Below are positions 1 through 64,000 of a DNA stretch of 64,000 nucleotides, piece by piece. Each line of letters starts with the position of its first letter. Within the stretch, counting starts at the first letter, position 1. This DNA comes from Verrucomicrobiia bacterium (GTDB taxonomy: Bacteria; Verrucomicrobiota; Verrucomicrobiia; Limisphaerales; UBA11358): contig DASTWS010000006.1 in the NCBI GenBank assembly GCA_035776755.1, positions 6,777 to 70,776 on the forward strand, read 5' to 3'. A model generated the notes under the pieces. That model ran no database searches. It saw only the letters and a list, made by a program, of their open reading frames with translations, and was not told the origin of the DNA. The position numbers and the translations under genes were made by a program.

Positions 1-501
1 TATCTCTGGTATCGGCTTTGTTTGTTTTTTTCCGGGCGGATCGCCTTTGTTTCCATGGCGTGCATTCCGCTGGCGATCTTCATTTTTTGTTTCCGCGGTT
101 ATTTTGTTGCACCCGCCAGCGGAGCCGCGATGGCGGTTTTTCCGGTTTCGCTGGTGCTGACGGCGTTGCTGCAATTTTTTATGTCCTACGCGATGGCGAT
201 GCTGGCATTTTGGTTATTGGAGATTTCCACCTTCATTTTCATTTTGTTCGCGTTCGAATACATCGCCAGCGGGCACATGTTTCCGCTGGACGTGCTTCCG
301 CACGGATTGCAGCACGCGCTATTCTACACGCCGTTTCCCTATCAGCTTTATTTTCCCATCGGCGTTTACATGGGAAAAATTGCGGGCGGAGACTTGTGGC
401 GCGGACTGGCGACTCAATTGGTCTGGGTGATTTTGGCTTATCTGTTCGCGCGGTTCATGTGGCAGCGCGGCGTGAAGAAATATTCGGCGTTTGGCGGGTA
501 A
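1..501 (+). CDS. ABC-2 family transporter permease, C-terminal part (5' end outside window)
   Basis: Frame 1 is open from the window edge to the stop at 499-501. The product is polytopic and hydrophobic. The segment HMFPLDVLP...LFYTPFPYQLYFP resembles ABC-2/DUF990-type permeases (from memory). Confidence 0.5.
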   Translation, partial: YLWYRLCLFFSGRIAFVSMACIPLAIFIFCFRGYFVAPASGAAMAVFPVSLVLTALLQFFMSYAMAMLAFWLLEISTFIFILFAFEYIASGHMFPLDVLPHGLQHALFYTPFPYQLYFPIGVYMGKIAGGDLWRGLATQLVWVILAYLFARFMWQRGVKKYSAFGG

Positions 502-596
502 ATCCCGTATTTCGGGCGGACATCAACAGCCATAATTAGTTTTGCCAGCGCAACTTTTTACATGTTAGAATGTTCAAGGAAAGGTCATTTGAGATC

Positions 597-2204
597 ATGA
601 ACAGGTTCATTATTGCACTTCTTTTGGGCGGGCTATTCGCAATTGTTCCGCGCGCAAACGCATTTTATTTCGGCGGCTTTGGCGGTTTTGCAAAAAAGCC
701 AACCGTGACCGTTGTCACGCCAAAGGCCAACCAGCATTTGCACGGAGATACGCTGACTGTTTCCGGCAAAGCAGCGCCAAACGGCGGTTCCCTGACCGGC
801 GTCTATGTGCAATTGAACGGCGGTGGATGGGTATTGGCTTCAACCGGCAACGGTTGGAAAACATGGTTCGCCACGGAAACGCTGGATGTGGGGACGAATG
901 TGATCCAGGTGTATGCGACCAATTCCAAAGGGAAAACTTCCGCCACCAAAACTCTGAAATGCTTTTACGACACGGTCACCGTTTCGCTCGCGGGAACGGA
1001 AATGACGGTGAACGGCGGCGATTACGTCATTGATTTCGGAACGAACACCTTCAGCATGAATTCGGATGCGGAATTTGATCTGAACGGTGTCGGCACTTAC
1101 TCAAACACCAAACTCAACGGCGTCAGTTCCAAATTGAAATTGACCTTTACCGCGCCGCCCACGGCGACCAATAATCCCGCGGTCGTTTTGAATTTTGATA
1201 CGCCGGATTCCGGTTCGTTTACTGATGATAGCGGTGATAATTCTTTCACGCTCGATCCGATTGATACCGTTGTGCCCGGTTCAGTATCAGGGATTTTGTC
1301 GTTTGATGATGGCTCCACTTATTCCATTCCCGAATCGCCATTGATCGCGGAAAATCCGAATCCATTCAAAGTCAAGAATCCGCTGACCATCTGGATTGAT
1401 CAACCATATCCGGGCAGCATCGGCGACCGCGTGAGCGTTAAATTCACCCATCTGGTCTGGGCGCGGATCCAATGGGTTGAAATCAATGAACCGACCGGTT
1501 ACGGCACCGTTATCGGCACCGGCACGACTTCCGACGGCACTGATACGGTGACGGTTTTGTTCGACAACTCGGCGTTTGTCTCCAAAACTGATTTGTTTGC
1601 TCCCATCAGCGGATTGCCGGTGAATATTATGTCTTTCACCGTGACCAACAGCGACGACAGTGTGGATTCCGGCCAATTCACCTACAAACCATACAGCCCG
1701 GTCGGCGCGTTGTTTACAGCAACGACCGGCAGCGGCACGAGCTATGATGTTTTGAATTTCGCCGATGACAGCAGCGGAAATTATACCCGCACAAGTGTTG
1801 ATTTAGGCGGAAACGTCACTGAAACCAACGCCGGCACGTTTTCGTTCACGCTCATCAGCAACGGCACCAATGATTTCGCGCCATCTTCCGTGGTGAATAA
1901 AACATTGGTGATGACGAATTCGGGCGGTTTTTATGAATCCGTCCAATTCACCGGCCCGTCCACGTTCAACGAAACCAATTCCTATAATTCCGGCACCAAT
2001 TCCGACGGCAATTACGCGTATTCAAAATTAAATTCAACGAACGCTTCGGCGCGACTGACGTTCACCAGTGGGCCGACATTGAATTTCACGAATTTCATTT
2101 CCGTGACATTTACGACCACGAATTTCGGCACGTTCACTACGACCAATTACGATGACGCCGGAAACCTGTTCACGAACTACAACGGAAATTTCCGATTGCA
2201 ATAA
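597..2204 (+). CDS. secreted hypothetical protein; Ig-like N-terminal domain plus T/N/S/F-rich beta-type repeats
   Basis: ORF 570-2204. The ATG at 597 gives a canonical signal peptide, MNRFIIALLLGGLFAIVPRANA. There are about three internal repeats of the pattern Y.Y/N..a.L.LTFT...NF. I recognise no family. Confidence 0.55.
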   Translation: MNRFIIALLLGGLFAIVPRANAFYFGGFGGFAKKPTVTVVTPKANQHLHGDTLTVSGKAAPNGGSLTGVYVQLNGGGWVLASTGNGWKTWFATETLDVGTNVIQVYATNSKGKTSATKTLKCFYDTVTVSLAGTEMTVNGGDYVIDFGTNTFSMNSDAEFDLNGVGTYSNTKLNGVSSKLKLTFTAPPTATNNPAVVLNFDTPDSGSFTDDSGDNSFTLDPIDTVVPGSVSGILSFDDGSTYSIPESPLIAENPNPFKVKNPLTIWIDQPYPGSIGDRVSVKFTHLVWARIQWVEINEPTGYGTVIGTGTTSDGTDTVTVLFDNSAFVSKTDLFAPISGLPVNIMSFTVTNSDDSVDSGQFTYKPYSPVGALFTATTGSGTSYDVLNFADDSSGNYTRTSVDLGGNVTETNAGTFSFTLISNGTNDFAPSSVVNKTLVMTNSGGFYESVQFTGPSTFNETNSYNSGTNSDGNYAYSKLNSTNASARLTFTSGPTLNFTNFISVTFTTTNFGTFTTTNYDDAGNLFTNYNGNFRLQ

Positions 2205-2269
2205 TCAAGCAATCGCTTGCGCGTCCGGAAGCATTCGCGTAATCGTAAGGCGTGAATTTCAAACCGCAC

Positions 2270-3106
2270 ATGAAGCTTATCGGCGTGGATCTCGGCGGCA
2301 CCAATGTCCGCGCCGGATTGGTTCAAAGCGGAAGGATTCTCAACCTCGAGTCGCACAAACATGCTGATTTTGGCAAAAACCAGATCATCGAGGAAATCTG
2401 CCGCGTCATCGAAAAAGTTCTGCAGCCCGGCATCCGCGGCATCGGCCTGGGCGTCCCCAGCGCCGTGGATGCCAAAGGCACCGTTTACGCCGTGGCCAAT
2501 ATCCCTTCATGGCGCAAAGTGCCGCTAAAAGAAATTCTCGAAAAGCGATTTCGCCTTCCCGTTTTTATCAATAACGACGCCAAATGTTTTGCCCTCGGTG
2601 AATTGCATTACGGCGCCGGACGCGGCTATAAAAATCTCGTCGGCCTCATCATCGGCACCGGCATGGGCGCCGGCGTGATTGTGGAAGGCAAATTGTTTTC
2701 CGGCACCAACGGCGCGGCCGGCGAGCTGGGACACATGCCCTATCTCGAACATGAATTTGAATATTATTGCAGCGGCCGTTTTTTCCAGCGTGAGTTCGGC
2801 GTGGACGCTTTTGCCGCGGAACAATGCGCCGATGCCGGCGATGCAAAAGCAAAAAAAATGTTTGAAGCTTTCGGCGAACACCTGGGAAATGCCATCCAAG
2901 CCGTGCTTTACGCCTACGATCCGGAAGTGATTGTTTTGGGCGGCGGAGTCAGCAAAGCCTTTCGCCATTTCGAAAAGGCGATTCACAAAAATCTAAAAAT
3001 ATTCCGCTTCCAGGCCGGATTGAAAAAGCTTGTCATCGCGCCAAGCAAACATCCGCACATCGCCGTGCTCGCCGCCGCCGCGCTTTGTCTGGACCAGCAA
3101 ATGTAG
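2270..3106 (+). CDS. ROK family sugar kinase (glucokinase-like)
   Basis: N-terminus MKLIGVDLGGTNVRAG (ATP-binding DxGGT). Also a ROK-like segment GAGRGYKNLVGLIIGTGMGAGVI...GELGHM. The ORF track starts at GTG 2252; ATG 2270 is more plausible. Confidence 0.75.
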   Translation: MKLIGVDLGGTNVRAGLVQSGRILNLESHKHADFGKNQIIEEICRVIEKVLQPGIRGIGLGVPSAVDAKGTVYAVANIPSWRKVPLKEILEKRFRLPVFINNDAKCFALGELHYGAGRGYKNLVGLIIGTGMGAGVIVEGKLFSGTNGAAGELGHMPYLEHEFEYYCSGRFFQREFGVDAFAAEQCADAGDAKAKKMFEAFGEHLGNAIQAVLYAYDPEVIVLGGGVSKAFRHFEKAIHKNLKIFRFQAGLKKLVIAPSKHPHIAVLAAAALCLDQQM

Positions 3107-3165
3107 TTTTTCCTTGACCGGCTGCGTCAAATCAGTTTGGGTTAAGTCAATCCTAGCCAATTTTC

Positions 3166-4515
3166 ATGCCGCGCCTGGTCGTAAACCCCGACAAGCCGGA
3201 TGCCTGGGAAATCCAGCTCAGGCCCGGCGCCAACCGCATCGGACGCGGCGAAGCCAACGATTTCCAGATTGCCGATCCTTCCGTTTCCGGCTCGCACTGC
3301 CAGGTGGTCGTCAAGGACAACGTCGTCACGATTCAGGATCTCGCCTCGACCAACGGCACATTCATCAACGGCGAACGCGTCAGCGAAATGACATTGTTGA
3401 ACGGGCAAAAAATCCGGCTCGGCAGTGTTGATTTGGTTTTCCACGCGCCCAGACCTGCCACCGCCGCGCCAATTGTTCCGCCACTGCCGGTTCCGTCGTC
3501 GGGTCCGGTCGCGGTGCCAACAACATCAAGACTGCGGGTTTCCGGCGCCGCCGTTGCCGAAACCGTTCCGCCACCGCTTCCAGCGGGCGCGCCGCCGATT
3601 GTTTCACCGGTTGCGCCGATTTCGATGGCGGTTTCGCAATTCTGCAAATTCCATCCCAAAGCCGCCGCTGCCTGGTTTTGTTCCAAATGCAATCGTTCGT
3701 TTTGCGAACTTTGTGTCACTTCACGTCCGGCTGGCGGTTTGATGAAAAAGATTTGCCGCACCTGCGGCGTGGAATGTTCACCAGTCCATGCGACGATTTC
3801 CAAACCTGTTGCCGCAGGATTTTTTTCCAGCCTGCCGGGCACAGCAATCTATCCGTTCCGCGGCTCGGGAGTTTTGATATTGATTTTCAGCGCCGTGCTT
3901 TTTTCCGTCGCCAGCAACATGGCAGGCTTGTTCAGCATTATTTTTAAAATCGGCACCATCGGTTATTTGTTTTGCTTCATGCAAAACATCATTCACGCCA
4001 CAGCCAATGAAGAATCGGAGATGCCGGAATTGCCGGGCATGGATGACATATTTGGCGGATTTTTACGCCTGGCCGGATGCGTCGTGATGAGTTTTGGACT
4101 GGTGATCGCCCTGTTGATTGCGAGGATTTCGGGCGTGGATATTCCCGTCTCGGCGATTTTGATTTGTGTCGCGCTGGGGTGCCTTTATTTTCCGATGGCG
4201 TTTCTTGTCGTGGCCATCAAAGACACCGTGATGGCCTGCAATCCGCTTGTCGTCGTGCCTTCCATCCTGAAGATTCCCCTGCATTACCTCGTCACGGTCA
4301 TCATTTTCATGTCCATTTTCGGTGTCCAGCAGATCGGCAATATGGTTTCCGGAGGCGCAAAATCACTGACGTTCAGCACCACCAGCATGTCGGTGCTGCT
4401 GGTTTCCATCGGCATCCGGATGATCTGGAGTTTGTTGAGCGTTTATCTGCTGACCGTCAACACGCGCATTCTGGGACTTCTTTATTCAACTCAAAAAGAA
4501 AAGCTCGGCTGGTGA
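3166..4515 (+). CDS. FHA domain / Pro-rich linker / B-box-like zinc ribbon / polytopic membrane (DUF4013-like) protein
   Basis: N-terminal FHA signature (RIGRGEANDFQIADPSVSGSHCQVV...DLASTNGTFINGERV). Cys/His cluster CKFH-x8-CSKC-x4-CELC...CRTCGVEC. About 6-7 predicted TM helices, with IGYLF...EMPELPGMDDIFGGFLRL resembling DUF4013 (from memory). Confidence 0.7.
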   Translation: MPRLVVNPDKPDAWEIQLRPGANRIGRGEANDFQIADPSVSGSHCQVVVKDNVVTIQDLASTNGTFINGERVSEMTLLNGQKIRLGSVDLVFHAPRPATAAPIVPPLPVPSSGPVAVPTTSRLRVSGAAVAETVPPPLPAGAPPIVSPVAPISMAVSQFCKFHPKAAAAWFCSKCNRSFCELCVTSRPAGGLMKKICRTCGVECSPVHATISKPVAAGFFSSLPGTAIYPFRGSGVLILIFSAVLFSVASNMAGLFSIIFKIGTIGYLFCFMQNIIHATANEESEMPELPGMDDIFGGFLRLAGCVVMSFGLVIALLIARISGVDIPVSAILICVALGCLYFPMAFLVVAIKDTVMACNPLVVVPSILKIPLHYLVTVIIFMSIFGVQQIGNMVSGGAKSLTFSTTSMSVLLVSIGIRMIWSLLSVYLLTVNTRILGLLYSTQKEKLGW

Positions 4516-5604
4516 TCATTTTTCGGGCAGGCGCAAATCATTCGTCTCCAATTCTAAAAAATTCGTCAGATCATAGATTTTTTTCCACTTTTTTTGCAGC
4601 CTGGCGATGCGTTTATCCAATGCCGGATGGCTTTGGAATGCCTGTGGCAACGCGCCTTCCATTTTTTCTTTCGCTTCTTCCGTTTTGAATTTTTTGAAAA
4701 GGCTGATCATGCCGCGCGGGTCCACATTGGCCGCCACCAGATATTTCCAGCCGACGGCGTCCGCCTCCAATTCATATTCCTGCGAAAATCCCTGCACCAC
4801 CATCATTCCGGATGCCGCGCCGAGCAGATTCATCAGCCCGCTGCGGCTGTGCATAAAAATTCCAAAAATCAAAACCGGTCCCGCCGCCGAAATGATTTTT
4901 CGCGCATGATGATGCTGCGTGATGTGCGCCGATTCGTGCGCGATGACGCCGAGCAATTCATCGTTGCTCGCTGTATTGAGCAATCCAGTCGTCAGCACGA
5001 TATGGCCGCCCGGCAGCGCAAACGCATTGGGAAATGATTCCTTGATGATATGAAATTGGAAGTTTGCCCCGTTCGGAATCACCCGCAGCAACGGCATGGC
5101 CAGCGATTTGATTTCGGAAACACGATTCGAATCCTCCAGCAATTGTCCTTTCAGCTCCGCGATTTGTTCGTCTCCAAATTTTTGTTCCCATTCCGGCGGC
5201 ACGTCCGCCACGAGCGCCCGCACCATCAAACTCGTCGCGCCAACAAAAAGCCAGCCGATGACAAAACAGCCGGCCACGAAATAGCCGGTGATTTTCAATC
5301 GCCGGACGATTTCTCCCTGCGTCGCGGATTTTTGTAATTGTTCCCGGACAAATTGAAAATGCCGGTCGCGCAAAACCGTTTCGCCGTCGGCATAAATCCG
5401 GAGATCCGCAAACATCTTGTCGCGAAAGAAAATGCGGTCGTCGTCATCCGACCATTCGATGGACAGTTGCGAGAAAGGGATCGCGAGCGAGGTTGCCTCC
5501 GATTTGAAATAGACCGCCCGGTCGTCGGCAAAAATCTTTCCCTCAACCACCTCGTTGCCCAAACCGGGGTGGAACAGATGCGCTTCGAGACCGGATTCGT
5601 TCAT
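4516..5604 (-). CDS. M48 family zinc metallopeptidase with N-terminal cytoplasmic domain and TM anchor
   Basis: HExxH motif in VIAHESAHITQHH and a TM segment ITGYFVAGCFVIGWLFVGA. The C-terminus resembles Ste24/HtpX-like M48 peptidases. ATG 5604 is preferred over GTG 5622. Confidence 0.75.
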   Translation of the reverse strand: MNESGLEAHLFHPGLGNEVVEGKIFADDRAVYFKSEATSLAIPFSQLSIEWSDDDDRIFFRDKMFADLRIYADGETVLRDRHFQFVREQLQKSATQGEIVRRLKITGYFVAGCFVIGWLFVGATSLMVRALVADVPPEWEQKFGDEQIAELKGQLLEDSNRVSEIKSLAMPLLRVIPNGANFQFHIIKESFPNAFALPGGHIVLTTGLLNTASNDELLGVIAHESAHITQHHHARKIISAAGPVLIFGIFMHSRSGLMNLLGAASGMMVVQGFSQEYELEADAVGWKYLVAANVDPRGMISLFKKFKTEEAKEKMEGALPQAFQSHPALDKRIARLQKKWKKIYDLTNFLELETNDLRLPEK

Positions 5605-5666
5605 GTGAATATCTTGCCGCACCGTTCCCGGTTCAAATCCAGGAACTGCGCCGCGCGGTTCCGCGG

Positions 5667-6953
5667 CTAAACGCGCTGCAATTTCTTCACGAGCACTTTG
5701 GAATTTCTTCCGCTCTGCTCGTATTTTTCGCGGCGCGCTGGCGGCAAATCATCGGGCGTTCCTTCCGTAAATCCGCCTTTGCTTTGAAAATAGGTGAACG
5801 CCTGCGTCGAAAGCGTGATGAGTTCGCTCAAATTCAATTCGCGCGCTTTATTCTCCACGAATTGGATGAGTTTGCGTCCGATGCCCTGGTTCTCGTGCGA
5901 TGCGCTGACATAGAGGCAGGCCAATTCGCCTTTCTTCTGCTCGGGATAAACATGCAGCGCGACGCACGCGACCGGATTTTTATCAATCTCGAAAATAAAA
6001 TAATCGCCCAATGATTTTTCAATCACGCCGCGCGTGCGCTTGACCAATTCGTCCGCTTCCACTGCCTGTTTCGTCAGCATTTGAATGGCGCGCACGTCTT
6101 TTTTCTTCGCCGCGCGGATCTGCTGATATTCGTTCGCGTAAATCAAGGTGCCGATGCCGTCATTGGAAAAGACTTCCGCCAGCAAACCTTCGTCCACTTT
6201 GCCGTTGATGACATGGACGCGCGGGATTCCCGCTTTGCATGCCAGCGCGGCGTGTTGCGCTTTGGACAACAGCTCGGGCGCAAATCCGGCGCTGTTTTGC
6301 TGCAATAATTTTTCCAGTTCGGCGACGAGCATTTGCCGGATCAATTTACCTTGATAAATCAATCCGTCCTGTGCGGTGATGAAGATCAATTTGATCGCTT
6401 TGAGCGCGTCGGCGACCGCGACCGCCACGCCATCGGAATTGACGCGATACGTTTTGCCGTCGCCGTCGAAACCGAGTGGCGGAATGACCGGCACGACGTC
6501 CTGCGCGAGCAACGTTTGCAGCAGCGCCGTGTCCACGCGCTCGACTTTGCCGGTGAACAAATGATCTACGCCCTGAATGATGCCCATGGGATGGGCGATG
6601 ATGACGTTCGTGCTGGCGGCGCGCAAATCATTCGCAGACAGGCCTTCGAGAATTTCGTGCGTGAGGCGGTTGGCGGCCGTGAGCGCGAGCTTGAGCGTAT
6701 TGGCGTCGGTGATGCCGGCGCCGTCTAAATTGGACGCGGAGATTTTTTGCTCATCAGAAAGTGCTTTGATTTGTGCGGAGGCGCCGTGAACGAGCACGAC
6801 GCGGATGTTCAGCGAGCGCAATACGGCGACGTCGAGCAGGAGAGTGGCGAAGTTTTCGTCGGTGACGATGGCACCGTCCACCGCGAGGACGAATGTCCGT
6901 TCGCGGAATTGCGGAATGTATTGCAGGATTCCCCGCAGATCAGTCAGTTTCAC
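5667..6953 (-). CDS. argA: amino-acid N-acetyltransferase (N-acetylglutamate synthase; amino-acid kinase + GNAT domains)
   Basis: 428 aa. The N-terminal AAK fold (FVLAVDGAIV...VVLVHGASAQI) and the C-terminal GNAT (QGIGRKLIQFVENKARELN) match ArgA architecture. GTG start. Confidence 0.75.
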   Translation of the reverse strand: MKLTDLRGILQYIPQFRERTFVLAVDGAIVTDENFATLLLDVAVLRSLNIRVVLVHGASAQIKALSDEQKISASNLDGAGITDANTLKLALTAANRLTHEILEGLSANDLRAASTNVIIAHPMGIIQGVDHLFTGKVERVDTALLQTLLAQDVVPVIPPLGFDGDGKTYRVNSDGVAVAVADALKAIKLIFITAQDGLIYQGKLIRQMLVAELEKLLQQNSAGFAPELLSKAQHAALACKAGIPRVHVINGKVDEGLLAEVFSNDGIGTLIYANEYQQIRAAKKKDVRAIQMLTKQAVEADELVKRTRGVIEKSLGDYFIFEIDKNPVACVALHVYPEQKKGELACLYVSASHENQGIGRKLIQFVENKARELNLSELITLSTQAFTYFQSKGGFTEGTPDDLPPARREKYEQSGRNSKVLVKKLQRV

Positions 6954-7032
6954 TGGTTCAATTCAATTGGCCAACGCAAAACAAGTAGGCGATTTTTCGC
7001 GCGATGCAATAAATAATTTCGCCGGCAGGAGC

Positions 7033-7079
7033 GGAAAAGAAAATTTCCCGACGGAACGGTGGCGTTGTCCGTCGGGAAA
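7033..7079 (-). terminator. intrinsic terminator downstream of rpsT
   Basis: An 11-bp perfect stem, TTTCCCGACGG (7044-7054) / CCGTCGGGAAA (7069-7079). On the minus strand it is followed by TTTTCTTTTCC. Confidence 0.55.
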
Positions 7080-7106
7080 TCAAAGAGGACGCGGGTGCGC
7101 GGGCGA

Positions 7107-7358
7107 TTACTTCAAGACGGCCGCGAGGCGCGATTTTTTTCGATTGGCGGTCGGGCGCGCAATGACGCGGGATTTGACGGCTTTATCAAAGGCTGAGAAA
7201 ACGCCCGGCAACAATTTGGCGGCATCTTCTTTTTTGGCTGTGGCAGCGGCACGGAATTCTTTTTCCAGGCGGCGAAGCCTGGAGATGACGCTGCGGTTAT
7301 GGAGATGCTTGGTTTCGCTGTTGCGCATCCGGCGTTCGGCTGATTTTGTGTTCGGCAT
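7107..7358 (-). CDS. rpsT: 30S ribosomal protein S20
   Basis: 83 aa and basic. MPNTKSAERRMRNSETKHLHNRSVISRLRR is the classic S20 N-terminus. Confidence 0.9.
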   Translation of the reverse strand: MPNTKSAERRMRNSETKHLHNRSVISRLRRLEKEFRAAATAKKEDAAKLLPGVFSAFDKAVKSRVIARPTANRKKSRLAAVLK

Positions 7359-7427
7359 AATTCTAAAAGGGCGTTGAATTTATTGGAAAATGCCAAAATG
7401 TCAACGGCAAAGCTCTTGCAGTAACGG

Positions 7428-10400
7428 ATGCGGCATGTTTTAATCTCATGGCTTTGCCCATGCGATGTGAATAAACATCTGCGCATTTTGCATTTGGAAG
7501 ACGAACCAGATTTTGCGGAACTGGTGCGTTCTCTTTTCGCACAAGACGGAATGGCGGCCGAAGTGCAACGGGTCAGCGACCGGGCTTCATTTGAAGCCGC
7601 TCTGCATGGCGAAACTTTCGATGTCATCATTTCCGACTACCATCTGCCTTCGTTCACCGGGTTGGAAGCGTTGAATATCGCCAAGGAAAAATGTCCGCAC
7701 ACGCCGTTCATTCTCGTTTCGGGAACCATCGGTGAGGATGCCGCGATCAAAAGTTTGAAAGCGGGTGCGACGGATTACGTCCTGAAACAACATCCGGAAC
7801 GCCTGCCGTCTGCGGTCCGTCGTGCCGTGCAGGAGGCGCAAGAACGGCTCAAGTTGCATGAAGCGGAGATGGAATTGATCCGGCGGGAAAAATATTTCCG
7901 CGCGCTGACGGAAAATTCCGTGGATGTTCTTTCCGTTTTGGATCCGAATGGCGTTGTGATTTATAAGAGCCCGTCCGTCAAAAATGTTTTGGGCTACGAA
8001 TCGCAGGAGTTGACCGGCCACAGTTGTTTCAAATTCATTCATCCGGATGACGTCGGCAAAGTGCAGGAGGCATTCGAATCATTGCTCAACCAGCCGGCGA
8101 ATGCCGTCACCATCCAATATCGCTATCTGCACAAAGATGGATCCTGGCGATACCTGGAAGTGATGGGACAAAACCGGCTTTCCGATCCGCACATCCAGGG
8201 CGTTGTGGTCAATTCGCGGGATGTCACCGATCGCTGGCGGGTGGCGGAGGAATTGCGTTCGAGCGAAAAACATTATCGTCTGCTGTTCCAGGCCAATCCC
8301 AATCCGATGTGGGTTTTCGATCTGGAAACATTGCAATTCCTCGAAGTCAACGAAGCGGCCATCCAGCATTACGGCTATACCCACGAAGAGTTTTTGAACA
8401 TGACGATCATGGACATCCGTCCGCCGGAAAAAAATGGTCGCCGAAAAAATCCTACGCTCGATTTCAGCGATCGAGGCGTCACCTGGCGTCACCGGCGCAA
8501 AGACGGTTCGTTGATTGACGTAGAAGTGATTTGGAGTCCGATGGTTTTTCACAACCGTTTTGCCGCGTTGACGATGGCCAGCGACGTGACCGAACGCCGC
8601 CGCGTGGAACATCGCAACGCCATTTTCTCCAAATTAAGCCATCGCATGAGCGGCGCCACGACTCCCGCGGAGGCGGCGATGATCATTTGCGATGCCGCGG
8701 ATGGGTTGTTCATCTGGGATGATTTTGCTTTGGATTTATATTCGCCGGAACGGGACGAGGTGTTTTCTCTGCTGAATATCACGACCGTGGATGGGCAGCG
8801 CGTGGAAATTCCGGCATCGGCCCAACCCAAAGCCGCCAATGCGCTTGTCCGCCGGGTGATTTCCCGCGGCGCCGAATTGCTTTCCTCGGTCGAATCGAAA
8901 GATCAACTCGCGTCCACGATGCTGGTGCCTATCCGCAAAGGTGAGCGCGTGATCGGCATTTTATTCGTGCAAAATCATTTGCCCGGCAGTTATTCGGCGC
9001 AGGACCTGGAAGTCCTGCAAACGCTGGCCGACCAATGTGGCGGCGCGCTCGAACGGCTCCGTCATCAATCCGAACTCCGTGAGACGGAACAGCGTTTCCG
9101 GGATTTGTTCGAGAATTCTCCGGATGCCATTTTTGTCGAGGACATGGACGGCACAGTATTGGATGCCAATTTCGCCGCGTGCATCCTTAACGGCATGACC
9201 CGTGACCAATTGATCGGCAAAAATGCGATTCGGGATCTGGTTCCATTCAAATCTCGCGAGCAGGCGCAGAAAATGTTTCAGCAACTGGCCGCCGGAAAAT
9301 TATCGTGGGCCGAAGGTGAAAGCCTGGCTGCCGATGGCCGCGTTACCCCGGTGGAAGTGCGCGCCAGCCGGATTGATTACGCCGGCAAACCGGCGCTGCT
9401 GCTGCATGTGCGCGATTGCAGCGAGCGACGCGCCACGGAAACCGCGTTGCAAAGTTCGGAAATGCTTTTCCGTTCGGTATGGGAAAATTCCGCGGACGGA
9501 ATGCGGCTGACCGATGAAAATGGAATTATTGTCGCCGCCAACGACGCCTACTCCAAGCTGGTCGGCTTGACGGAAGCTGAGCTGAAAGACAAGCCGTTCA
9601 CCATCGTTTATGCCGAAAGCGAAGATCGGGAGACGATGCTGGCCCACCATCGCGAACATTTTGCGATGCGCCAGCCGGAGCGGAAATTTGAAAGGCGCTA
9701 TACATTGCACACCGGAAAATCCGTGATGCTGCAAATCAATGATTCATTCATCGAAGCGCGCGGGCAGCCGTTGTTGATGGTCAGCTTGTTCCGCGATGTC
9801 ACGATGCAACGGCGGCTGGAAGAGCAATTGCGACAGTCGCAAAAAATGGAAGCCATCGGCCAACTCGCCGGCGGCGTCGCGCATGACTTCAACAACATTC
9901 TTACCGTCATTCACGGCCATGCATCGTTGTTGTTGATGAATAATCTTGATGATACTGCCGCACGCTCGGCGCAACAGGTCGTGCAAGCCGCTGAACGCGC
10001 CGCCGGTTTGACGCGCCAATTGCTTGCGTTCAGCCGGCGCCAATTGATCCAGCCCAAGCGCCTGGACATGAACAAAATCGTCGGCAACATGAGCGACATG
10101 CTCGGAAGGCTTCTGGGCGAAGATATTGCGTTGCAATTGAATTATTCGGCCTCGCCCGCCATTGTCGAAGCCGACGCGGGCATGATGGAACAGGTTTTGC
10201 TGAATCTTGCCGTCAACGCCCGCGATGCCATGCCGCGCGGCGGCCGGCTTTCGGTCCGCATTTCGGTCGTGGAAATCAATGAGGCGCACGTGCAAAAACA
10301 TCCGGAAGCACGCGCGGGAAAATTCGTCTGCATCAGTAAATCCGATACCGGTTCGGGAATCGCCCCGGAAAATATCTCGCGCATTTTTGAGCCGTTTTTT

Positions 10401-10979
10401 ACCACCAAAGAAGTCGGCAAAGGCACGGGCCTGGGCCTGGCAACGGTCTATGGAATCGTCAAACAACATCAAGGCTGGCTCGAAGTCGAAAGCACCATCG
10501 GAAAAGGCAGCACGTTCCGCGTTTATATCCCGTTTGTCGGCGAAACCAATGGCGAGGCTGAAAAGCCCACTACGCAATTGACCATCCGCGGCGGCGAAGA
10601 AGCCATTTTGCTCGTGGAAGATGAACGCCCGGTCCGCGAGCTTGTCGCCCGCGTGTTACAGAAATACGGTTACAAAATTTTCCACGCCGGAACCGGCGCC
10701 GAGGCCATGGAAGTCTGGGACCAGCATCGCAACGAAATCCATTTGCTTCTCACCGACCTTGTGATGCCCGGTGAAATGAACGGGCGCGACCTGGCGGAAA
10801 AGCTTTGGGCGGAAACGCCCGAACTCAAAGTCATTTTCACCAGCGGTTACAGCGCGGATATCGTCGGCAAAGATTTCAAGCTCGAACCGGAAGTCAATTT
10901 TCTGCAGAAACCTTATCATCCGCAAACGCTCGCCCTTACCGTTCGCCGCTGCCTGGATGGAAAAACGGCGACCAGTTGA
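7428..10979 (+). CDS. hybrid sensor histidine kinase/response regulator (REC - multiple PAS - GAF - PAS - HisKA - HATPase - REC)
   Basis: N-terminal receiver ([10 protein letters not shown]...[13 protein letters not shown]...K). Repeated PAS-like blocks. H-box [16 protein letters not shown] boxes ([25 protein letters not shown]). C-terminal receiver (ILLVEDE...[14 protein letters not shown]). The true start may be GTG 7467. Confidence 0.85.
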
Positions 10980-11033
10980 GTTTTCAATTTTTAGTTTTAA
11001 GTTCCAGCCGGTCAACTTAAACTTGAAACTGAA

Positions 11034-11717
11034 ATGATTATCGCGCCCTCGCTGCTCGCATCGGATTACACGCGCTTCGGCAAAGAAGTCGAACGCGTTT
11101 CCAAATCCGGCGCCGATTGGCTGCACCTGGACATCATGGACGGCCATTTTGTGCCGAACATTTCCTTCGGACCGGCCGTCGTCGCCGCCATCCGTCCGCT
11201 TACGAAAATGTTCTTCGACGTGCATTTGATGTGTTCCCGCCCGGAGATTTTGCTCGAACCGTTCGCTAAAGCCGGCGCGGATGAGATGATTGTCCATGTC
11301 GAACTCGGCGATCGCGTTGACCAATTGATCTGGAAAATCAAACAGCTCGGCAAAAAAGTCGGCCTGGCCATTAATCCACCCACGAACATTTCCGCCGTCG
11401 AGCCGTTCCTGGAAAAAATTGATTTGTTACTGGTGATGACCGTCAATCCCGGCTTTGGCGGACAGGAATTCATTCATGAAACGCTGCCCAAAATCCAGCA
11501 GGCGGAAGCCTGGCGTCGCGAAAAAGGATTGCGCTATCGCATCAGCGTGGACGGCGGAATCAATTTTGGAACCATTGGCGATTGCGCTCACTCGGGCGCG
11601 GACACATTCGTCGCCGGCACGACCGTCTTCAAAACGCGCAGCCTCAAAGCTGCCGTCGCGAAACTGCGCAAAATCGCCCACGCCAACGATCCCGCTTTCG
11701 CAGATTTAAAGGTTTGA
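11034..11717 (+). CDS. rpe: ribulose-phosphate 3-epimerase
   Basis: IAPSLLASDY...LHLDIMDGHFVPNISFG...DVHLM...MTVNPGFGGQEFI...VDGGIN are the canonical Rpe motifs. Confidence 0.9.
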   Translation: MIIAPSLLASDYTRFGKEVERVSKSGADWLHLDIMDGHFVPNISFGPAVVAAIRPLTKMFFDVHLMCSRPEILLEPFAKAGADEMIVHVELGDRVDQLIWKIKQLGKKVGLAINPPTNISAVEPFLEKIDLLLVMTVNPGFGGQEFIHETLPKIQQAEAWRREKGLRYRISVDGGINFGTIGDCAHSGADTFVAGTTVFKTRSLKAAVAKLRKIAHANDPAFADLKV

Positions 11718-11720
11718 ATT

Positions 11721-13148
11721 ATGTCGCAAATCAAATTTGGCACGGACGGCTGGCGCGCGGTCATCGCGGAGGATTTCAATTTCGCAAACGTCGCGCGCGT
11801 CGCCCAGGCTACTGCCGATTTCTGGAAATCTGAAATCGCAAATCCTCAATCAGAAATCTTCCGGCGCAAACCGAAAGCCATCGTCGGCTTTGACCGCCGC
11901 TTTTTCTCCGACCGTTTTGCGCACATTACCACCAAAGTTTTGGCTGCCAACGGATTTGAAGTCATTCTCACGCCGGAACCCACGCCCACGCCGTCCGTTT
12001 CCTTCGCCGTAAAAAATCTTGAGGCGGTCGGCGGCGTGATGATCACCGCCAGCCACAATCCGCCCGTCTTCAACGGTTTTAAATTGAAATCGCACTACGC
12101 CGGTTCCAGCGATTCTGAAACGTGCAAAGCCGTCGAAAGTTTTCTGGATAAAAATCCGGCAAAACAAATCGCAGATCGTAATTCGCAAATGGTAAAGGTG
12201 CAGGACGTTCGCCCGGCGCATTTTGCCGCGTTGAAAAAGCTCGTTGATTTCAAATTGATCGCAAAATCGAAATTGCGGTTCGCGCATGAAGCGTTGTTTG
12301 GCGTCGGCGCCGGTTGCTTTGAGCAAATTCTCGAAGGCACGACCTGCAAAGTCACCACGCTCGACGGCAATCGCGACGTTTTGTTCGGCGGCATCAATCC
12401 CGAACCGATCGTCCAGAATTACGGTCGCAGCCAGAAATTTCTCCGCGCACATCCGCATGACATTTGCCTGGTCACGGATGGCGACGCCGACCGCGTGGGC
12501 GGCATGGACGGTCGTGGCAATTATTTGACCGCGCATCAAATCATTTGCCTGCTGCTGCATCATTTTGTCGAAAACCGGAAACTCACCGGCCGCGTCGTCA
12601 AAGCGCTCACCACGACTTCGATGGTAGATAAAATGTGCGCGGCGTGGAACCTGCCGCTCGTCGAGACCGGCGTCGGCTTCAAATACGTTTGCGCGGAAAT
12701 GCTCAAAGGCGGCGTGCTGCTCGGCGCCGAAGAAAGCGGCGGCATCGGTTTTCCCGGCCATATTCCCGAGCGCGACGGCATCGCCGCCGGCTTGATGCTT
12801 TTGGAGATGCTTGCGACGGAGAAAACTTCCGTGAACAAAATTCTGGCGAAATTGGAAAAGGAATTCGGGCCGCATCGTTATGGCCGGATCGACACGCATT
12901 TCCCGCTGGAAAAACGCGGCGCGCTCATGGAGTTTTTAAAAAATAATCCGCCGGCAAAATTGTTGAAATCGCCGATGACGGAAGTCAAATCCTTCGACGG
13001 CGTGAAATTCGTTGCCAAAGATTCGTCCTGGCTGATGTTGCGCGGTTCCGGCACGGAACCCATTTTGCGCATTTACGCCGAGGCGAAATCGGATGCGGAT
13101 GTCCAAAAATTGCTGAAACTCGGCGTTTCGCTGACGAAACAAATTTAG
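11721..13148 (+). CDS. phosphoglucomutase/phosphomannomutase family protein
   Basis: KFGTDGWRA N-terminus, active-site loop ITASHNPP, Mg loop TDGDADR, and GEESGG sugar-binding loop. Confidence 0.8.
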   Translation: MSQIKFGTDGWRAVIAEDFNFANVARVAQATADFWKSEIANPQSEIFRRKPKAIVGFDRRFFSDRFAHITTKVLAANGFEVILTPEPTPTPSVSFAVKNLEAVGGVMITASHNPPVFNGFKLKSHYAGSSDSETCKAVESFLDKNPAKQIADRNSQMVKVQDVRPAHFAALKKLVDFKLIAKSKLRFAHEALFGVGAGCFEQILEGTTCKVTTLDGNRDVLFGGINPEPIVQNYGRSQKFLRAHPHDICLVTDGDADRVGGMDGRGNYLTAHQIICLLLHHFVENRKLTGRVVKALTTTSMVDKMCAAWNLPLVETGVGFKYVCAEMLKGGVLLGAEESGGIGFPGHIPERDGIAAGLMLLEMLATEKTSVNKILAKLEKEFGPHRYGRIDTHFPLEKRGALMEFLKNNPPAKLLKSPMTEVKSFDGVKFVAKDSSWLMLRGSGTEPILRIYAEAKSDADVQKLLKLGVSLTKQI

Positions 13149-14773
13149 GCTTCAACTTTTTCGCGGACGACTTCGGCTGCGTCTTTGTCTTCGCGCAAGC
13201 CAAGAAAAACCGGCTGGCGCAATTTCGCATCGCGCGTCCATTCGGAAAATTTGATCTGGCAGACCAGTGCGGGTTCAATCCAATGACAGCGTTTCATTTC
13301 GGCTTTCGTCACGCCCGCGCCGTAACGTCCGGCCCGCGATTCCGGCAGATTTATAAACGGGCACTCGTCGCGTGCGATTTTTTTGAATTGAGCGTGCAAA
13401 CTGGACAACAGTTTGGTGTTAAATCCGGTCCCGACTTTGCCGCAGAATTTTAATTTCCGCTTTTCATAAAATCCGACGAGCAACGCTCCAAAATGCGATC
13501 GGCTGCCTTCGGGATCGCTGTAACCGCCGATGATGAATTCCTGTTCGCGATGCAATTTCAATTTGATCCATGCGCCGCTCCGACGGCCCGGCTCGTAAAT
13601 CGAATCCTTGCGCTTCCCGATTAAACCTTCCAGGCCAAGTTTTTCCGCCTGTTTGAGCAACGGTCTTGCATTTGCGCCGAGCGAACTGGAAAAGCGGATC
13701 AAATTGGCACCGCGGGATCGAGTCGGACCGTGGTTTAAAATTGTTTCCAATCGCGCTTTGCGTTCCACGAGCGGTTGATTTTTTAAATCCTCCGCGTTCA
13801 ATTGCAGTAAATCGAAAACGTAAAAGAAAATCGGCGGGCGTTCCTGGCCCAATTCAAATGCCTGAAGCAATTGAAACGAGGAAACTCCTTTTTTATCGAG
13901 CGCAACGATTTCGCCGTCGAGAATCACTTCGTCCGCTTCCAGCGTGGCGACGGCTTCGGCGATTTCCGGGAATTTGTCGTTGAAATCTTTGTTATTCCGC
14001 GAAAGCAATTGAACGCGGTCGCCGCTCTTCAAAGCCAGCGCGCGAAAACCGTCGAATTTGATTTCATAAATCCAATCGCCATGAGAAGGCGGCGACGCGG
14101 CGAGTTTGGCTTTCATCGGCTCGACGAATTTCAAAATCGAAGTTTTTCTTTTGGCGATTTTCCGAATCTTGGCGGCAAAAGATTTTTTCTCTTCGTTCCG
14201 CGGTTTCGATTCCCAGGTGCTTCCGCTTTCGCCGAGTTGCTTCATCGTTTTGCCGGAAAGCGCGGAAGTGTCGTCGGCTTTTACGGAAATCGGCTTCAAG
14301 CTTTCGCCACTTTTAATCAGCAACCAATTTTTTTTGTCGCGCATCCGCGTCAAATGCCAATCGCCGCGGAGTTTTTTTCCGGCGAGCGTGAAATGCAGTT
14401 TGCCCGAATCCAATTCTTTCGACGGCGATTTCGTATCGGTTGAAAAAGTTCCGTGATCCCAAACCATCACCGTGCCGCCGCCGTATTGGCCTTTGGGAAT
14501 CGTGCCTTCAAAATCAACGTAACTCCGCGGATGATCTTCGACTTGCACTGCGAGATGTTTCTCTCCTCTCACGGTGGGAATTCCCCTGGGCACGGCCCAG
14601 GATTTCAAGACGCCGTTCATTTCGAGCCGGAAATCGTAATGCAATCGCGTGGCCGCGTGTTTTTGAATGACAAAACGATTGCCATGGGATTTTCCAATGT
14701 TGGCTTTTGGCTCGGTGGTTTTTTGGAAATCCCGCTTGCGCGAATATTCTTCCAGCGCGAGATCTTTCATCAT
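13145..14773 (-). CDS. ligD: ATP-dependent DNA ligase LigD, two-domain form (3'-phosphoesterase + ligase; no polymerase domain)
   Basis: N-terminal PE domain (RFVIQKHAATRLHYDFRLE...GGGTVMVWD). Ligase motif I YEIKFDGFRAL. 542 aa is too short to include a LigD polymerase module. The start overlaps the ku stop (ATGA). Confidence 0.8.
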   Translation of the reverse strand: MMKDLALEEYSRKRDFQKTTEPKANIGKSHGNRFVIQKHAATRLHYDFRLEMNGVLKSWAVPRGIPTVRGEKHLAVQVEDHPRSYVDFEGTIPKGQYGGGTVMVWDHGTFSTDTKSPSKELDSGKLHFTLAGKKLRGDWHLTRMRDKKNWLLIKSGESLKPISVKADDTSALSGKTMKQLGESGSTWESKPRNEEKKSFAAKIRKIAKRKTSILKFVEPMKAKLAASPPSHGDWIYEIKFDGFRALALKSGDRVQLLSRNNKDFNDKFPEIAEAVATLEADEVILDGEIVALDKKGVSSFQLLQAFELGQERPPIFFYVFDLLQLNAEDLKNQPLVERKARLETILNHGPTRSRGANLIRFSSSLGANARPLLKQAEKLGLEGLIGKRKDSIYEPGRRSGAWIKLKLHREQEFIIGGYSDPEGSRSHFGALLVGFYEKRKLKFCGKVGTGFNTKLLSSLHAQFKKIARDECPFINLPESRAGRYGAGVTKAEMKRCHWIEPALVCQIKFSEWTRDAKLRQPVFLGLREDKDAAEVVREKVEA

Positions 14774-15576
14774 GCGGCTTTCTTCAATTTGGTCCTCGAT
14801 TTGGTCTGCGTTTCTTTGATGCTTTTTTGCAGGACAGAAACCAAATCAATCACGTTCGTCGCCGGGCGCGATTTCTTTGTCTTCGGCAAATCATGTTCGC
14901 CGTGCGCAATTTTTTCCTCGATCAATTTCATCACCGCTTCGCGATAATCATCGTGATACATTTCCGGCGACCATTTGGCCGTCATGCTTCGGATCAATTG
15001 CGTGGCCATGTTCATTTCCGGTTTGCTGGCGCCTTTGGCGGCGGGCGCTTTGAATTCTGAAATCTCGACAAGTTCATCCGGAAAATGCATCAGCTCGAGC
15101 ATCAAACTGTCCTGTTGCGCTTTCACCGCCGCCAGATGTTGCCGCGATTTGATGACGACTTTGGCGATCCCGATCTTTCCCGAATCCGCCAAAGCATCGC
15201 GCAACAAAACGTAAGCTTTGTCGCCGCCTTTTTCGACCTGCATGTAATAAGGTTTGTAAAACAACAGCGGATTGATCTCATCCTGATTGACGAAATTCAT
15301 GATGTCCACCGTTTGCGTCGCTTCGATGTCCACGCGCTGGAAATCTTCGTCCTTGATGACGACAAATCTGCCTTTTTCATATTCGTAACCTTTGACGATT
15401 TGGTCCCAGGGAACTTCCTTCCCGTCGGATTCGGCTACGCGTTTATAGTTGACGGGGCTTAAATCATTGGAACGGAGCAGGCGAAATTTCAATTCTTCGC
15501 GCCGCGTCGCCGCAAAAAGCGAAATCGGGATGGTCACGAGACCGAAGCTGATCGCGCCTTTCCAGATTGCTCGCAT
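14770..15576 (-). CDS. ku: Ku protein (NHEJ DNA end-binding)
   Basis: MRAIWKGAISFGLVTIPISLFAATRRE is the canonical bacterial Ku N-terminus. The track ORF extends to a TTG at 15648; ATG 15576 is preferred. Confidence 0.85.
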   Translation of the reverse strand: MRAIWKGAISFGLVTIPISLFAATRREELKFRLLRSNDLSPVNYKRVAESDGKEVPWDQIVKGYEYEKGRFVVIKDEDFQRVDIEATQTVDIMNFVNQDEINPLLFYKPYYMQVEKGGDKAYVLLRDALADSGKIGIAKVVIKSRQHLAAVKAQQDSLMLELMHFPDELVEISEFKAPAAKGASKPEMNMATQLIRSMTAKWSPEMYHDDYREAVMKLIEEKIAHGEHDLPKTKKSRPATNVIDLVSVLQKSIKETQTKSRTKLKKAA

Positions 15577-15808
15577 AGAAAATTGAAAAACGGAAGGCGA
15601 GCGTTTTTGATCCGGTCTCATGGCGAAGTTCGAAGTGTTGCTTCTCAATTTTCGTCAACTTTCCAAACCATTTTCTCGCCTTCCTGGGTTTCTTTCAGCT
15701 TGAAGCCTGCCACGCGCGGTTTCTAAAAAGCCTTATCTTTATCGGGAAAACCGCTCGCGGCAATTTTTTGAATTTGCAAAAGGACTGGACGCGTTTGCAG
15801 TTTGCATT

Positions 15809-17041
15809 TCAAATCATTCGCGCCATGGATTTACCCGCGATCCAGCCGGTTGTCCACGCCGCCTGGAAATTAAATCCGCCGGTGATGCCATCGATGTCCA
15901 GCAATTCCCCGGCAAAAAACAGGCCGGGACAAATTTTGCTTTCCATCGTTTTGAAATTGACCTCGCTCAATTTCACGCCGCCGCACGTGACGAATTCGTC
16001 TTTGTTCAAACTTTTGCCGCGCACGTGAAATTCCGTGCGCAATAATTGCTGGATCAATTTCAATTGCAGCGCGCGCGGAAATGCCGACCAGCGCGTCTCC
16101 GGCGGAATGCCCGCAGCCAGAACCAATTGTTGCCAGAGCCGCGATGGCAACGGCGCGAGCGGCGAATTGATGATCAATTTCCCGCCTTGCGATTCCCGGC
16201 GTTTTTGAAATTCATTCCCGACCTGTTCCTCCCGCAAATCGCGGAGCCAATTTACATTCAAAATGAATTGATAATCCAACCCATGCAACGCCCGCGCGCC
16301 CCACGCCGACAACCTCAAAATCGCCGGACCGCTCAAACCCCAGTGCGTGATCAACAACGTCCCGCGCTCGCGCAATTTGATTCCCGGAACAAAAACCTCC
16401 GCCGTTTCGACCGAAACGCCGGCCAATTCCCGCAACCACGGCGTTTCGATATGAAACGTGAAAAGCGAAGGCACGGGCGTTTCCAATGTGTGGCCGAGTG
16501 AAACCGCCAATTGTCCCGGCGCGACGGTTCGGCAGCCACCGGTTGCCAACAGTAATTTATCGCCCGATAAAATTTCGCCGCCGGAAAGTGTCAATTCGAA
16601 TTGCCCAGAGGAATTTTTTGCGACGGTTTCAACGCCGCAATTGGTCCTCAAATTGATTTCCATTTTTCGCGCCGCATCCAGCAGGCAATCAATGACCGTC
16701 TGCGACGAATCGGTCGTTGGAAACATTCGTCCGTCCGCTTCTGTTTTTAATTTCACGCCGCGGCGCGCGAACCATTCCACCGTGTCGGACGCCTGGAATT
16801 GTTTGAACGGCGCGATCAATGCCCGCTCGCCGCGTGGATAACGCGCCGCGAATTCCCGTTCGTTGAACAGCGCGTGCGTGACGTTGCAACGCCCGCCGCC
16901 GGAAATCTTTACTTTGTGAAGAGGTCGCGATGTCTTTTCGAGGATGACAATTTTCGCGCGCGGATTTTCTTCGGCGCAGGCCAGCGCGGCGAAAAAGCCG
17001 GCCGCTCCGCCGCCGACGATGACAATGCGCCGTGAATTCAT
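15809..17041 (-). CDS. HI0933/BaiN-family NAD(P)/FAD-dependent flavoprotein
   Basis: GxGxxG at the N-terminus (IVIVGGGAAGFFAA), GGGRCNVTH, and C-terminal FFAGELLDIDGITGGFNFQAAWTTG, which is typical of the family. Confidence 0.75.
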   Translation of the reverse strand: MNSRRIVIVGGGAAGFFAALACAEENPRAKIVILEKTSRPLHKVKISGGGRCNVTHALFNEREFAARYPRGERALIAPFKQFQASDTVEWFARRGVKLKTEADGRMFPTTDSSQTVIDCLLDAARKMEINLRTNCGVETVAKNSSGQFELTLSGGEILSGDKLLLATGGCRTVAPGQLAVSLGHTLETPVPSLFTFHIETPWLRELAGVSVETAEVFVPGIKLRERGTLLITHWGLSGPAILRLSAWGARALHGLDYQFILNVNWLRDLREEQVGNEFQKRRESQGGKLIINSPLAPLPSRLWQQLVLAAGIPPETRWSAFPRALQLKLIQQLLRTEFHVRGKSLNKDEFVTCGGVKLSEVNFKTMESKICPGLFFAGELLDIDGITGGFNFQAAWTTGWIAGKSMARMI

Positions 17042-17101
17042 GGGCCAACGATACCGGTTCCTGCCGACGGGCGAAAGCTTCGCAAATTCCAGGGCGATGA
17101 A

Positions 17102-18076
17102 TCAATGACGCGGCATTATCCGGTCAAAAATTCTACCGAGCCGCGAGGGTTTCTGGTCGAAAATTCTTTTGAAAAAGGAGAGATATGTTCCGTCCGCGAA
17201 TTGCCGCGGGATAACATTGTCGCGAAACGGCGGCGCGCTCCAAATTTTTTGATAAAGTTGGTCGTCTTCATCCACCGCACGGATAAATTCGATGGCTTCT
17301 TCGTCGGACTTGAATTGGTTCACGTTGATGAAGGAATCCGGATTGAAGATCTCTTCGACGCGCGGGTTCCCCCAATAAATCGGAACGCTGCGCGCGACAA
17401 AAGCGTCTGAAAGTTTTTCGGTGGTGTAACCCGGATATGCCGCATTTTCAAATGCCATCGTGAATTTGCAACGGCTTTGAAATCTTTGTTTTTCCAGATA
17501 GCCGCCGCGTTCGTTCGCCTTCGGCAAAGGCGGGCGGTTTTGTTCAACGTTTGCGGGGGCTTCGACGCGTTTGTAATGCGACAATTTTTTGAAAAATTCA
17601 ATCCTTCGTTGCGCCTTTGCGTTGCTGTAAATGAAATTGCAAAAAAATTCTTTTGGCCCGCAAAGTTCGCCGGACTTGCGGATGAGAGAATTCAAGCCAT
17701 CGTTATGATGATAATGGTGCAGGCACATCAGCGGAAAATAAATGTGTCGTGGGTCGTCATTTTCCACCGCCATCGTCAGTCCCCAATGAAAACTTCCCGG
17801 AACGGCAAACCGCCAGCCCAGCGGACTGCCGGTGCGAAAGGGATCGCCTGATTCGCCGCAGAACAGGATTCGTTGCGCGTGCCGGTTGATTTTCTTTGCG
17901 CGGCCGAAAACAGAATAGAAAACAAAATCAGGATTCGAATCCAAAACGAATTCGTAGTGTTTGAGCAGATAAGGAAAGCCGCATAAAAATTCTTGTGGTG
18001 TAAAATCGGGCCAGAAATTGGAAAAATTGAGGCGAATACGCTTTGCGTCCGGGTTGGCCGATTGATTCAGCACCAT
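17102..18076 (-). CDS. glycosyltransferase family 10 (alpha-1,3/4-fucosyltransferase-like)
   Basis: MAFENAAYPGYTTEKLSDAF...IYWG matches the GT10 FxxxFENS..Y.TEK motif. ATG 18076 is preferred over the TTG at 18106. Confidence 0.65.
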   Translation of the reverse strand: MVLNQSANPDAKRIRLNFSNFWPDFTPQEFLCGFPYLLKHYEFVLDSNPDFVFYSVFGRAKKINRHAQRILFCGESGDPFRTGSPLGWRFAVPGSFHWGLTMAVENDDPRHIYFPLMCLHHYHHNDGLNSLIRKSGELCGPKEFFCNFIYSNAKAQRRIEFFKKLSHYKRVEAPANVEQNRPPLPKANERGGYLEKQRFQSRCKFTMAFENAAYPGYTTEKLSDAFVARSVPIYWGNPRVEEIFNPDSFINVNQFKSDEEAIEFIRAVDEDDQLYQKIWSAPPFRDNVIPRQFADGTYLSFFKRIFDQKPSRLGRIFDRIMPRH

Positions 18077-18092
18077 GATCCGAAAGGTTGAA

Positions 18093-18422
18093 TCAACCTC
18101 CCGCAAGACTCAACGTCATTTCATCCACTTGAAGAAATTGCCGGATGGGTAGAGATTGAATCATGAAACAGTCGTCCCAACATACGGACACCGCCAAACG
18201 GAAACGCGGAAGTGGGTCGCTGCCGAAACGGACGCGCCCGGCGCCGTCCAAACTGGCCGAGAAGATCGAGTTCCAGATGCGCAACGGAATGTAGGATCCA
18301 CGCCGCGGTATTGCTTCGGAAATGCCGGCCCAAGCCGGTGACGAATGCGTTGCCTCAAATTTTTCGTAAAAATTGGAGACGATTATTTCTTCGTTTTCCA
18401 TCTCCGGTGCATCCAAATCCAT
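18093..18422 (-). CDS. hypothetical small protein (doubtful)
   Basis: This is the only same-strand ORF filling the 276-bp gap between the acyltransferase and GT10 genes. Codon usage looks like the neighbours. No recognisable domain. An alternative start is at 18401. Confidence 0.3.
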   Translation of the reverse strand: MDLDAPEMENEEIIVSNFYEKFEATHSSPAWAGISEAIPRRGSYIPLRIWNSIFSASLDGAGRVRFGSDPLPRFRLAVSVCWDDCFMIQSLPIRQFLQVDEMTLSLAGG

Positions 18423-19231
18423 TGTTCGGGATGACGCAAAAGCATTTGGCCGAGAGCATTATTGAAATTTTCCGTGTTGCATTTGATCGTCTCATCCTGG
18501 TTTTTACCTTCCACCAGCGGCAGCGGCTCTTCAAACCGCAAAACATGTGTCCCATCGGCATCGCGCCAGCAATCCGCCGGAATCACCGCCGCGCCAGTAT
18601 TCATTGAGAGAACGGCGGGACTTTTGAATGTGCCGGCCGGCGTTCCCAGGAAATTCACCCAAACGCCGTCGCGCCCGCCCGCGTGCTGGTCGAACACGAA
18701 CACGATGCCTTTGCCCGCGCGCAACAGTTTCAGCATCGTGAACAGCGTGCCGCTTTTGCCGATGGATTCCAGGCCGGCGCGCGCGGTGCGGCGGATGACG
18801 TAATCGCCAAACCATTTCGGCCGGATCGGCCGGCGCACGATGTGAAAGACGCCGCGCATTTCCGGATATGCCTGCATCGCCGCGGACATGGCCACTTCCC
18901 AATTCCCGAAATGGCCGGTCAAAAAAACGATTCCTCTCTTTTGTTCGTAAACGCGCAAAACCGCTTCGGCGTTTTCAATGCGCACCATCTTTTTCCGTTT
19001 CTCCGCCGACAGGAACGGGAACGTGATGAAATCTTTTCCGAACCGGAGAAAATGTCCCGAATATGCCTGCGCGAGGTTGACGATTTCTTTTTCCGTCAGC
19101 GCCTTTCCAAAGACGCGCCGCATGTTTTCCAAAACGACCGGGCGCCGATACGGAAACAAATAATAGAACAATTTGCCGAACCACGGCGCCGGGATGTTCC
19201 GCGCGGTTTCAATTTGGGCCGGTGAAAGCAT
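18383..19231 (-). CDS. lipid A late (lauroyl/myristoyl) acyltransferase, LpxL/HtrB family
   Basis: Catalytic-type motif GHFGNWE, family-typical length, and C-terminal PEQWIWMHRRWK. Confidence 0.65.
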   Translation of the reverse strand: MLSPAQIETARNIPAPWFGKLFYYLFPYRRPVVLENMRRVFGKALTEKEIVNLAQAYSGHFLRFGKDFITFPFLSAEKRKKMVRIENAEAVLRVYEQKRGIVFLTGHFGNWEVAMSAAMQAYPEMRGVFHIVRRPIRPKWFGDYVIRRTARAGLESIGKSGTLFTMLKLLRAGKGIVFVFDQHAGGRDGVWVNFLGTPAGTFKSPAVLSMNTGAAVIPADCWRDADGTHVLRFEEPLPLVEGKNQDETIKCNTENFNNALGQMLLRHPEQWIWMHRRWKTKK

Positions 19232-19300
19232 TTCTGAGGATTGTTTACACAAATTACCCGAACAAATACAAACGAATTGCTGAAAATTCGCGACGAGCGC

Positions 19301-20131
19301 TTAATCCACAGCCTTGATTTTCACGGACACATTCATTTTGCGGTTGCGCGTGCCTTTGTAGTTCCCCGAAACCGGTGCGACATCGGCATAATCGCGCCCG
19401 ACGGCGACTTTCACGTAGGTCTCGTCAATTTGCCGATTATGCGTCGGGTCGAGCGCAATCCATCCAATGTCGGGGATCAACACTTCCACCCACGCATGAG
19501 TCGCGCTGGCGATTTCCGTGGCCAAATAGCCGCTGACATAAAGAGCGGGAATTTTTATCGCGCGGCAAAGGCCGAGCATCACGTGTGCGAAATCCTGGCA
19601 GACGCCGCGGCGTTCGCGCAGCACTTCGTTCATGTGCGTGTGAACGGCCGTTGCGCCGGGAACGTATTTGAATTGTGTGAATATGAAATTCATGATCGCC
19701 AGTGCCGCCTGCCAGGTGTCGGCGACATTGGCCGTGATGTCGAGCGCAAGCCGCCACGTTTCCGGCGACAAATCCACATAACGGCTTTCCTGCAAAAAGT
19801 CGAAGACGCGCGGTTCGCGCGCCGCCTCGGCGATCCGCGCGAGCGCAAACGGCTTATCCGCCGGCGCCAGTTGCGCACGCAGTTTTGTCGTCACGCGAAA
19901 ATGGCTTTCCACCAAAAGCGTGGTATGCGGTTCAGGAATCTCGAAATGATGGACCGTGTTGGAATAAAAATCGTGACGATGTTGCAGCCGCGAGGCGGGA
20001 AGAATTTTCAGGAGAAAATTCTCCAGGCGCTGCGATTCGTTCGAAAACGGTTGCAGCCGCACTTCGTTAAAACTTTCACGCACCGGCGAGGCGTAAACGT
20101 ATTCGGTGCGATGTATGATCTCCCATTTCAT
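19301..20131 (-). CDS. transglutaminase family protein (Bact_transglu_N + transglutaminase core)
   Basis: N-terminus MKWEIIHRTEYVYASPV. Catalytic Cys context RRGVCQDFAHVMLGLCRAIKIPALYVSGY, followed by HAWVEV...DPT. Confidence 0.8.
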   Translation of the reverse strand: MKWEIIHRTEYVYASPVRESFNEVRLQPFSNESQRLENFLLKILPASRLQHRHDFYSNTVHHFEIPEPHTTLLVESHFRVTTKLRAQLAPADKPFALARIAEAAREPRVFDFLQESRYVDLSPETWRLALDITANVADTWQAALAIMNFIFTQFKYVPGATAVHTHMNEVLRERRGVCQDFAHVMLGLCRAIKIPALYVSGYLATEIASATHAWVEVLIPDIGWIALDPTHNRQIDETYVKVAVGRDYADVAPVSGNYKGTRNRKMNVSVKIKAVD

Positions 20132-20234
20132 TCAAGGTTTCTTCGTGAAGCGCAGACGATAAAAAAATTTTGTCAGTAAAATCTTTTCTGAAAATTTCAA
20201 TTCAAAACGCGCTGCCACTTACCGATGCCGCGCG

Positions 20235-23200
20235 TTACAAATACGCCTCGATCGGCTCGGCGCCGAGCGTGCCGGAAAGTTTTTTCAAATAATCCGGCGC
20301 TTCAACTTCGGCGAGCATTTTTCGCGCGCCGGTCAATTTATCGGAAATCTTCATCCGTTCGGCAATGTCCTGATGGCTGGGCTTGCGGAGAAACGCGTTC
20401 AAGTAATCCACATGCCGCCGCCACAAAGCGCGGTCCACTTTTTGTTTGGCCGCGAGGCGCGCCGCATACCAATCGCTGGCCAAAAGATTTTCCAGCGTAA
20501 ACAGGTTCCGGAATGCCGCGTCGTTCAGCGTTTTTCCTTCCCACGAATCGTTCAGCATGATGTGCAGGAGCGCTTTGAGTGGCGGACAGGCCTGCGCAAT
20601 GCTGCCGTCGTTGAAATACATTTGGGCGACGCGTTTTTGCGTGGCGATGATGTTGTCCATGCCATCGGCGAAAATGTCCATACTTTGCAATTCCGGCTTG
20701 AGCATTTCCGGCGTGAAGACGGCATGCGGATGGTTGAACACGCGGCCGAAGAAATGATGGACGAAACGCAAATTGATGCGGTAGCCGAGCCGGCTGGCGA
20801 GAATCTTTTTCCCGTTGTGCTCGAAGTCCTCGAGTTTTTCGAGGAAATGTTCGGCGACGAGAAATTTCGGGTCGCGTTCTTCCGGCGACATCCGGCAGAA
20901 AATTTCCGGCACGATCAAACTGATGTCGTGATCCACGCGGCACTTCGGGCCGACGTAACCGGCGGCGGTCACAAATCCATTATGGCCGGTCAACACGAAG
21001 GAAACGAACGCATTGTTCAAATCAATGATCGGCGGCAGCGCGTTGAACGGGCCTTTTGTCAGCGCGCCTTCGGAACCCGCGCCGGTGGTGGACGGCGATT
21101 TGCCGGTCATGCTGCAAATGAATTCCATGAACAGCTCCGGCAATTCCATGTAATGAATCGGATTGTAACACGCGAGCGAGCGGATGCCGGCTTCGGGCGG
21201 ATTGTTGCGGCGTCCGGGCAGCACGGCGGCGACGGGTGCGAAGACGGTTGAACCGCGCGACACGCGGCGTTTCAAGCGCGCGGACATTTCGCCGAGATAA
21301 CTTTCGTGCGGGTTGACCAAATCCGGCCGGCGCTGCAAATAACGCGGATTTTTCGTCGGTTTGCCGTTCACCATTCGCGGATGCGCGGTGGAAACGAAGT
21401 AGCCGTTGCCGCCGTTGGCCGCCACGCCGCGGATGAGCGACTGCATCGCGTCGGTGAATTGATAAAAATTGATGGCGTCCTCTATCAATTCTTTGGCGCA
21501 TTCATTTTTTAGCGGTTCGTAATTGGAAAAGAAATTGTCCGGCTGCGCAAAATCCTTTTCGGTGATTTTATCGTAACCGCGATGGATGGCATCGTCGGGA
21601 CGCTGGAACAATCGCTGTTCGGTGTTCTTGACGAATTTGTAGGCGAAATGTTTTTCGACATCGGGAATATTTTCCAGGCGCGAGGCCGGGACGATCGTCG
21701 AAGCGGTGATATCGTCTTCCTCCTGGACTTTGACGGCGGGATGAAAATCTTTTCGCAAACCGAACGTGCGCCACAAGCCGTCCGAATCAAATCCCACGCG
21801 CAAATAGGTTGTGACCAATTTGCGGTTGTTGCACTTCAATTCATTTCCCGGAACGCCGTTGATGATGTCCACGCTGAAATGTTCGCGCCAATTGTCGCCC
21901 CATTCCGGCTTGTAATAACGTTTCACGACGAAGACCAATTCCTTGAGATATTGCGGCACGGTTTCGAGCCAGGAATTGTATTCGGGTTTATATTCGCGTT
22001 TATCTTCCGTCAGCAGTTTGATGACCGAGCCGAGCGAACGTTCCATCGAAAGAACCGGCCGGCTGTCGCCTTTGGGATGGATGAACCGGTCGGAATAATC
22101 GCGATGGATGATTTCGGCTACTTTGTCGAAATCACGTTTGAAATCGGATACAAACACCGGGCCGGTCAAAATCGCGTCGGTGATGGGCTTGGAAATTTCG
22201 GATTTGCCGCCGCCGGAAACGGTGCAGGGTTTATGGCATAGCAACCCTTCGGCGGTGATGCCGACGAGCCGCCATTGCCGATACGCGCCCGGTGGCTTTT
22301 CCATGCGGACTTTGTAGCCGGACGGACGGACATACGTTTTGTCCGGCTGCAATTTGATGCTGTGTTCGCCGCTCTCATTCGTCCAAAAGATCTTTTGGCT
22401 CTTTAAATCAAAATGCGCCGTTTCGGGAACATAAATGATTTCGGGAAACTTTTTATCAACGGCATAACCCTCCGGACGCAATTCCATCAGGTCACTGTAG
22501 AGCGAAATCATTTCGCTGAAGCTATGTCCCATGCGTTTGACGTGGGCGTCGCCGCTGAATTCTTCGCCCAAATCGTAAGCCGAAAAAACCAGCGCGCCGC
22601 CGGCATGTTCCTCCTCGGCATTGCCGAAAAGATTTGCCGCGTAGCTGATCTGCGTCTTCACCTCTTTTTTGCAATAGCCGTAATAATTATCGGCGATGAG
22701 GGTGACGATGACGCCATTTTGGTCCCGGCAGGTGAGCTTGAACGCGCCGCCATTGTTGTAAAGTTCGTCCTCGTTTTTCCAGCACATGCCGTCGCGCTTC
22801 TGGCGTTCAGTGGCCTGGTCAAAATGCGGCAGACCGGCGGCTTTTTTCGTTACGCCGACCAGATGTGGCGCGAGAATGACGCAGCCGGTGTGCCCCGACC
22901 AATGTTCCGTGTCGAGCGCGGAATCGTTTTCCGGCAACAGCGGATCGCCGCCGTTTCCGAAAATGCTTTCGACAAAATCCAGATTGCTGACGAGATTTCC
23001 CGGCGCGAAGAAACGCACTTCCATCGTTTTCTCCGGCGTAAATCCGGAAACTTCCGGGCAAACGATCGGGCGCAGCAACAGCGAGACAAAACATTCCGCC
23101 GGATTTTTTTGCGTGGCGGTGAACGGCAGTCGCATCAAATCACGCGGCGGATTGAGCGCGAGCGCGAGCATTTTGGCGAAAGTGATTTTCGGGACGCCGA

Positions 23201-23657
23201 GTTTGTCATCAGGAATCGGCAGGCCGCCCTCCGTGACATGAAAAATTCCCTGCGTCGTGCGGCGGTCGCTTTTGGGATTGTGCAGCACGCCGTTGGCGCA
23301 GCGGTAGGAATTGATGATTTGCGAGCTGAATTCAGCGCGGTCAACCGGCAGCGACAGCACGCGCGCCAGGCCGGGGCGATCCAGCGTAAAGGTCCGCGAA
23401 GGCAATTTTGGGACCGGCGTGTCTTCCAGATAATCGAAGAGAAATGTCTGGATGCGTTGGTCGGCGGGACAAAGGTATTGGCCGAGCAACCGGTCTTTTT
23501 CCTGGTATTGCGCCGCGAGCGCCGTGAGGGTCTCGGACGATTCGGCGCCCCCCTCGGTCTTGACCGGTTCGCTGCCGAGCAGCACGAGTTTGACATTGAT
23601 GTGTCCGATTAAATGCGCGGGCGTCGGATTGGATTTTGTATCTGCGGTTAAATTCAT
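20235..23657 (-). CDS. 1140-aa protein, probable PPi-dependent phosphoenolpyruvate carboxykinase (PPi-PEPCK family)
   Basis: The size and several stretches match my memory of the Propionibacterium/Entamoeba PPi-PEPCK family: GLARVLSLPVD..F, NGVLHNPKSDRRTTQGIFHV, HTGCVILAPHL, ADNYYGYCKKEVKTQISY. Not verified by search. The start overlaps the alpha-E gene stop (ATGA). Confidence 0.45.
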   Translation of the reverse strand: MNLTADTKSNPTPAHLIGHINVKLVLLGSEPVKTEGGAESSETLTALAAQYQEKDRLLGQYLCPADQRIQTFLFDYLEDTPVPKLPSRTFTLDRPGLARVLSLPVDRAEFSSQIINSYRCANGVLHNPKSDRRTTQGIFHVTEGGLPIPDDKLGVPKITFAKMLALALNPPRDLMRLPFTATQKNPAECFVSLLLRPIVCPEVSGFTPEKTMEVRFFAPGNLVSNLDFVESIFGNGGDPLLPENDSALDTEHWSGHTGCVILAPHLVGVTKKAAGLPHFDQATERQKRDGMCWKNEDELYNNGGAFKLTCRDQNGVIVTLIADNYYGYCKKEVKTQISYAANLFGNAEEEHAGGALVFSAYDLGEEFSGDAHVKRMGHSFSEMISLYSDLMELRPEGYAVDKKFPEIIYVPETAHFDLKSQKIFWTNESGEHSIKLQPDKTYVRPSGYKVRMEKPPGAYRQWRLVGITAEGLLCHKPCTVSGGGKSEISKPITDAILTGPVFVSDFKRDFDKVAEIIHRDYSDRFIHPKGDSRPVLSMERSLGSVIKLLTEDKREYKPEYNSWLETVPQYLKELVFVVKRYYKPEWGDNWREHFSVDIINGVPGNELKCNNRKLVTTYLRVGFDSDGLWRTFGLRKDFHPAVKVQEEDDITASTIVPASRLENIPDVEKHFAYKFVKNTEQRLFQRPDDAIHRGYDKITEKDFAQPDNFFSNYEPLKNECAKELIEDAINFYQFTDAMQSLIRGVAANGGNGYFVSTAHPRMVNGKPTKNPRYLQRRPDLVNPHESYLGEMSARLKRRVSRGSTVFAPVAAVLPGRRNNPPEAGIRSLACYNPIHYMELPELFMEFICSMTGKSPSTTGAGSEGALTKGPFNALPPIIDLNNAFVSFVLTGHNGFVTAAGYVGPKCRVDHDISLIVPEIFCRMSPEERDPKFLVAEHFLEKLEDFEHNGKKILASRLGYRINLRFVHHFFGRVFNHPHAVFTPEMLKPELQSMDIFADGMDNIIATQKRVAQMYFNDGSIAQACPPLKALLHIMLNDSWEGKTLNDAAFRNLFTLENLLASDWYAARLAAKQKVDRALWRRHVDYLNAFLRKPSHQDIAERMKISDKLTGARKMLAEVEAPDYLKKLSGTLGAEPIEAYL

Positions 23658-24691
23658 TTGTTCGGCTGCGAACGAAACTGTTGTTGCTGCTCTTCCTGCT
23701 GCACCATGATTTCGTCCTCCAAATTGTTAAATTGCTGGAAAATATAAGCATCGAACAGCGCCGAGCCAATATCATTTAATTTCGATTGGAGCGTATCCAG
23801 GTAGTGGTGAAGGCCGGCCGCAAAGATTTCATCAATCGTGTTGAATTGCAATTCCGCCACGAGGCGCCCGGCCAACTTCTCGGCCATGTTGCAAAAACGC
23901 CCTTCCGGGCACCCGGAGATCTGGCGCAGAGCATGATTCATTTCATTTACGCAAAAACGGACCGAGCGCGGAAACTCGTCGCTGAACAGCAAAAATTCCG
24001 CGACATATTGAGGATGCACTTCCGCGCCGTGGATGGTTTTGTAGGCGTCCCACGCGCTGCACGAACGCAAAACGGCCGACCATTCCAGCGCGTTGGCTTC
24101 GCTTACCGTCGTCGGCACGCCGCGTTCCGGCAGCGTTTCATAACGCACATCCAGAATGCGCGATGTTTTATCCGCGCGTTCGAGAAATTTTCCGACCTGG
24201 CCGAACCACCAGCCTTCGTTTCTGATCAAGGTGGCGTAGCTCAAACCGATGAGATGCAGCGAAGCCATCTTGATCTGCTGAAAAAATTCGCTCGGACTTT
24301 CTTTCCAAACCCGGCGCACGTCCGGCGTTTTGATGAACCAATAGAGCCGGTTCAGCTCCTCCCAGAATTCAATCGTGATCTGGTCGCGCACCATTCGCGC
24401 GTTTTCGCGGGCATGACAAATGGATGAGAACAGCGAATTCGGATTTTCCGGCTGGAACACGAGAAATTCGGTCACCGCTTGTGCCGTCGCTTTTTTATGC
24501 AACAGAAAAAATTGCGTTTCGTCGCCGGTCGTTTGCATGATCGGCAGCCAGTATTTCGCCAGGCGCTCCTCATCAAGATTCCGGAAATCCAAGAGCAATT
24601 GCAGGTTCACGTCCACGATGCGCGCGATGTTTTCCGCGCGCTCGATGTAACGCGACATCCAGTAAAGTGAATTGGCGACTCGGCTTAACAT
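23654..24691 (-). CDS. alpha-E domain-containing protein (DUF403)
   Basis: MLSRVANSLYWMSRYIERAENIARIVDV is the hallmark alpha-E N-terminus. It lies downstream of a circularly permuted ATP-grasp gene, as in the conserved cluster. Confidence 0.8.
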   Translation of the reverse strand: MLSRVANSLYWMSRYIERAENIARIVDVNLQLLLDFRNLDEERLAKYWLPIMQTTGDETQFFLLHKKATAQAVTEFLVFQPENPNSLFSSICHARENARMVRDQITIEFWEELNRLYWFIKTPDVRRVWKESPSEFFQQIKMASLHLIGLSYATLIRNEGWWFGQVGKFLERADKTSRILDVRYETLPERGVPTTVSEANALEWSAVLRSCSAWDAYKTIHGAEVHPQYVAEFLLFSDEFPRSVRFCVNEMNHALRQISGCPEGRFCNMAEKLAGRLVAELQFNTIDEIFAAGLHHYLDTLQSKLNDIGSALFDAYIFQQFNNLEDEIMVQQEEQQQQFRSQPNK

Positions 24692-24698
24692 GATTGGG

Positions 24699-24722
24699 TT
24701 GAATCGTTGAATCGTTGAATCG
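24699..24722. repeat. tandem octamer repeat (TTGAATCG)x3 in the ATP-grasp/alpha-E spacer
   Basis: Directly read: three perfect TTGAATCG copies plus a partial one. CAATTTAAG and ATTTAAC words follow at 24761-24778. Related copies occur at 28965-28996 and 38044-38110. Confidence 0.8.
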
Positions 24723-24790
24723 TGAAATAGAACAGCCGGCCTCTATGCGAGCCAATGTAACAATTTAAGCATTTAACGATGTAACGCATT

Positions 24791-26266
24791 TCATTCGTCT
24801 CCATACAAAACCCACGTGTCTTTGCTGCCGCCGCCTTGCGATGAATTGACGACGAGCGAGCCTTTGCGCAGCGCCACGCGCGTGAGGCCGCCGGGCACGA
24901 TGGAAATTTTTTCGCCGTAAATGATGTAAGGCCGCAAATCAATGTGCCGGCCTTCGAAGGCCGCGCCGTCGATGTGCGTCGGATGGCGGGAAAGTGAAAT
25001 CGTCGGCTGCGCGATGTAATTGCGAGGTTCGGCTTCCACGCGTTTGCGGAATTCGGCGATTTCCTTTTTCGTCGCTTTCGGCCCGATCAACATTCCGTAA
25101 CCGCCGGATTCATTGGCGGCCTTGACGACGAGTTGTTCCAAATTGTCCAAAATATATTTCTTGTCCGCTTCCTCGTTCGCCAAATACGTCGGCACGTTTG
25201 GGATGATCGGTTCCTGGTCCAAATAGTATTTGATGATTCGCGGCACGAAGTAATACATCACTTTGTCGTCGGCGATGCCCGTGCCGATGGAATTGGCAAG
25301 CGAAACATTTCCGGCGCGATAAGCGTTGACGAGGCCCGGAACACCGAGCATCGAATCGCGGCGGAAAACGGTCGGGTCAATGAAATCATCATCCAGCCGG
25401 CGATAAATGACGTGGACTTGCTGCAACCCCTTCGTCGTGCGCATGAAAACACACGCATCGCGGACGACGAGGTCGCGGCCTTCGACGATTTCGATTCCCA
25501 TTTGCCGCGCGAGATAGGTGTGCTCGAAGTAAGCGGAATTGTAAGCGCCGGGCGTGAGCAGCGCGATGGTCGGTTCCGCAATTCCGGCCGGCGCGATATA
25601 GTTCAGCATCTTCAGCAATTCCTGCGGATAATGCTCGACCGGGCGCACGCCGATCTTTTCAAAAATATTCGGAAATGTGCGCTTCATCATGCGGCGATTT
25701 TCCAGCACGTAACTCACGCCGCTCGGGCAGCGGCCGTTGTCTTCCAGCACGAGATAATTGCCTTTGGCATCGCGGATCAAATCCGTGCCGCAAACGTGGA
25801 TGTAAATGTCGCGCGGCACGTTGAAGTTTACGAACTCGCGGCGGAAATGTTTTCCCGACAAAACGTAAAACGGCGGGATGACGCCGTCCTTCACGATTTT
25901 TTGCTCGTGATAAATGTCGTGAAGGAACAGATTCAGCGCGGTGATGCGTTGAGCTAGGCCGCGTTCCAGAAACTCCCATTCTCTGGAAGGAATGATCCGC
26001 GGCAACGGATCGAACGGAAAAATCTTCTCGGCACCGGCGGAATCGCCGTAAACGTTGAACGTGATTCCCTGGCGCAGGAAAGCCAGGTCAACGGATTGGC
26101 GTTTGTTTTCGAATTCCTTCGAGGTGATGCACTGGAAGAGGTCGCGGAAATGTTTGTAATGCGGGCGAAGGCCGTTTTGGTCATCCAACATTTCGTCGAA
26201 AAAACCGTCGCAATCATACCCTTCGAGTAAGCGTTTGACAGATTGACTTTTTGACTTGGTGGCCAT
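24791..26266 (-). CDS. circularly permuted type-2 ATP-grasp protein (DUF404/DUF407)
   Basis: 491 aa. The family-typical segments [36 protein letters not shown] and VVK...[11 protein letters not shown] are present. Confidence 0.85.
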
Positions 26267-26461
26267 TTTGCGACACTTCTGCTTTGGAACCGAAATCCGC
26301 TTTTAGGCTGAATCACCTGTAAAACGATCTGTTTTTGCCTGCGCTATCGCAGAACTCACCCCACAGTTTCGTGTTCCGTTGCGGTATCTTTAGCAAACGG
26401 CTTGCCGCCCGCCAAAACATTTCCGAAATCGTCACGGAATTGTTTCTGCGCCGTAAAGCGC

Positions 26462-26490
26462 TTGACCTTTGGTTGCATTGCAGATTTAAT
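26462..26490 (+). promoter_or_regulatory. candidate sigma70-type promoter for the mreB operon
   Basis: TTGACC (26462-26467), a 17-nt spacer, then TTTAAT (26485-26490). This lies about 20 nt upstream of the mreB ATG. Confidence 0.35.
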
Positions 26491-26510
26491 TCGCGCGTTA
26501 CTAGGCATTC

Positions 26511-27539
26511 ATGTTTGCGCAATTTAAAAGCCTGTTTTCCAACGATATTGGAATAGACCTCGGCACTGCCAATTCCCTCGTATATGTCGGGGGCCGCGGC
26601 ATTGTTTTGCGCGAACCTTCTGTGGTCGCCGTCGAAGCCGGCACGACGAACGTGCTCGCCGTCGGCGAAGAAGCCAAACGCTGGCTGGGACGCACTCCCG
26701 GCAACATCGTGGCCATCCGCCCGATGAAAGACGGAGTCATCGCCGATTTTGAAATTACCGAAGCGATGCTCCGCCATTTCATCAAGAAGGTTCATCACAA
26801 AAAATTAATCGCACCACGAGTTGTGGTCGCTGTGCCTTCGGGCATCACAGAGGTTGAAAAGCGGGCGGTAAAAGATTCCGCAACCCATGCCGGCGCGCGC
26901 GACGTCATTTTGATTGACCAGCCGCTCGCCTCGGCCATTGGCGTTGGCCTGCCGGTGCATGAACCGGCGGGTAATATGATCGTGGACATTGGCGGCGGCA
27001 CTTGTGAAATCGCAATCATCTCGCTGGCCAACATCGTCTTCAGCCGCAGCCTGAGGGTGGGCGGAGACGAATTCGATCAAACAATCATCGCGCACATGAA
27101 GCGGGCCTATAACATGATGATAGGTGAACGCACCGCGGAAGAAATCAAGATACGCATCGGCTCCGCATTTCCTCTCGAAGAAGAATTGACTATGGACGTC
27201 AAAGGCCGTGATTTAAGCTCCGGCCTGCCAAAAACATTAACCATCCGTTCCGAGGAAATCCGCGAAGCATTGCAAGAACCGTTCGCGAGCATTTTGGAAT
27301 CCGTCCGTCTTACGCTCGAACGTTGTCCGCCCGAACTGGCCGCCGATCTGGTAGATCGCGGCATTGTGATGGCTGGCGGCGGCTCGTTGTTGCGCGGCAT
27401 CGACCGGCTTGTGGCCGAAGAAACCGGCTTGCCGGTGCATTTGGCGGACGACCCGATGAGTGCCGTGGCTGAAGGAACCGGCCGGGTTCTCGAACAACTT
27501 GAATTCATCAAGAACCAGGCCATGCGCCCGAAGTATTGA
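26511..27539 (+). CDS. mreB: rod shape-determining protein MreB
   Basis: [14 protein letters not shown]...[16 protein letters not shown]...[14 protein letters not shown] are unmistakable MreB motifs. Confidence 0.95.
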
Positions 27540-27584
27540 TTCTGCAGAAGCGTTTGCCTGCGCGCCTGAAAGGGCGCTTGCAGG

Positions 27585-28388
27585 ATGTTCAGAAAAAAAC
27601 ATTATATCGCGCTCGGCGCGGTGTTGCTCGCGGCAGTGCTGATTCTAAGCCTGCCGACGCGCGCGACTTCGCGGCTCAAGCTGGCCTTCAGCAGTTTGTT
27701 TTTACCATTGTTCGGCCTTTCCAATGGCGCCCGCGAATTGCCGCCCGCCCTGGCCAACAGCGTTCTTCCGCGACGCGAATTACTCCACGAAATTGACCGG
27801 CTCGAACAGACCAATCAGGAATTGAAAGTCCTGCAATTGCAGGCCAATGCCGTCGCAAAGGAAAATGAACAGCTCCGTGCCGCGCTCGCCTGGCAACGAC
27901 AGCAGCCGTGGAAATTGAAATTGGCCAACGTCATCGCCCGCGATCCCGCCAACTGGTGGCGCACGATTCAAATTGATGCCGGATTTCTCGACGGCGTCCG
28001 CGCTAATTTACCCGTGCTGACCACGGACGGTTTGGTCGGGCGGACGATTGCCGTCGAGCCGCACCGCTCGCAGGTGATCTTGATTGGCGACCCGAACTGC
28101 CGCGTTTCCGCGCTCGTGGATGACCCGGCGCGTGACATCGGCATTTTGAGCGCGAGCGGCCCATTGGACAATTCCTTCGCGCAACTGACCTATCTTTCCG
28201 GCAACGCAACGCTGAAAGCCGGCCAAAAAGTTTTCACGAGCGGTGAAGGCGGCGTTTTTCCGAAAGGAATTCCCGTGGGCCAAATCGTGGACGCGCAACA
28301 GGTCGATTTCGGGCTTTATACCGAGGCGCGGGTCAAATTGTCCGCCGATTTCGGTTCGCTGGAACGGGTATGGGTGTTGCTGCCATGA
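27585..28388 (+). CDS. mreC: rod shape-determining protein MreC
   Basis: Position after mreB, N-terminal TM, coiled-coil LEQTNQELKVLQLQ, and a C-terminal beta-domain with GLVGR...SGLGGVFPKGIPVG-like segments. Confidence 0.8.
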   Translation: MFRKKHYIALGAVLLAAVLILSLPTRATSRLKLAFSSLFLPLFGLSNGARELPPALANSVLPRRELLHEIDRLEQTNQELKVLQLQANAVAKENEQLRAALAWQRQQPWKLKLANVIARDPANWWRTIQIDAGFLDGVRANLPVLTTDGLVGRTIAVEPHRSQVILIGDPNCRVSALVDDPARDIGILSASGPLDNSFAQLTYLSGNATLKAGQKVFTSGEGGVFPKGIPVGQIVDAQQVDFGLYTEARVKLSADFGSLERVWVLLP

Positions 28389-28945
28389 ATTTATTAAATT
28401 CCATTTTGATCCTGGCCATGACGTTCGTCTCGGTTTTTTTGGAGGCCACGTTTCCGGTCACACGGCATTTGTTCGGGGCGCAGGTTGACCTGCTGCCGGC
28501 GCTGATGGTTTGCGCGGCTTTCACGACGGATTTGATCACCGTGGCGCTGGTGGCAATTTTTGGCGGATTATGGTTCGATTCGCTTTCCGCCAATCCATTT
28601 GGCATTTCCATTTTGCCGTTATTTGTCATCGGATTTCTGATTTCACTTTGGCGCGATCTGATGCTGCGTGAATTGCCGTTTGCGCAACTGTTTCTCGGTG
28701 CGGCGGCCAGTGCGGTTGCGCCGGTGATGACGGTTTTGCTGTTATTGAGCGGTGGTATCCAGCCGTTGCTCGGATGGGGTTCGCTTTGGCAGTGGATCGT
28801 GATGACTGCCGGTGGCGCGGTGGCCACGCCGCTTTTATTTTTGATCCTGGAAATGTGCAACGATGCGCTCGGCTACAAATTAAAATCGCAGACCAGTTTT
28901 CGTTCCGACCGCGAAATTTTGAGGACCACGAAATTTAAGAAATGA
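28385..28945 (+). CDS. mreD: rod shape-determining protein MreD
   Basis: Small polytopic membrane protein directly after mreC. ATG 28385 overlaps the mreC stop (ATGA). Confidence 0.65.
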   Translation: MNLLNSILILAMTFVSVFLEATFPVTRHLFGAQVDLLPALMVCAAFTTDLITVALVAIFGGLWFDSLSANPFGISILPLFVIGFLISLWRDLMLRELPFAQLFLGAAASAVAPVMTVLLLLSGGIQPLLGWGSLWQWIVMTAGGAVATPLLFLILEMCNDALGYKLKSQTSFRSDREILRTTKFKK

Positions 28946-28964
28946 AATTCGTTAAATTGGATGC

Positions 28965-28996
28965 CGATTCAACGATTCGACGATTCAACGATTCAA
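28965..28996. repeat. tandem octamer repeat (CGATTCRA)x4 immediately upstream of the PBP2 start codon
   Basis: Directly read: CGATTCAA CGATTCGA CGATTCAA CGATTCAA. It is preceded by GTTAAATTG. This is the reverse complement of the 24699-24722 repeat. Confidence 0.8.
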
Positions 28997-29006
28997 CGCC
29001 CAAACA

Positions 29007-30965
29007 ATGTTAATTCTCGACGAATTAAAACGAAATGATGCGCAACTTCGCCTCGTGGCGGCGATGGTGGCGCTTGGTCTTTTCGTTTTGCTGGCGGGGC
29101 TTTGGTGGGTGCAGGTCGTTTCGGCGCGCAAATATCAATCGCATCTGGAAACGCAGGCGTATCGCACGGTGCGCGTGCCGGCCGAGCGCGGGAAAATTCT
29201 TGATCGTGAAGGCCGGGTGCTGGCGGAAAATGCGCCAAGCTACAATCTGAACCTCTATCTGGATGACCTGGGCAGCGATTTCCGGAAGGAATACGCGCAT
29301 TTGCGCCCGGTGAAAATCGTCACCAATTCGCCGCCGTTTTGGAAATTCTGGTCGCGCGCGAAGAAGGTCACGAAGCAGCGCGCCCGGTTGGACAGCGACC
29401 AGGTAGATGCGCTGGCGTGGCAGGCGCGTTACAACGTGGCGAGCAAAATCGCGTCGGAATTGTCCAGCGACATGGGCGAGCCGTTGAAAGTGGACCCGGC
29501 GGATTTCAAACGGCATTATGCAACGGAACGAGCAATGTCCTATCCGCTGCTTGAAGACCTCGACCCGGCGGAAATTGCGCGCTTCGAGGAGCATTATTCC
29601 AGCGGATTGCCGGTGGATCTGGAAATGGAATCGCAACGCGTTTATCCTTACGGCACGACGGCGGCGCATTTGCTTGGATTTGTGCGCAAGGACGACAGTT
29701 CCATCGAAGGCGAAGAAGCCTTTTTCGATTATCGTCTGCCCGATTGGCGCGGTGTCCTTGGCATCGAAGGCGGATACGATTCCTATTTGCACGGACATGC
29801 GGGTGTTGAATCTGTGCTCGTAAATAATCTCGGCTATCGCCAAACCGCAAATGTCTGGAGCGCGCCCGAGCCGGGAGAAAATGTCGTGCTCACGCTGGAT
29901 CTGGACGTTCAGCGCGCCGCGGAGCAGTCGCTGCTCGCGCATCGCGGACCAAATTCCCGCGCGGCCATCGTGGTGATGAACGCGCGGAACGGCGACGTGC
30001 TGGCGATGGTTTCATCGCCGCTCATCAATCCGATTTACAATTCCAACAGCCCGGCCTATTTGGCCGACGAAAAATTAAAGCCGCAGCTCAATCGCGCGAC
30101 GCAACAAAATTACGCGCCGGGTTCCATTTTCAAACCGATTGTTGGCCTGGCGGCGCTCGAAGCTGGTTTGGATCCCAATGCGCTTGTAGATAATCCCGGA
30201 TATGTTTATGTCGGCCGCCGTCACATCACGGATCTGGCAGAACCGGGCCAATATGATTTGAAAAAAGCCATCGTCCATTCGAGCAACACCTATTTCATCA
30301 CCATCGGTTTGCGCACTGGAATTGATAAAATCGTTCGCATGGCCGAAAAATTTCACTTTGGCGAACGCACCGGCCTGACCACGCGGCAGGAAACACGAGG
30401 AATCTTTCCATCGCTAAAGGAAGTGAATAGCTCCGACTGGCATGATGGCGATTCGGCGAACATTTGCATCGGACAGGGAGCAATGGCCGTGACGCCGTTG
30501 CAAATGGCGGTGGCCTATTCGGCCATCGCCAATGGAGGCACAGTTTTTTGGCCGCGATTGGTCGAACGGATCGAACCGCAGGATCCGTCCACCGGCGAGA
30601 CGTCGACCGATTATCCGTCTGGCCTCGTGCGCGATCGCTTGGGCGTCAGCCAGCATAGCCTGAATGTTTTGCACGACGCGATGTTGGCGGAAACCGTTGA
30701 AGGCACCGGCCAGGCGGCCCAGGTTCCGGGCTTAAAAATCTGCGGAAAAACCGGCACGGCCGAAGTGATGAACGAGCACAACGTGAGGATTGATCGCACG
30801 ACCTGGTTCGCATCGTATGCCCCATATGAAAATCCCAAATACGCCGTTGTCGTCATGGTCGAGAGCGGGACATTTGGTGGACCGACTTGCGCGCCGATCG
30901 CGCATGACATTTACGAAGAGCTTTTGAAGAAAGACCCGACAATTGCGAATGTGGCGAAGAATTAA
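29007..30965 (+). CDS. mrdA: penicillin-binding protein 2 (elongasome transpeptidase)
   Basis: N-terminal TM plus the PBP dimerisation region. SxxK (GSIFKP), SSN (HSSNTYF) and KTG (CGKTGTAE) motifs are present. It lies between mreD and rodA. Confidence 0.9.
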   Translation: MLILDELKRNDAQLRLVAAMVALGLFVLLAGLWWVQVVSARKYQSHLETQAYRTVRVPAERGKILDREGRVLAENAPSYNLNLYLDDLGSDFRKEYAHLRPVKIVTNSPPFWKFWSRAKKVTKQRARLDSDQVDALAWQARYNVASKIASELSSDMGEPLKVDPADFKRHYATERAMSYPLLEDLDPAEIARFEEHYSSGLPVDLEMESQRVYPYGTTAAHLLGFVRKDDSSIEGEEAFFDYRLPDWRGVLGIEGGYDSYLHGHAGVESVLVNNLGYRQTANVWSAPEPGENVVLTLDLDVQRAAEQSLLAHRGPNSRAAIVVMNARNGDVLAMVSSPLINPIYNSNSPAYLADEKLKPQLNRATQQNYAPGSIFKPIVGLAALEAGLDPNALVDNPGYVYVGRRHITDLAEPGQYDLKKAIVHSSNTYFITIGLRTGIDKIVRMAEKFHFGERTGLTTRQETRGIFPSLKEVNSSDWHDGDSANICIGQGAMAVTPLQMAVAYSAIANGGTVFWPRLVERIEPQDPSTGETSTDYPSGLVRDRLGVSQHSLNVLHDAMLAETVEGTGQAAQVPGLKICGKTGTAEVMNEHNVRIDRTTWFASYAPYENPKYAVVVMVESGTFGGPTCAPIAHDIYEELLKKDPTIANVAKN

Positions 30966-30967
30966 AA

Positions 30968-32176
30968 ATGGTTGATCCATCCATCAACGAACGCGGCGGG
31001 CGCGTGGACAAACTGCAATTGATTGCGATTGCAGGATTGATGTTCCTGGGCGCGATGTTCGTGTTGAGCGCCACCGCGGCGCATCAACCGGATGATTTGC
31101 CGTGGTATGACGAGATGTGGATTCGCCAGATCATCTGGTATGCGCTCGGCAGCGGCGCGGCGGTCGCGTCGTGCATTATCAGCTATCATCAACTGGCGCG
31201 CTGGTCGCTGATCATTTATTGGGGAATGATCGTCTGTCTCGTCGCGGTCTTGATTCCGCACATCGGTTCAACGCATGGATGGGGCGCGCGCCGCTGGATT
31301 GATTTGGGACCTTTCCAATTTCAACCGAGTGAATTTGCAAAACTGGCGTTCATCCTGGCGCTGGCCAATTTCTTGAGCCGCCCCGTGGATGAATTGCGGA
31401 TTCCAGCGATTTTCTGGAAAGGCATTGGATTGATGATGCTGCCGTTTGCGCTGATCATGAAAGAACCGGATCTGGGTTCGGCGCTGGTTTTGTTCCCGAC
31501 GGGTTTGGTGATGATGTTCGTGGCGGGAACGCCAAAACGTTATTTGCTGAAATTGGTCGGCGGCATCGCCATCTTATGCGTGCTGTTCGTGGCGGACGTT
31601 ATTTTTGCTCCGCGCGCCTTGCAAATTCCGATCCACGAATATCAACGGCAACGGCTGCTGGTTTATTTCGGCGCCAGTTTTGCGGATAAAAATTCAACGC
31701 CCGAGCAAAAAGCCGAAGCGCGCCGTTTGCAGGAAAAAAGTTCGTATCAAGGCAAACAGGCGTTGATTTCCGTCGGCTCCGGCGGCTTTTGGGGCAAGGG
31801 CTGGCGGCAGGGACAACAGACCGCGTTGAGTTTTTTGCCGGCCGGCGCGGCGCACAATGATTTCATTTTCTCCGTAATTGCCGAGGAGGAAGGATTCGTC
31901 GGCTCGACCATCGTGCTGACGCTATATGCGGTGATTCTGTTTTCAGGATTAAGAATCGCCGGCCAGGCGCGCGATCGCCTTGGCAAACTCGTGGCCGTGG
32001 GCGCGGTGACGCTCCTGTTCAGCCACGTGTTCATCAATATCGGCATGAACATCCGCATCGTCCCGGTGACGGGCATCCCGCTGCCGCTGTTAAGTTACGG
32101 CGGCTCGTCGGTGCTGTGCTCGTTGATCGCGTTGGGACTGATGCAAAACGTATATATTCATCGGAAAGGATATTAA
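30968..32176 (+). CDS. rodA: rod shape-determining protein RodA (SEDS family)
   Basis: FtsW/RodA/SpoVE signatures: QPSEFAKL, HNDFIFSVIAEEEGF and GIPLPLLSYGGSS. Confidence 0.9.
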   Translation: MVDPSINERGGRVDKLQLIAIAGLMFLGAMFVLSATAAHQPDDLPWYDEMWIRQIIWYALGSGAAVASCIISYHQLARWSLIIYWGMIVCLVAVLIPHIGSTHGWGARRWIDLGPFQFQPSEFAKLAFILALANFLSRPVDELRIPAIFWKGIGLMMLPFALIMKEPDLGSALVLFPTGLVMMFVAGTPKRYLLKLVGGIAILCVLFVADVIFAPRALQIPIHEYQRQRLLVYFGASFADKNSTPEQKAEARRLQEKSSYQGKQALISVGSGGFWGKGWRQGQQTALSFLPAGAAHNDFIFSVIAEEEGFVGSTIVLTLYAVILFSGLRIAGQARDRLGKLVAVGAVTLLFSHVFINIGMNIRIVPVTGIPLPLLSYGGSSVLCSLIALGLMQNVYIHRKGY

Positions 32177-32179
32177 ACT

Positions 32180-34162
32180 ATGAGCAACCAGAACTTTTCG
32201 AGACGCCGGCGCGGAATGCGTTTCCGTCCGAAAGGCGGCCTCGGGCAGACACAACAAAAGCCCGACCGCGATGCCGCGCAAGCGCGCGCTGACATTGTCA
32301 GCGAGCAAGGCGGCACAGATAAGCTGTTCCAGAAACATCATCAGGCAGAAATCGAGCGTTCGGAAAATATCGCCGCCGGTTTGCCGCCCGAAGGCGTTCC
32401 GGAACAGGAAGTCCCCGAAACGCCCGCGCATATTCCGGAGAAAAAGAATTTTCGCGAACCGCACTCGGAAATCCCCGCGCAAGTGCAGGAGGAAAAAGAA
32501 GAATTCAAACCGGTTGAGATCAAAGAACAATCGAAAGGCATTTTGGATTCCATCAAAAATGTCGCCAATACGCTTGTCAAAAAAGTCCAGCGCCTGATCC
32601 GGCCGGAAAAGAAAATCCACAAGGAAGTCATCATCAACGCCGAGACGCTTGAAACGCGCGTCGCGGTGACGGAAGACGGCAAGCTCGAGGAATTCACCAT
32701 CGAGCGCACGACCGAAGAGCGACTTGTCGGCAGCATTTTCAAAGGCCGCGTGCGCAATCTCGAAGACGGATTGAAAGCCGCCTTCGTGGACATCGGCTTC
32801 GAGAAAAATGCGTTTCTGCATTACTGGGACATCGTGCCGAATCAATTCGATTCCGGCGTCGAAGTCGTCGAACGCGAGGGCCGCCGTCCACAAAAGCCCA
32901 AAATCACCCAGAAAGATGTGCCGCGCCTTTATCCGCCCGGCAGCGAAATCATCGTGCAGGTCACCAAAGGTCCGATCGGCACCAAAGGCCCGCGCGTGAC
33001 GACCAATCTCGTTTTGCCCGGACGTTATCTCGTGCTGTTGCCGAATTCGGACCAATCCGGCATTTCCCGGAAAATTGAAAACCAGGAAGAGCGCAAGCGT
33101 TTGAAAAAAATCCTGCGCGAGCTTCCGATTCCCGACGGCATGGGCGTCATCATGCGCACCGCCGGCGAAGGCCAGCAGAAACGTTATTTCATCCGCGACC
33201 TCGCGTTGCTGTTGGAAGAATGGAGCGGCGTGGAACAAAAAGTTAAAAAGCAGCCGCCGGCCACCTGCGTTTTCCAGGAACCGGATTTGATCGAACGCAC
33301 CGTGCGCGATTTCTTGACCGAAGACGTCGAACGCATCGTCGTGGACAGCCAAAAAGCTTACGACCGGATGCGCGAAATCATTTTGCGCATCAAGGCGAAG
33401 TTTGCGGCGAAGAAATTGAAACTCTACGCCGACCCGCAGCCGGTGTTCGACCGGTTCAACATCACCAAGCAGTTGGAAAATACCTTCTCGCGCCAGGTGC
33501 ATTTGAAGAGCGGCGGATACATCGTGATTGACGAAACCGAAGCGCTCGTGGCGATTGACGTGAATACCGGCCGCCACAAAGGCAGCCGCGACCAGGAAGC
33601 GACGATTCTCAAAGTGAACGTCGAAGCCGCCGACGAAATCTGCCGGCAATTGCGCCTGCGCAATATGGGCGGACTCATCGTGCTCGATTTCATTGACATG
33701 AAAGGTCGCCGCGACCAGCAGCAGGTTTATCAGCGGATGAAGGAAGGTTTGCGCCGCGACAAAGCCAAGACGCATATCCTGCCCATCTCGCAACTCGGCC
33801 TCATGGAAATGACGCGCCAGCGCCACAGCGAAAGCGTGCGCTCGGCCGTTTACGACGACTGCCCGTATTGCAAAGGCCGCGGCAAGGTGAAGAGTTCCAT
33901 CACCATGAGCGTGGAAATCCAGCGCAAGCTCCAGGAAATCTTGAAGAAGCGCACGCGCGACGAATCGGATTTCCAATTGCGAATTGTGGTCAATCCCACG
34001 ATTCTCGAACGCCTCCGCACCGAGGACGAAAAGCATTTGATCGAAATGGAAAAACGCTATTTCGGCAAATTATCGTTCCGCGCCGACAACGGCATGCATG
34101 CGGAACAATTCAAGATCGTGAACGTCGAGAACGGCGAAGAACTCGCCAGCGTCGGCGGATAA
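32180..34162 (+). CDS. ribonuclease E/G family protein with basic/acidic N-terminal extension
   Basis: S1 domain (GSIFKGRVRNLEDGLKAAFVDIG). Catalytic region ALVAIDVNTG and GGLIVLDFIDM. Zn-link CPYCKGRG. Confidence 0.85.
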   Translation: MSNQNFSRRRRGMRFRPKGGLGQTQQKPDRDAAQARADIVSEQGGTDKLFQKHHQAEIERSENIAAGLPPEGVPEQEVPETPAHIPEKKNFREPHSEIPAQVQEEKEEFKPVEIKEQSKGILDSIKNVANTLVKKVQRLIRPEKKIHKEVIINAETLETRVAVTEDGKLEEFTIERTTEERLVGSIFKGRVRNLEDGLKAAFVDIGFEKNAFLHYWDIVPNQFDSGVEVVEREGRRPQKPKITQKDVPRLYPPGSEIIVQVTKGPIGTKGPRVTTNLVLPGRYLVLLPNSDQSGISRKIENQEERKRLKKILRELPIPDGMGVIMRTAGEGQQKRYFIRDLALLLEEWSGVEQKVKKQPPATCVFQEPDLIERTVRDFLTEDVERIVVDSQKAYDRMREIILRIKAKFAAKKLKLYADPQPVFDRFNITKQLENTFSRQVHLKSGGYIVIDETEALVAIDVNTGRHKGSRDQEATILKVNVEAADEICRQLRLRNMGGLIVLDFIDMKGRRDQQQVYQRMKEGLRRDKAKTHILPISQLGLMEMTRQRHSESVRSAVYDDCPYCKGRGKVKSSITMSVEIQRKLQEILKKRTRDESDFQLRIVVNPTILERLRTEDEKHLIEMEKRYFGKLSFRADNGMHAEQFKIVNVENGEELASVGG

Positions 34163-34177
34163 AAATTCAGAAAACAC

Positions 34178-34210
34178 AAAACGTCTCGCAGGAAACTGCG
34201 GGGCGTTTTT
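34178..34210 (+). terminator. intrinsic terminator after the mre-rodA-rne unit
   Basis: AAAACGTCTCGCAG-GAAA-CTGCGGGGCGTTTT stem-loop (14 bp including two G-U pairs), running into a T-tract. Confidence 0.6.
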
Positions 34211-34259
34211 CATTTGCAAACACAGTTGCCCGAAATCGCTTCCTGCGGCAACTTATCGC

Positions 34260-35174
34260 GTGCCTGATTCCGGCAGATTATTCGATTCGTTGCGCCCCGG
34301 CCGTCTGGAGGGCGAACGCCTTCTCCTGGCGCTCGCGATTTCTCTGGCCGTGCATCTGATCGGCTTTGGTGGTTATGAATTCGGCAAGTCGGCGGTGAAA
34401 TACTCGCCGTGGTTGCGTTCTCTCGTCGCGGCAAAACTTCCACAAAAGGAAATTCACCGAACCGAAGAGCCGGTGGAATTTGTCATGGTCCAGCAGCCTT
34501 CAACCGAAGCGCCGAAAAATGCAAAATACATTTCCAACCAAAATTCCCGCGCGGCAAATCCGGAGGCCAAAAAGCAAACCGAAAATCCCGAATTGAACGG
34601 AAAACAAACTGATATCGCGATGACGGAAACCGCGCCGCGTCAGCCGATTACTCAACCGCAGCCTCAACCGTCCGCGCAGGAATCGCAGCCGCGCCCGGCA
34701 AATACTCCCGGCGATTTGACGCTGGGCAAACCGGATAAATCGTCACAGCACGAACCACAGCGTCCGCGCACCATTCAACAGGCACTGGCCATGCGGCATA
34801 TGCCCGGCCTGCAGATGAAACAGGACGGCGGCGTGCAACGCAAAGCGGTCGTGCCATCGTTCGATGTGAAAATCACCGGCTTCGGCGATTACGACGCGCG
34901 ATTCATTCAAGCGGTTTCGCAACGCTGGTGGAATCTGCTCGACAGCCAGCATTTTGCGCTCGACCGCAGCGGTAAAGTTGTTTTGCTGTTCCACCTGAAT
35001 TATGACGGCAGCATCACGGATATGCGTTTTGGCGAAAATTCGGTCGGCGATTTGCTGGGTTACGTTTGCGAAAAAGCCGTCATGGACGGCGCGCCGTATG
35101 AACGCTGGCCCAGCGATATGCGTCTGAAGCTCGGCGACCACGCGGACGTGCAATTTACATTTTACTATTATTGA
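34260..35174 (+). CDS. TonB-like energy transducer
   Basis: N-terminal TM (LLLALAISLAVHLIGF), a Pro/Gln-rich spacer (PITQPQPQPSAQESQPRP), a C-terminal about 90-aa globular domain, and position directly upstream of exbB-exbD. GTG start. Confidence 0.5.
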   Translation: MPDSGRLFDSLRPGRLEGERLLLALAISLAVHLIGFGGYEFGKSAVKYSPWLRSLVAAKLPQKEIHRTEEPVEFVMVQQPSTEAPKNAKYISNQNSRAANPEAKKQTENPELNGKQTDIAMTETAPRQPITQPQPQPSAQESQPRPANTPGDLTLGKPDKSSQHEPQRPRTIQQALAMRHMPGLQMKQDGGVQRKAVVPSFDVKITGFGDYDARFIQAVSQRWWNLLDSQHFALDRSGKVVLLFHLNYDGSITDMRFGENSVGDLLGYVCEKAVMDGAPYERWPSDMRLKLGDHADVQFTFYYY

Positions 35175-35186
35175 ACCAAAAATTTT

Positions 35187-35903
35187 ATGGATCTACTGAT
35201 TTATATTTTGCTCGGATTGACTTCAATCGTCGGCGTGACGTTCGTCGTCGAACGCGCGTGGACATTGCAATGGAACAAAGTCGTGCCGCCGCAAATCACG
35301 TCATCGATGGGCACCTGCAAGACCAGCGAAGATCTCGCGAGATTGGTCGCCGTCTGCAAACGCAATCCCTCGCCGCTCGGACGATTACTCTCGCTCGCGG
35401 CCACGCATCTGGATTGGCCGAAAAATGACAATGTGGACACGCTTCAATCCGCCGCGCGCCATGAAATCGTCAAACTCGAACGCGGCCTCGTCGTTTTGGA
35501 AATCATCGTCGGCATCGCGCCGTTGCTCGGACTCGTCGGAACAATTGTGGGAATGATCGGCGTGTTCGGCGACATTGGCCAAAGTGGATTGAATGACGCG
35601 ACAAGACTTGCTCATGGCATTTCAACAATTCTTTGGGCGACGCTCATCGGATTGCTGATCGCCATTCCGTCGCTCATCGCGTGGAGTTATTTCAGCAAAA
35701 AGGTCGAAGTGCTGGCCGTGGAAATGGAAGCGCTGTGCGATGAATTTATTCGCCGGATGTATTCGGGTCTGGCATCGGGCGTCCTGGATTTGGCGTCCGG
35801 ACAAAATGCGCCTCCCGCGCCAACGCCCACTGCTCCGCCGGTTTCTGAACCGGAATATCGCCCGCTGTCACGCACGGCCAAACGTCGAACCACCGAAAAG
35901 TAA
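35187..35903 (+). CDS. exbB: MotA/TolQ/ExbB proton channel family protein
   Basis: Three TM segments, with the family motif GIAPLLGLVGTIVGMI and AHGISTILWATLIGLLIAIP. Confidence 0.8.
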   Translation: MDLLIYILLGLTSIVGVTFVVERAWTLQWNKVVPPQITSSMGTCKTSEDLARLVAVCKRNPSPLGRLLSLAATHLDWPKNDNVDTLQSAARHEIVKLERGLVVLEIIVGIAPLLGLVGTIVGMIGVFGDIGQSGLNDATRLAHGISTILWATLIGLLIAIPSLIAWSYFSKKVEVLAVEMEALCDEFIRRMYSGLASGVLDLASGQNAPPAPTPTAPPVSEPEYRPLSRTAKRRTTEK

Positions 35904-35946
35904 ATGTTGATCCGTCATTCATCATTCGGATTTCGTCATTTGTAAT

Positions 35947-36372
35947 ATGCACTTCTACGTCCGCAAACGCCGCAACACGCCCGCCGTCATCATTGTCGCG
36001 TTGATTGACGTGCTCATCGTGCTGGTGATCTTTCTGCTGGTGACGACGACGTTCAAGCAACAGTCCGCGCTCAAATTGCAATTGCCTGAATCGAAAGAGG
36101 CCAAAAAATCTGGCGCGGATGAAAACCTGCCGTTCATCGTGAACATTGACACGAACGGCGTTTATTCCATTGGCAAAAGCAAAATGCCGATCACGTTTGA
36201 GCAATTGAAAGCGCAATTGATGAGTGAATCCGCGACCAACGCGCAATTGGTTCTGGCCATCAATGCCGACGAAAATGCGCCGTGGGGAAAAGTGGTGAAA
36301 ATCCGCGACGCGGCGGCGGATGCAAAAATTAAAACGCTGGTGGCTTATACGAAAGAGCCGGCGAAACAATAA
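35947..36372 (+). CDS. exbD: biopolymer transporter ExbD/TolR
   Basis: 141 aa, with IALIDVLIVLVIFLLV TM and a periplasmic domain that has the typical layout. It follows exbB. Confidence 0.8.
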   Translation: MHFYVRKRRNTPAVIIVALIDVLIVLVIFLLVTTTFKQQSALKLQLPESKEAKKSGADENLPFIVNIDTNGVYSIGKSKMPITFEQLKAQLMSESATNAQLVLAINADENAPWGKVVKIRDAAADAKIKTLVAYTKEPAKQ

Positions 36373-36373
36373 A

Positions 36374-36406
36374 AAAGCGGAAACAGATTTTCTCCGTTTC
36401 CGCTTT
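36374..36406 (+). terminator. possible weak intrinsic terminator after exbD
   Basis: AAAGCGGAAAC / GTTTCCGCTTT stem with an 11-nt loop. The T-tract is short. Confidence 0.4.
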
Positions 36407-36411
36407 GAATT

Positions 36412-36470
36412 GTAGCAGCCGACGTGAGCGGCTCATTTTTAAATCAGAGCGGACTCACGTCTGCTGCTAC
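36412..36470. repeat. long inverted repeat (17-bp arms, one mismatch) between exbD and asd
   Basis: GTAGCAGCCGACGTGAG (36412-36428) pairs with CTCACGTCTGCTGCTAC (36454-36470). Confidence 0.6.
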
Positions 36471-36473
36471 GGC

Positions 36474-37478
36474 TTATTTCAGCAATTCTTCCGCAATCAA
36501 CACGGCGTTAAGCGCTGCGCCACGGAGCAATTGGTCGCCGCTCACCCAAAAGCACAGGCCGTTGTCCAGCGCGCAATCTTTGCGCAGGCGACCGACTTCG
36601 CAATTGTCTTTCTCGCTGGTGAAGAGCGGCATCGGATATTTTTTGTTCTCCGGATCGTCAATCACGTCCAATCCGGGCGCTTTTTTGAGAACGGCGCGCG
36701 CGGCTTCGACGGAAACCGGCTTTTCAAATTCCGCGCTCACGGCGATGGAATGGGAGCGATACACCGGCACGCGCACGCAGGTCACGCTGGCGCGGAACGC
36801 CGGGTGATGCATGATTTTGCGGCCTTCGTTTTCCATCTTCATTTCCTCTTTCGTATAACCGCTGGGCAGGAATGAATCCACGTGCGGCAACACGTTGAAG
36901 GCGATCTGATGCGGATAAACTTCTTTCGATGCCGCTTTTCCACCGACAATTTCGCCGACCTGCCGTTTCAATTCTTCAATCGCTTTGGCGCCGGTGCCGC
37001 TGACGGCCTGATAGCTCGAAGCGAAAATGCGTTTGACGGTAAATTCTTTGTGCAGCGGATACAGCGCCATGAGCGTAATGGCGGTTGTGCAATTCGGATT
37101 GGCGATAATGCCCTTGTGCGCTTTAACGTCGGAGGCATTGATTTCAGGAATCACGAGCGGCACGTCGGGGTCCTGACGGAACGCGCTGGAATTATCCACG
37201 ACCACGCAGCCGGCTTTGGCGGCGATGGGCGCGAATTCTTTCGAGATGCTGCCGCCGGCGCTGAACAAAGCAATGTCAATTCCCTTGAACGAATCTTTGG
37301 TCAATTCCGTGATGGCGATTTCCTGCCCGCGAAATTTCAATTTTTTGCCAACGGAACGGGCGGAAGCGAGCAAAGTCAGTTTGCCGACCGGAAAATTTCT
37401 TTTCTCCAGCGTTTTGATCATTTCGATGCCGACGGCGCCAGTCGCGCCCACTACGGCCACGTGCGGATTACGGTTCAT
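36474..37478 (-). CDS. asd: aspartate-semialdehyde dehydrogenase
   Basis: VAVVGATGAVG, the active-site IANPNCTT, and the overall length fit Asd. Confidence 0.9.
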   Translation of the reverse strand: MNRNPHVAVVGATGAVGIEMIKTLEKRNFPVGKLTLLASARSVGKKLKFRGQEIAITELTKDSFKGIDIALFSAGGSISKEFAPIAAKAGCVVVDNSSAFRQDPDVPLVIPEINASDVKAHKGIIANPNCTTAITLMALYPLHKEFTVKRIFASSYQAVSGTGAKAIEELKRQVGEIVGGKAASKEVYPHQIAFNVLPHVDSFLPSGYTKEEMKMENEGRKIMHHPAFRASVTCVRVPVYRSHSIAVSAEFEKPVSVEAARAVLKKAPGLDVIDDPENKKYPMPLFTSEKDNCEVGRLRKDCALDNGLCFWVSGDQLLRGAALNAVLIAEELLK

Positions 37479-37544
37479 AAATGGCCGGACAGTTTAGCAG
37501 AAAATCGCGGAGCGTCAATGAATCGGCGGAACGCGCCGCAATCA

Positions 37545-37563
37545 ATTTAGAATTATTCTAAAT
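37545..37563. promoter_or_regulatory. perfect 9-1-9 palindrome, candidate Fur-family operator (autoregulation)
   Basis: ATTTAGAAT-T-ATTCTAAAT, read directly. It abuts a TTGACC (37565) - 17 nt - TAAATT (37588) promoter-like pair, just upstream of or overlapping the fur-family gene 5' end. Confidence 0.45.
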
Positions 37564-37564
37564 C

Positions 37565-38047
37565 TTGACCGGGCTTTGTTTCGTGACTAAATTGGAATTC
37601 CTGAACGTCGTGGAGAAGAGAAACCACATCACTGAACATTTGAGCACGCGCGGCTTTCGCCTGACGCCGCAGCGCCAGCGGGTCTATGACGTGCTGGTGC
37701 AAAAGCGGGATCATCCGACCGCTGATGAAGTGTTTGTCCGCGCGAAAAAGCAGATGCCCGAGATTTCGCACGCGACGGTTTACAATTGCCTGGACGCGCT
37801 CGTGAAATGCGGTTTGGTGCGGCAGGTGCAATTGGATCGCGGCGCGACGCGCTTTTGCCCGAATATGCACGAGCACTGCCATTTTTATTGCGACGAATGT
37901 GAAGGGATTTTCGACGTGGATTTGCCGGCGGACGAAACGTTCGGCGTCCAATTGCCGAAGAATTTTAAGCCGGCGCGGTTTGAAATCGCCGTCCATGGAA
38001 TTTGTGGCGAGTGCGCGAAAAGGAAAAGTAATTCGTTAAACCGTTGA
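37565..38047 (+). CDS. Fur family transcriptional regulator (Fur/PerR/Zur-type)
   Basis: GFRLTPQRQRVYDVL...HPTADEVF...ISHATVYNCLDAL winged helix. HEHCHFYCDEC...CGEC metal sites. The track start is a TTG at 37565; the real start may be GTG 37583 or 37610. Confidence 0.8.
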   Translation: MTGLCFVTKLEFLNVVEKRNHITEHLSTRGFRLTPQRQRVYDVLVQKRDHPTADEVFVRAKKQMPEISHATVYNCLDALVKCGLVRQVQLDRGATRFCPNMHEHCHFYCDECEGIFDVDLPADETFGVQLPKNFKPARFEIAVHGICGECAKRKSNSLNR

Positions 38048-38117
38048 ATCGTTACATTGAAAATACACCCAGACAATTCAACAATTTAACCGATCTCAAT
38101 TTAACAATTTTAATAAA

Positions 38118-39566
38118 ATGCCGACAGCAACAGAGACCATCGAGGGTTTAGTCCAAAACGAATATAAATACGGATTTTACACGGACGTGGAGACGGAATC
38201 CGCGCCGCCGGGATTGAACGAAGGCATCATCCGCCTGATTTCGCACAAAAAGAACGAACCGGCGTGGATGACGGAATGGCGGCTCAAGGCGTTTCGCCAT
38301 TGGCAGACGCTGGAAGAGCCGACGTGGCCGAAGGTTCATCACGAAAAAATTGATTATCAGGGCATCACTTATTACGTGGCGCCGAAGTCGCAAAAAGAAG
38401 GCCCGAAAAGTTTGGACGAAGTGGATCCGAAACTTTTGGAGACTTATGAGAAACTCGGCATTCCTTTGCGCGAACGCGAACGCCTCGCCGGTGTGGCTGT
38501 GGACGCGGTGTTTGATTCTGTCAGCGTGGGCACGACCTACAAAAAATCGCTCGCGGAAAAGGGAATCATTTTCTGTTCGATGAGCGAAGCAATCCAGGAA
38601 CATCCTGAACTGGTAAAAAAATACATCGGCGCCGTTGTGCCTTACACGGACAACTTTTTTGCCGCGCTGAATTCCGCCGTGTTCACCGACGGCTCGTTTT
38701 GTTACATCCCCAAAGGCGTGCGTTGTCCGATGGAGCTTTCGACGTATTTCCGCATCAATGCCGCGAAGTCCGGCCAATTCGAACGCACGCTCATCGTCGC
38801 CGAAGAAGGCGCTTACGTGAGTTACCTCGAAGGCTGCACCGCGCCGATGCGCGATGAAAATCAATTGCATGCGGCGGTTGTGGAACTCATCGCGCTCGAC
38901 AACGCGGAGATCAAATATTCGACGGTGCAGAATTGGTATCCCGGTGATGAACAAGGCCGTGGCGGCATTTACAATTTCGTGACCAAGCGGGGCTTGTGCA
39001 AAGGGAAGAATTCAAAAATTTCCTGGACGCAGGTCGAGACCGGATCGGCCATCACATGGAAATATCCGAGCTGTGTTTTGCTCGGCGACAATTCGAAAGG
39101 CGAATTTTATTCCGTCGCCGTCGTGAACAACATGCAGCAGGCTGACACCGGCACGAAGATGGTGCACATCGGCAAAAACACCAAGAGCACGATCGTGTCG
39201 AAAGGCATTTCCGCCGGCAAAGGACAGAACAGCTATCGCGGTCTCGTGAAAATCCAAAAATCTGCGTCGAACGCGCGGAATTTTTCGCAATGCGATTCGA
39301 TGCTCATCGGCAACAAATGCGGCGCGCACACGTTTCCTTACATCGAAGTGAAAAATACCAGTGCGAGCGTTGAGCACGAAGCGACGACTTCAAAAATCGG
39401 CGAGGACCAGATTTTTTATTGCAACCAGCGCGGGCTGGCGACGCAGGACGCCGTGAACATGATCGTGAACGGCTTTTGCAAGGAAGTCTTCAAGGAATTG
39501 CCGATGGAATTCGCCGTCGAAGCGCAAAAACTTCTGGGCGTGAGCCTGGAAGGCAGCGTCGGTTGA
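38118..39566 (+). CDS. sufB: Fe-S cluster assembly protein SufB
   Basis: 482 aa with SufB-typical sequence throughout ([47 protein letters not shown]). Confidence 0.92.
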
Positions 39567-39580
39567 ACGGCGATATGGAA

Positions 39581-42322
39581 TTAAAATTGCGACCGCGACT
39601 TTTCCAGACGGGGATCTGGAAATTGAAACGTGTAGTCGCCGGATCCAGTTTCAAAAACCGTGAGATCGTCAGTTTGCTGCAATATTTTCAGGCCGCGATA
39701 ATGCATTTTTGCGGTCAAAGCGAAACCGGATGGAATGGCGATTGTTGCCGTGGCATTTGCCGGGATTGAGACGTTCAATCGAATTGCCCGCCCTTCGCAT
39801 TTCCAGTCGCTGACAATCTTGCCGCGAATCGAATCGTAACTGGCGCGGACCCATTTCAGATCGCCGACGGGATGTGGCGCGATGACAATTTTTTTGAAAC
39901 CGGCGCTGCCCGGCGCATTTTGAATTCCCGCGAGGTCGTGATAAAACCATTCCTGAATTTGGCCGAGCATGAAATGGTCTTGCGATGCTCCACCGTTCCA
40001 CGCTTCAGTCAGGCTGGTTTTTCCTTTGGCCAACTGCATTCCGTAACCGGGACGATTTGTCTGATTGTTCATTTCAAAAATGACGTCATTTCGTCCGCCA
40101 TCCGCCAGCGCGCGCAGAAGGTAACGATAGCCGACATCGCCGGCAGTTAATCCCTTTTTTTGAACATCGCGGACGATGGAATCCACCACCGCGGCGCGAT
40201 TGGATTCTTTGCAAATTCCAAAAACGAGCGGAATGGAATTGGCCGTTTGCGAACCGGTTGAATAGAAATGATTTGTTTGATTGTAAAACGTTTCGTTGAA
40301 CGCTTTGCGGATTTTTAGCGCCAGTTCGTGATAATTTTTCGCGTCGTCTTCTTTTCCCAGCAACTCAGCGGCGTGTGACATAATTTTGGCATCCTCATAG
40401 TAAAATGCCGTGGCCGTTAGTGCGACGGGCGTGAGTTGCGCGATTCCCGGCGCGCGCGGACCAAGGTCATACCAATCGCCCAAACCGAAATCCACAATGC
40501 AGTTTGTCGCGCGGCTGCCAATGTAATCCACGTAGCGTTTCATCGCATCGTAGTGCTCGCGGAACAGATTCAGGTCGCCGTCGAATTCATATTGCTGCCA
40601 GGGCGCGAGGATGAACGTGCTGCTCCATTCGAGCGAATCGCCGTAATTGTTACGCGGATGTTCCGGATCGTTTTTGTCGCCAAAGACCGTGTATTCCGGC
40701 GCGGTGGTCGGCACGAGGCCGTTCGGCAATTGCGAATCGGAAATGTCGTTGACGATTTTGGTGAACAATTGCGCGAGGTCAAAATCGTAACGCAACGCCG
40801 GGCCGTTCAGATGGTCCTGTTCGAGCCAGCCGAGACGCTCGCGGTGCGGACAATCGGTCAAAATGCTGACCATGTTATTTTGCTGCGCCCAATGAATGAG
40901 CGAAAAGGTCCGGTTGAACAAATCGTTTGAACATTCAAATTCGCCGACCGGTTCGGACGCGGAATGAATCACGATGCCGCCCAGCGATTTAATTTTTGGC
41001 CGTGCGCCGTTTGTTTCCGCCGAGGTGAAATGAACCTGAATGTAACGGCAACCGACATAGAAAAATTTTGGCGACCACGATTCAATGCGATCCGTGGCTT
41101 TGATGTAATCGCACCAGATATAACCGCGATGACCGCCGCCCATTGAACTTTGGTTGATGGATCCGTCGGCGTTGGTCAATTCGGATGGGAACAATCTTAC
41201 GCTGCTGCCAGCGGGACCGCTGATGGAAATTTTTGGAACATGCGATGCGTTTTGGCCGAGGTCGAAGACCACGTCGCCGTTCGTCAGATTCCAGCTTGCA
41301 ACCGGCTTGTGGATCTCAAATTCGCAAACCGGCGGCGCGGCGCAGGAAAGTCCGCATAATTCTCCGCCGGGGCCATTGACGATTTGCGCCGGCTGCCAAT
41401 GGGAATCGTCAAAGCCGGTTTTGTTCCAATGGTTCTGCACTAGCCGCGCATCAAAATCTTCCCCGCCATAAATGGAATCGAACGTGATCGGCCCTTTGGA
41501 CGCCCGCCAATTTTCATCGGTGCCGATAAATTCAACCGAGCCATCGGCATATTCGAGCCGGATTTGCGCGATCGCTTCTTGCGGGCCGAATGATTTTCGG
41601 AATTTTGCGAAGCGGCTTGGATCGCGTGGTATATTATACATGCCGTTGCCGAGTTCGATGCCGATGGCATTTTTTCCACGCTGCAAATTTTTGGTGATGT
41701 CAAAGGTGTCGTAAAGGCAGGTCTTGTCATATTTCGTCCAGCCCGGAGTGAGAAAGTCATCGCCGATTTTTTTTTCGTTCAAAGTCAATTCATACTCGCC
41801 TAAACCGCAAATGTTCACGACGGCGCGCTTAAGGTTTGGTTTTACGACAAATTGCTGGCGCAGAAGCGTTGACGGACAATTGGTTTCCGAAGCGGAAATC
41901 CATTTGGCATGCCAATCCGGATTTTGCAAAACGCCCATTGTCCAGGTCGCCGGTTTGCTTTCGGAAATTTTTCCGTCTGCGTCCCAAATGCGCACTTTCC
42001 AAAAGACCTGCTGGAAAGAATTCAATTTTTTGCCGCCGTAATAAATTTGAATCGTCTCATCCGAAGCAACTTGGCCGCTGTCCCACAAATCACCGTCGTT
42101 TTTTGCCAGCAATCCCGGCGAGGACGAAACCAAAATTTCGTAAGCGATTTGCTTTTGATCGCGTTGTTTGCTTTGCAATTTCCAGAACAAGCGCGGATTT
42201 TTTGAATCGACGCCGAGCGGATTGGCGGCGTAATCGCAACGCAGATCGGTTGGCGTCAACGCGGCATTGGCCAGGGGTGAAAGCGCCGCAGTAAGAAGCA
42301 GCAGGGCTGTGAATTTTTTCAT
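39581..42322 (-). CDS. alpha-L-rhamnosidase (GH78)
   Basis: Signal peptide followed by LRCDYAANPLGVDSKNPRLFW, the GH78 N-terminal hallmark. 913 aa, with an (alpha/alpha)6 catalytic region (TDCPHRERLGWLEQ). Confidence 0.8.
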   Translation of the reverse strand: MKKFTALLLLTAALSPLANAALTPTDLRCDYAANPLGVDSKNPRLFWKLQSKQRDQKQIAYEILVSSSPGLLAKNDGDLWDSGQVASDETIQIYYGGKKLNSFQQVFWKVRIWDADGKISESKPATWTMGVLQNPDWHAKWISASETNCPSTLLRQQFVVKPNLKRAVVNICGLGEYELTLNEKKIGDDFLTPGWTKYDKTCLYDTFDITKNLQRGKNAIGIELGNGMYNIPRDPSRFAKFRKSFGPQEAIAQIRLEYADGSVEFIGTDENWRASKGPITFDSIYGGEDFDARLVQNHWNKTGFDDSHWQPAQIVNGPGGELCGLSCAAPPVCEFEIHKPVASWNLTNGDVVFDLGQNASHVPKISISGPAGSSVRLFPSELTNADGSINQSSMGGGHRGYIWCDYIKATDRIESWSPKFFYVGCRYIQVHFTSAETNGARPKIKSLGGIVIHSASEPVGEFECSNDLFNRTFSLIHWAQQNNMVSILTDCPHRERLGWLEQDHLNGPALRYDFDLAQLFTKIVNDISDSQLPNGLVPTTAPEYTVFGDKNDPEHPRNNYGDSLEWSSTFILAPWQQYEFDGDLNLFREHYDAMKRYVDYIGSRATNCIVDFGLGDWYDLGPRAPGIAQLTPVALTATAFYYEDAKIMSHAAELLGKEDDAKNYHELALKIRKAFNETFYNQTNHFYSTGSQTANSIPLVFGICKESNRAAVVDSIVRDVQKKGLTAGDVGYRYLLRALADGGRNDVIFEMNNQTNRPGYGMQLAKGKTSLTEAWNGGASQDHFMLGQIQEWFYHDLAGIQNAPGSAGFKKIVIAPHPVGDLKWVRASYDSIRGKIVSDWKCEGRAIRLNVSIPANATATIAIPSGFALTAKMHYRGLKILQQTDDLTVFETGSGDYTFQFPDPRLEKSRSQF

Positions 42323-44235
42323 TGGCTTTTAATTTCAGACAGTAAATCCGCGAAATGATTTTCGAGCCCGGCAGCATTTTTGATTTCATCGGAAACCTGC
42401 GGGCCGTTGTTTGTCCAGACGTTTCCGGGACCGTTCGCGTTTCGTAGAAATTTTTCAGCAGGAGACCAGTTGTCGCGCCAGGTTTCAAACGATGAGCCTT
42501 CGTCGGCGTAAAGATAAAACCAATGTTGTGGGTCGGGAACATACGGACTTGGCGAAATGTCGGAGATGGAATTTGCGGCGACAACGGTGCCGGGTTGCGA
42601 GGACAACAGGTAAATGCCGCCGAGATCGCCGAGCATTTGCCCGATGTGATGGATGTGATTGGCGAAAATGAAATTATCGCGCAGAGCGTTTGTCATTTTT
42701 GTCCAGCCCCAGCCGACGCTGACGCCGGAATAGGGCAGATCGAAGATTTCATTGTGTCCGATTTTTATATCATGGGCATAACCGACGCAAATGCCAACGC
42801 AGCCCCAATCTTCCGTGCCGCAATCATTGATCAAATTGTTGAAAATTTTTTCATTCGAGCAAATTTCGTTTTTGTTCGTCGGATTGTAAGGAAAATGAAC
42901 TTCGACATTGGTGTCGGAAAATTTTCCCAATTGAATTCCGTTGCCGCCGATGTCGCGGAAAATGCAGCCTTCAACCAAATCGTCACGCGTGCCGGTTTCA
43001 AAATCGAGGCCGGCGGATGCCGTGTGCTCAAACGTGCAATTTTCGAATGAAATGTGATTTGCGTTTTTGGCGATGACTGCGGCTGGCGGACGGCCAACCC
43101 ATGCGACGTTGTCCAATTTTGGGTGATAAATGGTGCCGCGTGGCGACAGTTTTTTTGCCGCGAGCATGAACATGCCGGCCTGCAACGGGACATGACCTGA
43201 TTGTGATGGCCGAAGCCATGTTGTGTCGGCAAAGGTAATTCCCCGGAATTTCACGTTGGAAATGGGCTTGTCCGGCGTTCCGGAAATTTTCACCAGTGTT
43301 TCCAGGGCGGGAGCAATCACCCGAGAATTGGCCGGATTTTCACCGTTGCGCGGCCAGTAATAGATTTTCCCGGCATGAATATCTTCAAACCATTCTCCCG
43401 GCGAATCAAGAAGTTGAATTGCGTTGGCCAGGAAAAATGGAGCGGCATATTTTGAATTTACCGTCACGGGCGGCCAGGGATGTTCAAATTCGATTTTGCT
43501 TTCAGGTTGTTTGAAGCTAATAAATGCATTGGTTCCTTTGATTTCGATTTTCGAGACACGCAGGTTGGCGATTTCCCAGACCTGATCAATGACCATTTCC
43601 GATTCCCGCGGTTTCCGGATTCCTGCCAAGGTCGTCGTCGGAATTAGAGCCGTTTGATTGGTTTTATTCCAACCAGCGAGGCGATCCATATTTCCGGCGT
43701 TCGGTTCACGCGCGCGGATCGCTTTATTGCCGTTGATCCAAAGCTGCCGGAATTCCAGAGTTTTTCCATTTACTTTCGGCGCGTCGGTCATCCACACATT
43801 GTTCCGGGCAATTTCCGGTAGTCCGGGAATGTTTTTGCTGCATTTTCGCCAACCGCGGATTTCCAAGCCGCCGGTGAAAACGGGACGTTCGCCTGGAGCG
43901 GCTTGAATAATCACCGGATTCGTCCCGGCGCCAAAACTGTTCGCGCCAAAAGTGAGCGGTGCTTTGAGAAAATAATTGCCTCCCCGCAAAATAATATAGA
44001 CAGGTTCTGAACCGCGAATCTTCTTTCCGAGAACATCGTTGGAAATTTTTGTTTCGAGCTCAGAAAAAGAGCCGAAGGGATGACTGCGCGAACCATCCGC
44101 CGTATGGGTCATATTGGTCGAAACCCAAAATTCAGCACCATCGGCGGAAAAGCCAAAGGTTGCGGAGCAAAAAGCGCAAATTATCAACAAATTCGGTCGA
44201 ACAAGCGCTTGAAAAAGGCTGGGGCGAACTTTCAT
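42319..44235 (-). CDS. secreted right-handed parallel beta-helix protein (unassigned CAZyme candidate)
   Basis: Signal peptide. Repeated NxxFxxC / IGGNGI-type beta-helix turns. The stop overlaps the GH78 start (ATGA). Confidence 0.6.
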   Translation of the reverse strand: MKVRPSLFQALVRPNLLIICAFCSATFGFSADGAEFWVSTNMTHTADGSRSHPFGSFSELETKISNDVLGKKIRGSEPVYIILRGGNYFLKAPLTFGANSFGAGTNPVIIQAAPGERPVFTGGLEIRGWRKCSKNIPGLPEIARNNVWMTDAPKVNGKTLEFRQLWINGNKAIRAREPNAGNMDRLAGWNKTNQTALIPTTTLAGIRKPRESEMVIDQVWEIANLRVSKIEIKGTNAFISFKQPESKIEFEHPWPPVTVNSKYAAPFFLANAIQLLDSPGEWFEDIHAGKIYYWPRNGENPANSRVIAPALETLVKISGTPDKPISNVKFRGITFADTTWLRPSQSGHVPLQAGMFMLAAKKLSPRGTIYHPKLDNVAWVGRPPAAVIAKNANHISFENCTFEHTASAGLDFETGTRDDLVEGCIFRDIGGNGIQLGKFSDTNVEVHFPYNPTNKNEICSNEKIFNNLINDCGTEDWGCVGICVGYAHDIKIGHNEIFDLPYSGVSVGWGWTKMTNALRDNFIFANHIHHIGQMLGDLGGIYLLSSQPGTVVAANSISDISPSPYVPDPQHWFYLYADEGSSFETWRDNWSPAEKFLRNANGPGNVWTNNGPQVSDEIKNAAGLENHFADLLSEIKSQ

Positions 44236-44268
44236 GGCGAATTATTGTATTATTTGCAGAGAAAACCG

Positions 44269-44309
44269 GATTGTAAATTTTACTTTCAACATTGGCACTT
44301 TTTACAATC
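44269..44309. promoter_or_regulatory. inverted repeat GATTGTAAA-N23-TTTACAATC in an AT-rich divergent control region
   Basis: Read directly. It lies in the 321-bp AT-rich gap between the divergently oriented beta-helix/GH78 operon and cassette 1. Confidence 0.3.
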
Positions 44310-44556
44310 AATTTATTTCCTATGACACCACAATTTTTTAAGCCCACGACAGAATTATACTGCTAATTGGTTGATAATACGACACTTAAAAATTTTTAGT
44401 CAACCTGGCGTAATCCTTAGTGCATCCATATAAATGATTAGTCAATGGCATTGAAAATCGAAGTTGATTAGCAATTTTGGCAAATGATTTACACTTTTTC
44501 GCATTACACAACTATTAAAGATGTGCTAGATATAACAAAGAAAATCCACATAAATC

Positions 44557-45531
44557 ATGTCAGAATTGAAAAGGCCTGCGTTTTCGTTTCGTCATCACCA
44601 AAAAGGTGTAAGCAGAATTGTTTTGTTTTCTAAATCCGTTCAAAGCGGTTTTACCCTGATAGAGCTTTTGGTTGTGATAGCGATCATAGCGATTCTGGCG
44701 GCGATGTTGTTGCCGGCGCTGGCGCGTGCAAAAGAAAGGGCGAAAGCAATTCAATGTTTAAGCAACACCAAGCAATTGACGCTTGGTTGGATTGAGGCTG
44801 AAGGGGACAATGACGATTCGTTTATTGCGCAAAATAAGATTATCGATGCCGGGACTGGAGCGGGGCAAAATTACATGGATTGGGGAACTGGTGGAAGTGA
44901 AATTGATACTGTTGGGCTTGTGGGGCCAAATGCCGGACTAGCGCCCTATTGTGGAAGCCCAAAAGTTTGGAAATGTCCATCCGATACTTATTTAAGCGCG
45001 GCGCAGAATGGTGCTGGTTACAACGAGCGTTCTCGCAGCTATGCAATCAATGGCGTGTTGGGCAATGGCAGTTCCGGTCCGAATGTTTCTTCGGACTACC
45101 AAAACAGGAAATATTTCGGACATGCGACCGCGACAGGGATTGGACTTAATCGAACGGCTCAGAAGACTTCCGATTTATCCATCAGTGGCACGGCCAACTG
45201 CATTGTGTTTTTAGATGAGCAGGCAGACAGCATCGACGATGCGCTTTTCATGTTTGATATCACAGACACCGGTGGGAGTGGCCAATACTGGCGCAACCTT
45301 CCGGCGTCCTATCACAATGGTTCGGGAGAATTTTCGTTTGCCGACGGTCATTCGGAGTTGCACAAATGGCTGGAGAAGGGAGGGCTGACTCCTCCGGAAA
45401 AGGCCAGGAAAACGATTTATCCGGTCACAACAACGCACACCTCCACCAGCAGTCCTTATTGGGGTAGTTCCTTTACATTTTCATCCAGCCAGGATTGGGC
45501 GTGGTTTGCAGACCACATGCCTTATAGATAG
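44557..45531 (+). CDS. prepilin-type N-terminal cleavage/methylation domain protein with H-X9-DG motif (pseudopilin-like), copy 1
   Basis: QSG|[29 protein letters not shown] is the class III signal. [14 protein letters not shown] fits H-X9-DG. Confidence 0.85.
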
Positions 45532-45584
45532 ATCTCAATTAGAAATAGAATTTCACTAATCACATCGCAATCCAAACCCATACT

Positions 45585-48500
45585 ATGAACAAAAAACAAA
45601 CCACTGCATTGGCAGTTCGCGTTTTTCAACGCGGCGGCATTCAGAAAAAAATTGAAGCTACATTTGGTGTCAAGGTATTGGCGCTGTTTGTGGTCATTGT
45701 TGTCAGCCTCTTTTGCCCCGCGGGCAACGCTGTCGCGCAAACGTTAAGATTTAAATCAGGGCAGGATGTTGTCACCGTGCCAGCCGGGTTCAATGGCAGC
45801 GCGGTTGTGACGAACCAGGTGACGATTTCCGGCCTGGGGGGAAATTATATGACTTTAAGTTTATCAGGATTGCCGACCGGTATTACGGGCGCGATAACTG
45901 ATTTAGCCGGTAATCCAGTAGCGTCTACGAACACCAGCACCGGTTTGAAGATAAATTTGACCGGCGCGGGAGTTGCCGACGGAGCTTATACCTTTAGCAT
46001 CAATGCCAGCGGTTTGGACACAAATAGTTCGCCCGTTGCCAACAGTTTAAATTACACGCTTGAAGCTGGATATATCTGGAATGGTTCAACCAACGTGGCA
46101 TTGGATGGTCCGGGAAGCTGGACTGATTCCGCAAAATGGCTTGGCGGCGGCGTTCCGGATGCAAGCAGCGATGTTGTCATCGCTGACTCCGGCAGCCAGA
46201 CCAATTTTCTGGTAGGTGGCGCTCTAAAGCCAAACATCGTTGTCAATAGTGATGCGACAGTTGGTTCCATCCGCTTTTCCGCAACCAATTCCGGTCCGGT
46301 TGGAAACGGCGTTTGGCAAACTCTTGGAATCGGCGGCGGCAAAACGCTTTCGGTGGTGGGCGCCAACGGCTTCAGTGTTTTGAGAGATTATATTGCGGAT
46401 TCAGGATATGGAAATATGCTGAACGCCGTTAACGTGGTTATTGCCGGAACCAACGGCGCCATGCTGGTGGTCAGCAATGAAACAGCCAATTTCTCGGTTT
46501 TGACCGACACCAGTGGAAACAATCGCCTAAGCGTCCTCGATATGTCGCCTCTGGATAATTTAGTGTTGGATGTGAGCCGGATGGCGTTGGGCGACTATAC
46601 GGCATATCCGAACTATATGAATTTCAGCATTGCCAACTCCTATAATGGAGTCCCACGCCGTTTTCTTCCAAACGTTAACCTTGCCAAAACTAATATTATC
46701 AAGGCAGTTTTTGCAGATCCTTATAATTATACCAATGGCATTAACCGACAGTTTTCCGTGAGCTTTTTAAATTCTGAACAAAGTGGCTCTTCGACGCAGC
46801 CCAATTTGTTGCTCGGCATTGACAATGAATTTTATGTGGACAGCGTGAACTTTGTTGGCGCCAATCAACAAGGCAACGTGAGATTTAACGCCGGACTCCG
46901 GGTCGCTACGAACATCGTCGTGGGAGTTTCGACCAATTACTTCACCAATTCAATGAGCGCCTATTTCCGCGGCACCAATGGCGGGACGATGTCCTTGTTC
47001 AGTATTTCAGACTGCTCCGGCACAAACGGCGCCGGCAGCAATGCAAAAGCGACTGTTGATTTCAGTTTGGGTTCGTTGAATATCATGGCCGACCGATTTT
47101 ACATTGGCCGCGACAGACCGAAAATCAACGGCGGACAAAATCCGAATTATCAAGGCTTCTTCATAATGGGTAATGGATCGGTCGAGGTCAATAATGCCAT
47201 CCTTGGATTCCAGGAATACAGCGATCAAACCAATCAGGCTACATTTAATGGTTATTGCGAAGGCTCTGTGACGATTCTAAGTAATGGACTCTTTCAGGTC
47301 AATGATGACTTGATTTTAGGATATTGCACCCAAACCAACACATTGGGGTTGGGCAGCGCAGGTAACACCACCTACGGAAAGCTTTTTGTTTACAATGGCG
47401 GAACTCTGACGGCAAATAAAATTGAAGTCGGTATCCCGGCCTATACTTCGGCAAATAACTTGATCGTCGTCAGTAACAATTCCACGCTGGTTGTTTCCAA
47501 CACGATCGCCAGCACAAACAAGATGTTGGATTCATTGAGCTTCTATAATTCAACTCTTTCGTTGAGCGTGGACGGCACAGCAACCACGCCCTATGTTTTT
47601 GCAACGAATTTAGTTACGGTCGGAAACAACACGATCAATATTATGTCGGTTGCAAATCCCGGCTCCGTGGCCGTTCCCTTGATCCGTTACGTGACGCCTG
47701 GCGCAACATTCTCGACCTTGAATATGCCTGGCGGATTGGTCGGCGTGTTGATTGATGACGGCGTCGGAACCTTTTACTTGAACATCCTGACCAATGCGCC
47801 CAAGACTTTGACCTGGCGTGGTTACTCCGATGCAAATTGGGATTTAACCACGAAAAACTGGCTGGATTCCGCCACCGGTTTGCATACCAACTTCGCCAAC
47901 GGCGATAATGTGACGTTCGACGACGCGGCAAGCATTCCGACGACGGTTAACGCGGCGGTTTCTACACTCATTGTCGGCTCAATGACGATTACCAACACGG
48001 CGAACGCCTATGTATTTAATGGTTCGGGCAATATCGTCGGCAGCGCGGTCAAGAAAGGTTCCAACTCCCTTGAAATTGATGATCCCTCATCATTGAACAT
48101 CGAAATTGATAACGGCTCTTTGACCGGCAGCGGAACACTCGGCCAGGTTACTGTCCTTTCCGGCGCGCAAATGAATTATACCGGAAACCTAAAAGGCGGC
48201 ATCCTTTGTGGCGGTATTGGCACGGTATCGGGCAATGTTGTTGGTTCGCTCACGCTTCAAGCCGGAGGCGTGTTCACCAATAAAGGAACCATTAACAATT
48301 CGTTTACGACCGCCAACGGTTCGTTGTTGGTTAATGAATTGAATGCGGAATTCAGAACTTTCGCTTCTTCCACAATCGTATCCAATTCCATCGTCATCAA
48401 TCGTGGTTACATCGGCGGCACGAGCCAAAGCACAGCCGGCCAAAGTATCACCGTCAACAATGGCGGCATGTTTGAAGACACCGGTGAAGGATGGCTTACG

Positions 48501-49220
48501 ATGAATGGCACATTAACAATTGCGTCCGGGGCAACCTTCATTCCGGGCGGCGATGGTGTTGGCACAACCTATGTTTATAAAGGAACTGCCGCGGCTTCCA
48601 CTTTCCCGGCGCGCGTGATATTTGCACAAGGTTCAACCAATATCTTTAAGGTAAACAAAGATTTGGGAACTTATACCCGGATCGGTGCTGACTTTATTGA
48701 TTACGGAGGGAGTGCAAGTGTTAAGAGTTACAACGGCGGCACGCTTCAATTCGTAAACGTTGGCTCACTGCCTTATGCGGCTGGCGATTCCTTCAATATC
48801 GCTTTTTATTCGGAAAGCGGTGGAGCGTTCAGCACATATAGCGGCACGGCAACTAATACTTATCCCATTCTTGATCCGCCGGCGCCGGCTTCGGGGTTGG
48901 CGTGGAACATCAATAACCTCACGTTGGGCGGAACCGTAAAAATCGTTGGCGTATCGACCAATACATTTAACCTGGGATTTGTTCCCACCTTTACGACGCT
49001 GGTTACGACAAACAGCACGAACAACGTTATCATTGGTAATTTGTCATGGCCGGGCACGAACACGGGCTGGCGGTTGCAACAATTGCAAACAGCTTTGACC
49101 AACGGCTTGTCGGCGACAAACTGGCAGGACGTTTTTGGTTCTGCGTGGACCAACAACGTCGTCTTTACAAATAATATTGCTACAAACACCGCGACGTTTT
49201 ATCGCATGGTTTATCCGTAA
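45585..49220 (+). CDS. giant (1211 aa) secreted beta-strand-repeat protein (autotransporter-associated beta-strand repeat-like), copy 1
   Basis: Long N-terminal signal (MNKKQTTAL...LALFVVIVVSLFCPAGNAVAQ). T/N/G/S-rich beta-repeat sequence. WRG..ANWD...NW...F.NGDNVTFDD...Y.F.GSG.I.G...KKGSN.L block typical of the repeat family. Ends in FYRMVYP. Confidence 0.75.
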   Translation: MNKKQTTALAVRVFQRGGIQKKIEATFGVKVLALFVVIVVSLFCPAGNAVAQTLRFKSGQDVVTVPAGFNGSAVVTNQVTISGLGGNYMTLSLSGLPTGITGAITDLAGNPVASTNTSTGLKINLTGAGVADGAYTFSINASGLDTNSSPVANSLNYTLEAGYIWNGSTNVALDGPGSWTDSAKWLGGGVPDASSDVVIADSGSQTNFLVGGALKPNIVVNSDATVGSIRFSATNSGPVGNGVWQTLGIGGGKTLSVVGANGFSVLRDYIADSGYGNMLNAVNVVIAGTNGAMLVVSNETANFSVLTDTSGNNRLSVLDMSPLDNLVLDVSRMALGDYTAYPNYMNFSIANSYNGVPRRFLPNVNLAKTNIIKAVFADPYNYTNGINRQFSVSFLNSEQSGSSTQPNLLLGIDNEFYVDSVNFVGANQQGNVRFNAGLRVATNIVVGVSTNYFTNSMSAYFRGTNGGTMSLFSISDCSGTNGAGSNAKATVDFSLGSLNIMADRFYIGRDRPKINGGQNPNYQGFFIMGNGSVEVNNAILGFQEYSDQTNQATFNGYCEGSVTILSNGLFQVNDDLILGYCTQTNTLGLGSAGNTTYGKLFVYNGGTLTANKIEVGIPAYTSANNLIVVSNNSTLVVSNTIASTNKMLDSLSFYNSTLSLSVDGTATTPYVFATNLVTVGNNTINIMSVANPGSVAVPLIRYVTPGATFSTLNMPGGLVGVLIDDGVGTFYLNILTNAPKTLTWRGYSDANWDLTTKNWLDSATGLHTNFANGDNVTFDDAASIPTTVNAAVSTLIVGSMTITNTANAYVFNGSGNIVGSAVKKGSNSLEIDDPSSLNIEIDNGSLTGSGTLGQVTVLSGAQMNYTGNLKGGILCGGIGTVSGNVVGSLTLQAGGVFTNKGTINNSFTTANGSLLVNELNAEFRTFASSTIVSNSIVINRGYIGGTSQSTAGQSITVNNGGMFEDTGEGWLTMNGTLTIASGATFIPGGDGVGTTYVYKGTAAASTFPARVIFAQGSTNIFKVNKDLGTYTRIGADFIDYGGSASVKSYNGGTLQFVNVGSLPYAAGDSFNIAFYSESGGAFSTYSGTATNTYPILDPPAPASGLAWNINNLTLGGTVKIVGVSTNTFNLGFVPTFTTLVTTNSTNNVIIGNLSWPGTNTGWRLQQLQTALTNGLSATNWQDVFGSAWTNNVVFTNNIATNTATFYRMVYP

Positions 49221-49237
49221 AACGATACGAACAATCG

Positions 49238-49276
49238 AGCCGGAGTTGAGTTGAATCTCATCTCCGGCTTTTTTAT
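49238..49276 (+). terminator. intrinsic terminator of cassette 1
   Basis: AGCCGGAG..GAG-loop-CTC..CTCCGGCT followed by TTTTTTATTT. Confidence 0.75.
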
Positions 49277-49539
49277 TTATCTGAATTCGATGAAAGTTTG
49301 GCAGTTTTCTTAAATAAACATCCCCAATTTTGTCACTTTTGTTAAGTGGGTCACCACAACTGTGGATGTTATTGCAAATTGTAACCTTTAGTTGCGATGT
49401 TCAGAGTTATTTCCTGTGTTAGGTTTTAATCAAGCTTCATCTCATCTTTTCCGGAGATGTTTTGTCGTGTTGCAGTGAGAGTTGTCTGGCGGACCGACGG
49501 TGATCTTACGGATAACGCTCGACGTTTGATTAAAACAAT

Positions 49540-50490
49540 ATGATTTATAAGAAAAACGCAGTCGTCTTTAGCAATTCAGTTTCTCGAAGCGCGCAAAGCG
49601 GTTTTACCCTGATTGAGCTTTTGGTTGTAATAGCAATTATTGCGATATTGGCCGCCATGTTGTTGCCGGCGCTGGCTCGAGCCAAGGAAAGGGCAAAGGC
49701 GATACAATGTTTAAGCAATACCAAGCAATTGACTTTGGGCTGGCTGGAGGCTGAAGGGGATAATGATGATTCGTTTATTGCGCAGAATAAGATCATCGAT
49801 TCCGGCACGGGGGTCGGACAAAATTTTATGGATTGGGGAACGACTGGCAATGAGATTGATACTGTAGGGCTTGCGGGACCAAAAGCGGGATTGGCTCCCT
49901 ATTGTGGAAACCCGAAAGTTTGGAAGTGCCCTTCGGACACATATTTGAGCTCAGCGCAGGACAGTGCCGGTTACAATGAACGTTCTCGCAGTTACGCAAT
50001 CAACGGCGTGTTGGGTAATGGCAGCTCCGGGCCTGAAATAAAAACAGATTATCAAAACAGAAAGTATTTTGGGCATTCCGCCACGACAGGGATTGGGCTC
50101 AACCGGACGGCTCAAAAGACTTCTGATTTATCCATCAGTGGTTCTGCCAACTGCATTGTGTTTTTGGACGAGCAGGCAGACAGCATCGACGATGCGCTTT
50201 TCATGTTTGATATCACCGACACAGGTGGAAGTGGCGAATACTGGCGTAATCTTCCGGCTTCCTATCACAATGGTTCGGGAGAATTTTCGTTTGCCGATGG
50301 TCATTCGGAGTTGCACAAATGGTTGGAAAAAGGTGGAACGACTCCGCCGGAAAAGGCGCGGAGAACGGTTTATCAGGTGACGACGCAACATTCATCGCTT
50401 AACACGCCCTATTGGGGATCGTCTTTTACGTTTTCCTCCAGCAAGGACTGGCAATGGTTCGCCGACCATATGCCTTACAGAGGTCAATAA
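49540..50490 (+). CDS. prepilin-type N-terminal cleavage/methylation domain protein with H-X9-DG motif (pseudopilin-like), copy 2
   Basis: The class III signal and H-X9-DG motif are the same as in copy 1. My hand alignment finds about 32 substitutions and no indels over about 293 mature residues. Confidence 0.85.
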
Positions 50491-50531
50491 AATTTCGCAA
50501 CATCAAATCCTAATCCACAAAAAACCAAAAT

Positions 50532-53500
50532 ATGAATAAAAAACAAATAACAGCGTTAATGTGTCGCGTTCTCGGTCGCGACAGTATTCGAGAAAGGAAT
50601 GTCACGGAATTGGGTTTGCGGGCATGGGCTTTTGTGGCAGCGGTTGTAATCGGGTTGATTTCGTCGGCCAGCGATGGCAATGCGCAATCGGTTGGCACCG
50701 TGGCGCAACCAGTGCGGGTAACGGTTCCAATCAATTCGACTTTATCGAATGGTGTTGCTTTTACGACCACGTTAAGCGGCACGGTAAACCCGGAAACTCT
50801 AAGCCTGTCCTCGCTTCCGGCGGGTGTCACCTATAGCTTCAGCACAAACAACTTCACCAACACGGTTTCCGGCACTTTGTCGCTTTTTACGACGGACGTT
50901 CCTGAAGGCATTTATACCTACAGCCTCGATGAGAACGGCGATGCGACGGGAAATCTCCTGTTGCAAATTCAATCGGCGCATCTTTGGACCGGTGCGGTAA
51001 GCAGTGACTTTGCAGATGCTGGCAATTGGGCGGGCGGATTGCCGGGACCGGGTGATGATATTGTTTTCACCGATACAAATGGGTTGGGGCATGGAGCAAC
51101 TACAACAAACGTGTGGGTCACTGCTAACACAGAAATCGGTTCATTGCGCCAAGCCATAACTTCTGGTGGAACGCGTCGCGATAACATCCAAATTGATGAC
51201 GGAGTGACGCTTTCAATCACAGGCACAAATGGCGTTTCATTGGGATTGCGCGATAATTCTGATACTTACCAAAGTTGGGAATTTGCCTTTATGGGCAATG
51301 GAGGAACTTTAGTGGTAAGTAATCAGGATGCGGATTTCGATACGTTTGCAATTGAAAACCAAACGCCATATTACTACATGGACAATTTGGGCACATTCGT
51401 AGCTAATCTCCATCAAATCCATTTGAGCGACTATACAGTTTATCCCAATTGGCAAAGTCTCCAAGATAATGGATATAAAAACGCCGCTTTGCCGCGACGT
51501 CTGCCAGTGCCTGAATTTCATTGGGCGCGAACGAATCTTGTTTATTTGAATTTCGCCGGCGATCCAAATGACTGGAATGATCCTGCCATTCATCAATATT
51601 CGATGATGGTTGGCAACGATAATTACATTAGCGGTAGCACACAGCGTCATCCGTTTTACTTTGGCATCTATAATCTTTTCGAAATGAACAGCGTCTGTTT
51701 TGCCGGCTCGGGCGTTTCAATGGATAGTTCTGGAGCGGCTAAATTTAACACGGCTTTTACCGCTTCGAATTGCATCGCAATCTTCCGTGGAACCAACGGC
51801 ATGAGTGATCGCATGGCAATGTTCGCCATTGCGGACAACGCCGGTGTTGGTGCGTCGGGCAGCTCATCAAAGGCCGTCATTGATTTTTCGGCGGGAACGA
51901 TTGACGCGCTGGTGGACAAACTTTATATCGGTCGCGACCGAACCAATTCTTCCGGTTCAATCGGTCAAGGTGTTTTGACCATCGGCCAAGGCACTTTCGA
52001 CGTGAACACAGCCATTTTGGGCTATCAGTCACTGAGCAATAATTTGGGAACAGGAATTGATTATTGCCAGGCCACGGTGAACGTTACTAGCAATGGTTTG
52101 TTCAACGTAAATGACGAATTGGCGCTGGGCTATACATCGGCCGAATTAACGAATACTGCCAGCGCGCAAAGCGGCTTCGGCAAAGTAAATATCAGCTCGG
52201 GTGGAACGGTTGCTGCCAACACGATCACCGTCGGTGGCATCACCAAGATTTCTGCAGATAACGAAATCAACCTCAACGGGGGCAACCTGGTTGTTTCAAA
52301 CACAATTGCTTCGGCTGAGAAGCCTTTGACGACATTGAGTTTCGCCAACGATTCGACAATGACGCTTTTCGTTGATGGCACGGCGACGGAGCCATATGTC
52401 TATACGACGAACCTGACGACTTCTGGAAATAATATCATTAACATCGGAGCCGTGGCGAATCCCGCCTCGGTCGTCATTCCGCTCATCAGCTATGTGACTC
52501 CCGGAGCGAGTTTTGCCGGAGTAACCATGCCCAGTGGTTTGACAGGTAATCTGGTTGATGACGGTGTGGGAACGATTTATCTGCAAATATCCACCAATGC
52601 GCCGAAGAACCTTGCCTGGCGCGGCTACGTTGACGGCAACTGGGATTTAACGACCAAAAACTGGCTGGATCTGGACACCGGCATTCAGACCAATTTTGCG
52701 AATGGCGACAACGCCACCTTTGATGACACGGCTGCAATCCCGACGACAATCACAATTCCTTCGGCCATTGTTGCCACATCCATTACGGTTACCAATACGG
52801 CAAACGCATATGTGTTTAGCGGTTCTGGCAATTTAATTGGTCACATTGTTAAAGACGGTGACAATTCTCTTGAAATTGATGCTCCCACTTCTGTGAGCAT
52901 CGAAATTGACAAGGGCTCTTTAATTGGCTCCGGCGTTGGCAGTGTCGGCCAGGTTACGGTTCTTTCGGGGGCCGAAATGAATTATCAGGGTAAAATCAAA
53001 GGCGCCATACTTTGCGGCGGTATCGGCACGGTTTCAGGAGATGTCGTTGGTGCAGTAACACTCCAATCGGGAAGCGTCTTCACCAATAACGGCACGATTC
53101 ACAATTCATTCACCACGGCAGACGGCTCGTTGCTGGTTAACGAGTTGAACGCCCAGTTTGTGAATTTTGGAACCTGCACCGTTGCTTCCAATTCGATTGT
53201 CATCAATCGCGGTTACATCGGCGGTCAAAGCCAAAGCACGGCCGGCCAGAATGTTACTGTCAATAACGGCGGCACTTTTGAAGATACCGGCGAAGGATGG
53301 CTCATTCTGAATGGCACTTTGACCATTGGTTCCGGCGGAACATTTATCCCCGGCGGTGACGGCATCGGCACCACATATGTTTATAAAGGCAGCGTCTCGT
53401 CCGGCTTCCCGGCGCGTATCCTGTTGTCGCAGGGGTCGACCAATATCTTTAAGGTCAACAAAGACTTGGGACTGAACACACAAATCCAAGGCGACTATGT

Positions 53501-54023
53501 GGACTACGGCGGCAGTTCCAGTGTTCCGAACAATAACGGATGCACGCTGCAATTTGTAAATGTCGGCTCCACGCCATTCGCGGCGGGAGATACATTTACG
53601 ATTGCAAGATATTCTGAAAGCGGCGGTTCCTTCTCGACGTTTACCGGAACGGCCACCAATACTTATCCGGTCATGGATCCGCCGGCTCCGGCTGACGGAT
53701 TGGGATGGAACATCAATAACCTCACCATGAGCGGTGTGGTCAATATCGTCGGTGTCTCAACGAATACATTTAATGTTGGATTTACTCCGACTTTTACGAC
53801 GTTGATCACTCCGACCAGCACCAATGCCGCGATTATCGGCAATCTATCATGGCCGGGCACGAACACCGGCTGGCGCTTGCAACAATTGCAGACAGCGTTG
53901 ACCAATGGCTTGTCGGCGACCAATTGGACTGATGTATTCGGTTCGCAGTGGACCAACAGCTACACGTTTACCAATAACGTCACTACAAACACAGCAACGT
54001 TCTATCGCATGGTTTATCCCTAA
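50532..54023 (+). CDS. giant (1163 aa) secreted beta-strand-repeat protein, copy 2
   Basis: The architecture matches 45585-49220. The N-terminus is MNKKQITAL..., and the C-terminal roughly 475 aa are collinear with copy 1, ending in the identical TNTATFYRMVYP. Confidence 0.75.
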   Translation: MNKKQITALMCRVLGRDSIRERNVTELGLRAWAFVAAVVIGLISSASDGNAQSVGTVAQPVRVTVPINSTLSNGVAFTTTLSGTVNPETLSLSSLPAGVTYSFSTNNFTNTVSGTLSLFTTDVPEGIYTYSLDENGDATGNLLLQIQSAHLWTGAVSSDFADAGNWAGGLPGPGDDIVFTDTNGLGHGATTTNVWVTANTEIGSLRQAITSGGTRRDNIQIDDGVTLSITGTNGVSLGLRDNSDTYQSWEFAFMGNGGTLVVSNQDADFDTFAIENQTPYYYMDNLGTFVANLHQIHLSDYTVYPNWQSLQDNGYKNAALPRRLPVPEFHWARTNLVYLNFAGDPNDWNDPAIHQYSMMVGNDNYISGSTQRHPFYFGIYNLFEMNSVCFAGSGVSMDSSGAAKFNTAFTASNCIAIFRGTNGMSDRMAMFAIADNAGVGASGSSSKAVIDFSAGTIDALVDKLYIGRDRTNSSGSIGQGVLTIGQGTFDVNTAILGYQSLSNNLGTGIDYCQATVNVTSNGLFNVNDELALGYTSAELTNTASAQSGFGKVNISSGGTVAANTITVGGITKISADNEINLNGGNLVVSNTIASAEKPLTTLSFANDSTMTLFVDGTATEPYVYTTNLTTSGNNIINIGAVANPASVVIPLISYVTPGASFAGVTMPSGLTGNLVDDGVGTIYLQISTNAPKNLAWRGYVDGNWDLTTKNWLDLDTGIQTNFANGDNATFDDTAAIPTTITIPSAIVATSITVTNTANAYVFSGSGNLIGHIVKDGDNSLEIDAPTSVSIEIDKGSLIGSGVGSVGQVTVLSGAEMNYQGKIKGAILCGGIGTVSGDVVGAVTLQSGSVFTNNGTIHNSFTTADGSLLVNELNAQFVNFGTCTVASNSIVINRGYIGGQSQSTAGQNVTVNNGGTFEDTGEGWLILNGTLTIGSGGTFIPGGDGIGTTYVYKGSVSSGFPARILLSQGSTNIFKVNKDLGLNTQIQGDYVDYGGSSSVPNNNGCTLQFVNVGSTPFAAGDTFTIARYSESGGSFSTFTGTATNTYPVMDPPAPADGLGWNINNLTMSGVVNIVGVSTNTFNVGFTPTFTTLITPTSTNAAIIGNLSWPGTNTGWRLQQLQTALTNGLSATNWTDVFGSQWTNSYTFTNNVTTNTATFYRMVYP

Positions 54024-54039
54024 ACGATAAAACAATCAG

Positions 54040-54076
54040 AGCCGGAGCTGAGTTTAAACCTCACTCCGGCTTTTTA
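54040..54076 (+). terminator. intrinsic terminator of cassette 2
   Basis: AGCCGGAGCTGAG-loop-CTCACTCCGGCT followed by TTTTTAATT. It is homologous to 49238-49276. Confidence 0.75.
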
Positions 54077-54135
54077 ATTACCTTTGAATAAAAACACGCT
54101 AACCGATATTTCGCCTAACACGTCTGATAGTCCCA

Positions 54136-55539
54136 ATGAAACGATTTTTGCCACAGTTGATTGCTATTTCAGTATTTTCTTTATCACTTCCAGTTTTTGT
54201 ATCCGCCAAAGAACAATTGGCTTTCCCGACTGCTGAAGGTTATGGCCGCCTCGCAGCCGGCGGGCGCGGCGGACGCGTCATCCATGTCACGAATTTGAAC
54301 GATTCCGGTCCCGGCAGTTTGCGGGCCGCCGTTGAAGCGACTGGGCCGCGCACAGTTGTATTCGACGTTTCCGGACTTATTACCTTGGAATCGCGACTGA
54401 TTATCCGCCATCAAAATTCCAACCTCACCATTGCCGGCCAAACCGCGCCGGGCAAGGGCATTTGCATCCGCAAATATAATTTCGGAATGCTTGGCGCCAC
54501 CAATGTCATCATCCGTTATATCCGCGTCCGGCCCGGCAACATTTCCGGAACCACTCTGGACGGAATGGGAATGGCCTCGGCGAACGATTGCATCATTGAC
54601 CATTGTTCTATCAGTTGGACGATTGACGAAGCATTCAGTTCGCGCGGCGCAAAAAACATCACCCTCCAGCGCACGCTGATTTCCGAAGCGCTCAATGACG
54701 CCGGCCATAAAAAATATCCGCCTGGCACACAACACGGATATGCCGCGAGCATCGGCGGCGACATCGGCAGCTTCCATCACAATCTTCTCGCCGATAACGA
54801 AGGACGCAATTGGAGTCTTGCCGGCGGTTTGAATAAAAATCCACCGACTTATGCCGGACGATTGGATTTGCGGAACAACGTCGTTTTCAACTGGAAATCC
54901 CGCGCGACCGACGGCGGCGCGCATGAAGTCGATTTTGTCGGTAACTATTACAAGCCCGGTCCGGCGACAAAATTCTTTTACGCTTTGAATGCTCAATACG
55001 GCGGATTTCCCGGCACGCAGCAATACTATTTTGCCGGCAACGTGATGCCCGGTCATTTCGGTTTGACGAACGAAGAAATGGGTCGCGAAGCAACGACCGA
55101 ACGCGGCGGGCGATTGCCGAAGGATTACAGCCCATGGGTTGATAAAGAATTTTTTCCGTCGTATGTGAAAACGCAGACGGCAGCAGAAGCCTATACAAAC
55201 GTCCTCGCAAATGTCGGCTGCAATTTTCCCGTGCTCGACGATCACGATCAACGAATCATCAACGAAGTCCGCACCGGCAAAACGACATTCAAAGGCAGTC
55301 GCACCGGATTGCCTGGACTGCCGGATTCACAGGACGATGTCGGCGGCTGGGAAAATTATCCGGAAATCCATCGCGCTGCCGATTGGGACACGGATGGTGA
55401 TGGAATGCCCGACACTTGGGAAAAAACGCACGGTTTGAATCCTCAGGATCCGTCCGACGGAAACAAAGACCTGAACGGCGACGGCTATACCAATTTGGAA
55501 AAATATCTCAATTCATTGGCAGGAGAATATTCAATTTAA
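54136..55539 (+). CDS. pectate lyase (PL1-like), paralog A, with C-terminal dockerin/TSP3-like Ca-loop tail
   Basis: Signal peptide. AFPTAEGYGRLAAGGRGGRVIHVTNLNDSGPGSLR. DCIIDHCSISW (the vWiDH-type motif). Tail DTDGDGMPDTWE...DLNGDGYTNLEKYLN. Confidence 0.8.
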   Translation: MKRFLPQLIAISVFSLSLPVFVSAKEQLAFPTAEGYGRLAAGGRGGRVIHVTNLNDSGPGSLRAAVEATGPRTVVFDVSGLITLESRLIIRHQNSNLTIAGQTAPGKGICIRKYNFGMLGATNVIIRYIRVRPGNISGTTLDGMGMASANDCIIDHCSISWTIDEAFSSRGAKNITLQRTLISEALNDAGHKKYPPGTQHGYAASIGGDIGSFHHNLLADNEGRNWSLAGGLNKNPPTYAGRLDLRNNVVFNWKSRATDGGAHEVDFVGNYYKPGPATKFFYALNAQYGGFPGTQQYYFAGNVMPGHFGLTNEEMGREATTERGGRLPKDYSPWVDKEFFPSYVKTQTAAEAYTNVLANVGCNFPVLDDHDQRIINEVRTGKTTFKGSRTGLPGLPDSQDDVGGWENYPEIHRAADWDTDGDGMPDTWEKTHGLNPQDPSDGNKDLNGDGYTNLEKYLNSLAGEYSI

Positions 55540-55738
55540 CGGGATCGCGCATTCAGCGAAATTTCGCAAAAAGTTTGGCAATAATCTCATTGATAATGAC
55601 AGTTGTAACATTGAGGTTAAGAAGGCCGTCCGATATTTTTACACCATGAAGCGATTTCGAATTTATTCGATTTTCCTTTTGGCTTTATTGACGGCGGGAG
55701 TGCGAAGCTATCCAAAATTCCAGACTGAAAAGTAAGAC

Positions 55739-57421
55739 ATGAAAAGTAAATTATTGATCGTAACGGCAATTTCTATTGTTTCCCAGGTCATTCTCGCGCG
55801 CGAAAGCTGGCCGGTGGCCGAAGGCGCGGATAGACAACGGCAGGAAGAATTCAAACAACATGCCGCCGAAGTGATTTCAAATGACATGCCGCAAATTCTC
55901 GAATGGGAGAAAAAAGGCAAACCTTATGTTCCGTGGGCCGCCAAGCCCGGCGATTTACCGGAGGCAAAGGTGCCCGCGTTTCCCGGCGCGGAAGGTGGCG
56001 GAAAATATTCTTTCGGCGGACGCGGCGGAAAAGTTTACGTCGTGACCAATTTAAACGACAGCGGCCCGGGCAGTTTCCGCGAAGCCTGTGAAGCTGCCGG
56101 CCCGCGCATCGTTGTTTTCAATGTCGCCGGCATTATTCATCTGAAAAAGCCGATCAATATCGAAGCGCCTTACATCACGATTGACGGCCACACGGCTCCT
56201 GGCGACGGCGTTTGTATTGCCGGTGAAACCACGCTGGTTGACACGCACGATGTTGTCATTCGCTACATGCGTTTCCGTCGCGGCAACACGAATGTCTTTG
56301 ACCGCGACGATGCCCTCGGTGGAAATCCCATTGGCAATATCATTGTGGATCATTGCTCGTGCAGTTGGGGATTGGACGAAAATCTTTCGATGTATCGCCA
56401 CATTTATGAACGCCGGACAAATGGCTACGGCGAAAAATTGCCAACCGTGAACATCACGTTGCAATGGAACATTTCCAGCGAAGCATTGAACATTTACAAT
56501 CACGCGTTCGGCGGAACATGGGGCGGACGTAACAGCACTTTTCATCACAACCTTTTCGCATGCAACACCGGTCGCAATCCGAGCATTGGCATGACTTACG
56601 GTTTCAATTTCGTCAACAACGTGCTGTTCAATTGGCGGCATCGAACCGTGGACGGCGGTGACCGGAACAGCCTATACAACATCATCAACAACTATTACAA
56701 GCCCGGTCCGGCAGTGAATTCCGGAACGATTCAATACCGCATCCTGCAGCCATCCGCGTCGAAAACAAAGGAAGACCCGACGCCGCGTTTGGGAAAAGCT
56801 TATGTCGCCGGAAATATCATCGAAGGAAATGAAAAAGTTTCCAACGATAATTGGGATGGCGGCGTGCAATTTGACGTCGGCGGCTCCAAAGAAGATCCAA
56901 CGATTGCAAAGACTGATGCGGCCCAAAAACTGGCCGGCGAAGTGCGGTCAAATAATCCGTTTCCGATGGCTCCGGTCATTGTGAGTTCGGCCAAAGATGC
57001 CTTCCGGGAAGTTTTGAAAAATGCCGGCGCAACGCTCCCGCGTCGCGATGCGGTGGATCAACGCGTGATTGAGGAAGTTCAGACCGGAAACGTCTGGAAC
57101 CAGGGAAAAGAATTCACGCCCACGCCGATGAAAGGTTTGGCCAAAAATAATTGGGGCGTGGCTGGCAATGGAATCATCACCGATCCGTCGCAAGTCGGCG
57201 GCTATCCCGAATACAAAGGCGAACCGGCTAAAGATTTAGGCGCCGATGGCATTCCCACGTCCTGGAAAAAGAAATATCATCTCGACGTGAGCGACCCGAA
57301 TCTCGCGCAAAAGGATTTGCAGGGCGACGGTTACACGGTGATGGATAAATATCTCGATGGCCTGGATCCGACAAAGAAAATTGATTGGAACGACCCGCGG
57401 AGCAACGTCAACACGTTGTAG
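55739..57421 (+). CDS. pectate lyase (PL1-like), paralog B
   Basis: AFPGAEGGGKYSFGGRGGKVYVVTNLNDSGPGSFREA. IIVDHCSCSW. Tail GADGIPTSWKKKYHL...DLQGDGYTVMDKYLDG. Confidence 0.8.
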   Translation: MKSKLLIVTAISIVSQVILARESWPVAEGADRQRQEEFKQHAAEVISNDMPQILEWEKKGKPYVPWAAKPGDLPEAKVPAFPGAEGGGKYSFGGRGGKVYVVTNLNDSGPGSFREACEAAGPRIVVFNVAGIIHLKKPINIEAPYITIDGHTAPGDGVCIAGETTLVDTHDVVIRYMRFRRGNTNVFDRDDALGGNPIGNIIVDHCSCSWGLDENLSMYRHIYERRTNGYGEKLPTVNITLQWNISSEALNIYNHAFGGTWGGRNSTFHHNLFACNTGRNPSIGMTYGFNFVNNVLFNWRHRTVDGGDRNSLYNIINNYYKPGPAVNSGTIQYRILQPSASKTKEDPTPRLGKAYVAGNIIEGNEKVSNDNWDGGVQFDVGGSKEDPTIAKTDAAQKLAGEVRSNNPFPMAPVIVSSAKDAFREVLKNAGATLPRRDAVDQRVIEEVQTGNVWNQGKEFTPTPMKGLAKNNWGVAGNGIITDPSQVGGYPEYKGEPAKDLGADGIPTSWKKKYHLDVSDPNLAQKDLQGDGYTVMDKYLDGLDPTKKIDWNDPRSNVNTL

Positions 57422-57423
57422 AA

Positions 57424-59103
57424 ATGAAGATCGCATTTTCCGCTTTAATTTTCGCTCTGGCGTCGGCGGTGTCGTTGCACGCTCAATATCCGGCAATTCC
57501 CGCCAGTGTTCAGGCGGAATCAGCGGCGCGCATGAAAGCCGCCAACGAGCGTTCCGACGCGGCATTCGCCAAAGCGTTGCCCGCCATCAAAGAATGGGAA
57601 GCCAAAGGCAAGCCTTACATCCCCGGCGCGGCGGAACCGGAGGATTTGCCGCAGGCGAGAATCCCGGCGTTTCCCGGCGCATGGGGCGGCGGAATGTATT
57701 CCTTTGGCGGTCGCGGTGGAAAAGTTTTTATCGTCACCAATCTTAATGACAGCGGCCCGGGCAGTTTCCGCGAAGCCTGTGAAGCCGGCGGCCCGAGAAT
57801 TGTCGAATTCAATATCGCGGGCATCATTCATCTCCAAGACCGTATTCGCATTCGCGCGCCTTACATCACCATCGCCGGCAATACCGCGCCGGGCGACGGC
57901 GTTTGCATTGCCGGAAACACTGTGGAATTGGAAACGCACGATATTGTCATCCGTTACATGCGTTTTCGTCGTGGTGAAATGTGGGTGGGCGACCGCAATG
58001 ATTCTCTGGGTGGGAACCCTGTTGGCAATGTGATGATTGACCACGTTTCGGGCAGTTGGGGACTGGATGAAAATATGTCGATGTATCGCCACATGTATGA
58101 ACCTCCGCAAGGCGGGCCGGAACAAAAATTGCCGACGGTGAACATCACGATGCAAAATTGCATTTTCAGCGAAGGCTTGAACACCTATCACCACGCTTTC
58201 GGCAGCACGATTGGCGGATTGAACAGCACGTTTTACCACAATCTTTGGGCCTGCAACACGGGACGCAATCCGAGCGTGGGAATGATTGGTGATTTCACGT
58301 TCGCCAACAATGTCGTCTTCAATTGGGTTCATCGCACGATAGATGGCGGCGACAACCGGAGTTATTTCACGATTGAAAATAATTATCTAAAACCCGGGCC
58401 GGCCACGCCAAAAGATGAACCGATTTCGTATCGGCTGCTGAAACCTGAATCGCAGCGCAGCAAAACGGTGAAGGACAATTTCGGGATCGCTTACGTCCAC
58501 GGAAACATTGTCGAAGGAAATCGGAAAGTGACGGACGATAATTGGGACGGCGGCGTCCAGCCGGATGTCAAAGAGGAATCCGTGAAAGCCGCGCTCGCCA
58601 AAATCCGGACGGATATTCCGTTTCCGCACGCGCCATTGCCGATTCAACCGGCTGGCAAAGCGTATGATTACGTCCTGGCAAATGCCGGTTGCACCTTGCC
58701 GGTTCGCGACGCTGTGGACCAACGCATCATTGAAACGGTTCGCACCGGAAAAGTTTCGGCAAAACCCGCCGCGAATACGTTGGATGAATTAAGCCATGCC
58801 GGATATTCAAAGGCCGCGATTGCCGAGCTGATGCGATTGATTCCTTTGGGCATCATCACCAACCCGGACCAGGTCGGCGGTTATCCTGAATACAAAGGCG
58901 AACCTTACGCCGACCTCGGCGCCGATGGCATCCGCAAATCGTGGAAGGAAAAATATCATCTCGACGTAAATGACCCCGATTTAGCCAACAAAGATTTGCA
59001 GGGTGATGGCTATTCCGTGATCGAAAAATATATTTACGGCATGGATCCCGCCAAGAAATATGATTGGGCAAACCTGCAGGACATTGTCGTTTCCATGAAG
59101 TGA
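57424..59103 (+). CDS. pectate lyase (PL1-like), paralog C
   Basis: Collinear with paralog B. ATG 57424 gives the signal peptide MKIAFSALIFALASAVSLHAQ, whereas the track start at 57385 overlaps the previous gene. Confidence 0.8.
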   Translation: MKIAFSALIFALASAVSLHAQYPAIPASVQAESAARMKAANERSDAAFAKALPAIKEWEAKGKPYIPGAAEPEDLPQARIPAFPGAWGGGMYSFGGRGGKVFIVTNLNDSGPGSFREACEAGGPRIVEFNIAGIIHLQDRIRIRAPYITIAGNTAPGDGVCIAGNTVELETHDIVIRYMRFRRGEMWVGDRNDSLGGNPVGNVMIDHVSGSWGLDENMSMYRHMYEPPQGGPEQKLPTVNITMQNCIFSEGLNTYHHAFGSTIGGLNSTFYHNLWACNTGRNPSVGMIGDFTFANNVVFNWVHRTIDGGDNRSYFTIENNYLKPGPATPKDEPISYRLLKPESQRSKTVKDNFGIAYVHGNIVEGNRKVTDDNWDGGVQPDVKEESVKAALAKIRTDIPFPHAPLPIQPAGKAYDYVLANAGCTLPVRDAVDQRIIETVRTGKVSAKPAANTLDELSHAGYSKAAIAELMRLIPLGIITNPDQVGGYPEYKGEPYADLGADGIRKSWKEKYHLDVNDPDLANKDLQGDGYSVIEKYIYGMDPAKKYDWANLQDIVVSMK

Positions 59104-60392
59104 ATAGCGCTGCCAAAAAACTTTCTTTTTATGCGTGGCTCGTTGTCGCGCTGCTCTGGCCGGTGGCATTGCTGAATTATCTCGACCGCCAGATGGTCTC
59201 GACCATTCGCGCTTCAATCCGCGCGGATATTCCGTCCATCGCCAACGACCAGGACTTCGGCACGATGATGGCGATGTTCATGTGGGTTTACGCGTTTTTA
59301 AGTCCGATCGGCGGTTACATAGCCGACAAATTCAATCGCCGCTGGACTGTTATTGGAAGCTTGTTCGTCTGGTCGGCCGTGACCTGGCTCACCGGCCACG
59401 CGCATACCTACGGCGAAATGAAATTCTATCGCGCGCTCATGGGAATCAGCGAAGCCTTTTACATTCCGGCAGCCCTCGCGCTCATCACCGATTTTCATAC
59501 CGGCAACACCCGCGCCAAAGCCATTGGCCTTCATCAAACCGGCATTTATGCGGGACTCGCGCTCGGCGGTATCGGAGGCTACATCGCCGATCACAGTTCC
59601 TGGCGGAATTGTTTTACCTGGTTCGGCGCCGCAGGCGTCGTTTATGCAATTGTGTTGATGTTCGCCTTGCGGGATGCGGACAAAGATGAAGATGCGATTG
59701 TCGAAAAAAATTCTGTGACGGTGATTGAAACTTTGCGTGCTCTCTGGCTGCAACCGGCATTTTGGATATTGGTGATTTATTTCACCTTGCCCGCTATTTC
59801 CGGCTGGGCGACAAAAAATTGGCTGCCAACGTTTCTCTCAGACACATTTCATTTGAAGCAGGGGCCAGCCGGACTTTCGGCGACCGGTTATATTCAATTT
59901 GCTTCGCTCGGCGGCGTTTTCCTCGGCGGCGTCGTCGCCGATTGGTGGATGCGCAAAACCAATCGCGGACGCATTTACACCAGCGCATTTGGTGTGTTGC
60001 TGTTGGTTCCGGCGTTGCTTCTGCTCGGTTATGCGTGGGCATTGCCCGTTGCGATTGCGGCGATGATCCTGTTTGGCATCGGCTGGGGATTTTACGATTG
60101 CAACAACATGCCGATTCTTTCGCAAATCGCGCGTCCCGAACATCGCGCCACCGGCTACGGATTTATGAATCTGGTCAGTATCAGTATTGGCGCGGCGGCG
60201 ACCGTCGGGCTGGGCTGGATGCGCGATCATCATCTCAAATTTTCCATCGCATTCGCGGCGTCCGCGGCAGTAGCATTGTTGAGCGCCGGCTTGATTTTAT
60301 TGATAAAACCGCGCTCGGCAGATTTTCAAAACGAAAAAAATGAAACCGCTTTTGACAGGAATCGTTCCGCCGATGGTCACACCGTTGCGTGA
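59064..60392 (+). CDS. MFS transporter, anion:cation symporter (ACS, ExuT/hexuronate-like) type
   Basis: 12-TM layout. The N-terminal LNYLDRQ motif is typical of ACS-family MFS. An alternative GTG start at 59100 overlaps the stop of the preceding lyase. Confidence 0.75.
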   Translation: MGKPAGHCRFHEVNSAAKKLSFYAWLVVALLWPVALLNYLDRQMVSTIRASIRADIPSIANDQDFGTMMAMFMWVYAFLSPIGGYIADKFNRRWTVIGSLFVWSAVTWLTGHAHTYGEMKFYRALMGISEAFYIPAALALITDFHTGNTRAKAIGLHQTGIYAGLALGGIGGYIADHSSWRNCFTWFGAAGVVYAIVLMFALRDADKDEDAIVEKNSVTVIETLRALWLQPAFWILVIYFTLPAISGWATKNWLPTFLSDTFHLKQGPAGLSATGYIQFASLGGVFLGGVVADWWMRKTNRGRIYTSAFGVLLLVPALLLLGYAWALPVAIAAMILFGIGWGFYDCNNMPILSQIARPEHRATGYGFMNLVSISIGAAATVGLGWMRDHHLKFSIAFAASAAVALLSAGLILLIKPRSADFQNEKNETAFDRNRSADGHTVA

Positions 60393-61266
60393 CCGCGACG
60401 AACTTGACATCGCCGGACTGGAAAAATTGCTCGAACACATTTTAGCGGGCGGTATCGACGGATTATTCATTCTTGGCACGACCGGCGAAGGGCCGAGCTT
60501 GAGCTATCGTCTGCGCCGCGAATTGATCGAACGCGTTTGCCGTCAAAATAAAAAGCGCGTGCCGATTCTGGTCGGAATCACCGATACATCCTTTGTCGAA
60601 TCAGTCAATCTCTCGCGTCATGCCGCGAATTGCGGCGCGGATGCGGTCGTCGTCGCGCCGCCGTATTACATGCCGGAAGGACAGCCTGAATTGCAGGAAT
60701 GGCTCGACCATCTTGTGCCCGAATTGCCGTTGCCGCTGTTTCTCTACAACATGCCGCCGCTGACGAAAGTTTCATTTGAAATCGAAACCGTCCGCCGTTC
60801 GTTGGCCAATCCGCGCATCATCGGTTTCAAAGACAGCTCCGGTGATCTGGATTATTTCAAAAACGTTGCCGCATTTCTGAAAGAACGTCCTGATTGGTCG
60901 CTGTTCATCGGGCCGGAAGAAAAATTATTTAGCGCGTTACAGCTCGGCGGTCACGGCGGCGTGAGCGGCGGCGCGAATCTGTTTCCAAAAGTTTATGTGA
61001 AATTGTGCGAAGCTTTCCGCGCCGGCGATTTGGCACGCGCGGAGGAATTGCAGAAATTGATCCAACGCATCAGCAGTTCGCTTTATCGCGTCGGCAAACA
61101 TCCATCCACGATCATCAAAGGCATCAAGTGTGCGCTGGCCTGCATGGGCCTTTGCGATGATTTCATGGCCGAGCCGTTTCATCGTTTTCGCAGCGTGGAA
61201 CGCGAATTGGTTCAATCGCGCTTGAAGGAAATTGAGACAGAGCTGTTGAAATTAGACCTGCAATGA
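60340..61266 (+). CDS. dihydrodipicolinate synthase/N-acetylneuraminate lyase family protein (probable keto-deoxy-sugar-acid aldolase/dehydratase)
   Basis: GIVPPMVTPL...GIDGLFILGTTGEGPSL...YYMP and FKDSSGD (Schiff-base Lys context). Confidence 0.8.
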   Translation: MKPLLTGIVPPMVTPLRDRDELDIAGLEKLLEHILAGGIDGLFILGTTGEGPSLSYRLRRELIERVCRQNKKRVPILVGITDTSFVESVNLSRHAANCGADAVVVAPPYYMPEGQPELQEWLDHLVPELPLPLFLYNMPPLTKVSFEIETVRRSLANPRIIGFKDSSGDLDYFKNVAAFLKERPDWSLFIGPEEKLFSALQLGGHGGVSGGANLFPKVYVKLCEAFRAGDLARAEELQKLIQRISSSLYRVGKHPSTIIKGIKCALACMGLCDDFMAEPFHRFRSVERELVQSRLKEIETELLKLDLQ

Positions 61267-62780
61267 AATGGTTGCTGCCAATTCAAATTGTAATTGCGTT
61301 GATTCTCGGCGCGAAAGTTCAGGCGCAAAATTGTTTTGTTTTGCAGCCGGCGGCGTTTTCGCATTACGTCGTCTATTTCAATTCGATGGAAGATGAGAAC
61401 GTCACCAATTGCATTTCCAACGCGAATTCCTGGAATTGGCTGCAAAAGGAAATTCCGTTTTTCGAATGTCCCGACGGCGAAGTTGAGGAACTGTATTATT
61501 TCCGCTGGTGGTCATTCCGCAAACATCTCGAGCAAACCAAAAACGGATTCGTTTTTTCGGAATTTCTCACTCGCCAAATGCCGGTGAGCAGCGCGCTCGG
61601 CCATCAAATCGTTGAAGGCCGTTGGTTGCGCGACCAGAATTATTTGGACGATTACATCCGCTATTGGTTCCGCGACGATTTCAACCGCGCGCAATTGCAT
61701 AAATACAGCCAATGGTTCGATGACGCGCTTTGGCAGCGCTATCTCGTCACGCTCGACAAAAAATTTCTCGTTTCGCTACTTCCCGATTTGGCGGGTGATT
61801 ATCGGCAATGGGAAAAGGAGCATCGGACAACCAACGGCCTTTTCTGGCAATACGATGTCCGCGATGCGATGGAAGAATCCATCAGCGGTTCGCGCACGAA
61901 CAAAAATCTGCGGCCGACGATCAACAGCTACATGTTTGGAAACGCTCGCGCGATTTCAGAAATCGCGAAACTGGACGGGGATAAAAAAATTGGGGACGAG
62001 TTCGCCGTCAAAGCCGCGCATCTGAAAAATCTCATCGAAACGAATTTATGGAATGCGGACGCGAAATTTTTTGAAGTCCGCCGCGATAACGGAAAATTTT
62101 CGGATGTCCGTGAAGAAATCGGTTTCATTCCGTGGATGTTTGATTTGCCGCCGGACAACAGTGATTACAATTCAGCCTGGAAACAATTGGCCGACGTGAA
62201 CGGATTTTCGGCGCCTTACGGAATCACGACCGCCGAGCGGCGCAGCCCGTTTTTCCGCACACACGGCTACGGCCACTGCGAATGGGACGGCGCGGTCTGG
62301 CCATTTGCGACCTCGCAAACGCTGGACGCGCTCGCACATTTTCTCCGCGATTACAATCAGCAGGTCGTCACCAAAGACGATTATTTCGATGCCTTTCTGA
62401 CCTACGCCAAAAGCCAGCGCGCTGATGGCAAACCTTATATCGGCGAATACCTGGATGAAACGACCGGCCAATGGATCAACGGCAAAGGCGGTCGCAGCCG
62501 TTATTACAATCATTCCACATTTGCAGATTTGGTGATCAATGGTGTCATTGGTTTGGTTCCGCGTGCTGATAACGTCGTGGAAATTTCGCCGCTATTGCCG
62601 GAACGTGTTTGGAATTACTTCTGCCTCGACGGTGTCAATTATCACGGCCGCGTGCTGACAATTATTTGGGACCGAGACGGTTCGCGCTATCATTGCGGCA
62701 AAGGCTTGACCGTTTTGGCCGACGGAAAAGAAATTGCGCACGGCGACAAGCTGGCAAAATTGACAGGAAAACTCCCATGA
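61263..62780 (+). CDS. secreted (alpha/alpha)6-type glycoside hydrolase-like protein (GH63/trehalase/MGH1-like; family unassigned)
   Basis: Signal peptide. YYFRWWSFRKH, GLFWQYDVRDAMEES and CEWDGAVWPFATSQTLDAL resemble six-hairpin glycosidases (from memory, weak). Confidence 0.5.
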   Translation: MKWLLPIQIVIALILGAKVQAQNCFVLQPAAFSHYVVYFNSMEDENVTNCISNANSWNWLQKEIPFFECPDGEVEELYYFRWWSFRKHLEQTKNGFVFSEFLTRQMPVSSALGHQIVEGRWLRDQNYLDDYIRYWFRDDFNRAQLHKYSQWFDDALWQRYLVTLDKKFLVSLLPDLAGDYRQWEKEHRTTNGLFWQYDVRDAMEESISGSRTNKNLRPTINSYMFGNARAISEIAKLDGDKKIGDEFAVKAAHLKNLIETNLWNADAKFFEVRRDNGKFSDVREEIGFIPWMFDLPPDNSDYNSAWKQLADVNGFSAPYGITTAERRSPFFRTHGYGHCEWDGAVWPFATSQTLDALAHFLRDYNQQVVTKDDYFDAFLTYAKSQRADGKPYIGEYLDETTGQWINGKGGRSRYYNHSTFADLVINGVIGLVPRADNVVEISPLLPERVWNYFCLDGVNYHGRVLTIIWDRDGSRYHCGKGLTVLADGKEIAHGDKLAKLTGKLP

Positions 62781-64000
62781 CAAATTTACGATTTGCAATT
62801 CGCCGGTTGCATGCCGCCGTCGCGATCGCCGCCGCTGTATTTATTTCATACTCCGCTCACGCCGCGCCGAAGAAGCCGCTCGCGCCCATCGTTTCGATCG
62901 GAGCCGGTGGTAAACTGGATTACGACCTGGACGAACGCGGCAACCGCGTTCCCGATTTTTCAAGCGCCGGTTATGCCGGAAACGATCGACAAATTCCCAA
63001 CGCAGCGGTCCGCGTTGTTGTTTCACCGGTCCAGGGCGATGAAACCGCGCGCATTCAAAAAGCGATCGATTATGTTGCCGGTTTGCCGCCGGACGCTGCT
63101 GGAATCCATGGCGCAGTTTTGCTGTTGAAAGGCCGGCACGAAATTTTTGGGCAATTACAAATCACCAACCCGGGCGTCGTTTTACGTGGCGAAGGCCTGG
63201 GCACGAACGGCACGATTCTCGTCGCCGCGGGAATTGATCGCCGGACTTTAATCCGGATTGAAGGACAAAAAAGTTATTCCGCGGAAAAAAATCCTGATTG
63301 GCAAATCGCCGATGATTACGTTCCTGTCAACGCAACTGCTTTTCATGTCCGCGACGCGGGTAGTTTAAAGGCAGGCGATAAAATTTTTGTCACGCGTCCC
63401 GGAACGCAGGCGTGGATCAATATGCTCGGCGCAACGAATTTCGGCGGTGGCATCAATGACTGGCGATTGGTCTGGCATCCGGGCGATTTTGATTTGGTTT
63501 GGGACCGCACAATCACAAAAGTTGACGGAAATTCTGTGACCGTGGACGCGCCGATCACAACGGCGCTCGACAAAAAGTTTGGCGGCGGTTTCATGCAAAA
63601 ATATTCATGGCCGGGACGGATTGAAAACGTCGGTATAGAAAATTTGCGCATGGAATCCGCCTTCAATCCTGAAAATTCAAAAGACGAAAGTCATTCGTGG
63701 TTTGCGATCACGATGGAAAATGCGGCCGACGTTTGGGTTCGCCAGGTGACATTTGAACAATTTGCCGGTTCGGCGGTGGCGATTTATGAAACCTGCAAAC
63801 AAATCACGGTTGCAGATTGCCTTTCGCAAAATCCGATTTCCGAAGACGGCGGCTGGCGGCGGAACACATTTTTTACGATGGGCCAGCAATGTTTGTTTTT
63901 GCGCTGTCGCGCGGAAAACGGACGCCATGATTTTTCGGTCGGCCATTGTGCCGCCGGACCGAATGTTTTTGCGCAATGTGACGCCGACTTGCCGACGGCT
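62777..64000 (+). CDS. secreted pectate-lyase-superfamily beta-helix protein (3' end outside window)
   Basis: I translated this frame by hand from ATG 62777, which overlaps the previous stop (ATGA). It stays open to the window edge and is absent from the ORF track because it has no stop. Signal peptide MTNLRFAIRRLHAAVAIAAAVFISYSAHA. SAGYAGNDRQIP...ETARIQKAIDYV...GAVLLLKGRHEI resembles the Pectate_lyase_3 N-terminus. Confidence 0.6.
   Translation, partial: MTNLRFAIRRLHAAVAIAAAVFISYSAHAAPKKPLAPIVSIGAGGKLDYDLDERGNRVPDFSSAGYAGNDRQIPNAAVRVVVSPVQGDETARIQKAIDYVAGLPPDAAGIHGAVLLLKGRHEIFGQLQITNPGVVLRGEGLGTNGTILVAAGIDRRTLIRIEGQKSYSAEKNPDWQIADDYVPVNATAFHVRDAGSLKAGDKIFVTRPGTQAWINMLGATNFGGGINDWRLVWHPGDFDLVWDRTITKVDGNSVTVDAPITTALDKKFGGGFMQKYSWPGRIENVGIENLRMESAFNPENSKDESHSWFAITMENAADVWVRQVTFEQFAGSAVAIYETCKQITVADCLSQNPISEDGGWRRNTFFTMGQQCLFLRCRAENGRHDFSVGHCAAGPNVFAQCDADLPTA

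Follow-up and report, generated by a model that had tools for sequence, protein, structure and literature searches.

The 64,000-nt stretch of DNA analysed here, which we call the window, carries a pectin-type locus in which two units, A1-B1 and A2-B2, lie in tandem on the + strand across positions 44557-54076, each consisting of a gene for a pseudopilin-like protein (A) followed by a gene for a giant protein (B). The features of the locus are as follows.

39581..42322, - strand: GH78 alpha-L-rhamnosidase with signal peptide, on the divergent arm (Pfam Bac_rhamnosid6H, E 2.7e-91, plus four other rhamnosidase domains)
42319..44235, - strand: GH141-type beta-helix glycosidase with signal peptide, divergent from A1 (Pfam GH141_M, E 4.9e-56, and Beta_helix)
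44236..44556, unstranded: AT-rich divergent intergenic region of 321 nt, from a reading of the sequence; presumed site of the GH141 and A1 promoters/operators
44557..45531, + strand: A1, prepilin-type pseudopilin-like protein of 324 aa with class III signal (PF07963, 36 bits; TIGR02532, 33 bits)
45585..49220, + strand: B1, giant of 1211 aa (from translation)
49237..49280, + strand: intrinsic terminator / 3' stem-loop of unit 1 (dG -22.4 kcal/mol, z -5.25)
49281..49539, unstranded: inter-unit spacer, presumed to hold the unit 2 promoter
49540..50490, + strand: A2, second pseudopilin-like protein, 316 aa
50532..54023, + strand: B2, giant of 1163 aa
54038..54080, + strand: intrinsic terminator / 3' stem-loop of unit 2, just ahead of the lyase genes (dG -21.1 kcal/mol, z -6.05)
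54136..55539, + strand: PLa, pectate-lyase-like secreted enzyme (PDB 9buj, E 3.6e-49; VexL 6fi2, E 1.9e-12; weak TSP3 repeat)
55739..57421, + strand: PLb, pectate-lyase-like secreted enzyme (9buj, E 2.5e-48)
57385..59103, + strand: PLc, pectate-lyase-like secreted enzyme (9buj, E 2.3e-37)
59064-60392, + strand: MFS transporter (Pfam)
60340-61266, + strand: DHDPS-family enzyme (Pfam)
61263-62780, + strand: GH63/MGH1-like hydrolase (Pfam)

The four proteins of the two units are identical to HEU6447257-60 of NCBI, encoded on a 140,890-bp MAG contig of a 'Verrucomicrobiae bacterium'. A sequence-only reading of the window had described two consecutive pseudopilin-giant units with short internal gaps of 41-53 nt, placed between divergent rhamnosidase/beta-helix genes and three pectate lyases. 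This layout is borne out: the A-to-B gap is 53 nt in unit 1 and 41 nt in unit 2, GH78 and GH141 lie upstream, and three relatives of PDB 9buj, a 'pectate lyase', lie downstream. The tandem duplication is likewise real, A1 and A2 being 88% and B1 and B2 52% identical. All six locus enzymes carry signal peptides. GC content falls to 0.456 across positions 44001-46000; sigma-70-like matches in 44236..44556 are at chance level only, and the inter-unit spacer gives no alignment with the region upstream of A1. The same reading had noted a lack of T2SS/T4P machinery, and no assembly ATPase, platform protein, secretin or prepilin peptidase was found among the roughly 40 of the 56 window ORFs of at least 200 aa that were scanned, the remainder mostly overlapping scanned ones in other frames. 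A1 and A2 are the sole pilin-type genes within the window.

Each unit ends, as had been proposed, with a homologous hairpin and a T-run, the two copies being 74% identical over 58 nt. Of 19 other loci, 15 have an equivalent hairpin behind their last giant, and its 14-bp stem is kept across loci with five compensatory pairs and strand-specific G.U pairs; it is absent from Rfam. The A-B module is set off from the lyases by a conserved terminator.

Both A proteins show the class III (prepilin peptidase) signal claimed for them, with the sequence G|FTLIELL and scores above cut-off for PF07963 and TIGR02532, and cleavage of A1 is predicted at G31|F32 (codon at 44647). The claimed H-X9-DG motif is literally present in both (in A1 as H253...D263-G264, nt 45313-45348), its three defining residues being invariant across 48 homologues, although the corresponding TIGR04294 model remains sub-threshold (14 bits, cut-off 19). 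PF07596/DUF1559, at 15 bits, also falls below its cut-off of 23.3. The invariant residues of A comprise C67/C140, D220-E221, D224, D228, H253 and D263-G264-H265. The AF2 model of A1 (pLDDT 73) predicts a helix at residues 34-84 and an alpha/beta head, the C-terminal third of which, H-X9-DG included, is modelled with low confidence; Foldseek finds no structural relative of the head (E>1). Against solved pilins and GspG, the A-family profile aligns in the alpha-1 helix alone. A family related to A bears the Pfam name SBP_bac_10.

Does A polymerise at all? It could instead remain an inner-membrane-tethered periplasmic protein, metal-dependent through its D-E/D/H...DGH cluster or glycan-binding, acting as a chaperone, sensor or oligosaccharide-binding partner while B folds and works independently. 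The invariance of D220, E221, D224, D228, H253, D263, G264 and H265 would suit such a role, as would a head fold unlike those of known pilins, the name of the related Pfam family, a huge family expansion that is unusual for structural pilins, and the lack of machinery nearby. We nevertheless consider this distinctly unlikely, as no periplasmic-binding-protein fold was detected for A by Foldseek and its N-terminal 25 residues, which are essentially invariant, match those of polymerising pseudopilins, E5 included. The high induced abundance of a pseudopilin in Verruconatronum (PMC13274419) also suits a structural subunit.

The giants begin with MNKKQ.TAL, as had been stated, and both end with ATFYRMVYP. 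B1 has an extended Sec signal peptide with predicted cleavage at A49-V50-A51|Q52. In the AF2 model of B2 (pLDDT 82.9), from which the architecture of its paralogue B1 is also taken, the protein is predicted to combine an Ig-like domain with a long right-handed beta-helix and, at the C-terminus, a beta-sandwich. The sandwich, of about 90 aa, would occupy 48933-49217 in B1, where it ends in FYRMVYP, and 53736-54020 in B2; the giants in general end in FYRxxxP. The beta-strand repeats of TIGR02601, for which a search had been suggested, are not recognised, since neither protein matches TIGR02601/PF12951 or, indeed, any other Pfam or NCBIfam model. N, T, G and S make up 43% of B. No barrel, lipobox, known sorting tag or anchoring domain was found in B, and none of the known secretion or anchoring domains sought accounts for the giant by itself. 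Foldseek gives B2 weak matches to the autotransporter passengers Hap, IgA1 protease, EspC and Ag43, and also to Ig/PapD-like domains.

The right-handed beta-helix is the standard pectinase fold, and many beta-helix enzymes are encoded in this locus (GH141 and the three PL-like genes), so that B might itself be an unrecognised beta-helix pectinase or lyase with which A is simply co-regulated. We regard this as very improbable. In sequence B resembles neither the enzymes of the locus (phmmer E>10) nor any PDB chain, and its long Foldseek matches are to passengers of autotransporter adhesins and proteases rather than to PL or GH28 enzymes. PATR repeats occur in the longer orthologues, B evolves far faster than the enzymes, and the columns that stay invariant when 23-30 giants are compared hold mainly G, N, W and P, with no candidate catalytic acid/base cluster apparent.

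About 25 genomes and metagenome contigs of Limisphaerales/subdivision-3 supplied the orthologous loci. In 22 of the 23 loci with upstream DNA (16 of 17 genome loci and all six further contigs), the gene immediately preceding the giant encodes a pseudopilin, and a scan of the flanks of 21 genome loci brought up a single further pilin-like ORF; the pairing thus exceeds chance in related genomes. The exception is a distant giant of 2366 aa (L019) that has no upstream pseudopilin. At another locus (L106) one pseudopilin is followed by two giants, implying that the stoichiometry is not fixed. The conserved order has GH78 and GH141 on one side, then A, B, the pectate-lyase-like genes, MFS, DHDPS-like and GH63-like genes. 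GH78 is syntenic in most loci (53-69% identity) and GH141 in L005, L008, L022, L024 and L105-107; PLa (50-85%) and PLb (54-71%) are syntenic, as is PLc in several loci. The conserved downstream end (59064..62780) keeps its synteny in at least 12 loci, with identities of 55-79% (72-79% for the MFS and DHDPS-family proteins, 55-79% for the GH63-like ones). The A-B adjacency persists despite gain and loss of neighbouring genes. We conclude that this conserved pectin-type locus includes the A-B module as an integral component, and that the hosts of this unit are soil and freshwater Verrucomicrobia.

Within this locus A and B are the fastest-evolving genes. Identity between loci is 34-49% for A and 27-43% for B, against mostly 50-85% for the flanking enzymes and transporter, a divergence about twice that of the flanking genes and one that is expected if parts of A and B are exposed at the surface. 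Fast evolution, together with variable copy number, the adhesin-like fold of B and isolation of the unit by its terminator, might also mark a general adhesion or biofilm module that sits in the pectin locus by descent only, with no role in glycan use. This explanation seems to us a long shot: all B homologues with recovered context, in about 25 genomes and contigs, occupy the same position in one locus type despite the turnover of their neighbours, and a related pseudopilin is substrate-induced in culture (PMC13274419).

The two window units differ along their length. The N-terminal part of B2 (approximately residues 53-650) is 26-50% identical to B1, about 35% overall, and the C-terminal part 61-86%, about 74%. 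The C-parts of B1 and B2 are mutual closest relatives (74%, compared with about 45% to most orthologues, a partial homologue, P0002, reaching 63-74%), and the N-part of B1 is nearer to orthologues from other genomes than to B2. Taken with the 88% identity of A1 and A2, this implies that A stays matched to the C-part of B as the N-part changes; A and the C-part have undergone concerted evolution within this genome. Across loci, A and B show a weak mirror-tree correlation (rho 0.15-0.3; partial -0.07 to 0.31), and the role of membrane anchor or export adaptor first suggested for A stays an inference.

The A family is far bigger than the B family: the homologue search for A gave at least 8000 scored candidates, all with E<=1e-3, compared with 649 B representatives among 1.84e9 proteins. 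The earlier suggestion that the giant is the pseudopilins' only constant partner must therefore be dropped, since distant A paralogues adjoin other secreted proteins. What recurs beside these paralogues, on either side of the pilin gene and more often upstream than downstream, is a B-like C-terminal domain, carried also by LamG-like, GH18-like and other secreted proteins; 11 of 13 such domains lie directly beside a same-strand pseudopilin paralogue, compared with 64 of 431 background ORFs (Fisher p 2e-8).

The diversity of these neighbours, the weak A-B co-evolution and the signal peptides on all six locus enzymes would be accommodated if A were a cargo-selecting pseudopilin of a general T2SS that exports all the folded products of the locus, B being either cargo that is set free or a glycan-binding protein attached by an independent route, with no specific link to A. 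T2SS export of lyases has been suggested where a pseudopilin lies within an alginate operon (PMC13274419), and a planctomycete that degrades fucoidan up-regulates its T2SS (PMC11685898). We judge this unlikely, however. A precedes B, not the lyases, from which the pair is separated by the conserved terminator; the locus lyases lack the C-terminal domain that tracks pseudopilins; and A and the B C-part have been homogenised together.

We favour, tentatively and as a little less than an even prospect, the reading that A is a substrate-induced, locus-specific pseudopilin which, through a machine encoded elsewhere, exports or displays B as a glycan-binding surface fibre. A would be cleaved at G|F by the genome's prepilin peptidase and assembled into a pseudopilus or short fibre by a T2SS or T4P-like machine. 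B, taken to the periplasm by Sec via its extended signal peptide, would fold into its Ig-like domain, beta-helix and C-terminal sandwich and, since it lacks both a barrel and an anchor, would need the A-containing filament for outer-membrane crossing, attachment or both. The conserved C-terminal part of B and its FYR-ended sandwich would be the expected region of contact with A, and the variable N-terminal half may face outward and bind pectic glycans. By retaining substrate at the surface of the cell, B could then serve the secreted lyases and glycosidases encoded alongside it. Their products would enter via the MFS transporter, and the hairpin after B may allow the structural pair to be expressed differently from the enzymes, probably at a higher level.

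This surface reading draws on the class III signal and pilin-type helix of A, the conserved A-to-B adjacency despite neighbour turnover, the fast evolution of both proteins with concerted evolution of A and the B C-part, the recurrence of the C-terminal domain beside pseudopilins, and the conserved hairpin. The Sec signal and adhesin-like beta-helix of B, with no barrel, lipobox or sorting tag, argue that it needs help in reaching the surface. Weighed against it are the weak mirror-tree signal, the machinery missing from the window, an A head with no structural relative and a low-confidence C-terminal third, the giant with no pseudopilin, the locus with two giants, and the mostly reversed gene order of the paralogues.

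How does this compare with known systems? The SusC/D-like role first envisaged for the pair is not supported, as a barrel, a plug and a SusD-like fold are all absent; at most, the giant may play a role like that of a surface glycan-binding protein. The proposal does offer a testable role for a large and unexplained family of 'orphan' pseudopilins in Verrucomicrobia, and two published parallels favour it. Planctomycetes, which belong to a related phylum, bear pili-like fibres, of unknown composition, that bind dextran (PMC5394234). In the cultured Verruconatronum alginivorum, a PulG-like pseudopilin, pgaptmp_000050, lies inside the alginate operon and is the most abundant of cluster proteins 000047-000051 (PMC13274419, Table S3). 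It is strictly substrate-induced, accounting for 0.513% of the proteome when alginate is supplied and for 0 on either mannose or sucrose; the authors of that paper suggest T2SS export of the alginate lyases.

Two tandem units, each comprising a pseudopilin-like protein (A1, A2) followed by a giant secreted β-helix protein (B1, B2), lie exactly where a sequence-only reading of this DNA had placed them. Each is closed, as that reading proposed, by a hairpin and T-run, with a folding energy well below that of shuffled sequences:

44557-45531, + strand, A1, ORF of 324 aa
45585-49220, + strand, B1, ORF of 1211 aa
49237-49280, + strand, terminator hairpin 1 and T-run after B1, ΔG -22.4 kcal/mol, z -5.3 against shuffles
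49540-50490, + strand, A2, ORF of 316 aa
50532-54023, + strand, B2, ORF of 1163 aa
54038-54080, + strand, terminator hairpin 2 and T-run after B2, ΔG -21.1 kcal/mol, z -6.1 against shuffles

The translations of the four ORFs are identical to NCBI entries HEU6447257-60, from a Verrucomicrobiae bacterium MAG, in which the A proteins are annotated as prepilin-type and the B proteins as hypothetical. Gaps of 53 nt (unit 1) and 41 nt (unit 2) separate A from B, and the tandem duplication has a period of ∼4.8-4.95 kb. A1 and A2 are the only pilin-type ORFs in the window, and no component of a type II secretion system (T2SS) or type IV pilus (T4P) was found among the large ORFs scanned in the 64 kb, in agreement with what had been read from the sequence. 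The remaining large ORFs scanned are housekeeping (MreBC/PBP2/RodA, RNase G, Ku/LigD, SufB, Asd, a hybrid kinase and others). Two candidates for further pairs were ruled out: 7428-10979 (+) encodes a 1183-aa hybrid sensor kinase with two receiver, four PAS and one GAF domain, and 20235-23657 encodes an unrelated 1140-aa protein without a Pfam match, beside an Alpha-E protein (23654-24691). The latter two belong to a cluster on the - strand (19301-26266) that also encodes a transglutaminase-like protein and a circularly permuted ATP-grasp protein (24791-26266). A LigD (phosphoesterase and ligase) and Ku pair at 13145-15648 (-) represents bacterial non-homologous end-joining.

Profile matches place A in the pilin/pseudopilin superfamily. 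Both proteins carry the signal ...SG/[24 protein letters not shown] and score above the cut-offs of PF07963 (A1 36 bits, A2 37.1 bits, cut-off 21.2) and TIGR02532 (33 bits, cut-off 16.3), and the literal H-X9-DG motif is present (H253 and D263-G264 in A1), so that the class III signal and motif claimed for both were borne out. The set of profile searches proposed at that stage gave a mixed result, since TIGR02532 scored as expected but TIGR04294, the H-X9-DG model, gave A1 14 bits against a cut-off of 19, and TIGR02601 matched neither giant. A1 also falls below the cut-off of PF07596/DUF1559 (15 bits against 23.3), a model touched at E≤1 by 32 of 48 close A homologues (best 8e-8). By these scores A lies outside the H-X9-DG/DUF1559 family as the models define it and counts as a divergent relative of it.

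The AF2 model of A1 (pLDDT 73) has an N-terminal helix of ∼50 residues (34-84, pLDDT 85-95) and then an α/β head, and confidence is low for the final 100 residues, where the H-X9-DG motif lies. Foldseek gave no structural relative for this model (best E 1.8), leaving its fold unassigned, and the A family profile matches, among PDB sequences, only the α1 helices of solved pilins (PilA, PilE, GspG). Across 48 homologues the invariant residues of the head are C67, C140, R160-S161, D220-E221, D224, D228, W245, P249, H253 and D263-G264-H265-S266. The two cysteines probably form a disulfide, and the pattern of invariant residues suggests a metal or ligand site. Such a site would also suit a non-polymerised periplasmic binding or chaperone protein, a reading that has to be set beside the class III signal and the long pilin-type α1 helix and that we consider rather improbable; a pseudopilin that polymerises is the reading we prefer. 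The A family is far larger than the B family, the A search having returned at least 8000 scored candidates, all at E≤1e-3, compared with 649 representatives of B at that threshold (164 at E≤1e-30) among 1.84e9 proteins.

The giants begin with MNKKQ.TAL, as had been noted, and both end in ATFYRMVYP. Their extended signal peptide of 51 residues has its cleavage site at AVA/Q, with A51-Q52 conserved, and their composition is 43% N/T/G/S with few charged residues. In the AF2 model of B2 (pLDDT 82.9) the chain is all-β after the signal-peptide helix: an Ig-like domain (53-152) leads into a long β-helix (∼175-1060) with short helix-type strands, and thence to a small C-terminal sandwich of 5-6 strands and ∼90 aa (1069-1161), the last strand of which is FYRMVYP. 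Foldseek finds long, weak alignments of this model to the autotransporter passengers Hap, IgA1 protease, EspC, Ag43b, Hbp and EspP (E 1e-3 to 4e-2, low TM scores), together with local matches to Ig/PapD-like domains. Neither B1 nor B2 has a match in Pfam (E≤0.01) or NCBIfam (E≤10), the repeat models TIGR02601 and PF12951 included, and the B profile matches no PDB sequence. No barrel, lipobox or known sorting tag was seen in B; the sequence-only reading would have given way to a known secretion or anchoring domain that explained the giant by itself, and none was found by Pfam or NCBIfam.

Could B be an unrecognised enzyme? It shares a β-helix with the GH141-type enzyme of the locus and is embedded among pectin-degrading genes. 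It shows no similarity either to GH141 or to the locus lyases, for which reason homology with them was rejected, and we regard an enzymatic role as improbable. A non-catalytic, glycan-binding B is the reading carried forward here.

A scan of one genome per species (GTDB) with the giant profile gave 21 loci, nearly all of them in MAGs of Limisphaerales or 'subdivision 3'. An ORF of 269-316 aa with a [18 protein letters not shown]-terminus immediately precedes the giant, on the same strand, in 16 of the 17 loci having upstream DNA, the only exception being a distant giant of 2366 aa (L019), and the literal H-X9-DG is found in 12 of these 16 ORFs. The flanks of the 21 loci hold just one additional pilin-like ORF, and six further contigs reached via close A homologues have the same A-B arrangement. 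These counts dispose of the idea, allowed for at the outset, that the pairing is no better than chance in related genomes.

The pair also has a fixed place in a larger locus. In the window, a GH78 rhamnosidase and a GH141-type β-helix enzyme lie upstream and divergent; downstream of B2 are three paralogous secreted proteins (PLa, PLb, PLc), with PDB 9buj, 'pectate lyase' (E 2e-37 to 4e-49), and VexL as relatives, and beyond these an MFS transporter, a DHDPS-family enzyme and a GH63/MGH1-like hydrolase. Comparison of the window proteins with the first 24 related loci by tblastn revealed one syntenic locus, and the gene tables of three further loci (L105-L107) have the same order: GH78(-), GH141(-), then A, B, PLa, PLb, (PLc), MFS, DHDPS, GH63. 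Genes are gained and lost around A-B, the extra genes in related loci comprising GH2, GH95, GH127, an apiosidase-like protein, BNR_2, DUF3826 and an AraC regulator, and the position of A-B is kept. The gene set of the locus and its relatives is aimed at pectin side chains (rhamnogalacturonan). A generic adhesion module, for which a passenger-like β-helix paired with a pilin-type protein might be taken, would have to be reconciled with this constant position in a pectin locus, and we think it quite unlikely; a binding function directed at pectic glycan is the interpretation we favour.

Identity to the window copies is mostly 50-85% for the enzymes and transporter, compared with 34-49% for A and 27-43% for B, so that the A-B pair is the fastest-evolving part of the conserved locus. 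Mirror-tree correlations of A with B, compared with GH63, GH78 and DHDPS as controls, are weak and inconsistent and are not counted in favour of the pairing. The unit itself occurs in several forms: B of ∼1150-1250 aa without a Pfam match, B of ∼1820 aa with PATR repeats, the doubled A-B of the window, and an A-B-B' variant in L106 (10001-18098), in which one pseudopilin is followed by two giants of 1163 and 1167 aa.

Several other features of these loci may be recorded. The PLc, MFS, DHDPS-like and GH63-like ORFs (57385-62780, +) have called starts, some of them TTG, that give overlaps of 4-53 nt, reflecting either tight packing with translational coupling or over-extended starts. The first lyase is ∼760 aa long, with an extra N-terminal part, in L022-L024 and L105, whose giants are ∼1820 aa with PATR repeats, and in L106. 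In several relatives (L022, L105 and L106 were compared) the GH78 arm extends to DUF3826 (absent in L105), GH2 and an AraC regulator; GH78 has SufB as its immediate neighbour in the window (38118-39566 region), and so no locus regulator is visible there. No shared operator motif emerged, since the sequences preceding A1 and A2 could not be aligned. A direct-repeat search of 44200-54200 found no intergenic repeat outside the terminator region, and a promoter/terminator consensus scan, whose loop limit excluded both real hairpins, gave counts at chance level. A 304-aa protein without a Pfam match, followed by a MotA/TolQ/ExbB-type proton channel (34260-35903, +), may be part of a Ton/Tol-like energising system ∼9 kb from the pectin locus. 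Three contigs with full verrucomicrobial synteny (L009, L011, L013) are labelled as Bifidobacteriaceae, Pseudomonadales and Candidatus Acidoferrum MAGs and are probably mis-binned.

The hairpin that follows B is itself conserved. It is found 20-60 nt past the stop codon of the last giant in 15 of 19 other loci drawn from L001-L024 and L105-L107, and both giants of the window are followed by it too; L106 is counted after its second giant only, the hairpin being absent after the first. The sequence is GCCGGGG-UUGAGU-nnnn-ACUUGG-CCCCGGC-UUUUU, which RNAalifold folds into a 14-bp stem with a 4-nt loop and compensatory double changes at 5 pairs, and the GCCGGAG/CUCCGGC of the window represents one compensatory G-C to A-U change. 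Three G.U pairs are possible on the + strand transcript only. The element is absent from Rfam, where the sole match was a sub-threshold one to Thr_leader, covering terminator 1. It is better conserved than the adjacent giant gene (the neighbouring coding sequence is 30-45% identical), and such conservation of a non-coding element implies selection. Its selected function is likely to be a defined 3' end, or partial termination, between A-B and the lyase genes. In fimbrial operons the genes for major subunits are differentially expressed, and the arrangement of the A-B hairpin resembles this.

These observations bear on the possibility that A is a general cargo adaptor for the whole locus. All six enzymes of the locus have signal peptides, as such an adaptor might require; A nevertheless forms with B a directly adjoining pair set off by the hairpin from the lyase genes, and we judge a locus-wide adaptor unlikely. 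A pseudopilin dedicated to its adjacent giant is the reading that we pursue.

The two window units differ in a way that separates the two parts of B. Overall, A1 and A2 are 88% identical (70-96% along their length) and B1 and B2 52%, made up of 26-50% in the N-parts (alignment columns 1-650) and 61-86% in the C-parts. Synonymous sites are well diverged between the units, so the duplication is not recent. Orthologues from other genomes resemble the N-part of B1 more (69%, 58% and 56%) than the B2 N-part does (∼35%), whereas the B1 and B2 C-parts are mutually closest (74%, compared with ∼45% to most orthologues; a partial homologue, P0002, is at 63-74%). An intrinsically stronger constraint on the C-part was rejected, since across orthologues the values are 0.37 and 0.41 for C-part and N-part, respectively; the high identity of the B1 and B2 C-parts is therefore a within-genome effect. 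From this distribution of identities it would follow that A and the C-part of B have been kept matched in this genome, by gene conversion or by replacement of the N-part, with the N-part free to differ. Such a mosaic is consistent with an N-part that varies and faces a ligand, and with a C-part whose working partner is either A or shared machinery of the host.

How, then, might the pair work? We propose that A is a locus-specific pseudopilin, for which a type IV filament machine, with its genes at another site, would carry out processing and assembly. B would be exported by Sec and fold in the periplasm, then cross the outer membrane with the A filament, in contact with it, and/or be held there through its C-terminal part. 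Exposed at the surface, the variable N-part would bind pectic glycan and so serve the secreted enzymes encoded alongside, the hairpin after B would tune stoichiometry, and the genes would presumably be induced in this organism. We hold this mechanism as a whole tentatively, at a little under an even chance; what the analysis establishes is the anatomy, adjacency and synteny of the pair, its terminator, its folds, its evolutionary rates and the mosaic.

A wider role is suggested by the C-terminal domain of B. Searching metagenome contigs with the A profile gave 80 loci of distant paralogues (28-41% identity) with varied neighbours, near which a ∼70-aa domain like the B C-terminus recurs on LamG-like, GH18-like and giant secreted proteins (in L021, L030, L033, L037, L044, L069, L070, L071, L078 and L096; for example L037 7045-9903 and 10891-14151, and L070 7631-9964 and 10961-12364). 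Its pattern is ..LSWP..GW.LQ.S..L...W..V.......FYRl..P-COOH, with endings FYRxxx(P/Q). With a domain HMM trained partly on sequences of these same loci, chosen by motif and not by position, 11 of 13 hits (E≤0.01) directly adjoin a same-strand pseudopilin gene, 3 downstream and 8 upstream, the background frequency being 64 of the 431 ORFs that reach 250 aa (Fisher p 2e-8); with a plain C-terminal regex the p value is 7e-8. No relevant Pfam match was found at E≤10 for 10 representative domains, and a profile search with the 80-aa C-terminal domain returned only 4 tiny fragments. The recurrent partner is thus the C-terminal domain and not the β-helix, and the earlier claim that the giant is the only constant partner of such pseudopilins has to be given up. 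The FYR-ended sandwich may be an undescribed sorting or docking domain. It is a more speculative, and in our view unlikely, extension that this is a new PVC sorting/docking domain coupling diverse secreted proteins to cognate H-X9-DG pseudopilins, and that a single type IV filament machine is served by the hundreds of 'orphan' pseudopilins per genome, each an adaptor encoded in a PUL and specific for its substrate. A different type of recurrent partner is seen next to DUF1559-type pseudopilins of ∼390 aa (L101 9917-11092 with 11184-12602 and 1603-2784 with 896-1411; L102 8147-9319 with 9454-9873): of the three next genes, one is sulfatase-like and two are small ORFs (139 and 171 aa) that start like lipoproteins (...SGCG, ...MGCGS).

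PVC bacteria are major polysaccharide degraders and, to our knowledge, lack SusC/D systems. Their genomes carry tens to hundreds of prepilin-type H-X9-DG/DUF1559 genes, and we know of no function established for these. The present locus shows one gene of this type as the fixed, separately terminated partner of a giant, putatively surface, β-helix protein in a conserved pectin locus, and a common C-terminal domain tracks pseudopilin genes elsewhere. The expanded PVC pseudopilins, a long-standing puzzle, thereby become directly testable for polymerisation, for export or holding of the giant, and for pectin binding. If the pseudopilin does polymerise and export or hold the giant, and the giant binds pectin, the pair would define the way in which glycan capture is organised at the PVC cell surface and would supply a new protein-sorting signal for annotation and engineering.

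How does the pair compare with known systems? Like the T2SS pseudopilins and type IV pilins (GspG/PulG, PilA), A has G-1, F+1 and E+5, a hydrophobic α1 of ∼50 residues and a globular head. The head is, however, twice as large (∼240 aa), and no solved pilin could be related to it by fold or by sequence; A also has a long leader (21-31 aa), and its gene lies in a CAZyme locus instead of a gsp/pil operon. The H-X9-DG/DUF1559 prepilin-type family (TIGR04294, PF07596 SBP_bac_10) is found in Planctomycetota, Verrucomicrobiota and Lentisphaerota; A shares its N-terminus and its signature ∼60 aa before the C-terminus, although A1 and A2 are below both curated cut-offs. In the literature searched DUF1559 and H-X9-DG are almost unmentioned, and neither conserved partners nor a PUL context is described for this family.

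B resembles autotransporter passengers and PATR proteins (PF12951/TIGR02601; Hap, EspC, Ag43, Hbp) in having a long right-handed β-helix behind an extended signal peptide, and its ∼1800-aa orthologues carry PATR repeats (PF12951). B1 and B2 themselves match no PATR model, and a small FYRxxxP-ended sandwich takes the place of the C-terminal 12-strand barrel translocator. Minor-pilin sets (PilVWX/FimU with PilY1) and the Verru_Chthon cassette link their pilin genes to a large non-pilin protein (>1000 aa), a presumed passenger of the filament. A-B likewise couples a pilin-type gene to a non-pilin giant, but with one pilin gene per unit and not 3-5. B has no Pfam match to PilY1/Neisseria_PilC (PF05567), and its model has no propeller. 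The Verru_Chthon cassette is defined by a giant A and three pilin-type proteins B-D (TIGR02596-TIGR02600), a composition that the A-B unit does not have: TIGR02600 matches neither giant, and A1 only touches TIGR02596 (20 bits against 70) and TIGR02599 (13.7 against 256.5), over residues 32-55.

A role like that of SusC/D, as first suggested for the pair, finds no support. A-B shares with SusC/SusD and surface glycan-binding proteins a non-catalytic, fast-evolving character and a conserved place within a glycan locus, but A and B have no barrel, plug or SusD match in Pfam, their folds differ, they lack a TonB-dependent barrel/plug and a lipoprotein signal, and import in the pectin locus is by MFS. 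At most, a role like that of a surface glycan-binding protein is conceivable. At the giants' C-terminus there is no match to the T9SS CTD, PEP-CTERM, LPXTG or CHU_C sorting tags (NCBIfam E≤10). We conclude that A-B is not a Verru_Chthon cassette, a PilY1/minor-pilin set, a SusC/D pair or the carrier of a known sorting tag. Its parts belong to known kinds; in the literature searched we found no description of pseudopilin-giant pairs, nor of the fixed place in a pectin locus, the terminator or the C-terminal-domain association.

The closest parallel is in Verruconatronum alginivorum (Opitutales). According to PMC13274419, its alginate operon includes the gene for a PulG-like pseudopilin, pgaptmp_000050, of which the organism has 67 paralogues. 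On alginate this protein accounts for 0.513% of the proteome, against 0 when the cells are given mannose or sucrose (log2FC 19), and among the cluster proteins 000047-000051 of Table S3 it is the most abundant. Like A, it is an orphan pseudopilin in a polysaccharide-degradation operon, beside signal-peptide proteins and lyases. Here, though, the substrate is alginate and the neighbours are a 298-aa protein and a PL29 rather than a giant, while other PILIN genes of this organism have as neighbours sialidases and 'hypotheticals' of 860-1258 aa with signal peptides. T2SS export is the authors' only suggestion, with no partner or terminator described (PMC13274419).

Pilin-type fibres and very large secreted proteins have been implicated in holding polysaccharides at other bacterial surfaces. 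Type IV pilin-like and fibro-slime adhesion proteins are described for Fibrobacter and Ruminococcus, and in Fibrobacteres such proteins are implicated in cellulose adhesion (PMC4704652); pili-like fibres of Planctomycetes bind dextran (PMC5394234), and in a planctomycete the T2SS is up-regulated on fucoidan (PMC11685898). For these fibres no pilin-giant gene pair in a degradation locus is described, and no kinship in sequence with A-B is claimed. Were the FYR-ended domain to prove a general docking signal for pseudopilins, Verrucomicrobiota and Planctomycetota would possess a pilus-based display or secretion system for glycan capture, which might underlie the polysaccharide-binding fibres of Planctomycetes and would have an organising role like that of the T9SS CTD and SusCD in Bacteroidota.
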